A stretch of 64,000 nucleotides of DNA from Bacteroidota bacterium (lineage in GTDB: Bacteria > Bacteroidota > Bacteroidia > Chitinophagales > Chitinophagaceae), in the NCBI GenBank assembly GCA_023437225.1, contig JAEZGS010000010.1:9608-73607 (forward strand). Direction: 5' to 3'. Of the stretch, positions 1-64,000 are shown one piece after another; within the stretch, counting starts at the first letter, position 1; each line of letters begins with the position of its first letter. The notes below the pieces were generated by a model. That model saw nothing but the letters and a program-made list of their open reading frames with translations, was not told where the DNA came from and did not search any database. Both the position numbers and the translations under genes were made by a program.

Positions 1-41
1 ATTCTAAAATATTTAATTGCTAATGTAACAGGTGGCTTCAG

Positions 42-1451
42 ATGAGAAAGGAATGCCTGCTTTTAATATTATTATTGACTTGCCTGAACTGCTTTGTAAG
101 AAGCCAGGTCATACCCGATTCGATCTTGGATCGATATGCAACATCATCAACAGATTCAGGGAAGGGTAAACTCCTGTACAATTATGTGAGGTTTTCCATG
201 CCTGGTACTGCCACAGAAAAGTTGACTGTCCTAACCAGGCAACTGGCCTTTTTCAAAAATAACAACGATGTTACGGGAATCAATTATAGCTATATCCTCA
301 TCGGCGCGTTGGCGTGGAGATCGGGTGAAAATAGCCTGGGGCTAAAGTTCGCGTTGTCGGCCCTCAGGCACTTTGAATCAGTAGACGATACTACGGGCAT
401 ATTACTGGCATTAATTGAGATCGGCAACAGCATTGCCACTTCGCAGGATCCTCAGCAGGGACTTTATTATTTTAAGAAAGGGCTATCCATTGCAAAGCAT
501 TACAACGACAAAGTACTATATTCCTCATTCCTGAACAATACAGCGGATTATTACATTCGAGTGAACCGTCCCGACTCTGCGTTTAATTACATTCAGGATG
601 CTGTTAAAATAAATTATGAGCTGGGTAATGATATCCTGTTGTGTGCATCAATTGGTACTTTAGGAGATGTTTATTTAGCGAAAGAGGAACATGAAATCGC
701 AAGACCTTTCCTTAAAAAGAGCATCGATTATTGTAAAGCAGTATCTTCTTCTTATAATACCGCGTTTGAATTAGGTAAGTTATCGTACTCTTTCTTTCAA
801 ACAGGTGAATACGATAGTGCAATCGTGTATGCTCGTCAGACGCTATTGTATGCTCCGGCGGATGACAAGAGTGATATAATGAAGGCTTATGAAACATTGT
901 ACGAGTGTTTCGAGAAACTGGGTAAGCAGGATAGCGCCTTCAGGTATTTCCGGCTTTCGAGGGTCACGCGCGATTCACTGTATACAATAGAGAAGTCACG
1001 AACCATACAGTTCATGCATTTCCAGGAACATATCCGTCAACAAGACCTGGCGATCGAAATGAAAAAAGCGGAGGAAAATCGCCGGCAGAATATCCAGTAC
1101 GCACTGGTGGGGGTAGGCATTATGACGCTAATTATCCTCTATTTACTACTCAGCCGCAGCTTCATTACAAATTTTCGTGTGATAGAATTTTTAGGGGCGT
1201 TGACCTTACTGCTCGTGTTTGAATTTTTCAACCTGTTGCTCCACCCATTCTTAGAGAAAGTCACCCATCATTCACCGCTATTGATGTTGTTAGCACTGGT
1301 CTGCATCGCGTCAATTCTTGTGCCCCTGCACCATAGGTTAGAGAAATGGGCACTCAATAAATTGGTCGAGAACAATAAAAAAGTGCGATTGGCGGCGGCA
1401 AAGAAAACGATCGAGAAATTGGAAAAACCGCACGATAATGACCGACATTGA
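42..1451 (+). CDS. TPR-repeat membrane-anchored protein, sensor-like, no output domain
   Basis: ATG at 42, 469 aa. Signal-like N-terminus MRKECLLLILLLTCLNCF, then about 300 aa of TPR-like helical repeats. A coiled coil (QQDLAIEMKKAEENRRQ) is followed by about 3 TM helices. No kinase or DNA-binding domain is visible. Confidence 0.6.
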   Translation: MRKECLLLILLLTCLNCFVRSQVIPDSILDRYATSSTDSGKGKLLYNYVRFSMPGTATEKLTVLTRQLAFFKNNNDVTGINYSYILIGALAWRSGENSLGLKFALSALRHFESVDDTTGILLALIEIGNSIATSQDPQQGLYYFKKGLSIAKHYNDKVLYSSFLNNTADYYIRVNRPDSAFNYIQDAVKINYELGNDILLCASIGTLGDVYLAKEEHEIARPFLKKSIDYCKAVSSSYNTAFELGKLSYSFFQTGEYDSAIVYARQTLLYAPADDKSDIMKAYETLYECFEKLGKQDSAFRYFRLSRVTRDSLYTIEKSRTIQFMHFQEHIRQQDLAIEMKKAEENRRQNIQYALVGVGIMTLIILYLLLSRSFITNFRVIEFLGALTLLLVFEFFNLLLHPFLEKVTHHSPLLMLLALVCIASILVPLHHRLEKWALNKLVENNKKVRLAAAKKTIEKLEKPHDNDRH

Positions 1452-1452
1452 G

Positions 1453-1719
1453 AGCTATTGCGGGGAAGTTATTTGGGGTGTCTGCATTAAATGGGAAGAA
1501 ATGCTCTTTAGAGCGATATATTGCGGCCGCATCGATCACCTGATTTTCGAGTTTATCCGAGATGCTACACCTTAAACCATTATCAGCAACCAAATGATCT
1601 GGGATGATGCTATTAAAATTTCTATTGCCAACATTGAATCTGCTGCCTTTCTAACGAAACAACAAAAAGAAGACATTTTCTATAACAATGCTAAATCCTT
1701 TTTTAGCATAAAAGAATAG
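1453..1719 (+). pseudogene. C-terminal remnant of an amidohydrolase-family gene (in-frame stop at 1573-1575)
   Basis: One frame reads ...EEMLFRAIYCGRIDHLIFEFIRDATP*TIISNQMIWDDAIKISIANIESAAFLTKQQKEDIFYNNAKSFFSIKE*. The tail parallels the C-terminus of the intact amidohydrolase at 11865-12716 (...VEALHFLSNLQKKKIFNQNAERFFSK). The N-terminal ~200 aa are absent, and the remnant abuts the stop of the upstream gene. Confidence 0.45.
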
Positions 1720-1857
1720 CTGCTACTAACAAAAGCCTGTTCACGGGCACACGCAAGCGTTGCACCGCTATTGCGAGTACTTTGGGATAGATAAAATTCA
1801 TCGTTACAAGATAGATTGTTAGATTCAGCTATGTATACAATAAACTAACAAAATAGC

Positions 1858-2199
1858 ATGCCTACTGTATCTTCGAAGTACCCATATCTTCTGGCGTTAC
1901 TTTACGGAGTGATTCCTTTTTTTATTTCTGATTTGGTTTCCCAGCCGTTTTCTCTTGGAATTTTTTACCTTTTAGGAGGTATGTTGTTTGGCTTGATTTG
2001 GCCAGGAGCATCCTGGCGATGGGGCTTGTGGATTACTGGACCGATGATAGCTTTTTTGTTTTTGAGTGTAGTTTTCGCTGGTCAGTTGGAAGTATTTTTC
2101 AAAAAGGATTTGCCTCTATTGCTGCTCAGTATAGCAGTTGCCTGCGTCGGGAGTTTTGTCGCGGCGTGGTTCAAAAGGAGACGCAGGGCCGGCCGCTAA
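1858..2199 (+). CDS. small integral membrane protein, unknown function
   Basis: 113-aa ORF with 3-4 hydrophobic helices and a basic tail (KRRRRAGR). No recognisable motif. Confidence 0.5.
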   Translation: MPTVSSKYPYLLALLYGVIPFFISDLVSQPFSLGIFYLLGGMLFGLIWPGASWRWGLWITGPMIAFLFLSVVFAGQLEVFFKKDLPLLLLSIAVACVGSFVAAWFKRRRRAGR

Positions 2200-2269
2200 C
2201 AGTTATGTTTTTTTAATAGTGGCTCATAAGCATTGTTGTATTGATAAATAAACGCCACACACAAATTCA

Positions 2270-2356
2270 ATGAGAGCTGTTACCTTGTTATTAATTGTTG
2301 TTTGTGTCTTATTCCTTGGTTGCAACGCAACATCGGAAACTCAAAGCAAGTCGTAA
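2270..2356 (+). CDS. 28-aa lipoprotein-like micro-ORF (speculative)
   Basis: Reads MRAVTLLLIVVCVLFLGCNATSETQSKS* with a lipobox-like LFLGC. Too short to be a normal mature lipoprotein; it may be the 5' stub of a lost gene. Confidence 0.15.
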   Translation: MRAVTLLLIVVCVLFLGCNATSETQSKS

Positions 2357-2502
2357 CGGGAATATCCTCTGCCAGATGCCAGCAGGGTACAAAAGACTAT
2401 ACTTAAATGAGAAGCAATATTATATATTGTGAGAGTGAAGGGGAGTATACATTCATTTGATACAGAGTTTGTACAACTACAATAAACGAAACAAATAAGT
2501 TT

Positions 2503-2667
2503 ATGACGTATCCATTCATACCTATCGGACTCATAGCAATATTTATTGTTTATGTCTTATACCTTATATTAATTAAGAAGGACAAAAAACCAGTCAAGGC
2601 AGTTTTACCATTTGGACTTGTCTTTATTGCAATCTGGATAGTGATATATTATTTCTTGCTTAAATAA
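2503..2667 (+). CDS. 54-aa two-TM micro-protein (hypothetical)
   Basis: Reads MTYPFIPIGLIAIFIVYVLYLILIKKDKKPVKAVLPFGLVFIAIWIVIYYFLLK*. Two clean hydrophobic helices are separated by a Lys-rich loop. Confidence 0.3.
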   Translation: MTYPFIPIGLIAIFIVYVLYLILIKKDKKPVKAVLPFGLVFIAIWIVIYYFLLK

Positions 2668-2921
2668 TCATGATCGGCTTGATAAATGCGCAAGTCGATA
2701 ACAAGTATTCTTTTCAGCCGGGAGCTATCCAGTGTAACAATTATCCACCCTCCTTTAGCAAGTCTCCCACCGTACGCCATGCTATCTTTTGCATAAAGTT
2801 GTAAATTTAAAAGGGAAGGCTGCAAGCCTTTGAGCAACACGGGACGGCAAAATCCTTCTATGAAATCTGCAACGTACCCCAGCCTTCCGCAAACGGCACA
2901 TCGTTCATAGTGATGCGAAGA
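2649..2921 (-). pseudogene. open frame without an ATG start, possible gene remnant of unknown family
   Basis: The open frame after a stop at 2922-2924 reads SSHHYERCAVCGRLGYVADFIEGFCRPVLLKGLQ...RIYQADHDYLSKK*. The only start candidate is GTG at 2840. Family not recognised. Confidence 0.2.
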
Positions 2922-2965
2922 TCACGAGTCATTTAGAAACTCAATAGCTTAAACTACTTAAACAC

Positions 2966-3550
2966 ATGGATATGAATCGGAATTCTTTCCTGAGAACATG
3001 CCTGCCAGCAGTTGGATTACTTGCTGCATCCAAACCAGCTTTTTCCCAGGGAACTGAAAGAAATAGAATTGAAAAAGGTTTGAAAGTTAATGCTGGTAAG
3101 GACCGAAACGCAAAGCCGATTTCGCTTTTTGAAGGAGATACGTTTTATACAAAAGTTTCGGCAAAAGATTCTGACGGTGACATTTATGTTTTTGAGAGTA
3201 CTAGAAAGAAAGAAGGAGGTCCGTCCTATCATTTACACTATGATCAGGATGAGTTCTGGTATATCATCAAAGGGAGATTTTTGTTTAAAGTTGGAGAAGA
3301 GACGTTTGAAGCCAAGGCGGGGGATACGGTTTTTGGGCCCCGAATGGTGCCACATGCCTTTTCAAAGGTGGGAAATGGAGAGGGGAAGATTCTGATGTTT
3401 TTTCAACCCGCGGGAAAAATGGAGGAGATGTTTAGAAAAATAAGCGAAGGTGCAACTAAGAATATGACAGAAGATGAAATGAACAGCTTTAGACAAGAGC
3501 ATGGCATTAAGAAGGTTGGCCCCGCACTTAAGCATTTCAAAAAATGGTAG
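2966..3550 (+). CDS. secreted cupin-domain protein
   Basis: 194 aa with a signal-like N-terminus (NRNSFLRTCLPAVGLLAASKPAFSQG). Cupin barrel motifs GGPSYHLHYDQDEFWYIIKG ... GDTVFGPRMVPHAF. Confidence 0.65.
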   Translation: MDMNRNSFLRTCLPAVGLLAASKPAFSQGTERNRIEKGLKVNAGKDRNAKPISLFEGDTFYTKVSAKDSDGDIYVFESTRKKEGGPSYHLHYDQDEFWYIIKGRFLFKVGEETFEAKAGDTVFGPRMVPHAFSKVGNGEGKILMFFQPAGKMEEMFRKISEGATKNMTEDEMNSFRQEHGIKKVGPALKHFKKW

Positions 3551-3611
3551 GAATTCAGCACGTAACAGGAGGTGACTGCTCTCAAAATTAAAATCGAAAA
3601 AATAGTAGGGA

Positions 3612-4175
3612 ATGAGAAAACTTATCATGTGGAACGTCATAACCCTTGACGGTTATTTTGAAGGAAAAGAAAGTTGGGACTTGTCATTCCACAATATTAT
3701 CTGGGGTGAGGAACTTGAAAACATAAGTCTCGAACAACTTCACTCTGCAGACTATCTTGTATTTGGTCGCGCCACTTATGAAGGTATGGCGGCTTATTGG
3801 ACAAAAGCAGAAGCTGAATCTTCGGAGCAAGAAATTGCTAAGTTGATGAACAGCCTGCCAAAGCTTGTCATTTCTAAAACCCTTAAATCGGCAGATTGGA
3901 ACAACACGACAATTGTTCGGGAAAATGCTTCTGAAGAAATTCAAAAACTAAAGGAACAAGGAGGAAGAGACATATATGTTTTTGGTAGTGCAAACCTTTC
4001 AGAGACGTTCATAAAAGATAATCTATTTGACGAATATCGTATCGGAGTTGCACCAGTAATTTTGGGTAATGGCCGGCCGCTATTCAGCAAGGATATCGGC
4101 ACAATGAAGTTGTCACTCGTTTCCACACAGCAACTTGAGACAGGTGGAGTTATTTTGAAATACTCTAAACATTAG
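3612..4175 (+). CDS. dihydrofolate-reductase-family protein (RibD C-terminal domain type), paralog 1
   Basis: 187 aa. The N-terminal MRKLIMWNVITLDGYFEG and C-terminal DEYRIGVAPVILGNGRPLF blocks are typical of RibD_C/DHFR-like proteins. Confidence 0.8.
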   Translation: MRKLIMWNVITLDGYFEGKESWDLSFHNIIWGEELENISLEQLHSADYLVFGRATYEGMAAYWTKAEAESSEQEIAKLMNSLPKLVISKTLKSADWNNTTIVRENASEEIQKLKEQGGRDIYVFGSANLSETFIKDNLFDEYRIGVAPVILGNGRPLFSKDIGTMKLSLVSTQQLETGGVILKYSKH

Positions 4176-4204
4176 GGAAATTCAAAACCAAAAAAACAAG
4201 TCAA

Positions 4205-5170
4205 ATGCATAGACGTAAATTTCTTATTAACAGCACAATTTTCACAGGGTTTTTTCCCTTAATTCCTTTCAATAAAATGATAAGCCCAAATATGGCTTTC
4301 TCTGTAGCTGATGTAGTTAGATTTCAAGTAGGGAAGATCAATTGTACTGTGTTGCGAGACCTTATGTTCAAATATTTGGCAAAGGATTTTTTCATTAATG
4401 CCCAACAGGAAGATCTGGAACGAGAATTGGCTAAATACCGTTTGAGTCCGGACAATATTCCGTCGCCATTTATTGCGATGTTACTTCAATACGATGAAAA
4501 AAAAATTCTGATTGACACAGGTATAGGGTTTTTAGAAAAACCTCTGTTATTCAGAGGCACTACTTATACATTCAAAGGCAGGTTACATCAGTTGTTGGAA
4601 CAGGAAAAAATAAGTAAAGAAGATATTACTGATGTAATCATCACACATTTTCATCCAGACCATATCGGCGGAATCTTTTCAGAGACAGGAAAACTGAATT
4701 TCCCGAATGCGCAGTTTCACATGCATGAAGAAGAATGGAACTACTGGCACACTTCAAAGTCAGATGGGCAGCCCGACTTGTTCAAATATTTTATTGAGAA
4801 GAACATTACACCGCTAAGAAATTTTAATCTTAATTTATTTAAACGCGACTTTGTCAATCTATTTCCCGGAGTGACTGCATTGAAAGCTGATGGACATACA
4901 CCAGGGCAGGTGGCACTGGACATTCAATCAGATAGCGCGCACTTGTTATATATTTCAGATGCCTTTCTTCATCCTCTTCATATAGAAAGATTAAACTGGC
5001 AAACTAATTATGACCTGGACCACGAAAAGGCGAAACACTCGAGGATAAAACTCATTGAATTGGCATACAAAAATAATATGCTGGTGAATGCTTTCCACTT
5101 TGATTTTCCCGGGCTCGGAAGAATAACTAAATTGAAAAACAGTTGGGGGTGGAATTACTTAGAGGAGTAA
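4205..5170 (+). CDS. MBL-fold metallo-hydrolase, probably exported
   Basis: 321 aa with a twin-arginine-like N-terminus (HRRKFLINS). HxHxDH motif (ITHFHPDHIGG) and a later DGHTPG block. Confidence 0.8.
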   Translation: MHRRKFLINSTIFTGFFPLIPFNKMISPNMAFSVADVVRFQVGKINCTVLRDLMFKYLAKDFFINAQQEDLERELAKYRLSPDNIPSPFIAMLLQYDEKKILIDTGIGFLEKPLLFRGTTYTFKGRLHQLLEQEKISKEDITDVIITHFHPDHIGGIFSETGKLNFPNAQFHMHEEEWNYWHTSKSDGQPDLFKYFIEKNITPLRNFNLNLFKRDFVNLFPGVTALKADGHTPGQVALDIQSDSAHLLYISDAFLHPLHIERLNWQTNYDLDHEKAKHSRIKLIELAYKNNMLVNAFHFDFPGLGRITKLKNSWGWNYLEE

Positions 5171-5310
5171 AGGTCCTATGTCAATTTTGCGGCGCCTGTA
5201 TTACTGAATAAACCTTAGTTTTATGCACACAAGTCATCAAAGCTTAATTGGACTGTGCGCCATTCAAACCTGGCTTGGCACGCTTGAGCCTCTCATAATT
5301 TAATCGACTC

Positions 5311-5712
5311 ATGAAAATCAACACAAAGCTTCTCATGGCCTGCAGTGCCGTTTCACTTGCCCTAATGGGTCTTCCGCTCATATTCCTCCCGGCCGAAATC
5401 GCAGGTTATCTTAAGATTAGCTCGACATTTGTGATCCAACTGTTCATCCAAATCGTAGGTGCTCTTTACTTTGCATTTGCCATGCTCAACTGGATGGCTA
5501 AGCGAAATGTAATGGGTGGAATTTATAATCGACCAATTGTCATCGCCAACGTTGCACACTTTATGGTAGTCGGCCTGACACTACTCAAAAGTCTTTTAAA
5601 GCAGCCGGATCTTCCTTCAACCATCTGGGCTGTTACCATATTATATACGCTTTTTGCTGCGTTCTTTATCATCGTTCTCTTCCAATCACCCGTCACTAAT
5701 AAGACATCCTGA
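5311..5712 (+). CDS. integral membrane protein, unknown function
   Basis: 133 aa with four hydrophobic helices. No motif recognised. Confidence 0.55.
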   Translation: MKINTKLLMACSAVSLALMGLPLIFLPAEIAGYLKISSTFVIQLFIQIVGALYFAFAMLNWMAKRNVMGGIYNRPIVIANVAHFMVVGLTLLKSLLKQPDLPSTIWAVTILYTLFAAFFIIVLFQSPVTNKTS

Positions 5713-5853
5713 ATCTATAACGGATATCTTTCACCACAAGCTCTTTCCATTTCCACCCGATAATGTCAAAATCTACCCCGTATTTTGTCGCGTTCATACC
5801 TCACAAAAATCCTCACTTAGTAGTACGTTTAAGCTTTCAAACCTTTAATATCT

Positions 5854-6288
5854 ATGGCACTAATCAATCCCCACATCAATTTCAATGGAAATGCTGAAGA
5901 AGCGTTTACCTTTTACAAATCAGTTTTCGGCGGTGAATTTTCACGAGTTGTTCGATTCAAAGATCTCTCGATTTCTGGCTTTCAGCTTTCAGACAAGGAA
6001 GCAAATAAGATAATGCACATTGCCCTGCCAATCGGTCAAAACACTCTAATGGGTAATGACGTTCCTGAGTTCATGGGGCAGGTGAACGAAAATGAAAACC
6101 GCTCCAAGATTTCCATTAGCACAGAGAGCCGCGATGAGGCCGAAAAAGTATTCAATGGACTTTGTGCTGGTGGCAACGTGGAGATGCCTATGGAAGACAG
6201 CCCCTGGGGAACATATTTTGGTATGTTCAGGGATAAGTATGGCATTGAATGGATGGTAGAGTTCGATGCTAATCATCGTAAAGGATAA
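5854..6288 (+). CDS. VOC-family protein (PhnB/YjdN-like)
   Basis: 144 aa. The blocks INFNGNAEEAFTFYKSVFGG and PWGTYFGMFRDKYGIEWMV match the PhnB-type VOC fold as I remember it. Confidence 0.75.
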   Translation: MALINPHINFNGNAEEAFTFYKSVFGGEFSRVVRFKDLSISGFQLSDKEANKIMHIALPIGQNTLMGNDVPEFMGQVNENENRSKISISTESRDEAEKVFNGLCAGGNVEMPMEDSPWGTYFGMFRDKYGIEWMVEFDANHRKG

Positions 6289-6309
6289 TCGATAAACCTT
6301 TCGATCATT

Positions 6310-6600
6310 ATGAGGAAAGTAATTGCAGCGATCAATATGACGATAGATGGATATTGCGACCATACTGCAGGTATCGCTGATGAGCAACTGCATGAGCATT
6401 ACTCTGAACTTCTCAATAATTCAGGAGTTGTATTATATGGCCGGATCACTTATCGAATTTCAAATTTGTATTCATCCGGTCGTGGAGGGCAGGGGACTAC
6501 CATTGTTCCATCAAATAAAGGACAGGATAGTCTTTAAACTTGCCGGGTCGAAATCGTTAACCTCCGGGGGACGATATTATATTATCAACCGTCGTAGTCA
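6310..6600 (+). pseudogene. RibD_C/DHFR-family paralog with internal deletion and frameshift
   Basis: The first 48 codons ([15 protein letters not shown]...VLYGRITY) match the N-termini of the intact paralogs. From about 6452 the homologous C-terminal block ([40 protein letters not shown]) continues in the +1 frame. The central ~80 codons are missing. Confidence 0.65.
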
Positions 6601-6630
6601 TCGCAATGCCACTATCCAGGGACATTGCGA
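6601..6630. repeat. 8-bp inverted repeat (TCGCAATG-N14-CATTGCGA)
   Basis: Read directly: tcgcaatg at 6601-6608 and cattgcga at 6623-6630. It lies 15 nt beyond the integrase stop and inside the pseudogene tail. Confidence 0.6.
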
Positions 6631-6644
6631 TGTTGTTCACCGCT

Positions 6645-7553
6645 TTAGTGAATGTTGTAGAGCGTGTCCAGTGGACTGTGCACCTGCTTCGATGTTACCT
6701 GGGCAACATTGAGATAAACGAGCGTCTGTACCATATCCGCATGCCCCAGTAAACGTTGTATGGTACTTATGTCGACACCTTCTTCGAGCAAATGAGTGGC
6801 AAAACTGTGGCGAAGGGTATGCATACTTACCTGTTTTCTAATTTCTGTTTTTTGAACAGCCTTTGCAATAATATATTGAATGGTTCTTCGACCCATAGGT
6901 TTGCCCGGGGTCATCCCTTCGAATAAAAATTGCTTGGGTTCTACTTCATTCATATAGTGTGGCAGTCTTTCTGTAAGAAGCTTTGATAAGATCACACAAC
7001 GCTGCTTTCGTCCTTTACCATGGCGAATGTGCACCTGCCTACGATGCAAGTCCACATCTGTTATTTTGATCAATCGAAGCTCATTCATGCGCAATCCGCC
7101 TGCATACGCGAATGCGAGTAAAATGCGATGCTTCAGGTTGACAGGCGCTCTGAATAATTCCCTGCATTCCTTCCGGGATAAGACGATCGGCAGTTTTCTT
7201 TCTTTTTTAATGGCTGGCATCCGAATCGCCTTTTCCTCCATATCAAACAATCGAAACCAATAACGCAAGCCATACACGGCATGTTTGAAATAGGATAACG
7301 AACATTTTTCGTGTACCATTTTCCGATACAGGAATGCATTGATATCTTCCACACTGACCTTGTGCGGTACGCAATTGAAATGCAGCGCTATGTAGGCAAG
7401 ACTGCGACTATAATTTGTAATTAGCCCCATACTGCTTTGCTGCAGTGTGGTTTTTTCCAGAAACCTGCCATACGCGGTTAGAAATCCGGGTACATTTTCC
7501 TTTGCCTGCGATAAAACGGTCTTGCCCCGCTTTGATTTTGCCTTAGCTTCCAT
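6645..7553 (-). CDS. tyrosine-type site-specific recombinase/integrase (XerC/D-like size)
   Basis: 302 aa. Box I Arg (AYAGGLRMNELRLIK), box II HTLRHSFATHLLEEGVDISTIQRLLGH and the catalytic Tyr context (QTLVYLNV). N-terminal SAM-like core-binding region. Confidence 0.85.
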   Translation of the reverse strand: MEAKAKSKRGKTVLSQAKENVPGFLTAYGRFLEKTTLQQSSMGLITNYSRSLAYIALHFNCVPHKVSVEDINAFLYRKMVHEKCSLSYFKHAVYGLRYWFRLFDMEEKAIRMPAIKKERKLPIVLSRKECRELFRAPVNLKHRILLAFAYAGGLRMNELRLIKITDVDLHRRQVHIRHGKGRKQRCVILSKLLTERLPHYMNEVEPKQFLFEGMTPGKPMGRRTIQYIIAKAVQKTEIRKQVSMHTLRHSFATHLLEEGVDISTIQRLLGHADMVQTLVYLNVAQVTSKQVHSPLDTLYNIH

Positions 7554-7642
7554 AAAGATTGTAATTAAGAAACTAAGTTCGGCCTTGATCTTATCATCGT
7601 CTCAACTGCAATGCTGCAGTGAGCGATCACGTAAATTTTTTT

Positions 7643-8323
7643 TTATTGATTCACTATCCTGCCGTCTTCCATCTCGATGATCCGATGCGTGTTGGAGGCA
7701 AATTCGGGATCGTGCGTAACGATCAGTAATGTTTGTTGGTATTGATCACATAGCTTCTTAAAAATATCAAACACCAACTGACTGTTTTTCTTGTCGAGGT
7801 TGCCCGTTGGCTCATCGCCCATAATTATAAGTGGATCGTTTATCAACGCTCTTGCTATCGCTACTCGCTGCTTCTCTCCCCCTGAAAGCTGGTTCGGCTG
7901 CTTGTTGGCAAGTTTTTCAATACCCAGCACATTCAACCACTTCAATGCATTGTTTCGAATTTCCTTCTCCGAAAACCTGTTGAGCTTCAAACCCGGCAGC
8001 ATCACATTCTTTACAACATCAAATTCATTTAACAGGTAGTGAAACTGGAATACAAATCCAATCTTCTCGTTTCGAACTTCGGCAAGACGAGATCCATGTT
8101 TTCCGCTCATGAGTTCCCCGTCGATCAACAGGCTACCCTCATAATCTGTATCCATTGTCGATAATACATACAACAACGTCGACTTCCCGCAACCTGATTT
8201 TCCCATAATCGCAATGAACTCACCCTTATCTACCTCGAAACTTACATCCTTCAACACAGGAACATCAACATGATCATGAAATGTCTTATTAATGTGCTTT
8301 GCTTCAAGTACGGTGTTCTTCAT
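7643..8323 (-). CDS. ABC transporter ATP-binding protein (MacB/LolD-type)
   Basis: 226 aa. Walker [12 protein letters not shown], signature [15 protein letters not shown], Walker [14 protein letters not shown]. Confidence 0.9.
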
Positions 8324-8324
8324 T

Positions 8325-9584
8325 TTATTTTCCTCTTATGATAATAACAGGATCCACCTTACTTGCCTTTGCGGCGGGGAAAAGGCCGGCAAAATAGGTA
8401 GTTACCAAAGAAAACGTAATACCGATCAGGTAGTACACAGGATTGTAATTTACCGGGTAGCTCGTAACTGTAGGAAGCGAAGGAAAGTCGAAAGGAATGG
8501 CATCGATGATCATCGACAACAGGTACCCGAACAATAGTCCAACCGTTCCTCCGAAAAAACCAATGCTTAATGCAATCATCAGGAAGATTTCTTTTACATC
8601 TCTACCTGAAAACCCGGTCGCTTTCAGAATGGCAATCGAATCCATTTTTTCATAGATCATCATATTTAAAATATTGTAGATGCCGAATCCTGCAACGATC
8701 AAAAGCGTGATCCCGACGACGTAAGAAATAAGCGTCCGGATGGAACTTCCGGTTTGAAATTCACTGTTGGCAGTTTGTATGTCTATGGCTTGTAGGCTGA
8801 ATAGTTGTTTATATTCTTTCGCCATCGGTGGCGCATTTTCAATATCGTATAATTTCACCTGCACATCTGTAAAGTAAGTTGAAGGTTTTGCCAATATCTT
8901 CTGTGCGGTTTGCAAAGACGTATATGCCTGAACCTTGTCAAGATCTCTTATGCCCGACTGATAGTATGCGATGAGCTTCAACGAAAATACTTCGCCGGAT
9001 GGAGTTGTTACATATACAACATCGCCAATGCTCACCAATAACTGGTCGGCCAGCGCCTTGCCCAGAATGATCGTGTTCGGAATAATATTCAGATCACTTG
9101 CCGAACCACTGCTGACATAATCAAAAAAATTGAACAGTCTTTCTTCTTCATCTGCGTCGATCCCGTCAATTACACCCGCGATGCGTACACTTCCTTCATT
9201 GAAAAAGGCCGCAGAGTGAATTCGCGGGGTGATACCAAGAACTCTTTTATCATCCCTGATGGTCTTGATTATTGCCTGGCTGTTATAAATCTCTTCGCGA
9301 CTGTTAGGTGCTTTTATTGATGAAATGAAATGATAATGATCCTTATAAATTGATGTTCGGGAAATGGGCTGATCAGGATTTCTTTCGATCTCATTATATA
9401 ACCGTATATGAGGAGTTCTGTTTAGTATCAGCCCGTCAAGTAACTGATTCAGACCGGTCATGAAGCTGAGTAAAGTAATGAACATGGTAATGCTGAAGGT
9501 AACACCGATAGCCGCGATAAGTGTCTGTTTCCATCTTGCCTTTAAGAGTGACGCAGCAATATTCGCATTCAATCTATAGTTCAT
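8325..9584 (-). CDS. ABC transporter permease (MacB periplasmic core + FtsX domain)
   Basis: 419 aa with an N-terminal TM, a large extracytoplasmic domain and a C-terminal 3-TM FtsX-like bundle. 1-nt gap to the ATPase gene. Confidence 0.85.
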   Translation of the reverse strand: MNYRLNANIAASLLKARWKQTLIAAIGVTFSITMFITLLSFMTGLNQLLDGLILNRTPHIRLYNEIERNPDQPISRTSIYKDHYHFISSIKAPNSREEIYNSQAIIKTIRDDKRVLGITPRIHSAAFFNEGSVRIAGVIDGIDADEEERLFNFFDYVSSGSASDLNIIPNTIILGKALADQLLVSIGDVVYVTTPSGEVFSLKLIAYYQSGIRDLDKVQAYTSLQTAQKILAKPSTYFTDVQVKLYDIENAPPMAKEYKQLFSLQAIDIQTANSEFQTGSSIRTLISYVVGITLLIVAGFGIYNILNMMIYEKMDSIAILKATGFSGRDVKEIFLMIALSIGFFGGTVGLLFGYLLSMIIDAIPFDFPSLPTVTSYPVNYNPVYYLIGITFSLVTTYFAGLFPAAKASKVDPVIIIRGK

Positions 9585-10660
9585 TGTGCTGGCATTTTAA
9601 TGATGTCATTTTTTCCAATGCCCTGGGTAATTTCAACACGCTGATAGTCTTTGAGACCGGTTACTACTTTTCTTTGTTCGCCGTTTTCAAGAATAACCGT
9701 CGTGTCAGGTAAAAGGTAGTTGCGGGGAATCGTGATCGCATCCTTTTTAGTGCTGATAAGAATGTTTGCTTCGACGGTAAGGTTCGGATAGAGTTGTGGC
9801 GGTAAGGTATTGAAGATGGCTTCTACCTGGAATGATCTTGAACGTTCATTCATAATAGGAAGGATCCTTGTGATGATCGCTTCGAACACCCGTCCTTTGT
9901 ACACATCCATACTCACAAAAACCTTTTGCCCGGGTTTCACTTTCGCGATATCGTATTCATCGACCTGTAATTCTAAAATAAATTCGTCCGTTGCACCAAT
10001 GACTGCAACGGGAGTTTGTGGGTTAACAGATTCGCCCGGCTCTTTCAGGATGTTGTACACTCTGCCGTTCTGAGATGCCTTTACAAGATAGTCGTCGTTT
10101 ACCGCATTGGATATTTGTAAATTTTTTCGCGACTGTCGGGCTGCGAAATCAATGTCGCGTCTCAAATTCTTATATCGCAGCAGCGCAGCTTCGTAAGCGG
10201 TTTTGGAGTTCTTCCATGCCAGTTCTCTTTGCTCAAGTTCGTTCCTGGTGCCGATCTCCTGTTTCCATAAATTGGCCTGGCGTTGAAAAAGAATGGAATC
10301 CTGCACCATCTTATCACGAGCCAGATAGATATTTACCTGGAGTTCATTTAGCCTGTCGGCATTGGAGGCTTCGGAAGAGTATCTTGCGGCAAGTTGTGCG
10401 TTCTCGGCGCTTAGTTGTGACTTGTCGTTGACAAGTTTCATGATAATATCGCCTTTGCGAACGGTGTCTCCCTCTGTAACAAGATTTTCGGCAATAATCC
10501 CGGGCACCGTGGCGAAGACCTGGTATTGATTCTTGCTCTTGATCAAACCTGAAGCATATACAGATTCAGTGATATCCTGAACTATGGGTTGTATGACCTG
10601 TTCGTTGTTTTGATTACAAGCCGCAATCATCACCAGGAGGATCGGCAGAATGTTTTTCAT
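9581..10660 (-). CDS. efflux periplasmic adaptor subunit (HlyD/MacA family)
   Basis: 359 aa with a lipoprotein-type signal (ILLVMIAACNQ). Lipoyl-hairpin, coiled-coil and beta-barrel layout. 4-nt overlap with the permease gene. Confidence 0.85.
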   Translation of the reverse strand: MKNILPILLVMIAACNQNNEQVIQPIVQDITESVYASGLIKSKNQYQVFATVPGIIAENLVTEGDTVRKGDIIMKLVNDKSQLSAENAQLAARYSSEASNADRLNELQVNIYLARDKMVQDSILFQRQANLWKQEIGTRNELEQRELAWKNSKTAYEAALLRYKNLRRDIDFAARQSRKNLQISNAVNDDYLVKASQNGRVYNILKEPGESVNPQTPVAVIGATDEFILELQVDEYDIAKVKPGQKVFVSMDVYKGRVFEAIITRILPIMNERSRSFQVEAIFNTLPPQLYPNLTVEANILISTKKDAITIPRNYLLPDTTVILENGEQRKVVTGLKDYQRVEITQGIGKNDIIKMPAQ

Positions 10661-10755
10661 GTATTGAAGTTAGTAAGGACTGAATAATGGGCCAGCAAAA
10701 AAATGCAATTGAAATTTTTCTTTATGTCCAGTTAACGTGTAAATAACCTGGATAC

Positions 10756-10776
10756 TGAAGCGGAAGCGCCGCTTCA
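10756..10776. other. perfect 8-bp stem hairpin (TGAAGCGG-AAGCG-CCGCTTCA) in a divergent intergenic region
   Basis: Read directly; followed by AAATTTTAAT on the + strand. No upstream + strand gene for it to terminate. Confidence 0.5.
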
Positions 10777-10900
10777 AATTTTAATGCGAAATGATCAGGT
10801 CCAGCCTCGATTTAAGCATCAATTTTTATGTTGAACTGTTACCTTCGCGAAGTACTTCGAAACGACCCTATTTGAAACCTTAAATTAAAAATCTGTTATT

Positions 10901-11632
10901 ATGAAAACGAAAGCATTTTGTTTCGTAGCAATTGTATTTGCTACAATTATTTTTGTTAGTTGTTCAAAAAAGGACACGATCTCAAGCCCTCCTCCAGCTG
11001 CAAATTTTAGCTACTCGGGTGCAGGCCTTGCTCCAGCCAATGTTAGCTTCACGAACACTTCTTCGAATGCGACGAGTTATTCATGGGATTTTGGCGATAA
11101 TGCAACTTCGTACCAGCCGAATCCCTCACATACGTATACTCAGGGCGGCGTCTATACGGTGAAACTTACTGCAACAGGAAATGGCGGCTCGCACACTACG
11201 AGCAAAACGGTAAATATCAGTAACCCGTCTAGCGTAAAAATCACTGCAATTAAAGTTGTGCAAATGCCCTTTACTAGTGCGAATGGTGGGGGTTGGGACA
11301 CTAATTCTGGACCGGATGTTACATATTCTTTAACCGATGTAAACGACAATCTTGTCATTGAGTCATCGACATACTTTGCAAATGTCGTTGCGGGCAACTT
11401 GCCGTTATCGTTTCCCCTTGATCCGCTTTTTCAAATCACGAATTTCGCTACGACGTATAAAGTGAGACTTTGGGATTATGATGGGGATGATTTTCCGGCG
11501 AACCTGGACGATTTTATAGGTGGTTACACATTCAATCTAACTGAAGCCGCACGATCTGGTTACCCGTCTACATATACGCTGTATTTGAGCGGCAATCCGG
11601 TAAAAATCGAGCTTTCTCTTCAATGGCAGTAG
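10901..11632 (+). CDS. PKD-domain lipoprotein
   Basis: 243 aa with a lipobox (IFVSCSKK). PKD signature ANFSYS..VSFTNTS..YSWDFGDN..NPSHTYTQGGVYTVKLTATG. The C-terminal ~130 aa are unassigned. Confidence 0.75.
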   Translation: MKTKAFCFVAIVFATIIFVSCSKKDTISSPPPAANFSYSGAGLAPANVSFTNTSSNATSYSWDFGDNATSYQPNPSHTYTQGGVYTVKLTATGNGGSHTTSKTVNISNPSSVKITAIKVVQMPFTSANGGGWDTNSGPDVTYSLTDVNDNLVIESSTYFANVVAGNLPLSFPLDPLFQITNFATTYKVRLWDYDGDDFPANLDDFIGGYTFNLTEAARSGYPSTYTLYLSGNPVKIELSLQWQ

Positions 11633-11716
11633 GCGACGATACTTTTTATAGTTAAGAGTACTTGTGTTTTTCTTGTTTCTTAGAATCAGAAACTGCAACT
11701 ATATCAACAATAGTCT

Positions 11717-11755
11717 AGGGACGATAAACTTAATGTTTGTCGTCCCTTTCTTCAT
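11717..11755 (+). terminator. putative intrinsic terminator after the PKD gene
   Basis: Stem AGGGACGA (11717-11724) pairs with TCGTCCCT (11740-11747), followed by TTCTTCATT. The 15-nt loop is long, so this is tentative. Confidence 0.35.
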
Positions 11756-11864
11756 TAAATGAGTTATGACCTACTCGGTAAATTGATTAATTTTCTATCA
11801 CTGATGATTTTTCAATTGGAATAAGCCAAGGCACTTCAGTTGATACACAGAAATTCAAACGAAT

Positions 11865-12716
11865 ATGAATAAAATGCTCCTTATTATAGCATTTACATGC
11901 CTATCTTTTTTAGGCAATGGCCAGGAGCGTCCAAAAGTTTTTGATGTGCACCTACATGGAAGCAATAACCTCGATACTCAGTTGAACGTTCTGCACGGCT
12001 CAGGAGTGTATAAAGCAGCTATTAGTACCTCATGGGACTTACAGGCAAATTATCGCAACAAGACGGAAATCAAACTTTTGTTTGGTCTTATGTTTCCTTG
12101 TCCGAACGGCAAAGTGCCATACAGTCTTCAGCCCTGTTATGCGAACGGGAAGGATTGGCCATCCCTGGATTGGGTTGAACAGCAGATCAAAAATGGTAAT
12201 ATCGATTTCTTAGGGGAGGTGCTAAGCCAGTACTATGGCATTTCATCCTCTGATACCTTGCTTTATCCTTACTACGCATTAGCTGAAAAATATGGTATAC
12301 CTGTGGGCATACATACAGGTGGTGCTGGTCCTGATCATGGGAGTCCAAACTTCAGGCTGGAACTGGGCAGCCCGTTATTGTTAGAAAATACGATTGTCAG
12401 GTTTCCCGGATTGAAAGTTTGGATCATGCACGCTGGTGATCATTATTTCACGGAAGCTATTACCCTCATGAATAAATATCGAAACGTCTATGCTGATATC
12501 TCGGTAATATCTAATCCGCAAATTGTATCTGCGGAGCGGTTTGAAAGCATCATGAGATCATTGATAGAAGCAGGGTTGGAAGATCGCCTGATGTTTGGGA
12601 CGGATAATGCGGATGTCGATAAGGTGGTGAAGGCCGTGGAAGCACTTCATTTTTTATCCAACCTTCAAAAGAAAAAAATTTTTAATCAAAATGCCGAACG
12701 ATTCTTTTCAAAATGA
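11865..12716 (+). CDS. amidohydrolase-family protein (TIM-barrel metal hydrolase), secreted
   Basis: 283 aa with a signal peptide. N-terminal HxH (FDVHLHG), the blocks IMHAGD and MFGTDN, and a C-terminal IFNQNAERFF. Confidence 0.75.
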   Translation: MNKMLLIIAFTCLSFLGNGQERPKVFDVHLHGSNNLDTQLNVLHGSGVYKAAISTSWDLQANYRNKTEIKLLFGLMFPCPNGKVPYSLQPCYANGKDWPSLDWVEQQIKNGNIDFLGEVLSQYYGISSSDTLLYPYYALAEKYGIPVGIHTGGAGPDHGSPNFRLELGSPLLLENTIVRFPGLKVWIMHAGDHYFTEAITLMNKYRNVYADISVISNPQIVSAERFESIMRSLIEAGLEDRLMFGTDNADVDKVVKAVEALHFLSNLQKKKIFNQNAERFFSK

Positions 12717-12725
12717 TATGGCACC

Positions 12726-13319
12726 ATGAGAAAAATTATTGTCTTGTCCATGATCACATTGGATGGTGTAATGCAGGCTCCGGGCGGTCCTGAGGAGGAC
12801 ACCTCAAATGGCTTTAAATACGGCGGCTGGTCGGCACCGTACGGCGATGAAGTCTCTGGCAAACTTATGCAAAGGCTCATGCAGCCAACTGACCTGCTTT
12901 TGGGAAGAAAGACTTTTGATATCTGGGAAAACTATTGGCCAGAGCATGCAGATTACTGGCCGGGGATCAACGATGTCAACAAATATGTTTTATCCAGAAC
13001 CCGCAATCAGTCCGACTGGAACAATTCCATTTTTCTCGCGCATTTGTGGGATATAGAAAATTTAAAAAAATCGGAGGGCTCAGATATTAAAGTGTGGGGC
13101 AGTAGTGAGGTTATTCAACTATTGTTGAAGATCGATCTTGTGGACGAACTGTGGCTGATCATTCATCCCCTGACTTTGGGAAATGGGAAGAAGTTGTTCA
13201 ACGATGGGCCTATTCCCGCAGCATTTACATTAGCGGAATGTACCCATACACCGAGCGGGGTGATCATCGCGAATTATAAGCGCGCCGGCGAAGTTATAAC
13301 GGGTACAGTAGGAGCGTAA
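12726..13319 (+). CDS. dihydrofolate-reductase-family protein (RibD_C type), paralog 2
   Basis: 197 aa. Blocks MRKIIVLSMITLDGVMQAPGG and DELWLIIHPLTLGNGKKLF. Confidence 0.8.
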   Translation: MRKIIVLSMITLDGVMQAPGGPEEDTSNGFKYGGWSAPYGDEVSGKLMQRLMQPTDLLLGRKTFDIWENYWPEHADYWPGINDVNKYVLSRTRNQSDWNNSIFLAHLWDIENLKKSEGSDIKVWGSSEVIQLLLKIDLVDELWLIIHPLTLGNGKKLFNDGPIPAAFTLAECTHTPSGVIIANYKRAGEVITGTVGA

Positions 13320-13388
13320 TGGCTGGACTTGAAAGTTGGGTAATCAAAACATCGTGATTCAAACATATTAGCTTCTAAAATTTATTCA

Positions 13389-14132
13389 ATGGAGTTTTCA
13401 CCTTTTAATAATGTTGTGAAATTATGTCTGCAAGGAATGCAGATGGAAGAGAAAGGCCACACTGGAGAGGCGCTTAAACTTTTTCTTCAAGGATGGGAGG
13501 TGGCGACAAATGATTTTGAAAAATTTCTTGCAGCATATTATGTAGCGCGAAATCAGAAAACGGCGCGCGAAACTCTGGAATGGCTTATGACAGCTTTGCA
13601 GTTTGCAACTAAATCGGATAGTCATTCTGCGAATAGTGCATTACCTTCTCTATACTTCAGCATCAGCAAATGTTATGAGGAATTGGGCGATATGCATGAT
13701 TCAGAAAAATTTCATGATCTGTCGATCGCTCACAAAAATAATCCTACGGATAAAGGACCCTTTTACCATGGAACGAAGGCGGATTTGAATATCGGTGATT
13801 TGCTCACAGCGGGTGGTAATTCAAATTATCAAGCCGGTTTCAAAATGAACCACATTTATTTCACTGCAATGGTGAATGGTGCAGGGTTGGCGGCGGCTTT
13901 AGCAAAGGGCGATGCAGCAGAACGGGTGTACATTGTTGAACCAACAGGTAGTTTTGAGAACGATCCCAATCTTACCGACAAGAAATTTCCAGGTAATCCA
14001 ACCCGCTCGTATCGGTCACAAGCACCGTTAAAGATCGTGGGAGAAGCTACACAATGGCAACGACCGGATCTCGAAGAGTTAAAGAAGTTTAGGGAAAAGG
14101 TAGAGAGCAATACGGGGGAAATTATCAATTAG
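13389..14132 (+). CDS. arr: NAD+--rifampin ADP-ribosyltransferase (Arr) with ~120-aa N-terminal helical extension
   Basis: Residues ~121-247 read GPFYHGTKADLNIGDLLTAG..NHIYFTA..VYIVEPTGSFENDPNLTDKKFPGNPTRSYRSQAPLKIVGE. This matches the conserved Arr blocks of Arr-2 and Arr-ms as I remember them. Residues 1-120 are an extra TPR-like helical region. Confidence 0.85.
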   Translation: MEFSPFNNVVKLCLQGMQMEEKGHTGEALKLFLQGWEVATNDFEKFLAAYYVARNQKTARETLEWLMTALQFATKSDSHSANSALPSLYFSISKCYEELGDMHDSEKFHDLSIAHKNNPTDKGPFYHGTKADLNIGDLLTAGGNSNYQAGFKMNHIYFTAMVNGAGLAAALAKGDAAERVYIVEPTGSFENDPNLTDKKFPGNPTRSYRSQAPLKIVGEATQWQRPDLEELKKFREKVESNTGEIIN

Positions 14133-14168
14133 ATATAATCGATCTCATCATTAAAACAATTTGATCTA

Positions 14169-14744
14169 ATGAGGAATATTATCTCGTTCATGCACGTATC
14201 TCTTGATGGCTTTGTTGCCGGTCCGAACGGTGAAATGGACTGGATCAATGTTGATCAGGAAATTTTCGATTATGTAGGCGCGAGGATAAGCAAGGGGGAC
14301 ACTGCCTTATACGGTCGAAAGACTTACGAGATGATGGAAAGTTACTGGCCGGAGGCAAGAAAAAAGTCTACAGCAACCACACATGAGATAAACCATTCAA
14401 AATGGTATAACAACACGTATAAGATCGTTCTATCAAGAACGTTGAATGCAGAGTATCGAGCCAACACCGAAATTATTGGTGACAATATTTCAAACAGGTT
14501 GAATGAAATCAAGCACAAGGGATCAAAAGAGATCCTCTTTTTTGGAAGTCCTACAGCAACTCATTCGCTAATTGAATTGAATTTGATAGACGGCTACTGG
14601 CTATTTGTCAATCCTATCTTACTTGGACAGGGCATTCCGTTGTTTACCAATATTAAAGAGAAAATCCGCTTGAAATTATCACCGGTGACGCGGCAATTTG
14701 CATGCGGTGTAACGGAACTGAATTATTTAGTGGAGAAGCATTAA
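14169..14744 (+). CDS. dihydrofolate-reductase-family protein (RibD_C type), paralog 3
   Basis: 191 aa. Blocks MRNIISFMHVSLDGFVAGPNGEMDW and DGYWLFVNPILLGQGIPLF. Confidence 0.8.
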   Translation: MRNIISFMHVSLDGFVAGPNGEMDWINVDQEIFDYVGARISKGDTALYGRKTYEMMESYWPEARKKSTATTHEINHSKWYNNTYKIVLSRTLNAEYRANTEIIGDNISNRLNEIKHKGSKEILFFGSPTATHSLIELNLIDGYWLFVNPILLGQGIPLFTNIKEKIRLKLSPVTRQFACGVTELNYLVEKH

Positions 14745-14769
14745 TCGATTAAATCACAATAGCGCGTTC

Positions 14770-15282
14770 ATGTATCATGGAAAAAACAACCAAAGGTTCA
14801 CTATCATTTTATTCATCATCTACCTGGCAGCACTTTATTGGATCCTGTTATTGAAATTGGGTGTTAACTTTTCGTATATGGCTAGCAGAAGATCGAACCT
14901 TGTGCCATTCAATCACTCACCAGTTCTAAGCGGTGAGAATATCCTGAACCTGATTGTCTTCATGCCACTCGGCATATACATAGGTGTGTTATTTCGGCGT
15001 TTAAATTTCTTCTCTAAATTGTTTCTGTTTTTCCTGTTTAGTTTTACCGTTGAAATTATTCAGTATGTATTCAGGTTGGGCGCATTCGACATCACCGATA
15101 TCATTACAAACACATCGGGGGCAGTTCTTGGTCTTCTTATATACGAAGTCATTAAATTAACTTTAAAAGACAATATGAAAACACAGAAGTTCATAAATGT
15201 AGTTGCTGCCGCCTCAACAGCATTTATGATTTTGTTATTGGTCTTACTTAAATTAAACATGCTTCCGATCCGGTATCAATGA
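14770..15282 (+). CDS. VanZ-like family membrane protein
   Basis: 170 aa with 4-5 TM. The pattern LVPF..NILNLIVFMPLG..EIIQY..FDITDIITNTSGAVLG is typical of VanZ-like proteins. Confidence 0.7.
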   Translation: MYHGKNNQRFTIILFIIYLAALYWILLLKLGVNFSYMASRRSNLVPFNHSPVLSGENILNLIVFMPLGIYIGVLFRRLNFFSKLFLFFLFSFTVEIIQYVFRLGAFDITDIITNTSGAVLGLLIYEVIKLTLKDNMKTQKFINVVAAASTAFMILLLVLLKLNMLPIRYQ

Positions 15283-15381
15283 TGAGCTATTACATACCCA
15301 CACTGAATAACTGGTGATGTTATATTTTGAACAGACCACACAGGCATAGGGGAAACTAATAATAAACGGTAATTGACACAG

Positions 15382-17535
15382 ATGATGCGATTTATACTTT
15401 ACCTGCTTCTATCTTTATTATCCATTGGTTGTTCAAGAAAATTGTTCCATCCACAGTGGCTGACGGAAAGTGCACCCTCGTCCTATGCTGTTCGGTTTGA
15501 AACAACGAAGGGAAAGTTTGATATTGCCGTAAACCGGGGCTGGTCGCCGCTTGCAGCCGATAGGTTTTACCAATTAGTGCAACATCGCTATTATGATAAG
15601 GCTGTCTTTTATAGAGTTGTTCCCAACTTCGTTGCTCAATTTGGAAGCAGCGACAGTGCATTAGCTGAAAAATGGAATAAGCATATCATTCCTGATGAAC
15701 CGGTACTTCGATCCAACACAAAAGGAAGGATAAGCTTTGCACGATCTGGTAGAGACAGTCGCGGTAGCGAAATGTTCATCAACCTGCGAGACAACCAGCG
15801 GCTGGATACGATACACTACTCGGATGTTACCGGTTTTCCGCCCTTTGGCGAAGTCATCAATGGAATGGATGTAGTGATGAGTCTTTATTCAGGATATGGT
15901 GATAAAGTATTTGGCAGTCTTGATACTCTTTACAAAAATCGCCGACTCTTCTTAAAATCATATCCAAAGCTTGATATTATCCGTAAGGCGCGAATTATTC
16001 CCACACCGAACACAACGGATGGGAATTTATCATCTGAGGCCTCGGAGATTATTCAAATAAAGGACTCTGGCAGCGTTTTTTCTAACCCTCCTTTCAAGAA
16101 TTGTCATGCTGCAACAATTGTTGAAACAAGTCCGGACACGCTTTTGTATGCGTGGTTTGGAGGAGACCATGAAGGTGCAAAAAATGTGGCGATATGGGGT
16201 TGTTACCGATATGCCACACAGCCGGACCAATGGGGTGATCCATTTCTTCTGGCGACCGGGCAGGATTCTTCAGGCAATGCCCAGCCCTGCTGGAACCCTG
16301 TATTGTTTAAAACTTCGCAGGGGACTTTGTTTCTTGATTACAAAGTAGGGCCTAACCCTCGCCAATGGTGGGCGGAAAGAAAAATATCTTTGGACGATGG
16401 CAAATCCTGGTCTGCATCAAGTCGGCTCCCGCGGGGCTTTTTGGGGCCGATAAGAAACAAACCCATCCAGTTGACCGACGGGAATATTCTGTATCCATCA
16501 AGCACCGAAAGCCTTGATGAAAAGACATGGAAGATCCATTTAGAGCGATCCGATGCGGCAGGTAATAACTGGCAACACATAGCCATTGATTGCGATACAT
16601 TTGGAGTGATACAACCGACCATACTTCAACATGGAAACGATACCCTTCAATTGCTCTGTCGCAGTCGCCAAAACAAGATCGTAGAAACCTGGTCTTATGA
16701 TAATGGCATGACGTGGTCGAAATTGGCAGCCTTGAACCTGCCTAACCCAAACTCCGGCGTAGATGCCGTTAGCTTGAAACGTGATTTGCACCTGCTGGTA
16801 TACAATCCGCTGTTGGCCGGGAAGGATTGGTGGTTGGGCCGTTCGGTTCTTAAAGTGGCCATATCCGCTGATGGCAGGTCCTGGAGCGACGTCGCTACAT
16901 TAGAGGATCACCATTCCGGTGAATACAGCTATCCGGCAGTAATTGTAGACAGCAGGAATAATATTCGCATTGCATACACAGACAATCGAACCAATATAAA
17001 ATTTGTGGATCTGATCAGAGGATCAAAAAAAGAAACGGGGGATAAAATGATGTCAAAACAATTCTACGATTTTTCGGCAACCGACATAAGAGGCAGGGAA
17101 GTGAGCATGGATGCTTACAAAGGAAAGACAGTAATAGTGGTGAACACCGCAAGCAAGTGTGGGCTCACCCCGCAGTATGAGGGACTTGAAGACTTGTATA
17201 AGAGATATAAAGACAAGGGTCTTGTCATACTTGGATTTCCCTGCAACCAATTTGGCAACCAGGAAAGTGGGACTGAGGAAGCGATCGAAGAATTTTGCCA
17301 GGTGAATTATGGGGTCTCTTTTCCGATGTTCTCAAAGGTGGATGTCAACGGAGATTCGGCGCACCCGTTATTCCAGTTTTTGAAAACCCGCTTAGGATCA
17401 ATATTTGGGCGGAAGATCAAATGGAACTTCACTAAATTTCTTGTTGATAAAAACGGTATTCCTGTAAAAAGATTTTCGCCTGTTACAACACCTGAGAAAA
17501 TGGAGCGTCATATCAAAAAACTTCTTATGATTTAA
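15382..17535 (+). CDS. tri-domain lipoprotein: cyclophilin PPIase + BNR/Asp-box sialidase-like propeller + glutathione peroxidase
   Basis: The track starts at TTG 15373; ATG 15382 gives [18 protein letters not shown] (lipobox). Track aa ~36-205 are cyclophilin ([20 protein letters not shown]). Track aa ~225-548 carry four Asp-boxes ([35 protein letters not shown]). Track aa 559-720 are a full GPx ([23 protein letters not shown]). No stop codon separates the three parts. Confidence 0.75.
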
Positions 17536-17554
17536 AAAAGGCAGTGAAAGAAGT

Positions 17555-18049
17555 ATGAAAGAATCAAAACCTGAAATTGAAGTTGAATTAAGGCCAACAA
17601 GGGTGGAGGACCTGGAACACTTATTTCAATTTCAGCTTGACGAAGAGGCAACGGTAATGGCCGCTTTTACTCCTGCTCAACGGACGGACAAGTCAGCTTT
17701 CTTAAGCAAGTATTCAAAGCTGCTCGACGAGCCAACAGTGAATATGAAGACAATATTGCTTAACGATAACATCATTGGATCAATTTCCAAGTTTGAGCTG
17801 GAAGGCAAAGCGGAACTAACCTATTGGATCGATCGAAAGTTTTGGGGAAAGGGAATTGCGACAATCGCATTGCAAAAACTGCTGGCCGATGAACCCGCCA
17901 GACCCATTTATGGGCGAACCGCATTTGATAACATCGCATCACAAAAAGTGTTGGAAAAATGCGGGTTCCACAAGATCGGGACCGACAAGGGCTTTGCAAA
18001 TGCAAGACAGACGGAGATAGAAGAATTTATTTATGAATTGCGTAGCTAG
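17555..18049 (+). CDS. GNAT-family N-acetyltransferase
   Basis: 164 aa with an acetyl-CoA motif (FWGKGIATIALQKLL). Confidence 0.75.
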   Translation: MKESKPEIEVELRPTRVEDLEHLFQFQLDEEATVMAAFTPAQRTDKSAFLSKYSKLLDEPTVNMKTILLNDNIIGSISKFELEGKAELTYWIDRKFWGKGIATIALQKLLADEPARPIYGRTAFDNIASQKVLEKCGFHKIGTDKGFANARQTEIEEFIYELRS

Positions 18050-18085
18050 CTAGCGCACGCAATCTTTTAATGAAGCAGTCAGACA

Positions 18086-20902
18086 TTACATTCCGGAACC
18101 TGCAGCTTTTGCCTCCGCCTCCGCCGCTGCTTCAGCCTCGGCTTTGTCTTCATCATCAACATCATCTTCTGTGCCTTTTAAAGCATCTGATTTTCTTCCG
18201 CGCCTGAACTTAACTACGGGCTTTTCCTGTGTCCCTGTTATGCTCAAAGGAATTCCAATCAGTCCAAAAGGCGGAAGTCCAAGTCTGCATTGTAAGTTGA
18301 CTTTTCCATCAAGGCTTACCTGACCTTCAAACCTCGGCCTGAAGCCACTTATGCGCAGCTTCGTTCTTTTAAGGGTCATGATGTTGTCTTCAATGGTTGT
18401 CTTAAGTTCAATCTTTGTCAGATCGGGACTTTCATTGAGATTCTGGCTCGTGCGTTTGTTTATTTCCGACAACATTTTGAATCCGTACAATTTTACCTTC
18501 TTCAGCGTAAGCACACCACCGCCTTTTAAAGAAGGGAGTACAGGATACATCTGATCGTCAAGCCTTCCACTTAATTGATAATTGAGAGACACGATTCCTT
18601 TTACGTTTGCCGCCGAAGGTGCCATCGCTTTGAAAAATTCAATTTGTTGGAATGCTTTGCTCACATCGAATTCTTCTGCGCTGATCGTAGCAGTAAACTG
18701 CACGTTCTTTACGTCCACGGGCGAATAACTTCCGGTGAAGTTAAATGGTGCACCAACCATCTCGAACGCCGCTTTTTTTATATTGAGTGTTCCAGCTTTC
18801 ACTGCAACTACGGAATTGCAATTTGTTAGCTGAATACCTTTGTAATTTATTCGATCCACTCCTCCAGCCAGCTCCAGGTCAAGGTTTGCAGGTATGGGCA
18901 CAATGCCTGTGACAGAAGTGGTGTCGTTTGAGCGTGGGCTTTCACTGGTTGAGGAAGAACCCATCAATTCAGCAAGATCGACCTGGTCTGCTTTGACCGC
19001 AAACCTTCCCTTTAATGGAGCATTATCCTGCATTATGTAATTGATGATGTTGGACAAATGACCGTCCATGGTAAGATGACTGCTTCCGTATGTACACCGG
19101 ATCTTGTCTGCCCGCATCTTATCGTCCTGGAAAGAAAATATCCCGTCCTGAATGGTCAGCGGATGCGGGTAATCGTTGCTTCGAACGTTGATCTGGTGTA
19201 ATTCTAAAGTTCCCTGGTGATGAAGCTGATCATAGCGACCCGCATCGATATCTTCCTGCGATCCTTTTAGCTGCAAGTTAGCAGCGATGCTGCCATCAAT
19301 GTTGAGTCCTTCAATGCCGAACACTTTCGAGATCTTTCCCACATCGAAAACCCCTTTGGAACTAACGTTGTATTGCAAGTTATCGAGATTGCCAATCTCA
19401 CTGTTTATGACGAAAGGTTTTCCTTCAAAAATAAATGCGATGGGTGTTGACGCGAAAGTAAAATCTTTATTTGTTCCAGTCGCGTTCTTTAATGTTACAT
19501 GCAATTGAAGCTGGCTGATCGGATTTGGATAATAGCTGGTTTTAATGAAACCATTCTTAAGATCAACGCTGGCAAAGGTTACAGGGAGTTTGCCGGCCGC
19601 TCGATCGATAGTTCCGTGGAATGCCGCTTTCATATTCAGCATACCACGGAGCTCTGCAACGCCTTCTGTCGACAACGATCGCGTCCATTCCGCCAGGTCT
19701 GCTGAGGCAGACAAATTTCCTTTCAAAAAAGGCGTATTCATGCCCTTCCATTCAAGGGATCCTGCGATGAACTGTTTGTCAAGCGTTGCATGAATGGTAT
19801 CCACTTTCAGGTGCAGGCGATCCGGCGAGAGGGATGGAAGCTGACAGGATAGCTGCAGCAAAATGTTTTTTACGGGTGTTTTCGTTTGTTGCGAGGCGAC
19901 GCTTGCATTACTTACGTTTAAATTGACGTTAAGGTCCGGAGCAACATTTTCCGAAGCCACATATTTACCCTTCAATTGCGCCGACAGCTTGACGTCTCCC
20001 TTAACGCTGGTTGTGTTCAGCCATTGAACCGCGGCCGGTGGTAAGGCGGTGAAAAGCTGTTTGAACGTGGCTTTGCGAGTGGCAAGGTCGAAATCCATAT
20101 AATAACCGTTGGAAAGAAAATCGAATCTTCCCTTGAAGCGAACAGGCAGTTCATTAATGCGGACATTGTTCTTTTCGAACACCAGTTGAAGCGAACCTGT
20201 ATTCACTTTGGTAATAAGCCGTGCGCGTAATTGTTTATTGATGATATAATCTTCATTATCGAAGGACAACGAGACGTCCTTCATTTGGATTCTTGATTTA
20301 AGATCGAATACCAACTTGTTGAGATCGCCTTTTCCAGTATAGTCCAGTTGCGATGAAGTGATTTTGATTGGTATGGAGGCATCGTCATATACCAGTGAAC
20401 AATTCTCTATCTGTATCTTTTCCAGTTTCAGAGATGTGCTTGAAGTGTCGGTAATATTTTCTTTTGTGGTTCCTTTTGGTGTGGTTGCGGAATAAACATT
20501 ATAATTAGGACTTCCGGTCTTATCAACCATCACATTGATCCTGCCGTCTGTAAGATAGATCTCATTTATTTTGACGGAGCTTCCTAAAAGGCTGAGAAGG
20601 TTTACACCAAGCGATACTTTTTTTGCGGCGATCAATGTATCCTTTTCAAAAGGGGCAGAACCCTTTAGGGTGACATCTTGCAAAGTCAGTGATAATGAAG
20701 GAAAATGCTCGAAGAAAGACAGGTGTATGCGCGAAAAGGCAAGCTCGGTTTCGATGCTCTTGTTCGCCCAGTTTCTTACCTGCTTTGAAATGTGATCAGG
20801 AAACAGGTAGGGTAGTGATAACAGGATGCCAAACAGTATGAACAGGGTGATAAGGATGAATTTCAACAGTTTAAGGGGGATGCGCACGAGCCGGATAAAC
20901 AT
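18086..20902 (-). CDS. AsmA-family / AsmA-like C-terminal-domain envelope protein
   Basis: 938 aa with a single N-terminal TM anchor, a long beta-rich body and an acidic Ala/Glu tail (DDEDKAEAEAAAEAEAKAAG). The architecture is typical of AsmA-like proteins. Confidence 0.65.
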   Translation of the reverse strand: MFIRLVRIPLKLLKFILITLFILFGILLSLPYLFPDHISKQVRNWANKSIETELAFSRIHLSFFEHFPSLSLTLQDVTLKGSAPFEKDTLIAAKKVSLGVNLLSLLGSSVKINEIYLTDGRINVMVDKTGSPNYNVYSATTPKGTTKENITDTSSTSLKLEKIQIENCSLVYDDASIPIKITSSQLDYTGKGDLNKLVFDLKSRIQMKDVSLSFDNEDYIINKQLRARLITKVNTGSLQLVFEKNNVRINELPVRFKGRFDFLSNGYYMDFDLATRKATFKQLFTALPPAAVQWLNTTSVKGDVKLSAQLKGKYVASENVAPDLNVNLNVSNASVASQQTKTPVKNILLQLSCQLPSLSPDRLHLKVDTIHATLDKQFIAGSLEWKGMNTPFLKGNLSASADLAEWTRSLSTEGVAELRGMLNMKAAFHGTIDRAAGKLPVTFASVDLKNGFIKTSYYPNPISQLQLHVTLKNATGTNKDFTFASTPIAFIFEGKPFVINSEIGNLDNLQYNVSSKGVFDVGKISKVFGIEGLNIDGSIAANLQLKGSQEDIDAGRYDQLHHQGTLELHQINVRSNDYPHPLTIQDGIFSFQDDKMRADKIRCTYGSSHLTMDGHLSNIINYIMQDNAPLKGRFAVKADQVDLAELMGSSSTSESPRSNDTTSVTGIVPIPANLDLELAGGVDRINYKGIQLTNCNSVVAVKAGTLNIKKAAFEMVGAPFNFTGSYSPVDVKNVQFTATISAEEFDVSKAFQQIEFFKAMAPSAANVKGIVSLNYQLSGRLDDQMYPVLPSLKGGGVLTLKKVKLYGFKMLSEINKRTSQNLNESPDLTKIELKTTIEDNIMTLKRTKLRISGFRPRFEGQVSLDGKVNLQCRLGLPPFGLIGIPLSITGTQEKPVVKFRRGRKSDALKGTEDDVDDEDKAEAEAAAEAEAKAAGSGM

Positions 20903-21023
20903 GATTCTGCATTAAGTGTGGGGAAACGCTGCAAGATAAGACAAATCGGCGCTGATGGAGCGGCAAGTGGTCACACCATTTAAAAAGCTAAAGGAATATA
21001 TTTACGCAAATATTTTTACCCGG

Positions 21024-21920
21024 ATGAGGAAGCTTTTAGCATTCGTAGTTCTTGTTTGCCTGGTGTCAGCCCAGGTTTTTGCACAGTCTAAAACTTATGT
21101 GTTTGCAACTTATACGTATTCCACCAACAATCGTTTGCAGAATCTCGAGCCTCTGGTTGCCCATTTATCGGACAAAGTCGGAATCACGATCAAAGCGGTA
21201 AGTTATCCAACAGTGCAATCGCTCATTGAGGCTCTTGAGAAAGACAGCGTTGATTTCGCTATGATGAACACAAGCGGCTACCTGGTGCTGAACCGAAATC
21301 ACCCTGGAATTGTAAACCCGCTAGTGAACTTTGACCTTGGAGAGTCTGCATCTACAAATTACGGTGGATGTTTGATTGCCAACAAAAAGACCGGTATCAG
21401 GTCCATATCAGAACTGAAGCAAAGAAATCGCAAGCCGTCGCTGTCGCTGGTTGGCCGTTCCTCAACTTCTGGAAACCTTGTACCCCGACTGCTGTTGAAC
21501 GCGAAAGAGATTGAAAATCCTGAGGCGATTTTATTGGTGAATTATTCCGGAACTCATAAGAAAGTAGTGGAAGATGTGCTAAGTGGAAGGGCTGATGTTG
21601 GCGGCTGCGGATGTGCTGAAATTGATAGCGCCCGAAAATATATGTCGTTCGATGAAAAGGCGGTGGTGATCGATTCGTTCAACGACATACCGCTTGGTCC
21701 CATCGTTTACAATAAGAACATTGATCCAGGCATAATTCAATTGATGGCGGAGCAGTTAACGCACCTGCATAATGAAAATTTCGCATTGCTTACCCGGTTT
21801 TCAGAAGGTTGGACAGAATTCAGAGGCGCCAAACGATTTAAAAAGGTTTCGGACAAAGAATACGACGATTTTCGAAATATGTTCGGGAACAATGAAGGTC
21901 TTTGGAAACTGATAGATTAA
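21024..21920 (+). CDS. PhnD-like (phosphate/phosphonate-type) periplasmic substrate-binding protein, orphan
   Basis: Start moved to ATG 21024 (MRKLLAFVVLVCLVSAQVFAQ signal). SBP type-2 pattern with YVFATYTYS and GCGCAEIDSA, as in PhnD-family proteins. Confidence 0.6.
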   Translation: MRKLLAFVVLVCLVSAQVFAQSKTYVFATYTYSTNNRLQNLEPLVAHLSDKVGITIKAVSYPTVQSLIEALEKDSVDFAMMNTSGYLVLNRNHPGIVNPLVNFDLGESASTNYGGCLIANKKTGIRSISELKQRNRKPSLSLVGRSSTSGNLVPRLLLNAKEIENPEAILLVNYSGTHKKVVEDVLSGRADVGGCGCAEIDSARKYMSFDEKAVVIDSFNDIPLGPIVYNKNIDPGIIQLMAEQLTHLHNENFALLTRFSEGWTEFRGAKRFKKVSDKEYDDFRNMFGNNEGLWKLID

Positions 21921-21941
21921 ACTCACAAATAACTTGTATCA

Positions 21942-22292
21942 ATGAATAATACAAGAGTATTCAAAATGTCTTTCGCCAGTGTATATCCGCATTACATTAA
22001 TAAAGTGGAGAAGAAAGGTCGCACCAGGGATGAACTTCATGAGGTTATTTACTGGCTAACCGGGTATGATGAAGGATCTCTTCAGTTGCAAATTGACAAT
22101 AAAACGGACTTTGAAACTTTCTTCGCCGAAGCCCCGCGGATCAATCCAAATGCAAGCAAGATCACTGGAGTGATCTGTGGCTGCCGTGTCGAAGAGATCG
22201 AGGATCAACTCATGCAAAAGATCCGGTATCTCGACAAATTAGTAGATGAGTTGGCAAAAGGGAGGTCAATGGAAAAAATCCTTCGAACCTAA
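21942..22292 (+). CDS. DUF2200-family protein
   Basis: 116 aa. [35 protein letters not shown] matches DUF2200 as I remember it. Confidence 0.65.
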
Positions 22293-22398
22293 AGCAAATA
22301 GGTTTTACACACATTGGCTTTTGATCTGGACTTCGGGAAATAACGTGCTTTTCTTAACTTCAGTTAAGAGCTATTATAAACCGGATAAAAATAACTGG

Positions 22399-22938
22399 AT
22401 GAAAGTGATAAGAAAGTTCCAAATGATTATTCTGGCCATGGTTATTATGGGCATATCTTCTTGTCAAACAATCCCTGACGGCGCTGAGGCAGTTCAGCCT
22501 TTTAATAAAGAAAAATACCTTGGCAAGTGGTATGAGATAGCGAGGCTTGACTTCAAGCAGGAACGCAATCTTGATAATACTTCAGCAACATACTCTTTAA
22601 ATGAAGATGGAACAATAAAAGTTGATAACCGGGGCTACAACACCAAGGAGAACAAGTGGACCCAGGCTATTGGCAAAGCGAAGTTTGTAAAAGATGAAGA
22701 CATCGCCATGTTGAAAGTTTCTTTTTTCGGACCATTTTATTCCGGTTATAATGTCATCGCTATCGATGACAATTATAAGTATGCGTTGGTTGCCGGTGAA
22801 AGTCTGAAGTATTTATGGTTCTTATCCCGTGAGACTACCATGCCGGATGATGTGAAAAATAAATTTCTCAAGATCGCTGAAAGCATCGGCTATCATACAT
22901 CAGACCTGATCTGGGTGCAACATGACAGGCAGCAGTAA
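22399..22938 (+). CDS. outer-membrane lipocalin (Blc-like)
   Basis: Start moved to ATG 22399 (MKVIRKFQMIILAMVIMGISSCQ lipobox). Lipocalin signature GKWYEIARLD. Confidence 0.8.
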   Translation: MKVIRKFQMIILAMVIMGISSCQTIPDGAEAVQPFNKEKYLGKWYEIARLDFKQERNLDNTSATYSLNEDGTIKVDNRGYNTKENKWTQAIGKAKFVKDEDIAMLKVSFFGPFYSGYNVIAIDDNYKYALVAGESLKYLWFLSRETTMPDDVKNKFLKIAESIGYHTSDLIWVQHDRQQ

Positions 22939-22954
22939 TGGGCTTGCACCGCGA

Positions 22955-22987
22955 TTTGGCTACAACAAAAGCTGATTTGACTACAAC
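22955..22987. promoter_or_regulatory. 12-bp direct repeat (TTTGGCTACAAC / TTTGACTACAAC) with 21-bp period, candidate operator
   Basis: Read directly at 22955-22966 and 22976-22987, 49-81 nt upstream of the SDR start. An AraC-family regulator gene follows the SDR. Confidence 0.3.
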
Positions 22988-23035
22988 GATGAATTCGATT
23001 CTGTTCACCTTTGTTGAAACAAATAAATTCATACA

Positions 23036-23800
23036 ATGAGTTCATTAAAAAGAATCGCGTTGATCACAGGTGGTAGCCGTGGCCTGGGAAAAAATATGGC
23101 ATTAGCAATTGCCAGGAAAGGTATCGATGTGGTGTTAACGTACAATTCGAATAAAGAAGCAGCCGACGCGGTGGTTGCACAAATCAAAGACGTCGGGCAA
23201 GATTCCGTAGCGTTCCAATTAGACACCGCTAACGTCACTCAATTCGGCTCATTTATTAATCAGCTTACAGAACATTTGCAAGAAAACTACGGCACTGCAA
23301 GATTGGATTTTCTCATCAATAATGCAGGTACAGCATTGTATGTGCCGGTTCCGGATGTAACAGAAGTACAACTGGATGAGATCTTCAACATTCATTTCAA
23401 AGGCGTGTTTTTCTTAACACAAAAAGCTTTGCCGTTGATCAATGATGGCGGTGCTATAATCAATGTTTCATCAGGACTTACAAGGATAACCCTGATAGGT
23501 TCATCGGTGTACGCTTCGGCAAAGTCGGCAGTTGAAACGTTTACGCGCTACCTGGCAAAAGAACTTGGTCCGCGAAAGATCCGCGCCAATGTCATTGCTC
23601 CAGGTGCGATTGAAACGGATTTTGGGGGCGGACGAACCCGGGATAATAAAGAAATAAACAACCAGATCGCTGGTCTTACGTCACTTGGAAGGGTCGGTCT
23701 TCCTGACGATATTGGCGGCGTGGTAGCGTTTTTATGTACAGAAGATGCTTATTGGATCAACGGTCAGCGTATAGAAGTTTCCGGCGGACAGGCAATTTAA
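23036..23800 (+). CDS. SDR-family oxidoreductase
   Basis: 254 aa. TGGSRGLGK cofactor motif, NNAG, and catalytic YASAK. Confidence 0.9.
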   Translation: MSSLKRIALITGGSRGLGKNMALAIARKGIDVVLTYNSNKEAADAVVAQIKDVGQDSVAFQLDTANVTQFGSFINQLTEHLQENYGTARLDFLINNAGTALYVPVPDVTEVQLDEIFNIHFKGVFFLTQKALPLINDGGAIINVSSGLTRITLIGSSVYASAKSAVETFTRYLAKELGPRKIRANVIAPGAIETDFGGGRTRDNKEINNQIAGLTSLGRVGLPDDIGGVVAFLCTEDAYWINGQRIEVSGGQAI

Positions 23801-23813
23801 ATACACACAAGAC

Positions 23814-24722
23814 ATGAACCAGCAACACATACACCTGCGGTCTATCAGTGATTTTCACCAGGTGCGGCGGTTGGCTGCGCCTGAACATCCGCTCATCAGC
23901 GTGGTTAACGTGGCAGAGCTTTCGTATCCGGAAGAGACAACGAATTCGAAGATCATAATGGACTTCTATGTGATTTCATTGAAGCGAAATTGTGGCAAGA
24001 TTCGCTATGGACAACAGCTCTACGATTTTGATGAAGGCGTTATGTATTTTATTGCGCCTGGCCAGGTGTTCAGTATAGAGCACAACCCCAACGAACCAAA
24101 ACAAACAGGCACAATGCTTCTTGTGCACCCAGACTTTTTATGGAATACGCCGCTGGCAAGGACAATTAAGCAGTACGAGTACTTTAGCTATGCTGTAAAT
24201 GAAGCTTTATTCCTATCTGAAAAAGAAGAAGCAATCATCATCAGCATAATGCAAAACATTAAGCAGGAGTATCATTCAAATGTTGACAAGTACAGTCAAA
24301 ACATTATTGTATCTCAGATCGAAACCCTGCTTAATTACTCGGATCGATTCTATCAGCGGCAGTTCATAACAAGGAAGATCACCAATCACCAGATCCTCGA
24401 TCGCCTGGAAAAAATCCTTTCAGATTATTTTTCCAGCGACGATGCAACAAAGGGGTTGCCGTCTGTCCAATATATAGCCGATATGCTTAATGTTTCGGCT
24501 GGCTACCTGAGTAGTTTGTTGAAAGTTTTGACAGGTCAAACCACACAACAACTTATTCATGAGAAACTCATCGAGAAAGCAAAAGAAAAGCTGTCTACCA
24601 CTGACCTTAGCGTAAGCGAGATTGCATACGAACTCGGCTTTGAACATCCTCAATCGTTCAGCAAACTTTTCAAAGTGAAAACCAGGCTGTCGCCTCTCGA
24701 GTTCAGGCAATCGTTCAGTTAA
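23814..24722 (+). CDS. AraC-family transcriptional regulator
   Basis: 302 aa with an N-terminal cupin-like sensor half and a C-terminal double HTH (SVSEIAYELGFEHPQSFSKLFKVKTRLSPLEFR). Confidence 0.85.
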   Translation: MNQQHIHLRSISDFHQVRRLAAPEHPLISVVNVAELSYPEETTNSKIIMDFYVISLKRNCGKIRYGQQLYDFDEGVMYFIAPGQVFSIEHNPNEPKQTGTMLLVHPDFLWNTPLARTIKQYEYFSYAVNEALFLSEKEEAIIISIMQNIKQEYHSNVDKYSQNIIVSQIETLLNYSDRFYQRQFITRKITNHQILDRLEKILSDYFSSDDATKGLPSVQYIADMLNVSAGYLSSLLKVLTGQTTQQLIHEKLIEKAKEKLSTTDLSVSEIAYELGFEHPQSFSKLFKVKTRLSPLEFRQSFS

Positions 24723-24769
24723 TGTTTGAAGTGAATAAACAAAACGAATGACTGTATCAGGGTGTGATA

Positions 24770-26068
24770 TTATTTCGCTTTTTGTTTGAGGATCTCAATT
24801 GCCTTGTTCAAGACATTGTCTTTCTGGTTGCAAAACGCTTCGGCATCCTCAGGAACAAGAATATCCGGTTCAATGCCCACGCCAACGAACTCTTTGCCGT
24901 TTGGATACGTGTCTTTTCTTACGCAAATGCGTAGGGTGCCGCCGCCGGGTAATGATGAAAGCATAGGCTGTCCTGTACTTCCGCCAGTTGGTTGACCAAT
25001 TAGTGTTCCTCTCTTGACATAATCAAAAGGCATTGCAAAGTCTTCAGCGGCCGACCCTGTTTCTTTGCTGATCAATACCGCAATTGGTCCGTTGTAGGTC
25101 TTTCGATCCGTGAACGGCTGGTTAGGTGAAGAGGCCAGGGTATAATAAGCCGTTCCTCCCATGCCCCAAACTTTGAGGAGAGGGTTATGCTGAAGGGCAC
25201 TTATCATAGGGTCAGGAAAAGGAGCTGAAACAAAATGTTTCATCATGTAGATACCCTGGGACCCATCGCCACCCCTATTTGAACGAAGATCGATGATCAG
25301 GCCAGTTGCCTTCATAATGTCAGGATATATCTGATCAAATTTTTCGTTGAAGTTGGAAGATGAGAAGCTCGTTATCGTTAACAGGCCGATGTTGTTTTCA
25401 AGCATTTTGAATGAAACGGCTTCAGGTTCTTTAATTGTAAGTTTTCGCGATACCTCATAATCTGAGACTTTTCCTTTTCTGTCGCGCAAAGTCAACTTAA
25501 GTGCTTCATCCACTTTTCCATTCAATAAGTATGCATTGTATACCAGGAAATTCAAGCCCTGTGGAGTTGATGCTCCTTCATAGGGCAAGAGGTTTTCACG
25601 TACATATTGATGAACATCGATCCCACCTACTTTCAAGATCTCCATTCCTGGTTCGAGCCCTTTGCTGTTTAGTGTGTCATTAAGCAGCCGGGTAATAAAT
25701 ACCCTGCCGTCGATAAGATCCGTACGGATCGCAGTATATGCAAACTGGTCCTGGTAAAATGAAGAAGGATACCAAACGCTCGTGTGTCCATCCTGGAGAT
25801 GAGCAATGAATTTTCTCAATACATCATAATAGGACCTTACGTCCTTTGTTTCTAAAGCAGATGGGATTGTTGCCTGGTAAAGGCTGTCCCAGTTCCATTT
25901 GACTTTATTAATGTAAACGAAGTTATATTTCGCTTCAGACCAAACCTTAGATAAGCCATACAGCTTCTGTGCGTCTGTCAACGTAGTGGCCGCACCTGAT
26001 TGCGCAGAACTGTTCAGCGAAATGAAAATCATAGCTACATAGAGTAGGATGTTGCGGGGCAGGGGCAT
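24770..26068 (-). CDS. S41-family peptidase
   Basis: 432 aa with a signal peptide. IIDLRSNRGGDG and the Ser-region SKETGSAAEDFA are typical of S41. Confidence 0.8.
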   Translation of the reverse strand: MPLPRNILLYVAMIFISLNSSAQSGAATTLTDAQKLYGLSKVWSEAKYNFVYINKVKWNWDSLYQATIPSALETKDVRSYYDVLRKFIAHLQDGHTSVWYPSSFYQDQFAYTAIRTDLIDGRVFITRLLNDTLNSKGLEPGMEILKVGGIDVHQYVRENLLPYEGASTPQGLNFLVYNAYLLNGKVDEALKLTLRDRKGKVSDYEVSRKLTIKEPEAVSFKMLENNIGLLTITSFSSSNFNEKFDQIYPDIMKATGLIIDLRSNRGGDGSQGIYMMKHFVSAPFPDPMISALQHNPLLKVWGMGGTAYYTLASSPNQPFTDRKTYNGPIAVLISKETGSAAEDFAMPFDYVKRGTLIGQPTGGSTGQPMLSSLPGGGTLRICVRKDTYPNGKEFVGVGIEPDILVPEDAEAFCNQKDNVLNKAIEILKQKAK

Positions 26069-26233
26069 ACATAAGAATTTGAAACTAAATATAAGTGGTT
26101 CCTCGGATTCTATATATTTTTCAATTAATTTGATCTTTCGCGAGAACGAATAAGTGATACGAATTCAAAACACCATTGCCGATGAGTACTTGAACGACTA
26201 ACTATATCACTAACATTCACCAACAATTGATGT

Positions 26234-26812
26234 ATGAACCCGGACGTTGACTGGTTTTTTTCTAAGCCAACGAAGTGGCAACAGGAATATGAACTATTGC
26301 GAACAATCGTGTTGCAATGCAAATTAAATGAAGAGCTCAAATGGGGTTGTCCATGTTACACGTATGACGGTAGGAATGTGGTTTTGGTCCACGGGTTCAA
26401 AGATTACTGCGCGCTGCTTTTCATGAAAGGGGTACTACTAAGCGACTCAAAAAAAATCCTGGTGCAACAAACCCCTAATGTACAGGCCGCAAGACAATTA
26501 CGATTCAAAGGTCTGGCCGAGATAAAGAATCTTAAGGCAACGATAGTAGAATATGTGAAAGAAGCAATACAGGTCGAAAAGCAGGGTCTGACCGCGCCGT
26601 TGAAGAATACTGAGGAGTATGAAATGCCACACGAATTTGGAACGCTGCTTACGGAGATGCCAGAACTGAAGGCTGCATTCGAAAAGCTTACCCCCGGAAG
26701 ACAGCGAGGATATCTTCTTTATTTTACTTCCGCCAAACAAGCGAAAACCCGGGAATCACGGATAGAAAAATGCGTCGATAAGATTCTTGAAGGAAAAGGA
26801 TTGGATGATTAG
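26234..26812 (+). CDS. YdeI/OmpD-associated (DUF1801-containing) family protein
   Basis: 192 aa with an N-terminal DUF1801-like block (LKWGCPCYTY..VVLVHGFKDYCALLF). The C-terminal PGRQRGYLLYFTSAKQAKTRESRIEK is typical of YdeI. Confidence 0.7.
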   Translation: MNPDVDWFFSKPTKWQQEYELLRTIVLQCKLNEELKWGCPCYTYDGRNVVLVHGFKDYCALLFMKGVLLSDSKKILVQQTPNVQAARQLRFKGLAEIKNLKATIVEYVKEAIQVEKQGLTAPLKNTEEYEMPHEFGTLLTEMPELKAAFEKLTPGRQRGYLLYFTSAKQAKTRESRIEKCVDKILEGKGLDD

Positions 26813-26841
26813 TGTTGAACCGCGCATCATGTGAGAAAACC

Positions 26842-27528
26842 ATGTTAGGCATCCTCATAGAAATTATTGTTTCCTGGTTGATTCTTTGGATCTTTTGCCG
26901 AAGCTCAATATTTGTATTGGGTATTCAACCAACACGTAGTCGGCTTGTTGATTTCCTGGTAGGATTTTTTATTGCGGCGCTTTGTTGTGCAGTCTATTTT
27001 TCATCTTTTACTTTTCTCGCAAATCACAGATGGGCCGTCAACAAAGAATACACATCTTCTAAATTTGTTTCCGGGGTGTTTTGGACATTGAAGTCGGTAC
27101 TGTATGAAGAATTATTATTTCGCGGAGCACTTTTGTATATTCTGATTAAAAAGGCCGGTGCAAAGACAGCCTGCATTATTTCGGCCATATGCTTTGGTGT
27201 ATATCACTGGTTTTCGATGGATGCATTTGGTAATCCTATGCAGATGGTTTTCATATTTGTACTTACGTCTGTTTGGGGATTTATGTTTGCAGCTGCATTT
27301 GTGAAGACGCGATCCATGTACTTGCCTATTGCCCTGCATTTTGGATGGAATCTGATTCAGACAGTTGTTTTCTCTCAAGGTCCTATTGGCAAACAACTTC
27401 TTGTTGGTAGCGGCGGTGAACAATTAGGAGTGCTTTTGTCTATCGTTGTTTTTTTGTTCCAGTTGCTTGCAGTTCCGTTTTTAATTTATTTATACATACG
27501 TAAACAAATAATTTACCCCAAAAACTGA
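26842..27528 (+). CDS. CPBP-family intramembrane glutamic endopeptidase (CAAX protease-like)
   Basis: The track starts at GTG 26812; I prefer ATG 26842. Motifs EELLFRGAL, FGVYHW and HFGWN. Confidence 0.75.
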   Translation: MLGILIEIIVSWLILWIFCRSSIFVLGIQPTRSRLVDFLVGFFIAALCCAVYFSSFTFLANHRWAVNKEYTSSKFVSGVFWTLKSVLYEELLFRGALLYILIKKAGAKTACIISAICFGVYHWFSMDAFGNPMQMVFIFVLTSVWGFMFAAAFVKTRSMYLPIALHFGWNLIQTVVFSQGPIGKQLLVGSGGEQLGVLLSIVVFLFQLLAVPFLIYLYIRKQIIYPKN

Positions 27529-27562
27529 ACTGTTTGAATTTAAGAACCTTAACTTAAAAAAT

Positions 27563-27913
27563 ATGCAATTCAAATCACTTGCTCCCTTTGTTCCTTCGGG
27601 CAAAAGCATGGAGAGATCAAAAGAACTTTTTCTCGAACTTGGATTCGAGATCACTTACGATGGAGGCGATTTAATAGTCTTTCAAAAAGACGCATGCCGG
27701 TTTTTTCTTCAGAAATATGATCAAAAGGACTTCGCGGAAAATCTTATGATCGATGTGCGGGTCGACAATGTGCAGGAGTTATATGAAAGCGTTGTTTCAA
27801 GAGGCCTTGAACAGAAGTATGGTATTCGGATTACCAAACCAAAGCAGCAGTTTTACGGCATCGAAGTTAACATGATCGACATCGCCGGTGTTTGCTGGCA
27901 TTTTATTCAATGA
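27563..27913 (+). CDS. small VOC/glyoxalase-bleomycin-resistance-like protein
   Basis: 116 aa with a beta-alpha-beta-beta-beta module pattern. No catalytic motif confirmed. Confidence 0.5.
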   Translation: MQFKSLAPFVPSGKSMERSKELFLELGFEITYDGGDLIVFQKDACRFFLQKYDQKDFAENLMIDVRVDNVQELYESVVSRGLEQKYGIRITKPKQQFYGIEVNMIDIAGVCWHFIQ

Positions 27914-27995
27914 GCCGCTTAAGTCCATATTCTCCATATTTTAATGTCCAGTAATATTCTGAGCGATTAATTTTATTGTAACCTCTATAGCTTCA

Positions 27996-28952
27996 ATGGT
28001 AAAATTTCAACGCGAAGACATACATATCCTGGCAAGGCATACGACCCTCAACAAAGAAGAGGTTAAAGGTTTGCTGAAATTAAATGTCTACAATGACAAG
28101 CCTGCATGGCAGCAATTTCTTAGCTATCTTTTTCTTAATCTTGGTGTTGGCTTTGTAGCCGCCGGCATTGTATTTTTTTTCGCATACAACTGGGCCGATC
28201 TGCACAAGTTCATGAAGATTGGGTTAATCGAGGTCCTGATTATTACTACAACTTGTCTTGTCTTGATGCCGATGATTGGAAGAATACTCAGGAGCGTAAT
28301 ACTTACCGGCACATCCGTTCTTGTGGGTGTATTATTTGCGGTATTTGGACAAATTTATCAGACAGGGGCAAACGCGTACGATCTTTTCTTTGCATGGACG
28401 CTTTGCATTACGCTATGGGCAGTTGTTGCAAACTTCGCTCCATTGTGGCTGCTATTCCTTGTCTTGATAAACACAACTCTTGTCTTGTATTCGCAACAGG
28501 TTGTACGTAGCTGGTCAGCTGTGTATTTGCTTACATTGCTTTTCAGCGTCAATATAGGGTTGCTGCTTTGTTTTCTATTGATTGGTAACATCAGAGCGGC
28601 ATCAAAAATGCCTCGCTGGTTTATTAAAACACTCGCACTCGCCTCGGCAATACTTGCAACGCTTGGAATCGCGATAGGTATTTTCGAAGAACAAGGTCCT
28701 GCATTTTTGGTACTCCTGCTGATGACAATAGCGGCTTTTGTGATGGGCGCATGGCATGGGCTCCGGATCAAAAGTGCATTTTACCCTGGATTGATTGTGT
28801 TATGTGTTGTTGTAATAATTGCGGCTTTTCTTCTAAACTTATCCGACGGCGCAGCTATGTTTTTACTTGTGGGCTTGTTCATTGTTTCGAGCGTCACACT
28901 CTCGATCAGGAAACTTATCGACATGCAAAAAGAATGGGCAGATGCGAACTAA
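27996..28952 (+). CDS. DUF2157-like polytopic membrane protein
   Basis: 318 aa with a soluble N-terminal ~40 aa and then about 9 TM. First gene of the triad ending in a GDYXXLXY protein. Confidence 0.6.
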   Translation: MVKFQREDIHILARHTTLNKEEVKGLLKLNVYNDKPAWQQFLSYLFLNLGVGFVAAGIVFFFAYNWADLHKFMKIGLIEVLIITTTCLVLMPMIGRILRSVILTGTSVLVGVLFAVFGQIYQTGANAYDLFFAWTLCITLWAVVANFAPLWLLFLVLINTTLVLYSQQVVRSWSAVYLLTLLFSVNIGLLLCFLLIGNIRAASKMPRWFIKTLALASAILATLGIAIGIFEEQGPAFLVLLLMTIAAFVMGAWHGLRIKSAFYPGLIVLCVVVIIAAFLLNLSDGAAMFLLVGLFIVSSVTLSIRKLIDMQKEWADAN

Positions 28953-30006
28953 AGATGAAATAATAGAATCGCTGAACAAACTGCAATTGGTGACCGGAAG
29001 ACCAATTGATGCTGATGAATCGGCCATTGCAGAATCAATGCAGAAAAATAATTCTGGGCAATCAATTACAGTCAAGATATTATCAGTAATCGCCGGCCTT
29101 TTGGCCTGTGTCGCCTTTTACGCTTCTCTTATTATTTCAGGGTTGTATAATTCCGCCTCCGGCTTATTGATTACCGGAACTTTTTGTATCACCGTAGCAA
29201 TTCTTATTTGCAAAAGCTTGAATAAGATCATTTTTGATACGGTGAGTGTTTCATCATATGTAATTGGATTTGCATTGCTTGGTCTGGGTTTGTATGAGCT
29301 GAAAGTTGATGAAGACTATATAAGCGTCCTGTTTATCGTCGTGGCATTGCTTTCGTTAACGATCTCTGGAAACTATATACTGTCGTTTGTCTCTGTCTTG
29401 ATCATTAGCGGAAGTATTCTGACCTTGATAGTATCCAATCGCGAATACAACCTGATTCATGTGTATGTTTCCGCGATGGCAGTATTCTTAAGCTATTTGA
29501 TCGCAAACGAAGCGGCAATCATAGTAAGAAGCAAAGCAGTTTCAAAATTATACGATCCGTTACGTGTGGGATTAACCTTTGCGTTTCTTGCAGGATTACT
29601 GCTGATCGGCACTACCGGGATGCTGAAGGACTATGCTGAACATTTATGGGTTTCTTCCGTCTTCATCTTTGGTGCGATAATTTATGTTTTGTTAGCACTG
29701 GTCACCGTGCTGGAAATAACGAAGGTTCATCATAAGGTCTACGTGTTTGCCTGCGTCCTTTTACTATTGCCGACTATTCAATGGCCAGCAATTGCCGGCA
29801 GTATATTATTGATGCTTCTAAGCTTTCTCGTAAATTTCAAAACGGGTTTCGTTGTAGCTGTAGCTGCATTTATATATTTCGTGTGTCAATACTACTACGA
29901 TCTCAATGCTACATTACTCACGAAGTCTTTAATTCTCCTTTCATCCGGAGCCTTGTTTTTACTTCTTTATTTCATAACCCGGAAAAAGTTACTGTCGCAT
30001 GAATAA
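28942..30006 (+). CDS. DUF4401-like polytopic membrane protein
   Basis: Start moved to ATG 28942 (MRTKDEIIESLNKL). About 10 TM. Overlaps the upstream gene by 11 nt. Confidence 0.55.
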   Translation: MRTKDEIIESLNKLQLVTGRPIDADESAIAESMQKNNSGQSITVKILSVIAGLLACVAFYASLIISGLYNSASGLLITGTFCITVAILICKSLNKIIFDTVSVSSYVIGFALLGLGLYELKVDEDYISVLFIVVALLSLTISGNYILSFVSVLIISGSILTLIVSNREYNLIHVYVSAMAVFLSYLIANEAAIIVRSKAVSKLYDPLRVGLTFAFLAGLLLIGTTGMLKDYAEHLWVSSVFIFGAIIYVLLALVTVLEITKVHHKVYVFACVLLLLPTIQWPAIAGSILLMLLSFLVNFKTGFVVAVAAFIYFVCQYYYDLNATLLTKSLILLSSGALFLLLYFITRKKLLSHE

Positions 30007-30487
30007 GTATAAATCGATCATTATCGTTTTAAACCTGCTGATTCTGCTGATCTATTTCAACTATTCTGTATCAACTAAAGAAACGATTCTCAAAGACGGA
30101 AAGCTTATCTTATTAGAGTTAGCGCCTACCGATCCGCGTTCATTAATGCAGGGCGACTATATGACTTTGCGATATAAGATTGCTGCGCGAGACAATATTA
30201 AACAGTATCCGAAGAGAGGTTATTGTGTTGTGCAGCTCGATGACAGGGGGATTGCAAATGTTGTAAGATTCCAGCGGTCAAAAACACCGTTGTCTACAAA
30301 TGAGCGACTTATTGAATATTCATCGCCCGATGATTGGGACATAAATATCGGCGCCGAGTCTTACTTCTTCGAGGAAGGGCAGGCAGATAAGTTCGGTGTT
30401 GCAAGATACGGTGCGTTAAAAGTTGACACTAACGGAAACAGTCTGCTCGTGGGCTTGTATGATGAGCACTTAAAAAGGATCGAATAA
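29999..30487 (+). CDS. GDYXXLXY-domain protein
   Basis: 162 aa with an N-terminal TM and the literal motif DPRSLMQGDYMTLRY. 8-nt overlap with the upstream gene. Confidence 0.8.
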   Translation: MNKYKSIIIVLNLLILLIYFNYSVSTKETILKDGKLILLELAPTDPRSLMQGDYMTLRYKIAARDNIKQYPKRGYCVVQLDDRGIANVVRFQRSKTPLSTNERLIEYSSPDDWDINIGAESYFFEEGQADKFGVARYGALKVDTNGNSLLVGLYDEHLKRIE

Positions 30488-30493
30488 CGCAGA

Positions 30494-31411
30494 CTATGAC
30501 AGCGGTTCCGGCGGAGGCGCACTCCGGGCCGGTTTTGAGCGATCATCCGGTAATGGAATAAACTCATTGTTATCGGTCGGAGGTAGAATGATCCGGCCTT
30601 CTTTCCAATCGTTCTTTGCCTGTTCAATGCGTTCTTTCCTCGATGAAACAAAATTCCACCAGATAAATCGTTCTCCCAATGGTTCACCACCAAGCAACAT
30701 CAAAGTACAATCCTCGTAGGCTTGAAGCACAGGGTCGATTCCTTTTGTAAATACGACCATCTGACCCTGAGTATATCTTGTGCCACTTACTTCAAGCGTG
30801 CCTTTTGCAAGGTATATCGCTCGTTCAGAGTGTTCACGTGGCATGGTAAATCTGGCTCCAGCAACCAATTGAACATGCAGGTAAAATAGGGGTGAGTGAG
30901 TCTTTACATCATTCCTTAATCCAAATGCATTGCCGGCTATCAGCCGCATCCACACACCTTTTTCGTTGAACACAGGAAGTTGTTCGGGTTTGTAATTATC
31001 GAATGCAGGCGATGATTCTTCATATTTCTCTGGTAAGGCAACCCATGTTTGTATCATCTCTAACTGACCACCTGCGAGTGCACCAGGCTCCTCGAATCTT
31101 TCGGAGTGTGCAATGCCGCTTCCTGCTGTCATCCAGTTAACTTCTCCAGGTCTGATGATCTGCTCAACCCCGAGGCTATCGCGATGCGTTACCTGCCCGC
31201 CAAACAAGTAGCTTACTGTCGATAAGCCAATGTGGGGATGTGGCAGCACATCCATGGTTTGTGCACTTTGTGGTTCAACGGAAACTGGTCCCGCGTGATC
31301 CATAAAAATGAAAGGACCAACCATTCGGCGCAGCCTGAAAGGCAATATGCGTCGGACATTCAGGCCTGTTGCCAGCGATGCGATGCGCGCATCAATTACC
31401 ATATCGATCAT
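30494..31411 (-). CDS. pirin-family protein
   Basis: 305 aa with the blocks FIFMDHAGP, HPHIGLSTVSYLFGG..HRDSLG and NWMTAGSGIAHSE. Confidence 0.85.
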   Translation of the reverse strand: MIDMVIDARIASLATGLNVRRILPFRLRRMVGPFIFMDHAGPVSVEPQSAQTMDVLPHPHIGLSTVSYLFGGQVTHRDSLGVEQIIRPGEVNWMTAGSGIAHSERFEEPGALAGGQLEMIQTWVALPEKYEESSPAFDNYKPEQLPVFNEKGVWMRLIAGNAFGLRNDVKTHSPLFYLHVQLVAGARFTMPREHSERAIYLAKGTLEVSGTRYTQGQMVVFTKGIDPVLQAYEDCTLMLLGGEPLGERFIWWNFVSSRKERIEQAKNDWKEGRIILPPTDNNEFIPLPDDRSKPARSAPPPEPLS

Positions 31412-31447
31412 CGGAAAAGGTTATGCTCATGAAGATAATCATTCCGG

Positions 31448-32611
31448 TCAACCGGATACCTCTAATTCTTCCTTTCCCGGTTCTTCGCCTTTATCTTTTT
31501 TCTTTTCGTGTTCGATAGATGGAACGGTTTCCGTGAAAATGAAACCGGCTCTCGCTGCATGATCGGCTGCAGTAACGGAGTTATCGACGATCAGCATTTC
31601 TACCTTTTGTTGTTTCAATGACTCTGAAACATCGATCGCAATTTTAGTTCTTTCTGGCAATTGAACATCGCGAATATAGATAGCTAATATTCGTCCCGGA
31701 TATAGCTCAGCTACTTCGCGGTAAATAACCGGATCTTCCTGTCCGCTGTCTCCGATCAGTATAAAATTTAAATGAGGAAACGCTTCAAGGATCTGTTTAA
31801 TTTCTTTCAACTTGTGACCCAGGTGACCCTTTTCTTCCTTCTCCTTATGTTCGAAGCCAAAGTCTCTTAACAGCAAAGGACCGGCAGGTATTTCATTCAA
31901 GTCCAGGAATTCTTTCAGCATATCATATAGATTCCAGGGACTGCTGCTGACATAGAAAAAAGGATTGTTGCGTTTACCGTTTTTTCCGAGTTGGAGCGAT
32001 TTGTAAAACTGTGCCACACCGGCGAACGGTAGTCGCGTTTTGGCATTGTTGAGGAAGGTTGTTCTTCCCATTGCAAACAAATTAGTGGCAGTGGTTTTTA
32101 CAATGGTATCGTCGATATCGCTTATTACACCAAATTCCGCATCGGCGGGCGGTATCATTACTTCTGCAACAGACTTCAATCCCCGTTCAAATGCGATCGG
32201 TGCGCTAATTAATTCAAGAGGTATTCCATGCCAGAGGTTTTCCTGATTGACGGGTCCACTCCATTGAAATTTCAAAATAAAATATCCTTCTTTGTCGGTA
32301 ATGATTTGAACAGTTTCGCCAGGCAGTTGCACGGATAGTGTTGCATTTGCTACTTCATCGCTTTCAAATCGCTTGTACATATTCACGAGATTGTTCAATA
32401 TCGTGTCCTTATCGGTTGACGCTGCTATGTTCTTATCTTCCAGTACGCGCCCTTTGATGTACATGCGAGTTTGCGTACCATAGGTTCTAAACGGAACGAT
32501 CTGAATCGGGTCGTTCCAACCCATGCGGCGCGTGAATGAAGCGCGAAGATCATCCCACTTGTCTTCAACCTCGGAAAGATACTTGCCGAATAGCGATTTC
32601 AGATCCTGCAT
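31448..32611 (-). CDS. App1-family (DUF2183) phosphatidate-phosphatase-like protein
   Basis: 387 aa with the DxDxT motif (VISDIDDTIVKT) and a GDSGQEDP block. Confidence 0.7.
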   Translation of the reverse strand: MQDLKSLFGKYLSEVEDKWDDLRASFTRRMGWNDPIQIVPFRTYGTQTRMYIKGRVLEDKNIAASTDKDTILNNLVNMYKRFESDEVANATLSVQLPGETVQIITDKEGYFILKFQWSGPVNQENLWHGIPLELISAPIAFERGLKSVAEVMIPPADAEFGVISDIDDTIVKTTATNLFAMGRTTFLNNAKTRLPFAGVAQFYKSLQLGKNGKRNNPFFYVSSSPWNLYDMLKEFLDLNEIPAGPLLLRDFGFEHKEKEEKGHLGHKLKEIKQILEAFPHLNFILIGDSGQEDPVIYREVAELYPGRILAIYIRDVQLPERTKIAIDVSESLKQQKVEMLIVDNSVTAADHAARAGFIFTETVPSIEHEKKKDKGEEPGKEELEVSG

Positions 32612-32648
32612 ACTTCAATGTTCTGATTTTTTTGGTAATTTGACCGTC

Positions 32649-33116
32649 ATGAAAAAAACTCTTTGCTTTTTGCTTATTGCATCCCTTGCGGTTGCCTGCA
32701 CATCCCGGGAATCCAGCAATAATGATACCGCAGGAAAAACACAACTGGCTGGTACATGGAAGTTATTGTCGGGTACACTGATTGAAAAAGGAGATACTAC
32801 AACAACCGATTATACCAGCGGTAAGTCTTTCATCAAGATCCTGAACGACACTCATTTTGCATTCATGCTTCACGATCTCAACCACGGAAAAGATTCTTCA
32901 GCAGCGTTTACTGCCGGCGGCGGAAAATATACTTTGAAAGACAGGTCTTATACAGAGCACCTGGAGTATTGCAGTGCACGAGACTGGGAGGGACACAACT
33001 TCACTTTCAATGTGGAAATAAACGGCGATACTTTAATACAAAGCGGACTGGAAAAGATCGATAGCCTCGGTGTAGACCGCTTGAATATAGAAAAATACGT
33101 TCGGGTTAAGAATTAA
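32649..33116 (+). CDS. lipoprotein, lipocalin-like, unknown function
   Basis: Start moved to ATG 32649 (MKKTLCFLLIASLAVACTS lipobox). GTWKLLSG-type beta-barrel start. Confidence 0.5.
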   Translation: MKKTLCFLLIASLAVACTSRESSNNDTAGKTQLAGTWKLLSGTLIEKGDTTTTDYTSGKSFIKILNDTHFAFMLHDLNHGKDSSAAFTAGGGKYTLKDRSYTEHLEYCSARDWEGHNFTFNVEINGDTLIQSGLEKIDSLGVDRLNIEKYVRVKN

Positions 33117-33130
33117 ATCAAACTAACATA

Positions 33131-33634
33131 ATGAGCCAGGAACTTGAAACATCAATGGCGTCGGGGCCGCATAGCCAGCTTCTAAAATTACAGGGACATT
33201 GGGAGGGAACAAACAAAGTTTGGTTTGAGCCAGGTGATCCTGTTGATCAATCATCGGTAACAGGTAGCATGAAGCTGATTTTTGATGGTCGCTATATCCT
33301 GTACGAATACACTGGCTCATTCCAGGGGAATCCGCTGGAAGGCATGGCCATTATTGGTTATGATCTTAACATGAAAAGATACCAGATCGCATGGATCGAT
33401 AGTTTCCATACTGGTACTTCAATTCTATTTTCTGAAGGCGAAAGAGGCAGTGAAGAGCCGTCAGTACTTGGAAGTTATACATACATCGCTCCCGAAGGAG
33501 AGACAACCTGGGGTTGGAGAACGACCATCGAAGTAATTAATGACGACGAAATAGTTTTTCGTGCATTCAACGTCATACCTGGAGCGGGCGACGTAAAAGC
33601 AACTGAAACGATCTACAAAAGAAAGGCAGTATAA
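33131..33634 (+). CDS. DUF1579-like protein
   Basis: 167 aa. LLKLQGHWEGTNKVWFEPG resembles the DUF1579 family as I remember it. Confidence 0.55.
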   Translation: MSQELETSMASGPHSQLLKLQGHWEGTNKVWFEPGDPVDQSSVTGSMKLIFDGRYILYEYTGSFQGNPLEGMAIIGYDLNMKRYQIAWIDSFHTGTSILFSEGERGSEEPSVLGSYTYIAPEGETTWGWRTTIEVINDDEIVFRAFNVIPGAGDVKATETIYKRKAV

Positions 33635-33635
33635 G

Positions 33636-34688
33636 ATGCGCATAAGTTTAATGCTACGCGCTCGTGTAGTGTGTATTATTATATGCCTACTGATGGCGTT
33701 AATATATGCGAACGCGCAGAATAAAACGCCATTACCCGTCATATTTGAAACCGATATGGGCAACGACGTAGACGATGCACTTGCATTGGACCTGTTGTAC
33801 AAATACCACGATGAGGGGCGCATTCAATTACTTGGCATCAGCAATAATAAGAATAGTGATTATTCGATTCCCTTTTTGCAATTGATGAATGATTTTTATG
33901 GTTACCCTAATATCCCTCTTGGCAATGTACATAATGGTGCAAATTCTGCAGGGGACGCACTAGATTATACAAAGGCAGTTGTCGAGTATTCCCTGGATTC
34001 GGTTGCTCCATTTGATTCTTATAAGTACAAAACGAGTTCGCTAGAGTCTGTCCTGTTGTATCGCAAGATCCTGAGCGCTCAGGCAGATAGCAGCGTAGTG
34101 TTGATATCTGTTGGATTTTCCACTAACCTTGTGAGATTGCTTGATAGTAAAAGCGATGCCTATTCATCGTTAAACGGAGCAGACCTTGTAGCCAAAAAGA
34201 TAAAATACCTCAGTGTTATGGCCTGCACCTTCACGAACAATTGGTCTGAGTACAACATTCAAAAAGATACAACAGCGGCCAGGCGACTATTTTCAGAGTG
34301 GCCGACAAAAATCATAGTTAGTCCTTACGAAGTCGGAGCTGCAATTCTATATCCTGCTTCCAGCATTGAAAATGATCTTGATTATGCCAAACACCATCCT
34401 TTAAAGATTGCCTACAGCTCGTACATGAAAATGCCTTACGATCGACCGACCTGGGATCTTACGGCCGTTTTATTTGCTGCGGAAGGGCCACAGGATTATT
34501 TCAGCCTAAGCGAACATGGAGTAGTTAGCGTACTTAATAAGGGTAATACAACATTTACGGCCAATGCCAATGGGCGTCACCAATATCTGCGTATCGATAA
34601 CGCCCAGGCGAAAAAGATCAGGGAGCGATTCATAGAATTAATACAGCGTAAGCCGAAGTCAGGTTCTGCCATTCCTTCGAGGCATTAA
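33636..34688 (+). CDS. nucleoside hydrolase (inosine/uridine-preferring family), secreted
   Basis: 350 aa with a signal peptide. Aspartate cluster FETDMGNDVDDALAL. Confidence 0.75.
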   Translation: MRISLMLRARVVCIIICLLMALIYANAQNKTPLPVIFETDMGNDVDDALALDLLYKYHDEGRIQLLGISNNKNSDYSIPFLQLMNDFYGYPNIPLGNVHNGANSAGDALDYTKAVVEYSLDSVAPFDSYKYKTSSLESVLLYRKILSAQADSSVVLISVGFSTNLVRLLDSKSDAYSSLNGADLVAKKIKYLSVMACTFTNNWSEYNIQKDTTAARRLFSEWPTKIIVSPYEVGAAILYPASSIENDLDYAKHHPLKIAYSSYMKMPYDRPTWDLTAVLFAAEGPQDYFSLSEHGVVSVLNKGNTTFTANANGRHQYLRIDNAQAKKIRERFIELIQRKPKSGSAIPSRH

Positions 34689-35132
34689 GGCCGCAAGTTT
34701 TTGCGGTTGCTCATATCCTTTCGCGGAATAATATACTACCAATCGATCGGCCGCATTCTTCTGCAGTGCAAGCAGCTCACCCACAGAAATTACCATTGCA
34801 TTGCCTTTTTGATCGCTGTCCTGAAATTTCCATTCCTTAACAATATTTCCCTTTGTATCTCGAATGCTTATTGCGCGCGACTTACCTACTTTGCCCGGCT
34901 CGTTACATTGCAAGAAGCGTATGTAGATTTTGTCGGTTGCTTTCGCTTCAGACAGATCCAGGTTCTTAAGATCAAAGGGTTCATACAGTGCCTGGCGTAT
35001 GAGCACTTTGTTGTTAAGAGTGATCTCGTAGCTGTCACCACCGGCGCGTGCTGCAAATGTAAATAAGCACATAGATACCAACGCGAGTAGGAAAGTCCTG
35101 ATCACCGCGGTTCTTAATGATGTGTGTTGCAT
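34659..35132 (-). CDS. small secreted protein, unknown function
   Basis: Start moved to ATG 35132 (MQHTSLRTAVIRTFLLALVSMCLFTFAARAG signal). The 3' end overlaps the convergent nucleoside hydrolase gene by 30 nt. Confidence 0.45.
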   Translation of the reverse strand: MQHTSLRTAVIRTFLLALVSMCLFTFAARAGGDSYEITLNNKVLIRQALYEPFDLKNLDLSEAKATDKIYIRFLQCNEPGKVGKSRAISIRDTKGNIVKEWKFQDSDQKGNAMVISVGELLALQKNAADRLVVYYSAKGYEQPQKLAALMPRRNGRT

Positions 35133-35235
35133 AGTTGAAGATTTGTGTTTGACGAAAAAGGTTACATAGGCAATTTGCCTGATATACATGGAGTGAAAAA
35201 ATTGGATTGATGTATGGATCGATTTTCGTGACGTA

Positions 35236-36285
35236 ATGCAAAAAAGTTTTTACTTTAATGATATGCACAGGGTGCTTAAATATAAGCTCGACCATGCTGC
35301 ATTCTGGATGATCACTGTCCTGTTCTATGGCTTCACCAGGCGGAACCTCATCGCAGATGCGGGAAGCGGACTGTTTTTGCTGGATGTAATCGTTCGTAAT
35401 GTATTGATCGCTTCAGCATGTTATCTCAACATTTACCTGTTGTTTGAAAAGCTGTTCAGGAAAGGAAGATATGTTACCTATATTTTATCGCTATTACTGT
35501 TGCTGCTCGCGTACACAATGTTACAAAGTGCATTTGATGGTTGGTTGCAGTTGAATGCTCAAACAGCCACGGCGCGCGGTGATTTTATGGCCAACAGTTA
35601 TTACAACTTTTCCATCGGTATATTTTACATCACTTTTACGCTTGCTTTACAACTGAGCAAGAAATGGTATCAACAGCAGATCTATCTTCATAAACTGCAG
35701 GCGGAACGAAGCGAGGCGGAGTTACGATATCTTAAAGCACAACTTAACCCGCACTTTCTTTTTAATTGTATCAACACCATATACTTTCAAATCGATCCGT
35801 TAAATGTCGAAGCCAGGGATTCGCTGCAGAAATTCGCGGAAATGTTGCGCTACCAGCTTTATGAATGTAATGAAGACACCATCCCTATTGAGAAGGAAAC
35901 CAGCTACCTCGAAAGTTATGTTGACCTTCAGCGGTTGCGTAAAGACAGCCACTACCGCATAGACTTTAACGTCGAAGGCTCCGTATGTGAGTTTCATATC
36001 GCTCCATTGTTGTTGCTTCCATTTGTTGAAAATGCCTTCAAACATTTGTCGAGCGATCCGCGTGTAAATCATTTTGTGGAACTTAACATGCGCAGAACCA
36101 ACGGAAGTTTCTATTTTCATGTAGCCAACTCAACCGATGCGAACAATAATGATCCGAACCGGACCGGTATCGGCCTAAGTAATGTTCAGCGTCGGCTGGA
36201 TCTTTTATATGAGAACAGGTATAGCCTGGATATTCATCAAACTGGTTCAATGTATTCTGTTGATCTAAAGCTCGACATCAAATGA
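35236..36285 (+). CDS. LytS/YehU-type sensor histidine kinase
   Basis: 349 aa with N-terminal TM helices. His-kinase block LKAQLNPHFLFNCINTIY and an ATPase-like C-terminus (GIGLSNVQRRL). Confidence 0.8.
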   Translation: MQKSFYFNDMHRVLKYKLDHAAFWMITVLFYGFTRRNLIADAGSGLFLLDVIVRNVLIASACYLNIYLLFEKLFRKGRYVTYILSLLLLLLAYTMLQSAFDGWLQLNAQTATARGDFMANSYYNFSIGIFYITFTLALQLSKKWYQQQIYLHKLQAERSEAELRYLKAQLNPHFLFNCINTIYFQIDPLNVEARDSLQKFAEMLRYQLYECNEDTIPIEKETSYLESYVDLQRLRKDSHYRIDFNVEGSVCEFHIAPLLLLPFVENAFKHLSSDPRVNHFVELNMRRTNGSFYFHVANSTDANNNDPNRTGIGLSNVQRRLDLLYENRYSLDIHQTGSMYSVDLKLDIK

Positions 36286-36998
36286 ACATGAAATGCATTG
36301 TTGTTGATGATGAACCGCTGGCCCGAAAAGGGCTTCAGCAATACATCCAGCAAATCGATTTTTTACAGCTTGTTGGAGTGTTTGAAGATGCGGCGCAGGT
36401 ATACCCTCAGGTTCACGAACTGGATGTTGACCTGATCTTTCTCGACATAGAAATGCCCAGGCTAACAGGAATCCAGTTCATGCGTTCACTAAAGCATCCT
36501 CCATTGGTTATCTTCATCACTGCCTATCCAGATTATGCAGTCGAAGGCTATGAATTAGATGTTACGGATTATCTGCTTAAGCCAGTCAGTTTTCCACGTT
36601 TTGTAAGGGCAGTAAACAAAGCACACGAAATTGTTATGTCGCGCCAGCACAAGCCGACTGTCGATGACGCCATAGACCATTTTTTTGTAAAGGAAAATGG
36701 AAGGTTTACAAAAGTGATGTTTGACGATGTGCTTTACCTGGAGGCGTTACAGAATTATGTTGCCATACATCTTCAGGGAAAGAAGATCATCAGCTATATC
36801 ACACTTACGACACTCGAGAAGCAGTTACCGGCAAACCTTTTCATGCGCATTCATAAGTCTTACATCGTGCCGTTGCAACGGGTCGTAGCGATTGAAGGTA
36901 ATATGGCATTAGTAGGCAGTGTAAACATTCCCGTAAGCAGGAAACTAAAAGATAAATTGATGCAGGAGGTGGTGGACAGAAGGCTTCTTAAACGTTGA
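36282..36998 (+). CDS. LytTR-family response regulator
   Basis: 238 aa. Receiver domain (VVDDEPLA, DLIFLDIEMP) plus a C-terminal LytTR domain. 4-nt overlap with the kinase gene. Confidence 0.9.
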   Translation: MNMKCIVVDDEPLARKGLQQYIQQIDFLQLVGVFEDAAQVYPQVHELDVDLIFLDIEMPRLTGIQFMRSLKHPPLVIFITAYPDYAVEGYELDVTDYLLKPVSFPRFVRAVNKAHEIVMSRQHKPTVDDAIDHFFVKENGRFTKVMFDDVLYLEALQNYVAIHLQGKKIISYITLTTLEKQLPANLFMRIHKSYIVPLQRVVAIEGNMALVGSVNIPVSRKLKDKLMQEVVDRRLLKR

Positions 36999-37049
36999 AT
37001 TAAATGATTCGATCGTGTTTTGTATAACTTTATCTCACAATTGGTATTC

Positions 37050-37538
37050 ATGCAAATAAGAATTTTTGTTACGGGTGGTACGTTCGACAAAGAGTATAAT
37101 GAACTAACGGGCGAGCTTTTCTTTAAAGAAACACATTTGCCTGAAATGCTGGAGCGAAGCCGGTCAACATTGGATGTGACTGTGCGTACCCTGATGATGA
37201 TCGACAGTTTACACATGACCGACGAAGATCGGCAGCTCATCGTACATCAATGTAAGAATACACCGGAAGACCGCATCATTATTACACATGGTACGGATAC
37301 GATGACAGTGACGGCGAAAGTGCTTGCTCAACAGGTAAGCGACAAAACGATTATTATAACCGGTGCAATGATTCCCTATAAATTTGGTAGCTCTGACGGG
37401 TTTTTTAACCTCGGTGCGGCGTTGGCTTTCGCACAAACACTGCCATCGGGAGTGTATATTGCGATGAATGGGCGTGCCTTCGACTGGCATAACGTTCAGA
37501 AGAATCGGAAGACAGGCCAGTTCGAGGAACTTAGATAA
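37050..37538 (+). CDS. short asparaginase-domain protein (N-terminal domain only)
   Basis: The track starts at TTG 37020; ATG 37050 gives MQIRIFVTGGTFDKEY (TGGT threonine motif). Second motif ITHGTDTM. Only about 163 aa. Confidence 0.7.
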   Translation: MQIRIFVTGGTFDKEYNELTGELFFKETHLPEMLERSRSTLDVTVRTLMMIDSLHMTDEDRQLIVHQCKNTPEDRIIITHGTDTMTVTAKVLAQQVSDKTIIITGAMIPYKFGSSDGFFNLGAALAFAQTLPSGVYIAMNGRAFDWHNVQKNRKTGQFEELR

Positions 37539-37594
37539 AATGTGCGGATTTGCAATTTGCAATGTAAATTGACGGTACAGCTAAGCAATTTGTT

Positions 37595-38551
37595 ATGCCA
37601 AGAATTTTTGTGATCAGTTTTTGTGTGGTGATGTTCATCCTGGGACACGCACATGCCCAGCCTGTAACACAGCATGGACAGCTTCGGGTTAAAGGTTCAC
37701 AACTGGTTGGAGAGCACGGTCGCCCGGTTGTTTTACGAGGAGTTAGTTTTGGGTGGCATAACTTCTGGCCACGTTTCTATAATGAAGAAGCGGTTAGCTG
37801 GCTTAGTACCGACTGGAACAGCACTGTTGTGAGAGCTGCAATGGGAGTGGAGGCTAAAGGCGGCTATAAATCTGATTCCGCGGGATCAGTCGATAAGATT
37901 AAAGCGGTTGTAGATGGTGCGATAAAGGCGGGTGTATATGTCATCATCGACTGGCATAGTCATAACATCAATCTCGAAGAGGCGAAGTTGTTTTTTTCGC
38001 AGATGGCTGGAGAATATGGTACTTATCCCAATGTGATATACGAGATATTCAACGAGCCGGATGAAGAAAGCTGGAAAGACGTGAAAGCTTATTCTGAAGA
38101 AGTGATCAATGTCATTCGTAAGTACGATCCTGATAACATTATCCTCGTCGGATCGCCTCACTGGGACCAGGATGTACATATTGTAGCAGATGATCCGATA
38201 GTAGTACATACAAACCTTATGTATACTTTTCACTATTATGCGGCCACACATAAACAGGACCTTCGTGAACGCGGCAACTATGCAATAAAAAAAGGATTGC
38301 CGTTATTCATTTCCGAATCGGCAGGCATGGAAGCCACGGGGGATGGACCTTTGAATGAGATCGAATGGATGCGATGGATACAATGGGCTGAAGAAAATAA
38401 GATAAGCTGGATCACCTGGTCTGTGTCCGATAAGGACGAAACCTGTTCGATGTTGCAGAAGTCGGCCGATTCCAAAGGAGGGTGGACAGATGCAGATCTG
38501 AAGGAGTCGGGTTTGAAGACCCGTGCGTTGTTGAAACACTACAATAGATGA
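37595..38551 (+). CDS. GH5 endoglucanase-type glycoside hydrolase, secreted
   Basis: 318 aa with a signal peptide. Acid/base YEIFNEP, the HFYA block, and the nucleophile region LFISESAG. Confidence 0.85.
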   Translation: MPRIFVISFCVVMFILGHAHAQPVTQHGQLRVKGSQLVGEHGRPVVLRGVSFGWHNFWPRFYNEEAVSWLSTDWNSTVVRAAMGVEAKGGYKSDSAGSVDKIKAVVDGAIKAGVYVIIDWHSHNINLEEAKLFFSQMAGEYGTYPNVIYEIFNEPDEESWKDVKAYSEEVINVIRKYDPDNIILVGSPHWDQDVHIVADDPIVVHTNLMYTFHYYAATHKQDLRERGNYAIKKGLPLFISESAGMEATGDGPLNEIEWMRWIQWAEENKISWITWSVSDKDETCSMLQKSADSKGGWTDADLKESGLKTRALLKHYNR

Positions 38552-38555
38552 CATG

Positions 38556-38589
38556 TGGAAATGGGAAATGGGAAATGGAAAATGGGAAA
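38556..38589. repeat. tandem heptamer array TGGAAA-(TGGGAAA)2-TGGAAAA-TGGGAAA
   Basis: Read directly. It starts 5 nt after the GH5 stop codon (38549-38551) and ends 18 nt before the next start (38608). Confidence 0.85.
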
Positions 38590-38607
38590 TAATCAAAGCA
38601 TCAAAAT

Positions 38608-39003
38608 ATGAAAGCAAGTATGGCGGCGGATGTCGACGCTTACATTGCGGAGCAACCTGTATCAGTGCAGGAGTTGTTGAATAAAATACGCGATACAATT
38701 CGCAACGCTGCCCCGGACGCCGAAGAGCTGATCAGCTACCAGATGCCCGCATATAAATTGGCTGGCCCGCTGGTTTATTTCGGTGCGAGTAAAAATCATA
38801 TAGGGTTTTATCCAACGAATTCGGGTGTTACTAATTTCCAGAAAGAGTTGTCGGCTTACAAGACTTCAAAGGGCGCAATTCAGTTCCCGATCGACAAGCC
38901 TTTACCTGTAAAGTTGATCAAAGACATTGTACAATTCCGCGTCAAGGAAAACGAAATGCGTGCGCAGGTCAAATCTAGGACCCGCACTGCCAAAAAGAAA
39001 TAA
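38608..39003 (+). CDS. DUF1801 (YdhG-like) domain protein
   Basis: 131 aa. DAYIAEQPVSVQELLNKIRDTIRNAAPDAEELISYQMPAYK..VYFGASKNHIGFYP is typical of DUF1801. Confidence 0.7.
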   Translation: MKASMAADVDAYIAEQPVSVQELLNKIRDTIRNAAPDAEELISYQMPAYKLAGPLVYFGASKNHIGFYPTNSGVTNFQKELSAYKTSKGAIQFPIDKPLPVKLIKDIVQFRVKENEMRAQVKSRTRTAKKK

Positions 39004-39014
39004 TACCTGTTATC

Positions 39015-40400
39015 ATGAAATATCTGCTTACCCTGTTACTGCTTTCTGTTTCCGTACTAACAAAAAGTAATGTTCGATTACCGGCGATCATCGGCGATCA
39101 CATGGTGCTTCAACAAAATTCCATGGTAAACCTATGGGGATGGAGTGATCCGACAGAAAATATAACGGTGAGGACCAGTTGGGACACAACTACATACAAA
39201 ACAGTGGGAAGTGAAGGCGCCAAATGGATGGTGCAAATTCAAACCCCTTCGGCGGGCGGTCCCTATACGATCACGGTAAAGGGCAACAATGAAATTGTAA
39301 TTAACGATGTACTTATTGGTGAAGTCTGGTTATGCAGCGGTCAAAGTAATATGGAGATGCATTATAACTGGGGGCTGAAGCAGTACACCGAAGACATGAA
39401 CAAAGCTACAAATCAAAGCATTCGCTTCTTCCACATACCTAAATTAACATCGGATCATCCGCAGGATAATATTGTTGGAAAATGGGTGGTCTGCAACCCT
39501 GAGGATGCTAAAAATTTCAGCCTCGTGGGTTATTATTTTGGTTCAAAGATCAATTCTGTTACCAGGTCGCCGGTAGGGTTGATCAATGCAAGTTGGGGAG
39601 GTACACCTGCGGAAACATGGACACCGGCCCAAGTGGTAGTGGAAGATCCGGTACTACGTGAGGTGTCTACAAAATTAAATAAGGCACAATGGTGGCCGAT
39701 CACACCCGCGGCTACTTACAATGCAATGATTTATCCAATTGTCAATTTCGGCATCGGTGGTGCCATCTGGTATCAGGGTGAAGCAAACACCACAACTTCA
39801 TCAACGTACCAATCGCTCCTTACAAAAATGATCGACTCCTGGCGAGCAGCATTCAAAAGGGAGTTTCCATTTTATTTTGTACAAATAGCACCATTTGCAT
39901 ACGGGACCAACCACATAGGGCCGCTGTTACGCGAAGCTCAAAGTAAGGCCGCTTCTCACAAAGGAACAGGAATGATCGTAATAAGTGACCTGGTTGATAA
40001 TGTGAAAGATATTCATCCGCAAATGAAAAAGGAAGTTGGTTTGCGACTTGCTAATTACGCACTTGGCGATCATTATAAAGTAGACGTTGGAGAATATCGA
40101 AGTCCAGTTTTCAAATCGATGGAAGTCGCAAAAAATAAAATAAGAATTTCGTTTGAACACGCCCAGTCGGGCTTGATCTCTAAGGGAGGCGCACCCACCG
40201 AATTCTACATTGCAGGAGATGACAAAAAGTTTTACCCTGCCACAGCCAGGATCATTGGTAATAAGGTGGAGGTTTCGGCTAAAGAAGTTAAACAACCCGT
40301 AGCAGTGCGCTTTGGATTCGCTAATGAAGCAATGCCTAATCTTTTTAATAAAGAAGGCCTGCCCGTTGATCTTTTCAGAACCGACAACTGGCCACTTTAG
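39015..40400 (+). CDS. SASA-type carbohydrate esterase (sialate O-acetylesterase family; likely acetyl-mannan esterase by context)
   Basis: 461 aa with a signal peptide. GEVWLCSGQSNME catalytic Ser block and WYQGEAN. Confidence 0.8.
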   Translation: MKYLLTLLLLSVSVLTKSNVRLPAIIGDHMVLQQNSMVNLWGWSDPTENITVRTSWDTTTYKTVGSEGAKWMVQIQTPSAGGPYTITVKGNNEIVINDVLIGEVWLCSGQSNMEMHYNWGLKQYTEDMNKATNQSIRFFHIPKLTSDHPQDNIVGKWVVCNPEDAKNFSLVGYYFGSKINSVTRSPVGLINASWGGTPAETWTPAQVVVEDPVLREVSTKLNKAQWWPITPAATYNAMIYPIVNFGIGGAIWYQGEANTTTSSTYQSLLTKMIDSWRAAFKREFPFYFVQIAPFAYGTNHIGPLLREAQSKAASHKGTGMIVISDLVDNVKDIHPQMKKEVGLRLANYALGDHYKVDVGEYRSPVFKSMEVAKNKIRISFEHAQSGLISKGGAPTEFYIAGDDKKFYPATARIIGNKVEVSAKEVKQPVAVRFGFANEAMPNLFNKEGLPVDLFRTDNWPL

Positions 40401-40569
40401 GATTTTTCAAAGAGACCGAAACGCTCTGTAAACTTTTTTTCCAGCTAAAATAGTATGCTTTCACTAAGCAGAAATACTTAGTCGCCCACTCGTTACCTTG
40501 CCCATGTTTTGCAAGATCGGTCAGTATAAAGCGGTTAAATAACATACCGAATAGATAAAAAAGTATCAG

Positions 40570-40597
40570 TTTGTTGCAGGCAGCTGCTCTAAATTTG
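40570..40597 (+). promoter_or_regulatory. weak Bacteroidota-type promoter candidate (TTTG ... TAAATTTG)
   Basis: TAAATTTG at 40590-40597 fits the TAnnTTTG -7 consensus. A TTTG sits at 40570-40573, but the 16-nt gap is shorter than usual. It lies 39 nt upstream of the GH5-GH26 start. Confidence 0.2.
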
Positions 40598-40635
40598 GGG
40601 ACAATTCAAATTGTGTCTACAACAAACTTGCTTCC

Positions 40636-42999
40636 ATGAAATTCAGAGTTCTGCTCAGTTTATTTGTTTGTTTAATGTTATCCGGCGCTATTAGTCTTGC
40701 GCAAACAGGCTTTGTCAAGACCAGGGGTCATCAATTCACTTTAGATAATCAGCCTTACTATTATATTGGCGCAAACTACTGGTACGGAGGGCATCTGGGT
40801 CTTGAAAAATCAGATGTTCGTGGAATAGATCGGATGCGTCGTGAATTGGATTTTCTTAAGAAGAATGGCGTTACGAATTTGCGTGTACTTGCGGCAGTTG
40901 AAGGCTCAGGGATCATCACAGGCGTTAACCGCGTTGAGTCGCCTTTTCAACCAGAGCGCGGTGTATTTGATGAGTCTAAACTTAATGGTCTGGATCTTTT
41001 GCTTTCCGAAATGGGCAAACGAAGTATGAAGGCAGTGTTGTTCCTTAGCAACAACTGGGAATGGAGTGGCGGATTTCTTCAATATCTTAACTGGAACGGT
41101 CAGATCCCGGATTCTGTATTACGCCGGAAACTCAACTGGGACGAGCTTCGCGATTATACAAGTAAATTTTACACTTGTGAACCATGTAAGGAAGATTATC
41201 GCAAGCAGGTTAAGTTCATTGTGTCGCGAACCAATTCAATAACTAAGAAGAAATACACCAACGATCCGGCTATCATGGCATGGGAGCTTGCAAACGAACC
41301 AAGACCTATGCGCCCATTAGTGAACGACGCATATAAAAAATGGATCAGTGATGCATCTGCATATATTAAATCGCTCGATAAAAATCATCTTTTAACCATC
41401 GGGCATGAAGGCGACATCGCTGTAGAAAGTAATACTGCATTGTACGAAGCCATCCATGCAGATAAGAATGTAGACTATCTCACCATTCATATCTGGCCAA
41501 AAAACTGGGGCTGGTTCAAGCTGGAAACGATGGAAAAGGATTTTCCAACGGTAACGAAGAACACACTTGAATACATAACAAAACATGCAGCACTTGCAGC
41601 GAAAATGAAGAAGCCGCTGGTGGTGGAAGAATTTGGCTTTCCACGCAATCACCATTCATTTGATCTGAGTGTGGAGACAACTCTTCGCGATCGTTACTAC
41701 GCATCGATCTTTGAAGAATGGAGAAAGAGCAAACTGAGCAATGGATCCATCGCAGGAATTAATTTCTGGGCATACGGCGGTACTGCACGACCAATAAAAG
41801 GGCAGGTTTACTGGAAACATGGCGATGAATACATGGGTGATCCTCCAATGGAGGAACAGGGATTGAATTCTGTGTTTAATAATGATGCGTCTACGTGGAA
41901 AGTAATTCGCGCTTATGCGAAGGGAACTCCAACTGAAAGCGATGTTCCATCGGATAGATTTGCAACCAAAGAAACCAGGAACTTATATACAAACCTGAAA
42001 AAGCTTCGCGGAAAGGGAGTGATGTTTGGACACCAGGATGCGCTTGCCTATGGTGTCAATTGGAAATACCAGACCGGAAGGAGTGATGTGAAAGACGTTG
42101 TTGGCGATTATCCGGCAGTGTATGGCTGGGAACTTGGTAATCTGGAACTGGGCATGGAGTACAATCTCGACAGTGTTCCATTTGAGAAGATGAAACAATT
42201 CATTCGCGATGGATACGAACGAGGTGGGATGAGTTCTATCAGTTGGCATCTGGCAAATCCCATCAATCTGGAAAATGCATGGGATACAACGCATGGCGGT
42301 GTTGCTGCGGTTTTGCCGGGTGGCGCAAAGCATGAAATGTACAACCTTTGGCTTGACAGACTTGCAGATTTCCTGCTTGATCTGAAAGGGAAAAAAGGCG
42401 AACCAATACCTATATTATTTCGGCCTTATCATGAATTGACCGGCAACTGGTTCTGGTGGTGTCAGAATACGAATAGTCCAACCGAGTTTAAATTATTATG
42501 GAGATATACCGCCGACTACTTACGCAATGTTCGAAAAGTGAACAATCTGCTTTATGTATACAATACTGCAGACGTTAGATCCAAAGAAGAGTTTATGGAA
42601 CGATACCCTGGCGATGATGTGGTGGATATGGTAAGTTTTGATGCATATCAATACAATGATCCAACAAAGGACGACAGCTTCATAAAAGATGTAAGAAGAA
42701 AATTAGAGATCATTACTGAGGTAGGTAAGGAAAGAAATAAGTTGACGGCACTTGCTGAAGCTGGCTATGAGCGCATTCCCTATGCACAGTGGTGGACAAA
42801 CACACTATGGAAAGCAATTGAAGGATTCGACATATCGTATGTGTTAATTTGGCGAAATGCAGGGTTGATGCCCAACGGCAATATGCATTACTATGGACCG
42901 CATAAAGGTCATGGTTCGGAAGCGGATTTTATTAGGTTTTATAATATGAAGGAAACATTATTCGAAAAAGAAGCTGCTAAAGAAGGCCTGTATAAATAA
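40636..42999 (+). CDS. bifunctional beta-mannanase: GH5 (mannanase-type) N-domain + GH26 C-domain
   Basis: 787 aa with a signal peptide. N-half has WELANEPR (acid/base) and VVEEFGFPR (nucleophile). C-half from about aa 445 has GVMFGHQDALAYG, FRPYHELTGNWFWW (GH26 hallmark) and LAEAGYE. Confidence 0.85.
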   Translation: MKFRVLLSLFVCLMLSGAISLAQTGFVKTRGHQFTLDNQPYYYIGANYWYGGHLGLEKSDVRGIDRMRRELDFLKKNGVTNLRVLAAVEGSGIITGVNRVESPFQPERGVFDESKLNGLDLLLSEMGKRSMKAVLFLSNNWEWSGGFLQYLNWNGQIPDSVLRRKLNWDELRDYTSKFYTCEPCKEDYRKQVKFIVSRTNSITKKKYTNDPAIMAWELANEPRPMRPLVNDAYKKWISDASAYIKSLDKNHLLTIGHEGDIAVESNTALYEAIHADKNVDYLTIHIWPKNWGWFKLETMEKDFPTVTKNTLEYITKHAALAAKMKKPLVVEEFGFPRNHHSFDLSVETTLRDRYYASIFEEWRKSKLSNGSIAGINFWAYGGTARPIKGQVYWKHGDEYMGDPPMEEQGLNSVFNNDASTWKVIRAYAKGTPTESDVPSDRFATKETRNLYTNLKKLRGKGVMFGHQDALAYGVNWKYQTGRSDVKDVVGDYPAVYGWELGNLELGMEYNLDSVPFEKMKQFIRDGYERGGMSSISWHLANPINLENAWDTTHGGVAAVLPGGAKHEMYNLWLDRLADFLLDLKGKKGEPIPILFRPYHELTGNWFWWCQNTNSPTEFKLLWRYTADYLRNVRKVNNLLYVYNTADVRSKEEFMERYPGDDVVDMVSFDAYQYNDPTKDDSFIKDVRRKLEIITEVGKERNKLTALAEAGYERIPYAQWWTNTLWKAIEGFDISYVLIWRNAGLMPNGNMHYYGPHKGHGSEADFIRFYNMKETLFEKEAAKEGLYK

Positions 43000-43009
43000 A
43001 CTTATAACG

Positions 43010-44401
43010 ATGGATCACAAGATTGGGACAAGAGAAAAAATTGGTTATGGCTTTGGTGACTTCGCTTCTTCAATGTTTTGGAAGCTGTTCTCAGTTTACC
43101 TTCTGTATTATTATACTGATGTTGTTGGTATAGCTGCAGCAGCAGTCGGCACAATGTTTCTGATCACACGGATTTGGGATACTGCACTTGATCCTATCAT
43201 TGGGATCATCTCTGACCGTACAGATACACGATATGGCAAGTTCAGGCCTTACCTGTTGTGGATTGCGATTCCCTTTGGTGTTATTGGAGTTTTTCTATTT
43301 ACCGATCCCAACCTCGGTGATGCCGGCAACCTTGTATATGCGTATGTGACTTATACTTTGATGATGATGATCTATTCTGCCATCAATGTACCTTATGCAT
43401 CATTGATGGGAGTGATGACAGCAAACATCAAAGATCGGACAACACTTTCTACCTTTCGTTTCATTTTTGCTTTTGCAGGAAGCATACTTGTTCTCGCCGC
43501 TGCGGAACCATTGGTGGAGTTGTTTGGAAAAACTTCGACAGGCAGCATTGACCCATCAAAGGGATGGCAACTTGCGATCATCGTATTTGCAATCATTGCA
43601 TCGGTGTTGTTCCTGCTAACTTTTTACTGGACAAAAGAAAGAGTAAGTCCTCCAAAAGAGCAGAAGACTTCATTGAAGGCGGATCTGATCAATCTCGGTA
43701 CAAACAAGCCATGGTTCATATTATTAGGCGCTGGAGTGTTCACGCTCATTTTTAATTCACTACGTGATGGATCTGCTATCTACTATTTCAAGTATTATTT
43801 CTCAAGCCAACAGGCTTTCCAGCTTCCAGTGTTTGATGTTGCGATCAATTTCAGTACGCTTTATTTGGTATTGGGACAGGCGGCAAACATCGTAGGTGTG
43901 GTGCTGGCAAAACCGGTATCCGATAAGATCGGAAAGAAAAACACTTTCATGTATTCCATGCTTATCGCAACGGTGTTGAGTGCAATATTTTTCATGTTCG
44001 ATGAAAACGATATTGCATTGATCTTCTCATTTCAGTTCCTGATAAGTGTTTGTGCTGGTACCGTGTTTCCACTGTTGTGGTCGATGTATGCCGACATTGC
44101 CGATTATTCAGAATGGAAGACGGGGCGAAGAGCTACAGGATTGATCTTCTCTTCCTCATCGATGTCGCAAAAACTCGGCTGGACACTGGGCGGCGCTGTT
44201 ACAGGCTGGTTGCTGGGTGTTTGGGGATTTGAAGCAAACACCGTTCAAACGGAGGAAGCACAAACGGGAATCCGGATGATGCTGAGTTTCATTCCTGCAG
44301 CAGGAGCATTGATATCTGCAGCGTTTATAGTGTTCTATAAGCTTAGCGATTCCTTCATGATGCAGGTGAGCGAAGAGTTGATTGAAAGAAGAAAGCAGTA
44401 A
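43010..44401 (+). CDS. GPH-family (MelB-like) glycoside:cation symporter, MFS
   Basis: 463 aa with 12 TM. N-terminal KIGYGFGDFASSMFW and the DR..TRYGKFRP block are typical of GPH transporters. Confidence 0.85.
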   Translation: MDHKIGTREKIGYGFGDFASSMFWKLFSVYLLYYYTDVVGIAAAAVGTMFLITRIWDTALDPIIGIISDRTDTRYGKFRPYLLWIAIPFGVIGVFLFTDPNLGDAGNLVYAYVTYTLMMMIYSAINVPYASLMGVMTANIKDRTTLSTFRFIFAFAGSILVLAAAEPLVELFGKTSTGSIDPSKGWQLAIIVFAIIASVLFLLTFYWTKERVSPPKEQKTSLKADLINLGTNKPWFILLGAGVFTLIFNSLRDGSAIYYFKYYFSSQQAFQLPVFDVAINFSTLYLVLGQAANIVGVVLAKPVSDKIGKKNTFMYSMLIATVLSAIFFMFDENDIALIFSFQFLISVCAGTVFPLLWSMYADIADYSEWKTGRRATGLIFSSSSMSQKLGWTLGGAVTGWLLGVWGFEANTVQTEEAQTGIRMMLSFIPAAGALISAAFIVFYKLSDSFMMQVSEELIERRKQ

Positions 44402-44434
44402 GAGAAATGGAAACATGAAACGCGAAACACGAAA
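44402..44434. repeat. degenerate 7-nt periodic GAAA array (GAGAAA TGGAAA CATGAAA CGCGAAA CACGAAA)
   Basis: Read directly. It begins 1 nt after the symporter stop and ends 25 nt before the GH130 start. Confidence 0.5.
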
Positions 44435-44459
44435 TATTTAGAATTACGAATTATAAATT

Positions 44460-45650
44460 ATGGCAAACATCCTATTTGAACAGAGACTTGCGTCGTTAAC
44501 TAAAGCTCATCGTGAATTGATCGAGCGTGCGAATGAAAAAGAAGAGCTTGGTAACGGCATCTTTGAAAGATACAAGTATCCGATATTGACCGCAGAACAT
44601 GCGCCCATCAACTGGAGATATGATCTGAACCCGGTGACGAATCCTTTCCTCATGGAAAGATTTGGAATCAATGCAGCCTTCAATGCCGGTGCCATTAAAC
44701 TCAACAATAAGTATTACCTGGTGGCGCGAGTGGAGGGATATGATCGCAAATCATTTTTTGCGGTTGCCGAAAGTGATAATGGTATCGATAATTTTCGTTT
44801 CTGGGAGCACCCAATAACGATGCCTCAAACGGAAGAGCCAGATACAAATGTTTATGATATGCGTCTTGTGCAGCATGAAGACGGATGGATTTATGGATTG
44901 TTCTGCACCGAACGCAGAGATCCTTCGGCCCACGAAGGCGACCAATCGGCCGCCATTGCACAATGCGGCATCGCCCGAACCCATGATCTCAAAACATGGG
45001 AGCGTCTGCCTGATTTAAAAACTCCCTCGCCACAACAAAGAAATGTTGTATTGCATCCTGAATTTGTGAATGGTAAATATGCACTTTACACCCGTCCACA
45101 GGACAGCTTTATAGAAGCTGGAAAAGGCGGTGGTATTGGATTTGGATTGAGTGACTCGATGACACCTGCAGTGGTGAACGAAGAAGTTGTAATCGATCGC
45201 AAGGTGTATCATACAGTGTACGAAGCAAAGAATGGACTTGGTCCTGCACCCATCAAAACCGATATTGGCTGGTTGCATCTTGCACACGGTGTTCGTAACA
45301 CAGCTGCGGGCCTTCGCTATGTCCTGTATATGTTCATGACCGATCTGCAGGACATTACCAGGGTAATACACAAACCTGCCGGATATTTCATTGCTCCCGA
45401 AGGAAAGGAAAGAATTGGTGATGTATCGAATGTGGTGTTTGCAAATGGATGGATAGCAGACGAAGATGGTACTGTTTTTATCTATTATGCATCATCTGAC
45501 ACACGCATGCACGTTGCTACCTCCAGTGTCGATCGGCTGATTGATTATGTTATCAATACACCGGAAGACGGACTTACCTCTGCCGCTTCAGTTGAGACAC
45601 TCAACAGGATCATCGATGCAAATTTGAAACTAATCAATCAGAATTATTAA
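44460..45650 (+). CDS. GH130 4-O-beta-D-mannosyl-D-glucose phosphorylase-type enzyme
   Basis: 396 aa. Long blocks ([116 protein letters not shown]) match the Bacteroides fragilis enzyme as I remember it. Confidence 0.9.
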
Positions 45651-46880
45651 ATGCTCTCTGAAGTAAACCCAGGTACTGGTTCTATAGACGATCTACTTCG
45701 GCATTACCAAATGGAAATGCAGGATGAATTGAGTAGCATACTGGAATACTGGACCGAAAATACCATCGATGCTGAATTTGGCGGGTTCCTGGGTAAGATC
45801 GACAATAACAATATAGCCGACGCAAAGGCCCCTAAAGGGTCGGTTCTGAATAGCAGAATATTGTGGTCGTATTCCGCCGCGTACAATCTTGTAAGAAAAG
45901 AAGTATATAAGCAATGCGCCACCCGTGCCTTTGAATACATCAGGGATCACTTCATCGATAAAGAACACGGTGGCGTTTATTGGACAGTGGATCACCTCGG
46001 TGCTCCGCTTGATACCAAAAAGCAGATATATGCATTGTCATTCGCCATTTACGGATTGAGTGAATACTACAGGATGTCAGGAGACGAAGAGGCGAAGCAA
46101 CTTGCGATCGGATTATATCATGCGATTGTTGAACACAGCTATGACACCCGATATGGAGGTTATATTGAAGCGTTGACCCGCAACTGGCAGGAGATTGGTG
46201 ATCTTCGGCTAAGCGAAAAGGACGAAAATGAGAAGAAGTCGATGAACACTCATTTGCACGTCATTGAAGGCTTTGCCAATTTGTATCGCATCTGGCCGGA
46301 TGCACAATTGAAACAGCGCATAGCTGAACTCGTGTATATCTTCCTGGATCATATCATTCATCCCGAAACCAATCATCTGGTTTTATTCTTTGATGAAAAA
46401 TGGAGATCCAAATTCAACATTGTTTCATATGGACACGACATTGAAGCTGCATGGCTGATACAGGAAGCGGCCGAAGTTATACATGATGAAGAACTTGTTG
46501 CGAAAGTGAAAGAACGTTCAATATTGATTGCTGAGGCAGCATCACGCGGGCTCGATGAGGATGGAGGATTGTGGTATGAATACAATGCTGATCAGAACCA
46601 CATGATCCATGAAAAACACTGGTGGCCTCAATCGGAGGCGATGGTTGGTTTTTTCAATGCTTACCAGATAACTGGTAGTGATCAATACCTGTTGCGATCT
46701 TACCGCAATTGGAATTTTGTGAAACAATATATTTTGGATAAAGAAAATGGCGAATGGTTTTGGGGCGTCAATGCCGACCATTCGGTAATGCAGGGACAGG
46801 ATAAAGCTGGCATGTGGAAATGTCCTTATCATAACAGTCGCGCCTGCATTGAAATCATAACACGTATCGGACAAATTTAA
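45651..46880 (+). CDS. AGE-superfamily cellobiose/mannobiose 2-epimerase
   Basis: 409 aa with N-acylglucosamine 2-epimerase-like blocks (HLHVIEGFANLY, HWWPQSEA). Start is adjacent to the GH130 stop. Confidence 0.8.
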   Translation: MLSEVNPGTGSIDDLLRHYQMEMQDELSSILEYWTENTIDAEFGGFLGKIDNNNIADAKAPKGSVLNSRILWSYSAAYNLVRKEVYKQCATRAFEYIRDHFIDKEHGGVYWTVDHLGAPLDTKKQIYALSFAIYGLSEYYRMSGDEEAKQLAIGLYHAIVEHSYDTRYGGYIEALTRNWQEIGDLRLSEKDENEKKSMNTHLHVIEGFANLYRIWPDAQLKQRIAELVYIFLDHIIHPETNHLVLFFDEKWRSKFNIVSYGHDIEAAWLIQEAAEVIHDEELVAKVKERSILIAEAASRGLDEDGGLWYEYNADQNHMIHEKHWWPQSEAMVGFFNAYQITGSDQYLLRSYRNWNFVKQYILDKENGEWFWGVNADHSVMQGQDKAGMWKCPYHNSRACIEIITRIGQI

Positions 46881-46887
46881 ATGCTAT

Positions 46888-49197
46888 ATGAAAAAGGCCC
46901 TGGTTCAATTATTCGTTGGTTTAATCCTATTTACGATGGGGACAGCAAAAGTTGCGCATGCGCAAAAAACTAATCCTGCAACAGAAGCGAAGATCAAAGC
47001 GCTGGTGCAGAAAATGACACTTGAAGAAAAGGTTGGTCAGATGGCGCAGGTTGCGATCGATCAGCTCGGATCACCGAATTATGCCACCAAAACATTCAAT
47101 CTTGACCCGAAGAAGATGGAAGAGATCTTGGTGAAGTACAAGGTAGGTTCAATTTTAAATACTCCTCCGGGCATACTGTTGGACGCTAAGCAATGGAACG
47201 AAGTAGTAAACAAGATCCATGAATTCTCACAGCAGAACAGGCTTAAAATCCCTGTTATATATGGTCTTGACCAGGTGCATGGTGCAAGCTATGTGGGTGG
47301 TTTCACTTCATTTCCTCAGGAGATCGGCCAGGCCGCAACCTGGAATCGCGAGTTGGTTCGTGAAGGCGCTTCAATCGCTGCGTATGAAAGTCGCGCTGCG
47401 AATGTGCCATGGAGTTTTGCTCCTGTATTGGACCTCGGCATGAATCCAACATGGCCACGTATCTGGGAAAGTTTCGGCGAAGATTCCTATCTGGTGGGTG
47501 AGATGGGAGTGCAGTTTGTGAAAGGAATGCAGGAGCCGCTCGGAAGCAAAGAAAAAATATCTGTCAGCCTGAAACATTACCTCGGTTATTCAGATCCTAA
47601 GTTCAGTAAGGACCGTACTAACGCATGGATACCCGAACATTATCTTCGTGAGTATCATCTTCCTCCATTTGAAGCCGCTATTAAAGCAGGTGCAAGAAAT
47701 GTGATGGTGAACTCGGCATTGGTGAATGGAATACCGGGACATATCAACAAACAATTTCTTACTGATATCCTCAAGAAAGAACTTGGGTTCACAGGTTTCG
47801 TAGTAACTGACTGGCAGGACGTTGACAACATACACAAGCGTGATCGTATCGCAAAAGACAACAAGGAAGCGGTGATGCTTTGTATCAACGCAGGCATTGA
47901 TATGTCAATGATCCCATACAACTATAAAGAATTTTGCGACAACCTTGTTGCACTCGTTAAAGAAGGAAAGGTTACCCAGGCACGAATTGATGATGCAGTA
48001 ACAAGAATATTGCGTGTGAAGTTTGAGCTTGATCTTTTCAATACTCCGCTCACCTCACTGGATCAATATCCAAAATTTGGCGGTGCTGAATTTACCAGGG
48101 CTGCGTATAATACCGCCGCTGAATCCATTACGTTATTGAAGAACGAAAAAAATGTACTTCCGCTTAAGAGTAATTCAAAGATCCTGGTTGTTGGACCGAA
48201 TGCAAATTCCATGCGTCCGTTAAATGGTGGCTGGACGTACACATGGCAGGGTGATCGTACCGATGAGTTCACTGCACAATACAATACTATCCTGGAAGCA
48301 ATTGAGAAAAAGTTTGGCAAGACTAACGTAACTCATGTTGAGGGCGTTTCCTATAACATGAAAGGTAAGTATCATGAAGATAAAGTTGTGGATATTGAGG
48401 CAGCGGTGAAAGCCGCGGCTGCTGTAGATTTCGTGGTACTTTGTCTTGGGGAGAACAGTTATACTGAAACACCTGGCAACCTCAACGAGATGAATCTTTC
48501 CGATAACCAGGTGGCGTTGGCAAAAGCGATGGTGAAGGCAGGTAAGCCAATTATCCTGGTATTAAACGAAGGACGCCCGCGCATCATTAGTCAGTTTGAA
48601 CCCGGAATTTCTGCCATCTTGAATATATATCTGCCGGGTAATTTCGGAGCTGATGCACTTGCCGACATACTTGCCGGCGATGTGAACCCGAGTGGTAAAC
48701 TTCCTATTACATACCCACGCTATGCCAATTCATTGACACCTTATATTCATAAGTATTCTGATCAGATCGCTAACCCGCAGGGTGCATACGATTATACTGC
48801 CGATTTCAATCCTCAATATCATTTTGGATTTGGACTGTCGTATACAACATTTGAATACAGCGATCTGAAAGTTGATAAGAAATCAATTGAACCCAATGGC
48901 AAAGTGAATGTCAGCGTTACGGTTAAGAATTCCGGAAACGTAGAAGGAAAAGAAGTTGTTCAGCTATTTATCGGGGATGTACATGCGTCGCTTTCACCAG
49001 ACGTAAAACGATTGAGAGGATTTGAAAAAATATTTCTGAAGCCGGGAGAAAGTAAACAGGTAACGTTTGCTGTTGCTGCGAAGGATCTTGCCTTCATTAA
49101 TCTTCAGAATAAAAGGCAATTGGAAGCTGGTGATTTCAAAGTTGATATTGATAAGCTGACTGCCACCTTCTCAGTTACAAAAACAATAGTGTTTTAA
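46888..49197 (+). CDS. GH3 beta-glucosidase (BglX-like)
   Basis: 769 aa with a signal peptide. Blocks KHYLGYS and GFVVTDW (nucleophile Asp), and a C-terminal Fn3-like domain. Confidence 0.9.
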   Translation: MKKALVQLFVGLILFTMGTAKVAHAQKTNPATEAKIKALVQKMTLEEKVGQMAQVAIDQLGSPNYATKTFNLDPKKMEEILVKYKVGSILNTPPGILLDAKQWNEVVNKIHEFSQQNRLKIPVIYGLDQVHGASYVGGFTSFPQEIGQAATWNRELVREGASIAAYESRAANVPWSFAPVLDLGMNPTWPRIWESFGEDSYLVGEMGVQFVKGMQEPLGSKEKISVSLKHYLGYSDPKFSKDRTNAWIPEHYLREYHLPPFEAAIKAGARNVMVNSALVNGIPGHINKQFLTDILKKELGFTGFVVTDWQDVDNIHKRDRIAKDNKEAVMLCINAGIDMSMIPYNYKEFCDNLVALVKEGKVTQARIDDAVTRILRVKFELDLFNTPLTSLDQYPKFGGAEFTRAAYNTAAESITLLKNEKNVLPLKSNSKILVVGPNANSMRPLNGGWTYTWQGDRTDEFTAQYNTILEAIEKKFGKTNVTHVEGVSYNMKGKYHEDKVVDIEAAVKAAAAVDFVVLCLGENSYTETPGNLNEMNLSDNQVALAKAMVKAGKPIILVLNEGRPRIISQFEPGISAILNIYLPGNFGADALADILAGDVNPSGKLPITYPRYANSLTPYIHKYSDQIANPQGAYDYTADFNPQYHFGFGLSYTTFEYSDLKVDKKSIEPNGKVNVSVTVKNSGNVEGKEVVQLFIGDVHASLSPDVKRLRGFEKIFLKPGESKQVTFAVAAKDLAFINLQNKRQLEAGDFKVDIDKLTATFSVTKTIVF

Positions 49198-49218
49198 TGC
49201 AGGTTTCAAAATAATGTT

Positions 49219-51204
49219 ATGAAAGTATTGGTAATAGCGCTTGCGTTCATTGTAACGATAACGGCTGACGGCTTTGCCCAAAGCAGAAAAGCGTTCGAAC
49301 TGCGGTCACCTGATGGTAAGATCGTTGTTAACGTGACTGCTGGCGAAACAATGAGCTGGGCGGTAAGACATGAACAGACGCAAGTGCTGTTGCCTTCGCT
49401 GATTTCCATGCGACTTGCTGGCGGCGAACAATTGGGTAAAGATGTGCGCGTGGTCACTGCGAAACGCAACACTGTAAACGCAAGATTTCAAACGCCTGTT
49501 TATAAAAAGAAAGAAGTAATTGATCACTACAACGAACTGGTGTTGAAGCTGAAAGGCAATTACGGACTGGTGTTCAGGGCATATAACGATGGAGTTGCGT
49601 ATAGGTTTCAACTAGATCGTCCCGCGAAAGTGACAATTGCGGATGAGCAGGCAGAGTTTAATTTGCCGGGTGATCAACATGCCTTCATTCCATATGTCCG
49701 TGATCTTAGAAATCCCGTAGATCAGTTCGTCACATCGTTTGAGGCGCTTTATGATGAAGCACCTTTGTCGAAGCGTCAAAAAGATTCGCTGGCATTCCTT
49801 CCGCTGCTTATATCTCTTGATGACCATAAGAAAGTGGTCATCCTTGAAGCTGATGTGGAAGATTACCCGGGAATGCACGTAGGTATCAATGAGCAGAAAA
49901 CAAATTCTATCAAAGGAGTTTTTGCACCCGTTGCCCTGGAAGAAAAGACCGGAGGTTATAACAACATCAATCTGATCGTAACCCGTCGGGCGGATCATAT
50001 TGCTGTTGTGAATGGCAGTAGAAGTCTGCCCTGGAGAGCAATTATAATAAGCATCGAAGACAAACAACTTGCGAATAATGATATGGTTCAAAAGCTTTCT
50101 TCGCCAACGCGGATCCAGGATGTTAGTTGGATAAAGCCTGGAAAGGTAGCGTGGGACTGGTGGAACGATTGGAACATTTCGCATGTCGGTTTCAAAGCTG
50201 GCATCAACACAGAAACCTATAAGCATTATATTGATTTTGCCGCAGAGAATAAACTTGAGTATATCATCATGGATGAAGGCTGGAGTGAAAGTGGAAACCT
50301 GATGAAAGTATCGCCTGTAATAGATCTGCAGGAGATCATTCGTTACGGGAAGGAAAAAAATGTTGACGTCATTTTATGGGCAACATGGTATGCATTGATC
50401 CGGCAAATGGATGAGATCTTTGGAAAATATGGGGGCATGGGTGTGAAAGGATTTAAGGTAGACTTTTTTGACCGGGACGATCAGAAAGTTGTTGCTTCGA
50501 CATATGAAATTGCCAGCAAAGCTGCAGATCATAAGTTACTCATAGATTTCCACGGCATATACAAACCAACGGGATTGCAAAGGGTATATCCGAACATCAT
50601 CAACTTCGAGGGTGTGAAAGGATTGGAAAACAACAAGTGGACGCCCAATGATGACGTTCCGCGTTATGACGTTACTATTCCTTTCATCAGGATGATTGCA
50701 GGACCGATGGACTATACTCCCGGAGGAATGAGAAACGCGAACAAGTGGAATTTCCGGCCGGTGCATTCCAACCCGATGACGCAGGGCACGCGCGCACACC
50801 AGGTGGCCATGTATGTTGTATTTGAAGCCCCACTACAAATGCTGGCAGACAATCCAACGATATATCGTAAGGAACAGGAGACTACAACTTTCATTTCGGG
50901 CATCCCTACAGTGTTTGATGAAACTGTTGCACTAGACGGTAAAGTCGGAGAGTATGTGGCGATTGCACGGAAAAAAGATAAAACCTGGTATATCGGCGCG
51001 ATGACCAATTGGGACGGCAGGGAAATAGATATAGATTTCTCTTTCCTTGGTGATGGCAATTTTGAAGCAGAGATATTTCGTGATGGAATCAATGCTGACC
51101 GTGAAGCAACGGATTATGTTCGCGAAGTTGTGCCGGTGAATAAGAACTCAAAGATTAAAGTTAAGATGTCGTCCGGCGGCGGATGGGCGGCAGTGGTGAG
51201 GTAG
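49219..51204 (+). CDS. GH97 glycoside hydrolase (alpha-galactosidase or alpha-glucosidase)
   Basis: 661 aa with a signal peptide. GH97 blocks IIMDEGW and KGFKVDFFDRDDQ. Confidence 0.85.
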   Translation: MKVLVIALAFIVTITADGFAQSRKAFELRSPDGKIVVNVTAGETMSWAVRHEQTQVLLPSLISMRLAGGEQLGKDVRVVTAKRNTVNARFQTPVYKKKEVIDHYNELVLKLKGNYGLVFRAYNDGVAYRFQLDRPAKVTIADEQAEFNLPGDQHAFIPYVRDLRNPVDQFVTSFEALYDEAPLSKRQKDSLAFLPLLISLDDHKKVVILEADVEDYPGMHVGINEQKTNSIKGVFAPVALEEKTGGYNNINLIVTRRADHIAVVNGSRSLPWRAIIISIEDKQLANNDMVQKLSSPTRIQDVSWIKPGKVAWDWWNDWNISHVGFKAGINTETYKHYIDFAAENKLEYIIMDEGWSESGNLMKVSPVIDLQEIIRYGKEKNVDVILWATWYALIRQMDEIFGKYGGMGVKGFKVDFFDRDDQKVVASTYEIASKAADHKLLIDFHGIYKPTGLQRVYPNIINFEGVKGLENNKWTPNDDVPRYDVTIPFIRMIAGPMDYTPGGMRNANKWNFRPVHSNPMTQGTRAHQVAMYVVFEAPLQMLADNPTIYRKEQETTTFISGIPTVFDETVALDGKVGEYVAIARKKDKTWYIGAMTNWDGREIDIDFSFLGDGNFEAEIFRDGINADREATDYVREVVPVNKNSKIKVKMSSGGGWAAVVR

Positions 51205-51207
51205 AAA

Positions 51208-51248
51208 TGGGAAATGGAAAATGGAAAATGGGAAATGGGAAATGGAAA
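51208..51248. repeat. tandem heptamer array TGGGAAA-(TGGAAAA)2-(TGGGAAA)2-TGGAAA
   Basis: Read directly. It starts 4 nt after the GH97 stop (TAG 51202-51204) and ends 39 nt before the next start (51288). Confidence 0.85.
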
Positions 51249-51287
51249 GCGGGCAATGTACTATTTTGCGGCGGCAAACTTTGATGA

Positions 51288-51674
51288 ATGAAGTATACTC
51301 AATGGATCGGTATTGTTGCTGCGATAATTATGGTTGCTGCTTGTTTTATGCCCTGGACGTATTATCCTGATATCGACCAGACCTTCAATGGATTTTATTC
51401 TTACCAGAATGTTTATGGCCGCCCGGGTAAAGCAATTACGGTGCTTGCAATCATCTGCATTATTTTCTTTCTTATCCCGCGCATTTGGGCCAAGCGATGG
51501 AATATTTTCTTCGGCGTAATTACACTTACCTATGTTTTAAAGACATTCATTCTTTTCAGCGGCTGCTACCGCGGTATTTGCCCTACCAAACTTTACGGTG
51601 TATGGGTGACATTGGTCGCCGCAATAGTCGTCTTATTAGGAGTATTGCTACCAACAGGCAGGACGGATAAGTGA
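51288..51674 (+). CDS. integral membrane protein, unknown function
   Basis: 128 aa with 4 TM. No motif recognised. Confidence 0.5.
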   Translation: MKYTQWIGIVAAIIMVAACFMPWTYYPDIDQTFNGFYSYQNVYGRPGKAITVLAIICIIFFLIPRIWAKRWNIFFGVITLTYVLKTFILFSGCYRGICPTKLYGVWVTLVAAIVVLLGVLLPTGRTDK

Positions 51675-51692
51675 GCCGACAATAGGGGAGAG

Positions 51693-52850
51693 TTAGGAAT
51701 AATTTGCCATTCCAAAAGCCTTATTCCTGATTCTGCTAAAGTTGATTCGCTTCATTTCCTGGTATACCTCCGTGGCTACTGTCTTTGCCCGAATCATGCT
51801 GCTGTCCCTTAGCCCCGACTTAATGATTATCCGTGAACCGACCTTTGCATAGGATCGGGCCTCATCAAGCCATACCGTCTTGATTCTTTGGCAGATAGGA
51901 TTTACCGATTTTTCTTTATTCAATGAGGAGGCGATCTCTGGCGGTACCGTTGTTCCTAATAATTGTTCACATAGGCGCAATCCGACGTATAGGCACTTGC
52001 TCAAATTAAGTTTGCGGGTCTCTAAATGAATTCTGTTCCAGTCAAGCCCGGGGTGCGAATTTACTAATGCATGGAAGTCGCAAATGTGCCGCATCTTCTT
52101 AAAGTAATTTCGCATTCCGTGATGCACCAGTATTGATAGAAAGAGATCTTCAGGATGTAACTGGCGAACCCGGGTCCCAAACGCGTTTTTCATTTCAGAA
52201 CGTTCCCACATTCTCTTCATATCAAGATCAACCTTATAATAGCTCTTCGCCAGGCGCCAATGAACATCCATTTCAACTGAATTTACCGTATCTACAAATT
52301 CAAGGGCATGATCGTGCACCATTAAGTGCGCGATGTTTCGCGGCGTATTTTCAAATTTGGGTGAGTATCCGATTTGCCTGAATATATCAATGGACCTCCT
52401 AACATCGTCTTCATGAATAATCACGTCCAGGTCGAGAAACGTTCTCAATGTTGTGTCAGGGTACATTACCGACAACGATGGGCCCTTGTAAGGAATAATC
52501 TCCAGGCCTGCGCCGGCGCAGTGGTTAACAGCCTCACGGAGATGTTGAAAATGCTTCTCATTTTTTTCTTTGCCTGTATCAAACATTGTTTCGACCGCCG
52601 TCCAGACATCATTGGGCACCAGCTTTTTGTGCTCCTGGAGCGAATGATGGAGAAAGGCCACAACACCATTGTTTTTTGCCGCGAGTAAAAGGTTGTTCCA
52701 ATTTTTGTGTCGCGATATTAATTCCTGCACTTCTACATGATCCGTCTGGGAAAGAAATTGTTTCTGGATGGAATACCTCAGCAGTTCATAGATCGATGTT
52801 GGCATAGAAATCGGGTTAAGCATGTTGAATATAGAAAAATCAGACGGCAA
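51693..52850 (-). CDS. pol-beta-fold nucleotidyltransferase, NTP_transf_5 (PF14907)-like
   Basis: 385 aa. KGPSLSVMYPDTTLRTFLDLDVIIHEDDVRRSIDIFRQIGY carries the G-S...D-x-D nucleotidyltransferase motif, followed by DVHWRL. The layout matches the 'uncharacterised nucleotidyltransferase' family as I remember it. The true start may be an internal Met (M10 or M16). Confidence 0.7.
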   Translation of the reverse strand: MPSDFSIFNMLNPISMPTSIYELLRYSIQKQFLSQTDHVEVQELISRHKNWNNLLLAAKNNGVVAFLHHSLQEHKKLVPNDVWTAVETMFDTGKEKNEKHFQHLREAVNHCAGAGLEIIPYKGPSLSVMYPDTTLRTFLDLDVIIHEDDVRRSIDIFRQIGYSPKFENTPRNIAHLMVHDHALEFVDTVNSVEMDVHWRLAKSYYKVDLDMKRMWERSEMKNAFGTRVRQLHPEDLFLSILVHHGMRNYFKKMRHICDFHALVNSHPGLDWNRIHLETRKLNLSKCLYVGLRLCEQLLGTTVPPEIASSLNKEKSVNPICQRIKTVWLDEARSYAKVGSRIIIKSGLRDSSMIRAKTVATEVYQEMKRINFSRIRNKAFGMANYS

Positions 52851-52937
52851 ATGAAATTCCCCTGGTTATTTTTCCAAATTCTAGAAGAATGACTAAACGT
52901 TTAATATATTCAACTGGTGATGAAATAATTGCTTTCC

Positions 52938-54731
52938 ATGAATTACAAGTTTCGTCCGGGTTTAATTGGCTATAACGTCTTTTTCTACCGGGTTCTTGGT
53001 GGACGTCTATTCGTTTATCTCATCCTGGGTGTTTTTGTAAGCCTGATGGATGGAATTGGGATATCCATGTTTATTCCCCTATTGCAATCTACAGTCAATG
53101 AAAACGGAAAGGTTGGCCAACAGAGTCAGTTTGACGGAATACTTCAGCATTTTGAGAGATTCGGCTTAGAACCATCGATAACCGTAATACTATCGATACT
53201 CGTGATAGTGTTTTGTCTAAAGGGCTTTGCAAAATTCCTGCAGGGCAAGTACCAGGTAATACTACGATATTATTTTTTCAAAAAGATAAGGAGCAACCTG
53301 ATAATGAATCTGAGAAACCTCAGCTATGAAGGTTTTATGCAATTGAACGTGGGTAGAATTCAGAATAATCTTGTGCTTGAGGTACAGCGCCTGTTTCAGA
53401 ACATGAATCATTATTTCAATGCGGCAAAGTCCGTAATGATGTTTCTTACTTATCTGCTTCTTGCCTTGCTTGCCAATTACCAGTTTGCGTTGTTCGTTAT
53501 TCTGGGCACAAGCATTTCGAATTTATTGTTTCGCCGGTTTCAGCATAAAACAATTAAAGTATCGAACGAAGTTTCAAAAACAGGTAACCTCTTCAACAGC
53601 TATCTTATACAAGCGATTCATTATTTCAAATACCTGAAAGCAACGGGGCAATTCAATAAATATTCTGAACAGATGTCCGGTGCGATGGACAAAAGTGAGG
53701 AGCTCAATAAGGAAATGGGTAATTATACCGCTATAGTAATGGGTATACGGGAGCCCACCGTAATCATTATTGTGGCTATCGTTATATATGTACAGGTAGT
53801 TTTGATGGGCTTCCAGTTTTCAGCAATTATGTTAGCCCTATTAATGCTGTTCCGGGCACTTACCTCACTTATGGCATTCATGAATGTGTGGCAATATTTC
53901 ATGCAGAACGTTGGTGCTATGACCTCGATCCATGAGCTGTCTTCTGAAATGCAGACGCTTGCTGAAAAGCAGCAGGGTGCTGAACCGGTTAACAGCATTC
54001 TTGAAGTGACTTTGGAAGGGGTGGGTTATGAAAGACAGGGAAAGCAAATCCTGAACAATGTAAACCTGGTAATCAAGCCTAACCACACAACCGGGATCAT
54101 TGGTGAAAGTGGTTCTGGAAAAACGACCGTTGCAAATATCATCGCAGGGTTAATATCGCCATCAGATGGAAAGGTGCTGATAAATGGTATTCCATCGTTC
54201 AAACTAAATCTCATGGAGTATAGATCGAAGATCGGATACATCTCTCAGGACCCCGCAATATTTGACGATACGATCTTTAACAATGTGACTTTTTTCGACG
54301 ACCCAACACCGGCAAATCTTAAGCGTTTTTTCGAAGTGGTCGAGGATGCGTCGTTGAGTGAATTCCTCGAGAAAATTGATGGCCATGAACAGGCTCTTCT
54401 GGGAATGAATGGCACATTGATTTCAGGTGGTCAGAAACAACGTATAGCTATTGCGAGAGAATTGTATAAGCGTTCAGACCTTCTGATCTTCGACGAGGCA
54501 ACTTCAGCGCTAGATGCCGAAACCGAAGCTGCAATAAGAGAAAGTTTGAAGAAGCTTCATGGAAGCTGTACGATACTTGTGATTTCGCATAGGTTATCAA
54601 ACATCCGTGATGCAGACCTGGTGTATATCATGGACGATGGAACTATAATAGAATCCGGCAGTCCGGAAGAGTTGATCACCTATTCAGCACTTTTTAAACG
54701 ATTGGTAGCTGTGCAGCAATTTCATAACTAA
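52938..54731 (+). CDS. ABC exporter, fused TMD-NBD half-transporter
   Basis: The track starts at TTG 52929; ATG is at 52938. Six N-terminal TM. Walker A GESGSGKTT, signature LISGGQKQRIAIAREL, Walker B LLIFDEATSALD, H-loop VISHRL. Confidence 0.9.
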   Translation: MNYKFRPGLIGYNVFFYRVLGGRLFVYLILGVFVSLMDGIGISMFIPLLQSTVNENGKVGQQSQFDGILQHFERFGLEPSITVILSILVIVFCLKGFAKFLQGKYQVILRYYFFKKIRSNLIMNLRNLSYEGFMQLNVGRIQNNLVLEVQRLFQNMNHYFNAAKSVMMFLTYLLLALLANYQFALFVILGTSISNLLFRRFQHKTIKVSNEVSKTGNLFNSYLIQAIHYFKYLKATGQFNKYSEQMSGAMDKSEELNKEMGNYTAIVMGIREPTVIIIVAIVIYVQVVLMGFQFSAIMLALLMLFRALTSLMAFMNVWQYFMQNVGAMTSIHELSSEMQTLAEKQQGAEPVNSILEVTLEGVGYERQGKQILNNVNLVIKPNHTTGIIGESGSGKTTVANIIAGLISPSDGKVLINGIPSFKLNLMEYRSKIGYISQDPAIFDDTIFNNVTFFDDPTPANLKRFFEVVEDASLSEFLEKIDGHEQALLGMNGTLISGGQKQRIAIARELYKRSDLLIFDEATSALDAETEAAIRESLKKLHGSCTILVISHRLSNIRDADLVYIMDDGTIIESGSPEELITYSALFKRLVAVQQFHN

Positions 54732-55819
54732 TCATGCTTTGTTTGTTTGCGTATGAATTCAAGTAAAGATTTGAAATGCTCTAGTCTGCGGTAATTCCCA
54801 CTGAAGCGATACCAGGGCATGTCGTTAAGAAAATAAACAGATCCATTCCGCCTGGTCGTACACCAATGCGGATGGATTGCATCAGGGAATTCATTTAAGA
54901 TACTTGCGCTGTCGAATTTCTCGTGTTCTTCAAACAGAGTTATTTGTTCTTCCTGACCGTCATTATTCAGATCGACAAGGATACCAAATTTTAAATTGGA
55001 GTATGGCTTTATTTCGCGTCCCAGAGTTCCCGATAGCTCAGCCATTGTTACATGAAACTTGGTATCGTGCTTATCAGATATCCAGGTGCCTTTCAATTGC
55101 TCGGAATTGAACAGTGTAGATTCGTAAAGCGCTTCCTTTCTAAGTCGGATTGGTTGCGGACTTCCAAATGCCGCTTGCGATGTGCTGTTATAATATATCT
55201 TATCATCCGCGATGAAAACTATTTCTTCATCGAGCTCCAGAAGCCTGACTACCGTAGTGGTTTTGCCTTTACGCTTTTGGCCAGCAAGAAGAAACCCGGT
55301 TCCATTCAAACTAAGACAACCCGCGTGGAGTTTTATCCATCCATTTGGAAGCTTGTCAGTCAACAATCCTCTAATAATGAAGACGGGATCATCAGTAAGT
55401 GCTTCCATTTTATTTTGGAAAAAAAGCAGGAAGGTATTTGATTCACGGTCCCATAAATACAATCGTGTTTGAAGAAGATCCCTGATGATAGTTATTTCAT
55501 CTTCTGTAACGAATCGCAATGCAGGTGTATCGCAATGTATTTGTATTAATTCCGAAGTACCAGGAAAATTCATTCCATGAAGGGGAAGCGGATCGGAGTA
55601 ATAGGCGTAAACCTGCGGCGAGCCGATGATGTTTGTCTCTTCAAAATGATGTGAGAGCATCCGACAACAACTTTCGATCGTTGCAGGGTTATTGGTATAA
55701 AGAGTGCACGGCGTTGCATCGAGGATCAAATGATGTATGGTCCAACTTCTGTGAAGTAAAGTTGAATCACTGCTCTTAAGTTGTACGAGGAGTTTATCAA
55801 AGATTTGCCTGCCTTTCAA
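54728..55819 (-). CDS. HprK C-terminal-domain-like P-loop protein (putative kinase) with unknown ~165-aa N-domain
   Basis: 363 aa. LHAGCLSLNGTGFLLAGQKRKGKTTTVVRLLELDEEIVFIADD follows the HPr-kinase-like pattern (LH..G.G.LL.G.sG.GKS...L......aDD). The P-loop lies at 55259-55285. Confidence 0.6.
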   Translation of the reverse strand: MKGRQIFDKLLVQLKSSDSTLLHRSWTIHHLILDATPCTLYTNNPATIESCCRMLSHHFEETNIIGSPQVYAYYSDPLPLHGMNFPGTSELIQIHCDTPALRFVTEDEITIIRDLLQTRLYLWDRESNTFLLFFQNKMEALTDDPVFIIRGLLTDKLPNGWIKLHAGCLSLNGTGFLLAGQKRKGKTTTVVRLLELDEEIVFIADDKIYYNSTSQAAFGSPQPIRLRKEALYESTLFNSEQLKGTWISDKHDTKFHVTMAELSGTLGREIKPYSNLKFGILVDLNNDGQEEQITLFEEHEKFDSASILNEFPDAIHPHWCTTRRNGSVYFLNDMPWYRFSGNYRRLEHFKSLLEFIRKQTKHD

Positions 55820-57177
55820 TTAGGTTGATTTTGATGTTTGATTGTAAGCCATGGTTCCGGGGTGCACGGATCCGTAAGTAGTTCGAAGCGTTCTTTGTTT
55901 TTATTCATAAGAGACTCGGCTGCAATAAGCCCGGCATGTGTTGCCCTGTCGGTGCCTGCCCTGGCGATGTTGTACAAATTATCATAGGCGGACAATTTTT
56001 TTAGGAGGGCGTTCTGGTTTTTGTTTTTAATATTATCGCTCCAGCTTGCAGCTGCATTTACCTGCGGAAAATTGAAGACCCGGTAACGTATGATCTTTGA
56101 AGGCTCAAACAAATTCAAGTGGTTGCATTGATCCAAAGTGAATGAGTATAACTTCTCCTCCGGATATAAAAACAATTCATCGTCACTCCTGAGGAAGTAC
56201 TCAATGCATAGACAGCACTTTCCAGGAGGAACCATATCACCCCCAAACATAGCGTAGTTAGTTATGCGGCCGATTTTCAAGCGGGGACAAGACACGTTTA
56301 ACCATGCATGCGGGAAGCGTGGCGATTCATCAATAAAAAGATATACCAATAATACACCCTGGGAGGACGATACTGGATTATTCGAACGATCATTAAAAAG
56401 CATCCTGCCAAGCGTTTCAGGCTGGATAGCGCTAATTAACGAAGAGACTTCAATGTGTGAGGAATTTCCATTTTTGTTCGTGATGACACCTGTGATAATA
56501 TTGTCTTTGGTGATCACACCAGTCAGTTGTACATCGGTTTCAATCTCGCCATTTAGTTTCCTTATCGAAGCTGCAAGTGTCTCAACGATTTGACCCGATC
56601 CAAGACGAGGGTGTCGCCATTCAGTTTGGCTGGCAACTCCAGATGTTGGTGTTTGCATTGGTATGGAAAGCATACGCCAGTCCTCGCCATTGAAACGTTC
56701 CTGGAAACCCTGGCTAAATATTTCAGTTATTTTTTTTCCGGCTGATCGATATCGATACTGCGCATAATTTGTTGGCTTGTAGAAAGCAATACGCGAATAA
56801 ATTTTATCTGCGAAACATGCTGCAAACAGCGGAAGGCTCATCCCCCTTGTTATGCCCTTGTATTGTGCACTTGATTCGTAAATATGGCCTTTGTAGAGAA
56901 TGCCAACACGATGATCGTATCTTACATAGTCTTTTCCCAGTATATCGCTCCAGAATTTGTTAACCTCGGGAATACGGGAATACAATTCCTTTCTTCCGAG
57001 GTCAACCCTGAAGCCATCTTCAACAACGCTTTGCATAAGACCACCTACCTGTGAAGACCTTTCGAAAATTACCGGCTTTATACCATTCTGTAATAAGCAT
57101 AAAGCAGCGGCAAGACCACCAGGTCCGGAACCAAGTATTACAACCGGCTTACCATCAATTTCAGGGTTCATCTCCAA
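55816..57177 (-). CDS. FAD/NAD(P)-binding oxidoreductase (amine-oxidase / phytoene-desaturase-like)
   Basis: 453 aa with an N-terminal Rossmann motif (VVILGSGPGGLAAALCLLQNGIKPVIFERSSQVGGL). 4-nt overlap with the downstream kinase-like gene. Confidence 0.8.
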   Translation of the reverse strand: MEMNPEIDGKPVVILGSGPGGLAAALCLLQNGIKPVIFERSSQVGGLMQSVVEDGFRVDLGRKELYSRIPEVNKFWSDILGKDYVRYDHRVGILYKGHIYESSAQYKGITRGMSLPLFAACFADKIYSRIAFYKPTNYAQYRYRSAGKKITEIFSQGFQERFNGEDWRMLSIPMQTPTSGVASQTEWRHPRLGSGQIVETLAASIRKLNGEIETDVQLTGVITKDNIITGVITNKNGNSSHIEVSSLISAIQPETLGRMLFNDRSNNPVSSSQGVLLVYLFIDESPRFPHAWLNVSCPRLKIGRITNYAMFGGDMVPPGKCCLCIEYFLRSDDELFLYPEEKLYSFTLDQCNHLNLFEPSKIIRYRVFNFPQVNAAASWSDNIKNKNQNALLKKLSAYDNLYNIARAGTDRATHAGLIAAESLMNKNKERFELLTDPCTPEPWLTIKHQNQPN

Positions 57178-57299
57178 GTTTCAGGTATTTTGACTGATTG
57201 TATTTTTTTTTATATTGTTATATCCTTATCCGGTAAAATCCTTCGTGCATCACCTCGCGGCTTCCTGTAACTCTCGATAATAATATAGAAATAAAAACG

Positions 57300-58943
57300 A
57301 TGAAACCGAAAATCCGGCTGGGAATTTTTGCATGGGAACCGCACATGTCACAATGGATGCAACTAGTGGTCAAGATGCTTGCGAAATGCGATTATGCGGA
57401 GCTGATCGTTCTTATTCATAGCGCACCAGGTTTTAATAGAACAGGTTTGATTCAACTGGCAGGGATTCAAAAGTCGCGCATTATGTATGCAGTTCAGCAG
57501 CGGTTGGAAAGGAGGATATTTGAAGTTAAAAACCAAAAGGAAGATGAATCTGCGAGCGCTTATGAAAGGATAGCGATAAACGCCGGAATGACAAACGGAA
57601 AAGTTTCGTTTGAACAAGATGCTGTCCAACGCATTAGGAATTACGAATTGGATGTACTGATAAGTCTGACATCGTGCGACTTTGATTGTGAAGTGAAGAA
57701 AGCAGTTAGAATCGGGATCTGGAGCTATGTTGCCGGTGAGAAGACTGCATTTGCTGGCGGTCCTGCACATGCCTGGAAATTTTCATCAGCCATTGAAGAT
57801 GAAGAATTCTTGTTGCCTGTTATTCCCGAAGAAAGGAAGAATGTACTTGAGCCGAATATCAATAAGGTGCTAATAAATTATTACTGGCGGTCCCTGCATT
57901 TTTTGCCCGTCAGACTAAAGGAGCTTTATGATAATGGTGATATGTCGATTGTCGAAGCTAAGCACAAATACGGCCTTCATATACATTCACACTCCTGGCA
58001 ATGGCGTCACAGCTATCTCCAGGTTTCGCCAATTATCCTGCGGTATTTATTACGTTGGAGTAAGTTGAAATTCGATCAGTTGTTATTTTCTAATCAATGG
58101 GTTTTGCTTTTTGGTATTTCAGGCAAACAGGGTAATATTTTTCAAACCGTCTCGCAGCTTAAACCACTTATTCCTCCTCCTGATCGTTTCTGGGCTGACC
58201 CTTGCGTAGTGTGTAATGATGAACGCTATTATGTGTTTGTTGAAGAATACGTGCACAAAAACAAGAAAGGACATATAAGCGTAATCGAAATTGATGGTGA
58301 TGGAAAGATCATTGACACCCGGCCAGTACTTGAAAAACCCTATCATCTTTCCTTCCCCTTCGTGTTTAAACATTCCGGTAAGTATTATATGATTCCGGAA
58401 ACCGCGGCAAGTCGTCGCATCGATATCTATGAATCTACATGCTTTCCCTTTGAATGGAAACTATTTAAAAATTTGATGGACGATGTAAATGCTGTAGATA
58501 CCATTATACATAAGAAGGATGGCAGATTTTGGCTGTTCACTACCATATGTTCAGTCAGTGAACACCTCAATCGGGATGAACTTTACCTGTATTACAGTGA
58601 TGATCTTGATGGAAGCTGGATCCCACATCCTAATAACCCGGTTGTAACAGACGTGCGCACTTCAAGGTCTGCAGGTGGCATGTTTGAGTATGGTGGCAAG
58701 CTTTACAGGCCAAGCCAGGATTGTTTGAAGCGATATGGACACCGGGTGCTGTTCAATGAAGTGATTGTCATCAATGAACAGGAATACCAGGAAAAAACGG
58801 TTACCTCGATAGATCCACATTGGGATAAAAAAATTGTGGCGACGCACACGTTCTCTCATCAAAATAAGCTTACAGTTATTGATGCACAAATGAGGAATAG
58901 AAAAAAGGGTACATCCAAAAATGTCCCGGCAGTCGACGCATAA
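57300..58943 (+). CDS. formyltransferase-N-like (degenerate) + GH43-like/GINT1-N-like beta-propeller protein
   Basis: 547 aa. N-part: ELDVLISLTSCDF..GIWSYVAGEKTAFAGGPAHAW. C-part: FWADPCVV..YHLSFPFVFKHSGKYYMIPETAASRRIDIYES..FPFEW..RPSQDCLKRYG. Family assignment is from memory only. Confidence 0.55.
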   Translation: MKPKIRLGIFAWEPHMSQWMQLVVKMLAKCDYAELIVLIHSAPGFNRTGLIQLAGIQKSRIMYAVQQRLERRIFEVKNQKEDESASAYERIAINAGMTNGKVSFEQDAVQRIRNYELDVLISLTSCDFDCEVKKAVRIGIWSYVAGEKTAFAGGPAHAWKFSSAIEDEEFLLPVIPEERKNVLEPNINKVLINYYWRSLHFLPVRLKELYDNGDMSIVEAKHKYGLHIHSHSWQWRHSYLQVSPIILRYLLRWSKLKFDQLLFSNQWVLLFGISGKQGNIFQTVSQLKPLIPPPDRFWADPCVVCNDERYYVFVEEYVHKNKKGHISVIEIDGDGKIIDTRPVLEKPYHLSFPFVFKHSGKYYMIPETAASRRIDIYESTCFPFEWKLFKNLMDDVNAVDTIIHKKDGRFWLFTTICSVSEHLNRDELYLYYSDDLDGSWIPHPNNPVVTDVRTSRSAGGMFEYGGKLYRPSQDCLKRYGHRVLFNEVIVINEQEYQEKTVTSIDPHWDKKIVATHTFSHQNKLTVIDAQMRNRKKGTSKNVPAVDA

Positions 58944-59027
58944 GAGGCGCCGCTTATAAAGTTGGTCCATCAAAAATTCTTCGTATCTTAAAACCAACCG
59001 TACCCGCATCAACCAAAACTGATTGCC

Positions 59028-60599
59028 ATGGGTGCCAAAAAACCGTCGGATCAACCAACGACCGAAGACTTCAAAGCAGTTGCAGCTCCATATCTCGCGG
59101 CCGTTCAACAACATTTCAGGGAAGAAGGTTCATTCCAGGTTTCAGACGTCATACTAGACGTTGAAGAGGATGGTAAGAAGCAGCAGCTCCAATTTGTGAA
59201 TCTCGTTCAGGAAGGTGGGGGAGTGCTTGGTGTTGCGCTGGTGGGCTACACCTACATACTTGAGGAAATGGGTGTGCGTTTTTTAAAGCTTGCGGGCACA
59301 AGCGCGGGTGCTATCAATACAATGCTGATGGCATGCATCAATCGCAAAGAAGATAAAAAATCTACAACGGTACTCGACATTCTTGCAAAGAAAAATTTAT
59401 TTGAGTTCGTCGACGGCCATTGGCTTGCAAGAGGAGTGATAAAATTGTTTATAACCAACAGGAAGTCGCTCCAGCGAATTTTTAACTGGATTGGCGGCAT
59501 ACTTGCATTAGTGGTAGTTCTGTATCTTCTTAACTTTTACCTGCTGGGCCGTAATGCTTTCTCCGCATTCACCGAAGGCGTACTTGTAATAACTTCAATA
59601 CTTTTCTTACTTGTTATAACCGGCGCTTTTTTTGTCCGGCATCTTGTGAAACGATTTGATCGCAATGGTTATGGGATCAATCCTGGTACTGATTTTACGC
59701 GATGGATGTCTGATATATTAAAAGATCCTTCTCATGGCCCGGTTATTCAAAACCTGAATGATCTCAACAAACACCTCGAAACTGTTCCTGATTTTTATCA
59801 TCGCTATGGTGAGGATGTTGCCGACCTGAAAAAGCCCCCCAAGGGCGAGCAATTCATCACACTTATTGCGTCGGATATTACAACACAAATGAAAGTAGAG
59901 TTCCCGAAAATGTGGAAGTTATACTGGAGTGATGCAACCTATGTTAACCCGGCGGACTTTGTTCGTGCATCGATGTCAATACCTGTTTTTTTTGAAGTAT
60001 TCCGCATCGACAATATCCCGGTGCGACTTGTAGCAAAAGAGTGGGAAAGGCAGCTTAATATGACAGATACAACCAAGATCCCAAGGAGGGCAATGTTTGT
60101 GGATGGTGGCATCATCTCAAATTTTCCCATAAATATTTTCTTCAACCCAAATCTTGAAAAACCCCGGCTGCCAACATTCGGTGTCATGCTGGAGGACGTT
60201 GTGTTCCAGCCTAAAGAAAAGTTCACAGGCCTATTGAATTTTTTTGGTTCCATTTTTAATACCGTGCGCTTTCACTACGATAAGGATTTTCTAATCAGGC
60301 ATAACGATTTTGAAAAAACGATTGGTCGGATCGATGTTCAGAAATTCAATTGGCTGAACTTCAATATTAGTGGAGAAGAAAAACTTGGCTTGTTCAAAAA
60401 AGGAGTGGAGGCAGCTACTGAATTCCTCCTTGGAACCGATGCGGTACTGGCGATCGACGGTAATGAGATCGATACCACGTTACCGAAGCGACAGCCGTTC
60501 AACTGGCAGCAATATCGTGATAATCGACCTGAAGTTATGAGGAAGATCCGCCAGGCAACTCAATCACAGGCAGATAACCTTTCAACCAAAACAGTATGA
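59028..60599 (+). CDS. patatin-like phospholipase with two inserted TM helices
   Basis: 523 aa. Oxyanion QEGGGVLGVALVG, lipase GxSxG (GTSAG), catalytic Asp FVDGGIISNFP. Hydrophobic helices IGGILALVVVLYLLNFYLL and VLVITSILFLLVITGAFFV lie between the Ser and Asp motifs. Confidence 0.85.
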   Translation: MGAKKPSDQPTTEDFKAVAAPYLAAVQQHFREEGSFQVSDVILDVEEDGKKQQLQFVNLVQEGGGVLGVALVGYTYILEEMGVRFLKLAGTSAGAINTMLMACINRKEDKKSTTVLDILAKKNLFEFVDGHWLARGVIKLFITNRKSLQRIFNWIGGILALVVVLYLLNFYLLGRNAFSAFTEGVLVITSILFLLVITGAFFVRHLVKRFDRNGYGINPGTDFTRWMSDILKDPSHGPVIQNLNDLNKHLETVPDFYHRYGEDVADLKKPPKGEQFITLIASDITTQMKVEFPKMWKLYWSDATYVNPADFVRASMSIPVFFEVFRIDNIPVRLVAKEWERQLNMTDTTKIPRRAMFVDGGIISNFPINIFFNPNLEKPRLPTFGVMLEDVVFQPKEKFTGLLNFFGSIFNTVRFHYDKDFLIRHNDFEKTIGRIDVQKFNWLNFNISGEEKLGLFKKGVEAATEFLLGTDAVLAIDGNEIDTTLPKRQPFNWQQYRDNRPEVMRKIRQATQSQADNLSTKTV

Positions 60600-61231
60600 C
60601 AACACAGCAGCTTTTACTCGCCATATTAATAATAAGTGTCGTACTGACAATTATTTTTGGACGCGCACTGCTAAGATCGGATAATAATTTTTACTACCGG
60701 AACGGAAGGGCAATGCGTGCATGGGATATCCTTTTTGCAATCGACAAAAGCAAGTTCAATTACCGGTTACAAAACATGTCCGAAGAAACGCTTTCCCTCT
60801 TACGAAAGTGGATATTGCTTGACGTGCGCTTTGCGCCGCTTGCCCATTTATCAGTGGCACTGTTACTTTATTTTTCTTCGCTTGCATATGCCCGCGAAGG
60901 TTACAGGTTATTATTTGATGTGCTCATCGGATTGCAGGCGGTTGCGTTGATATCGCATATTATAACCGACATAATGCTGTCAGGCAGCTTAAAGAGTTTG
61001 GAAATGCAGCAGTCGATGAGGTTTTTCAATGCCAATGTGTTTATGAAACTTGCTTTTCCAATGGCAGGATGCTTTGTTTCTTTCGCCACAGCCATACTCG
61101 TTTGGTTCAGGTACCTCAATAGTTTTGATCTGCCCCTCGCATCTCTGTTATTCATTGCACCTGTTGTACTGATCGTGGTTACAATAAACATTTCGAAGCG
61201 ATTTAAATCGCAACCAGTAAAAACAAACTGA
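60596..61231 (+). CDS. 5-TM membrane protein, unknown function, coupled to the patatin gene
   Basis: 211 aa. Its ATG overlaps the patatin stop (ATGA at 60596-60599). No motif recognised. Confidence 0.5.
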   Translation: MTTQQLLLAILIISVVLTIIFGRALLRSDNNFYYRNGRAMRAWDILFAIDKSKFNYRLQNMSEETLSLLRKWILLDVRFAPLAHLSVALLLYFSSLAYAREGYRLLFDVLIGLQAVALISHIITDIMLSGSLKSLEMQQSMRFFNANVFMKLAFPMAGCFVSFATAILVWFRYLNSFDLPLASLLFIAPVVLIVVTINISKRFKSQPVKTN

Positions 61232-61232
61232 G

Positions 61233-63521
61233 CTATTGTATAAGCATAAAAGCGGAGCGTTGTATCTGTGGTTCCTGTGATGGAAATTTATATCTGCAGA
61301 TGTAAAGAAAGTTCTGTGAGTTTTGCAAATGTCCACTGATCTTTCCATCCCAGCCAGTATTGAAGTCTTTGGTTTCAAAGATGACCTGGCCCCAGCGGTT
61401 GAATATTATCAATTCAAAATATTCAGGAGTGGCGAAGACTGATGGCTTGAAGAGATCGTTCTTGCCATCATTATTTGGTGTAAAGGCGTTGGGAAAAACG
61501 ATTCCCTGGTAACATCCTTCTTCGAATAACGTAATCGTATCGCTTGCTTTGCAGTTGTGTTCATTGCTTACCGTCACAGTATAATTACCGGGAGTGTTAA
61601 CCCGGATCTTCTGACTCGTCGATCCGTTTTCCCATAAATAAGTTTTGAACCCAGGACCTGCGTCCAGATCAACAGGTTTATGCGGGCATACTGCTTTATC
61701 GGGTCCAAGGTCTACTTCATCCGGATTAACGTTGTGCACTTCAAGCGTATCGGATGATTGGTAACCGCAATAGTCAGTTACTGTTACATGAAAAGTGCCT
61801 GGTTCGGTGAGTCGTATAAACCGTTCCGTAGAACCATTTGACCATAAGTAATCCCGGTATCCTGGAATAGATATGGTGACGAAGTCGCCCTGACACAGAA
61901 AATGATCGCGACTGAGATTCACATTGCCGAGGCGAACATTGGTACTTACCTTCAACTGGCTTGTGAGTACTGAACAATTCGTCGGCATCGTTGCTGTAAT
62001 ATCAACGCTTCCTACGTCGAGGAATTCAACTTCAATGGTGGAGTCCGTTTCCTTCACGATCCGTGCCATATCCTGAGTAACGGACCAGGTAACCGGCCTG
62101 GTGCAACCAGGATTGCGTATTATCTTATATACTGCGTTTGATTCTCCGATGCAGACGGATGTATCTCCTTCAACTGATATGATTGAACAATCATCTTTGC
62201 AATAATCGGAAGTATTGATCTCTTCGTCGTTAACATTCATGTTTTCTGCAACTATGGAAAGAGCTTGCGGGGATACGTTTGCAAACTGAAAAGGAGTCAT
62301 CGTAACGTTGAGAGTTGAAATGGCTTCCGTGGCATTTTCATCGGCACAGCCTTCCACGATGCCATTAGCATTTGTATGGATCAGGTATGCGGCTCCACTG
62401 GATGAATATTTTTGTGTTGAAGCGATGAGGAGTCCGTTTGTAGTGGAGTTGCGTAACAGCGGAAAGCCGCGATTAACATCAACAAACTTTTTTCGACCCC
62501 ACAGCAGTTGATTGCCTGCATCAAACTTATACACGTTAATAAACGCATCGGATTGATTGTTGCTTTGAGCCAGGATATAAGACCCGTCGGCATTGGGGAG
62601 TATGTTAGTGGCAAATGTATTATTGGAAAATGCCCTCATCGAAGCAATCGATCCGTCTGATTGAAGAGTAAGATTTATCTGTCGGTTAAATGCAGGAGGT
62701 GTAGTGGGCCGCGAGTATCCATTAACAAGGATCCTGTTATTTACAATGTGCAATTGCTGGAACTGGTCAAAGCGATTTTGAATATCGTATTGATTTGCCC
62801 AGATTATCGAACCGTCCGATCGATTCAGTTTTACTACAATTCCATTTCTTGCGGCGGCAGCACATGTGGCTGTAACGTAGTAGCCTCCCGCGTCCTGGGC
62901 GATCTCCAGGAAAAGGTCGTTGCCGGGATTGTCGTAAAGGAAAGACCATTGCTGATTGCCCTGTCCGTCTAATTTTATTAAAAATGCCGAAGATTCATCT
63001 TGCGCATCAAAGCGATTGCCGGAAAGCAGAATTGAACCGTCGCTGTCCACGAGCATATCGTATAAGAACATAGTATTATCGCTAATGCGCTTTGTCCAGG
63101 CAATGCTCCCTGCATCATCGATCTGCATAAGGGTTATATCGGACCCGGACTGGCCGGCTATGATATAAGTTCCGTTGGCAATCTTAGATATTCGTAACCA
63201 TTCGTCGCTTATTTCAGAGTCGTAAGCCCGCGTCCATACGGGCTTTCCCTGCGCATCTGTTTTCATCACCAATGCGTCTGCATTTGCAATGTTATCGTCA
63301 ACGCGTCCGATGATCACCAGAGTGCCATCGGGGTTTTCAACAAGGTCATTGATCCTGATCGAGCTACCCGTAGGTGATTGAAAGAGTTTGTGGTACGGAC
63401 CTGTATCACAGTCGTCAACGACAGCGTTAATTGGATTGGAAGATTGCTGCTTAGTACTTATAAAAAGCAGGAAGCAGAAAAGGGCAGTGACGGCTTGGTT
63501 AAAGGGATGCACAAGGGGCAT
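61233..63521 (-). CDS. T9SS type-B (gliding-motility-associated) C-terminal-domain cargo protein with beta-propeller-like N-region
   Basis: 762 aa with a signal peptide. Repeated modules (YLWSNGSTERFIRLTEPGTFHVTVTD / YLWENGSTSQKIRVNTPGNYTVTVSN). C-terminal FPNAFTPNNDGKNDLFKP...WDG sorting domain. Confidence 0.85.
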   Translation of the reverse strand: MPLVHPFNQAVTALFCFLLFISTKQQSSNPINAVVDDCDTGPYHKLFQSPTGSSIRINDLVENPDGTLVIIGRVDDNIANADALVMKTDAQGKPVWTRAYDSEISDEWLRISKIANGTYIIAGQSGSDITLMQIDDAGSIAWTKRISDNTMFLYDMLVDSDGSILLSGNRFDAQDESSAFLIKLDGQGNQQWSFLYDNPGNDLFLEIAQDAGGYYVTATCAAAARNGIVVKLNRSDGSIIWANQYDIQNRFDQFQQLHIVNNRILVNGYSRPTTPPAFNRQINLTLQSDGSIASMRAFSNNTFATNILPNADGSYILAQSNNQSDAFINVYKFDAGNQLLWGRKKFVDVNRGFPLLRNSTTNGLLIASTQKYSSSGAAYLIHTNANGIVEGCADENATEAISTLNVTMTPFQFANVSPQALSIVAENMNVNDEEINTSDYCKDDCSIISVEGDTSVCIGESNAVYKIIRNPGCTRPVTWSVTQDMARIVKETDSTIEVEFLDVGSVDITATMPTNCSVLTSQLKVSTNVRLGNVNLSRDHFLCQGDFVTISIPGYRDYLWSNGSTERFIRLTEPGTFHVTVTDYCGYQSSDTLEVHNVNPDEVDLGPDKAVCPHKPVDLDAGPGFKTYLWENGSTSQKIRVNTPGNYTVTVSNEHNCKASDTITLFEEGCYQGIVFPNAFTPNNDGKNDLFKPSVFATPEYFELIIFNRWGQVIFETKDFNTGWDGKISGHLQNSQNFLYICRYKFPSQEPQIQRSAFMLIQ

Positions 63522-63544
63522 GCAATAAAGATAATGAAGACACC

Positions 63545-64000
63545 TTATATCTCCTTAATGCTGCGGCTGATGATGTCCACTGCTTCCATGAGTTGCCCTT
63601 CATTGATTATGAGCGGTGGTGCAAAGCGGATTTTATTGCCATGCGTGGGTTTCGCCAGCAGACCATTGTCCCGCATGGCGAGGCAGATCTTCCAGGCGGC
63701 TTCTCCATCAGGATGCTCGATCTCGATTGCGTTGAGCAATCCCTTACCGCGGATCTCCGAAATGATTGGCGAGTTCAGTGCCGCGATCTGTTTCCTGAAA
63801 ATCTCTCCCATCCTCTGCGCATTATCGGCCATCTGCTCGTCCCTGAGGACCTGCAGGGAAGTTATCGCAACCTTACACGCCAGCGGGCTACCACCAAAGG
63901 TTGATCCATGCTCTCCCGCCTGGATGGTTAGCATGATTTCGTCATCTGCAAGAACGGCGGATACGGGCATCGTACCTCCGCTCAATGCTTTACCGAGAAT
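63545..64000 (-). CDS. rocD: ornithine--oxo-acid aminotransferase, C-terminal part (gene runs off the window)
   Basis: ILGKALSGGTMPVSAV..EHGSTFGGSPLAC..IRGKGLLNAIE..AKPTHGNKIRFAPPL matches class-III aminotransferase OAT. The frame is open to position 64000. Confidence 0.9.
   Translation of the reverse strand: MLGKALSGGTMPVSAVLADDEIMLTIQAGEHGSTFGGSPLACKVAITSLQVLRDEQMADNAQRMGEIFRKQIAALNSPIISEIRGKGLLNAIEIEHPDGEAAWKICLAMRDNGLLAKPTHGNKIRFAPPLIINEGQLMEAVDIISRSIKEI

Follow-up and report, generated by a model that had tools for sequence, protein, structure and literature searches.

A membrane-centred gene island of a Bacteroidota bacterium unites a lasso-decoration-type kinase, nucleotidyltransferase and exporter with enzymes of surface-sugar loci

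In lasso peptide clusters of the paeninodin and pseudomycoidin type, the C-terminal Ser of the peptide receives a phosphate from an HprK-like kinase, attachment of hexose to this phosphate requires a still uncharacterised PsmN-type nucleotidyltransferase, and the set is completed by an ABC exporter; lasso-peptide tailoring and export constitute the only characterised function of a set comprising an HprK-like kinase, a PF14907 protein and an ABC exporter (PMC8498205, PMC6993621). The original prediction for the DNA studied here likened a block of four genes to this set, correctly according to these reports, and added that it was not a described system. The latter is too strong, as cassettes of PqqD, PF14907 and HprK-related kinase genes, with or without lasso genes and placed amid glycosyltransferases, are visible in annotated plasmids, and their NCBIfam models HprK_rel_A/B are curated, albeit uncharacterised.

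The window, a 64-kb stretch of a Bacteroidota contig that was analysed as a whole, contains the four open reading frames (4/4) at the predicted places within 51693-57177. They had been taken as the natural unit; conversely, our results place them as the left half of a membrane-centred island of ~10 kb (51288-61231), and homologues of the block's flavoenzyme recur with a gene located outside the block, encoding a GINT1_N-like protein. Gene packing is tight: there are three overlaps of 4 nt, and the gaps between divergent genes are short. The genes run in four transcription directions across these 10 kb; as judged from the gene arrangement, co-transcription appears evident only for the flavoenzyme and kinase genes and for the patatin and 211-aa protein genes. 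The flanks, a mannan-utilisation operon and a T9SS protein, are unrelated, and a slight G+C dip extends across the island. The genes are intact. A second strain keeps their order, and its comparison with the window indicates purifying selection on all of them (pN/pS 0.10-0.36); furthermore, Logan contig L001 has the same sequence as the window. The island encodes no glycosyltransferase, lacks Wzx/Wzy and any sugar-nucleotide enzyme, and is therefore not itself a polysaccharide locus.

The nucleotidyltransferase gene (51693-52850, minus strand, likely ATG start at 52823) encodes, as predicted, a PF14907 (NTP_transf_5) protein of the PsmN-like family (E 2.6e-44; 152 bits, the cut-off being 31.2) with the motif G123-P-S125 ... 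D140-L-D142, and its pN/pS between the two strains is 0.36. No close relative was found among 5.8 billion proteins, and distant ones are carried on plasmids of Halopiger, Crinalium, Paenibacillus and Azospirillum. In 8 non-redundant plasmid neighbourhoods of such relatives, from distant organisms, an HprK-like kinase was present in 3, an ABC exporter in 4, PqqD in 4, and AsnB-like together with B2 genes in 3; the recurrence of kinase, PF14907 gene and exporter makes it unlikely that this trio is a chance neighbourhood. The closest relatives (Halopiger, Paenibacillus and Thalassobaculum) adjoin AsnB/B2/PqqD genes. About half of the PF14907 relatives are embedded in exopolysaccharide-type loci: that of Azospirillum has Wza/Wzc/Wzy neighbours and no lasso genes, that of Crinalium lies with two GT-A genes and FkbM, directly downstream of an exporter gene that it overlaps by 4 nt, and those of Halopiger and Thalassobaculum have GT4 and a flippase or several GT4s nearby. 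On a Bacillus thuringiensis plasmid, HprK-like and PF14907 genes are accompanied by a carrier protein, a methyltransferase, a CYTH protein and a luciferase-like monooxygenase. Thus, distant PF14907 relatives repeatedly adjoin HprK-like kinases, ABC exporters and PqqD, often amid glycosyltransferases.

Divergently transcribed from this gene is that of an ABC exporter half-transporter composed of a membrane domain and an ATPase (52929-54731, plus strand, likely ATG start at 52938; pN/pS 0.12 between the strains). The divergence was as predicted; its gap is not fixed at ~85 bp, since it amounts to 78-114 bp depending on whether the likely ATG starts are used. The ATPase matches ABC_tran (E 6.7e-30), and NCBIfam alignments to MsbA, HepA, PglK and NHLP exporters, which span the full length but stay sub-threshold, cover the membrane domain, supporting the proposed architecture, while the anticipated Pfam ABC_membrane match was absent. 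The protein carries no peptidase domain, its membrane domain found no match in a search of plasmids, and its label as McjD-type is not specifically supported, a generic ABCB/MsbA-like half-transporter being the better description. The divergent intergenic region (52824-52937), which presumably holds both promoters, contains no credible small ORF and no Rfam match, and shows 0/114 differences between strains.

The exporter gene overlaps tail-to-tail by 4 nt (54728-54731), a feature absent from the original prediction, with that of a two-domain P-loop protein of the PEPCK/HprK fold (54728-55819, minus strand, 363 aa). The predicted 4-nt overlap of the latter with the upstream flavoenzyme ORF (55816-55819) is present, with the sequence AATTGA and a TTG start for the kinase; this translational coupling implies co-expression. 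Public gene calls shorten the kinase to a start at M54; nonetheless, the TTG start is backed by homology from residue 7, by high pLDDT for residues 1-53, and by the comparison of the two strains, in which the codons of these residues show 2 synonymous and 0 non-synonymous changes (pN/pS 0.10 for the whole gene). The HprK-like assignment did not obtain HMM support, as the matches are sub-threshold (PF07475, E 0.0019, 18 bits against 33; TIGR00679, 20.6 bits against 240) and HprK_rel_A/B gave none at E<=0.01. It holds at the superfamily level, as judged from the motifs LHAG164-167, GQKRKGKTT179-188 and ADD204-206, from alignment columns invariant in 35 distant relatives (R150, G185, K186, D206 and P221), and from a confident AF2 model (pLDDT 90.1). 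The P-loop domain shares Walker A, histidine and DD with HPr kinase/phosphorylase and PEP carboxykinase, and the best Foldseek matches are PEPCK (E 1e-8), on which both domains superpose; conversely, it has no HPr/PTS context, no sequence similarity to PEPCK, and a TM of only ~0.5. The N-terminal domain of 165 aa had been put forward as a possible RRE or pathway core. We reject this: in the model the domain is β-rich (α-β-β-α-β7-α), it is conserved family-wide, and it and the P-loop domain jointly match the PEPCK fold with its two domains.

Among 1.84 billion representatives, only two relatives of the kinase fall below 1e-30, and these are its only full-length homologues: P0002 and P0003 (MYD36223.1, from a Dehalococcoidia MAG), with 28-34% identity over residues 7-357, both domains included. 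Each is a fusion of FGE-like, cytidylyltransferase-like and HprK-like domains, so that the kinase is also joined to a nucleotidyltransferase; unlike that of the island, this belongs to the PF01467 superfamily, an extra FGE/EgtB-like domain is present, and the neighbours are a sulfotransferase and a HAD phosphatase (in one case also a radical-SAM protein), instead of a flavoenzyme or exporter. A further relative, P0005, lies beside an ABC ATPase, a sulfotransferase, FGE, HAD and an APS kinase. None of these nearest relatives is in a RiPP context.

The flavoenzyme (55816-57177, minus strand, likely ATG start at 57171) is an FAD-dependent oxidoreductase that falls into the PRK07208 family (sub-threshold match to NCBIfam PRK07208.1-4, E 1.4e-53) and whose AF2 model (pLDDT 90.6) ties in Foldseek between protoporphyrinogen oxidase (PPOX) and eukaryote-type UDP-galactopyranose mutase (UGM), with a TM of ~0.7. 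Its family is large (>350 relatives at 35-45% identity) and has many differing partners; in 50 genomes the top neighbours were GFO/IDH/MocA with hexapeptide acetyltransferase (17 loci), Wzy (14), DegT (14), GT4 (12), GT2 (12), AsnB (9) and a formyltransferase-deacetylase, and two of the loci, L007 and L009, have the classic make-up of a polysaccharide cluster. Residence of this family in surface-polysaccharide loci led us to discard the flavoenzyme as the hidden RiPP core that had been suggested. Across a divergent region (57172-57299; no credible small ORF, no real Rfam match, 0/128 differences between strains) begins the operon of the GINT1_N-like gene (57300-58943, plus strand), encoding 547 aa with an uncharacterised N-terminal half and a C-terminal GINT1_N domain, a GH43-like propeller (PF24793, E 1.3e-40). 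More than 450 metagenomic relatives were found, glycan-locus members being 31-35% identical, and in 80 metagenomic loci the neighbours included GT4 (30), AsnB (17), Wzx (13) and UDP-Glc dehydrogenase (9), as well as ATP-grasp, DegT and epimerase genes. Homologues of the flavoenzyme and GINT1_N-like genes adjoin each other in L012, L013, L079 and Lutimonas, and one locus (L128) holds a GINT1_N-like gene together with a PF14907 gene.

The remaining genes encode membrane proteins. At 59028-60599 (plus strand) lies a patatin-like phospholipase (PF01734, E 1.4e-20) with intact catalytic motifs (GGGxxG, GTSAG and DGG), two membrane helices inserted at 147-208, and no PADLOC match. Its gene is coupled by a 4-nt overlap to that of a 211-aa protein (60596-61231, plus strand) with ~5 membrane helices predicted by hydropathy and no match in Pfam, NCBIfam, PADLOC or PDB. 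At the left edge, a 128-aa protein (51288-51674, plus strand), also encoded on L001, has four predicted membrane helices and no significant Pfam or NCBIfam match; its membership in the island is uncertain.

As predicted, no core enzyme or precursor was identified in the window. Pfam searches, which covered every large ORF around the block and the larger ones of the window, revealed no cyclase, B2 or PqqD; phmmer with AsnB, B2 and PqqD queries found none in the six-frame translation of the 64 kb, with limited sensitivity for PqqD; no core gene lies in the 1.6 kb past the right end; and no intergenic gap contains a credible precursor micro-ORF. The four-gene combination was conserved in no other genome examined. 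Among 131 loci with relatives of the flavoenzyme or the GINT1_N-like protein, none contained the kinase, PqqD or B2, and one contained a distant PF14907 gene.

Compared with the paeninodin (pade) and pseudomycoidin (psm) clusters, the island shares, all within 4 kb, an HprK-fold kinase with H, Walker A and DD motifs (cf. PadeK/PsmK), a PF14907 nucleotidyltransferase with G-S...DxD (PsmN) and an ABC half-transporter (PsmD), and the nucleotidyltransferase gene adjoins that of the exporter as psmN adjoins psmD. In contrast, precursor, macrolactam synthetase, B1 (PqqD) and B2 are missing, the kinase is coupled to a flavoenzyme, the host belongs to Bacteroidota, and similarity to Firmicute members is very low (31 bits for the B. 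thuringiensis kinase, 30 bits for the nucleotidyltransferase). A cassette of Crinalium epipsammum plasmid pCRI9333.04 likewise brings a kinase, a nucleotidyltransferase and an ABC exporter together and has no lasso cyclase, alongside an oxidoreductase and glycan-type genes; its nucleotidyltransferase, directly adjoined by the exporter, is among the best matches of the window's nucleotidyltransferase (tblastn E 4e-12, 78% query coverage), whereas its PqqD chaperone, two GT-A, FkbM methyltransferase and second nucleotidyltransferase lack counterparts in the window. With O-antigen/EPS/CPS loci, the island shares two resident families, paired in several genomes; unlike the island, these loci have glycosyltransferases, flippase/polymerase and sugar-nucleotide genes; neither the kinase nor the patatin-like lipase is present in them, and PF14907 occurs in a single one.

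Four explanations were weighed. We tentatively favour, at somewhat below even chances, that the island decorates and exports a non-peptide envelope molecule, a surface glycan or glycolipid. According to the original prediction, orthologous blocks lying consistently in exopolysaccharide loci would indicate a known envelope context; this was observed at the level of families, since relatives of the flavoenzyme and of the GINT1_N-like protein lie in such loci, as do about half of those of PF14907. The observation favours the second of the two original readings, in which the substrate is an envelope component other than a peptide. Against this stand the near-orphan status of the kinase and nucleotidyltransferase in a combination conserved nowhere, the peptide nature of the enzyme pair's only experimentally known substrate, the AsnB/B2/PqqD genes beside the closest PF14907 relatives, and the island's lack of glycan-building genes of its own; moreover, the fusions and sulfotransferase/HAD neighbours of the kinase relatives indicate a small-molecule pathway as much. 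A rather unlikely explanation is a mosaic of independent, laterally acquired genes, in which a lasso-like accessory remnant lies by two glycan-locus genes and a lipase with no shared function: the lack of conserved synteny, the four transcription directions, the unrelated flanks with the G+C dip and the varied partners of flavoenzyme relatives agree with it, whereas the tight packing, the coupled expression of flavoenzyme and kinase, the recurrent pairing of PF14907 with kinase and exporter, and purifying selection on all genes do not.

It is unlikely that a RiPP-type peptide is tailored and exported here, its precursor and core being encoded elsewhere in the genome or of an unrecognised kind. 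The characterised trio serves a lasso peptide, PqqD and AsnB-like plus B2 genes accompany PF14907 on plasmids, and HprK-related proteins also occur in other peptide cassettes, relatives giving weak ScmC matches; conversely, the window and the adjacent 1.6 kb lack core genes and credible small ORFs, the modelled N-domain does not appear RRE-like, the kinase is coupled to a glycan-locus-family gene whose loci are devoid of PqqD/B2 (0/131), and its nearest relatives lie outside RiPP contexts. Even less probable is a diffusible non-peptide small molecule, such as a metabolite that carries a phosphate or nucleotidyl group, is oxidised by the flavoenzyme and leaves through the ABC transporter. The fusions, the P0005 neighbourhood, the carrier protein and monooxygenase of the B. 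thuringiensis plasmid, and the resemblance of the whole kinase to PEPCK, a small-molecule kinase, point in this direction, but scaffold builders (NRPS/PKS, terpene synthases or ligases) are missing from the island, the families of the flavoenzyme and the GINT1_N-like protein indicate glycans, and the PEPCK likeness is modest in a superfamily that also has protein/peptide kinases.

If an envelope molecule is indeed the substrate, the PPOX/UGM-like flavoenzyme and the GINT1_N-like protein would prepare or remodel its sugar moiety, and the kinase would phosphorylate an acceptor hydroxyl with ATP. By analogy with PsmK and PsmN acting on the C-terminal Ser of pseudomycoidin, the nucleotidyltransferase might add a hexose or nucleotidyl group to that phosphate, yielding a phosphodiester-linked substituent. 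The MsbA-like half-transporter could carry the product over the inner membrane, while its lipid part may be acted on, or anchored, by the patatin-like lipase with its membrane helices and by the small polytopic proteins, two in number. Seen so far in one lineage only, the island unites a kinase, nucleotidyltransferase and exporter of the lasso-decoration type with enzymes of surface-sugar loci.

All four genes grouped in the original prediction (51693-57177) were found in the region, and the natural unit is a larger island of eight proteins spanning 51288-61231. Besides the nucleotidyltransferase, ABC exporter, kinase-like protein and flavoenzyme of that block, the island encodes a GINT1_N-like protein, a patatin-like lipase with intact catalytic motifs and two inserted membrane helices, a 5-helix membrane protein (211 aa) coupled to the patatin-like gene, and a 4-helix membrane protein. 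In the lipase (59028-60599), about 120 residues are inserted in the catalytic domain, with the two predicted helices at residues 147-208, and 3/3 catalytic motifs are kept despite this insertion. The gene order was unchanged in a related strain with 98.9% nucleotide identity, and the comparison of the two strains yielded pN/pS values of 0.10-0.36 for every gene; the island genes are functional. Scans of the island for Rfam families and for σ70 promoters and terminators returned nothing above chance.

The left flank corresponds to a same-strand mannan-utilization operon (39015-51204), with genes for a SASA esterase, a GH26 mannanase, an MFS sugar transporter, a GH130 mannoside phosphorylase, an N-acylglucosamine 2-epimerase-like protein, and GH3 and GH97 enzymes; no SusC/SusD-like protein was identified among the ORFs scanned in this interval. 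The right flank encodes a T9SS-sorted protein, an aminotransferase and a GHMP kinase. Within the 83-bp gap separating the GH97 gene from the first island gene lies a (GAAATGG)x6 tandem repeat with a 21-nt super-period (51204-51258), at which an independent Logan assembly of the same organism breaks, ending at window position 51216. Farther away, a 720-aa ORF (15373-17535) displays an unusual fusion of a cyclophilin-type prolyl isomerase, a BNR_2 sialidase-like propeller and a glutathione peroxidase.

The nucleotidyltransferase (51693-52850, minus strand) matched PF14907 (NTP_transf_5) with E 2.6e-44 and 152.1 bits against a gathering threshold of 31.2, over model positions 3-249 of 249, and carries the polymerase-β-type catalytic motif G123-P-S125...D140-L-D142; this full-length match and the motif bear out the family assignment first made from the sequence alone. 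Neither for this protein nor for the kinase did a word-indexed search of 5.8 billion clustered proteins return a close relative (self-matches only), and sequence searches against the PDB yielded nothing useful for the nucleotidyltransferase, the GINT1_N-like protein or the 211-aa protein. The divergent ABC half-transporter (52929-54731, plus strand) has a clear ATPase domain by Pfam; the Pfam ABC_membrane model gave no match, and its membrane domain is covered by sub-threshold, full-length NCBIfam alignments to MsbA, HepA, PglK and NHLP-type exporters. No peptidase domain was found in it. The McjD-type label proposed earlier was discarded, since generic ABCB/MsbA proteins dominate the PDB and NCBIfam rankings and a search of the membrane domain against plasmids gave no match; the exporter is a generic one. 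The exporter and kinase-like genes converge, with stop codons overlapping by 4 nt (54728-54731), which leaves no space for a terminator between the two opposed transcription units.

The kinase-like protein (54728-55819, minus strand; 363 aa) belongs to the HprK/PEPCK superfamily, and its TTG start sits inside AATTGA, a sequence that also contains the stop codon of the flavoenzyme gene. Public gene calls place the start at Met54 (310 aa); we consider the 363-aa ORF to be the real one, because homology to the two nearest relatives begins at residue 7, the first 53 residues were modeled by AlphaFold with pLDDT 86-96, and the 2 changes that separate the two strains in the corresponding codons are both synonymous. 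Profile matches were weak, with E 0.0019 and 18.2 bits against PF07475 (cut-off 33.3) and 20.6 bits against the HprK/P model TIGR00679 (curated cut-off 240), and no match at E<=0.01 was obtained to HprK_rel_A or HprK_rel_B (TIGR04352/TIGR04355, cut-off 200 bits). Across 35 aligned relatives, R150, G185, K186, D206 and P221 are invariant, and H165 and T187 nearly so; this H, Walker-A and DD signature is that of HprK/P and of PsmK, the kinase of the pseudomycoidin lasso cluster, in which the DD pair is essential (PMC6993621). The AlphaFold model built on the same alignment (pLDDT 90.1, pTM 0.89) found its best PDB matches in ATP- and GTP-dependent PEP carboxykinases (E 1e-8, TM about 0.5), and the structural alignment spans about 410 columns, that is, both kinase domains. 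With scores far below the cut-offs, the protein is not HprK/P, HprK_rel_A or HprK_rel_B: the HprK-like call stands at the superfamily level, where motifs and fold agree, and falls at the family level, where all curated cut-offs were missed. The N-terminal 160 residues, suspected of a hidden RiPP recognition or core function, constitute a β-rich part of the family fold; their element order (α-β-β-α-β7-α) differs from the PqqD-like β3-α3 winged helix, and as the whole protein aligns to PEPCK, an RRE in this domain was rejected, and the suspected core function is likewise unsupported.

When 1.84 billion representative proteins were searched in full with HMMER, 92 kinase relatives were recovered at E<=0.001, with two besides the protein itself below 1e-30; weaker relatives match the curated model HprK_rel_B, and some match HprK/P itself. 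A metagenome scan using the kinase-clade alignment as query produced 600 pattern matches and 0 true relatives. The two nearest relatives, P0002 (L002:3871-6270) and P0003 (L003:10001-12301; MYD36223.1, from a Dehalococcoidia MAG), combine an FGE/EgtB-like and a cytidylyltransferase-like domain with an HprK-fold kinase in a single polypeptide, and both adjoin sulfotransferase and HAD phosphatase genes. Downstream of the fusion gene on L003 lies a polymerase-β-type nucleotidyltransferase-like ORF. A further relative is accompanied by an ABC ATPase, a sulfotransferase, an FGE, a HAD protein and an APS kinase. The two fusion loci look like a separate uncharacterized pathway. To our knowledge, HprK-related kinases acting outside carbon-catabolite control have barely been studied.

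The flavoenzyme (55816-57177, minus strand) falls in the PRK07208 group of NCBIfam, and over 350 relatives share 35-45% identity with it. Its model (pLDDT 90.6) resembles protoporphyrinogen oxidase and eukaryote-type UDP-galactopyranose mutase about equally (TM about 0.7 each). In 50 genomes harboring flavoenzyme relatives, spanning Verrucomicrobiota, Acidobacteriota, Pseudomonadota and Bacteroidota, the commonest neighbors were a GFO/IDH/MocA plus hexapeptide acetyltransferase, Wzy, DegT aminotransferase, GT4, GT2, an AsnB-type amidotransferase and a formyltransferase-deacetylase, and the two best-matching loci with enough readable flank are textbook polysaccharide clusters. This family context speaks against the flavoenzyme as a hidden RiPP core, a role suggested for it before, and that candidate was dismissed. 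Homologs of the kinase, PF14907, patatin-like and 211-aa proteins were found near flavoenzyme relatives in 0/50 of these genomes.

Across a 128-bp divergent gap from the flavoenzyme gene, the GINT1_N-like protein (57300-58943; PF24793, E 1e-40) belongs to a polysaccharide-locus family, whose neighbors in 80 metagenomic loci include GT4 (30), AsnB (17), Wzx (13) and UDP-glucose dehydrogenase (9), as well as ATP-grasp, DegT and epimerases. A formyltransferase-like identity for its N-terminal half was unsupported (hhalign E 0.86). A flavoenzyme homolog adjoins a GINT1_N-like gene in two Pyrinomonadaceae genomes and one metagenomic contig, and the two genes are 6 kb apart in Lutimonas; part of the four-gene block thus has a recurrent partner lying outside it, which argues against the block as a unit.

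The reported absence of peptide machinery was upheld in the window. Pfam searches covering every sizeable ORF between 39 kb and the right end of the window, plus ten larger ORFs elsewhere in it, revealed no asparagine-synthetase-like, transglutaminase-like or PqqD protein, and neither a leader peptidase (B2) nor an RRE/PqqD B1 protein was found among the island proteins with Pfam and NCBIfam. Queries taken from lasso-type plasmid clusters were also run with phmmer against the six-frame translation of the 64-kb window: the AsnB-like query gave no match at E<=1, and one B2 and two PqqD queries gave none, with limited sensitivity for such short domains. The intergenic gaps measure 18-128 bp, and the ORFs in them (12-51 codons) are low-complexity or start-poor, none being convincing as a precursor (whose C-terminal residue is Ser in the phosphorylated lasso class), in agreement with the first inspection.

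The distant relatives of PF14907 recovered by a tblastn search of annotated plasmids lie in eight non-redundant contexts. In Crinalium epipsammum plasmid pCRI9333.04 (NC_019735.1, 5553-24479), an ABC exporter gene overlaps by 4 nt the gene directly after it, which encodes a nucleotidyltransferase whose match extends over most of the window's protein. The cluster also contains a second PF14907 gene, an HprK_rel_A-like "HPr kinase" and a lasso-type PqqD, together with FkbM, an oxidoreductase and two GT-A genes. It lacks a lasso cyclase and B2 and is a core-less version of the "lasso accessory" set, from a strain that is both cultured and sequenced. Genes for SMP-30 and a TPR protein are likewise present there. 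In the haloarchaeon Halopiger xanaduensis (pHALXA01), the neighbors of PF14907 and of a weak HprK-like ORF are AsnB, B2, PqqD and an ABC exporter, with GT4, flippase and sulfatase genes adjoining. On a Thalassobaculum plasmid, PF14907 and an ABC exporter are encoded convergently and share a 4-nt overlap; genes for PqqD, B2, a sulfotransferase and an AsnB-related protein lie alongside, with five or six glycosyltransferases around. These two lasso-type sets amid glycosyltransferases may make peptides or may act on glycans. Paenibacillus cellulosilyticus carries a lasso-type set of PF14907, AsnB, PqqD, B2 and ABC exporter, and in Azospirillum PF14907 lies within a Wza/Wzc/Wzy exopolysaccharide locus without lasso genes. 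Bacillus thuringiensis pST7-2 (CP016196.1, 25689-44432) has two HprK-like and two PF14907 genes neighbored by a phosphopantetheine carrier protein, a methyltransferase, a CYTH protein, a decarboxylase, a SAM synthetase and a luciferase-like monooxygenase, which is a non-lasso, carrier-protein setting for the pair. The surroundings in Rhizobium and Gemmatirosa were uninformative; an apparent nucleotidyltransferase-flavoenzyme pair on Rhizobium plasmids was discounted, as the adjoining 453-aa NAD(P)-binding protein shares the dinucleotide-binding motif alone with the window's flavoenzyme. Overall, an HprK-like gene was adjacent in 3/8 contexts, and an ABC exporter within 5 kb, PqqD and glycan genes were each present in 4/8, so that the trio of the window reflects a recurring association and not a chance neighborhood. 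The trio recurs with and without peptide machinery, often amid glycan genes.

With lasso clusters of the paeninodin/pseudomycoidin type, the island shares the HprK-like kinase, the PsmN-type nucleotidyltransferase and an ABC exporter, and the proposed likeness to their accessory set therefore holds. Those clusters also encode a macrolactam synthetase, B2 and an RRE/PqqD B1 protein; because none of these three defining features was found, the island is not a lasso cluster. Surface-polysaccharide loci, in turn, combine glycosyltransferases and sugar-nucleotide enzymes with a Wzx/Wzy or ABC-2 export pair; these have 0 counterparts among the eight island proteins; lacking transferases, flippase and polymerase, the island is not itself such a locus, although the flavoenzyme and GINT1_N-like families are habitual there (50 genomes and 80 metagenomic loci, respectively). 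An embedding in polysaccharide loci is thus true of these families and not of the island. A defense role combining patatin and nucleotidyltransferase, as in CBASS, was rejected, as PADLOC models did not match the nucleotidyltransferase, patatin or kinase, and the ABC protein gave generic ATPase matches. The island is a new arrangement of known families, in which a core-less, PqqD-less trio is joined to glycan-locus enzymes.

For the function of the pair, PsmN provided the sole experimental data point found for the PF14907 family: in pseudomycoidin, the C-terminal Ser is phosphorylated by the kinase, and attachment of one or two hexoses to that phosphate requires the PF14907-type enzyme (PMC6993621; review PMC8498205). 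By analogy, the kinase/nucleotidyltransferase pair of the island would place a phosphate on its acceptor and then an add-on linked through that phosphate, and the MsbA-like transporter would export the product. We tentatively favor a role of the block in the decoration and export of an envelope glycan or glycolipid. As acceptor, such a molecule is more likely than a peptide, because translation of the kinase is coupled to that of a glycan-locus flavoenzyme, another glycan-locus protein opens the next operon, the remaining island members are membrane proteins, and peptide machinery is absent. A narrower version, in which the kinase and PF14907 form a portable two-enzyme "phosphate plus add-on" module that was separated from peptide machinery and recruited with the flavoenzyme and the MsbA-like exporter for a phosphodiester-linked substituent on an envelope glycan or lipid, is conceivable but rather doubtful.

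That the genes form no single system, being a mosaic of neighbors, seems unlikely, as the trio recurs on plasmids. The full combination is confined to one uncultured Bacteroidota lineage (two strains), two key members are near-orphans, and it does not have the conservation that would define a system. A peptide pathway with its core encoded elsewhere in the genome would fit the lasso-type accessory set; given the glycan-locus partners, we regard it as distinctly unlikely. A diffusible small-molecule pathway, suggested by the FGE/cytidylyltransferase-like fusions nearest to the kinase, appears more improbable still, the flavoenzyme and GINT1_N-like protein belonging to glycan-locus families.

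The value of the locus is limited because its combination is known from that lineage only. Within these bounds, its four to eight genes make a compact test case, in which a member of the large PF14907 family and its HprK-fold partner are intact and under selection without a RiPP core. This setting, with the glycan-type enzymes and the lipid-type exporter to which the pair is joined, argues that the pair serves decoration in general and is not an accessory specific to lasso peptides. If true, the portable-module reading would provide the first non-peptide substrate of the kinase/PF14907 pair. Were the substrate a peptide, the locus would point to a RiPP class without known core enzymes; were it an envelope glycan or lipid, the surface modifications of Bacteroidota would gain a new kind, linked through phosphate.
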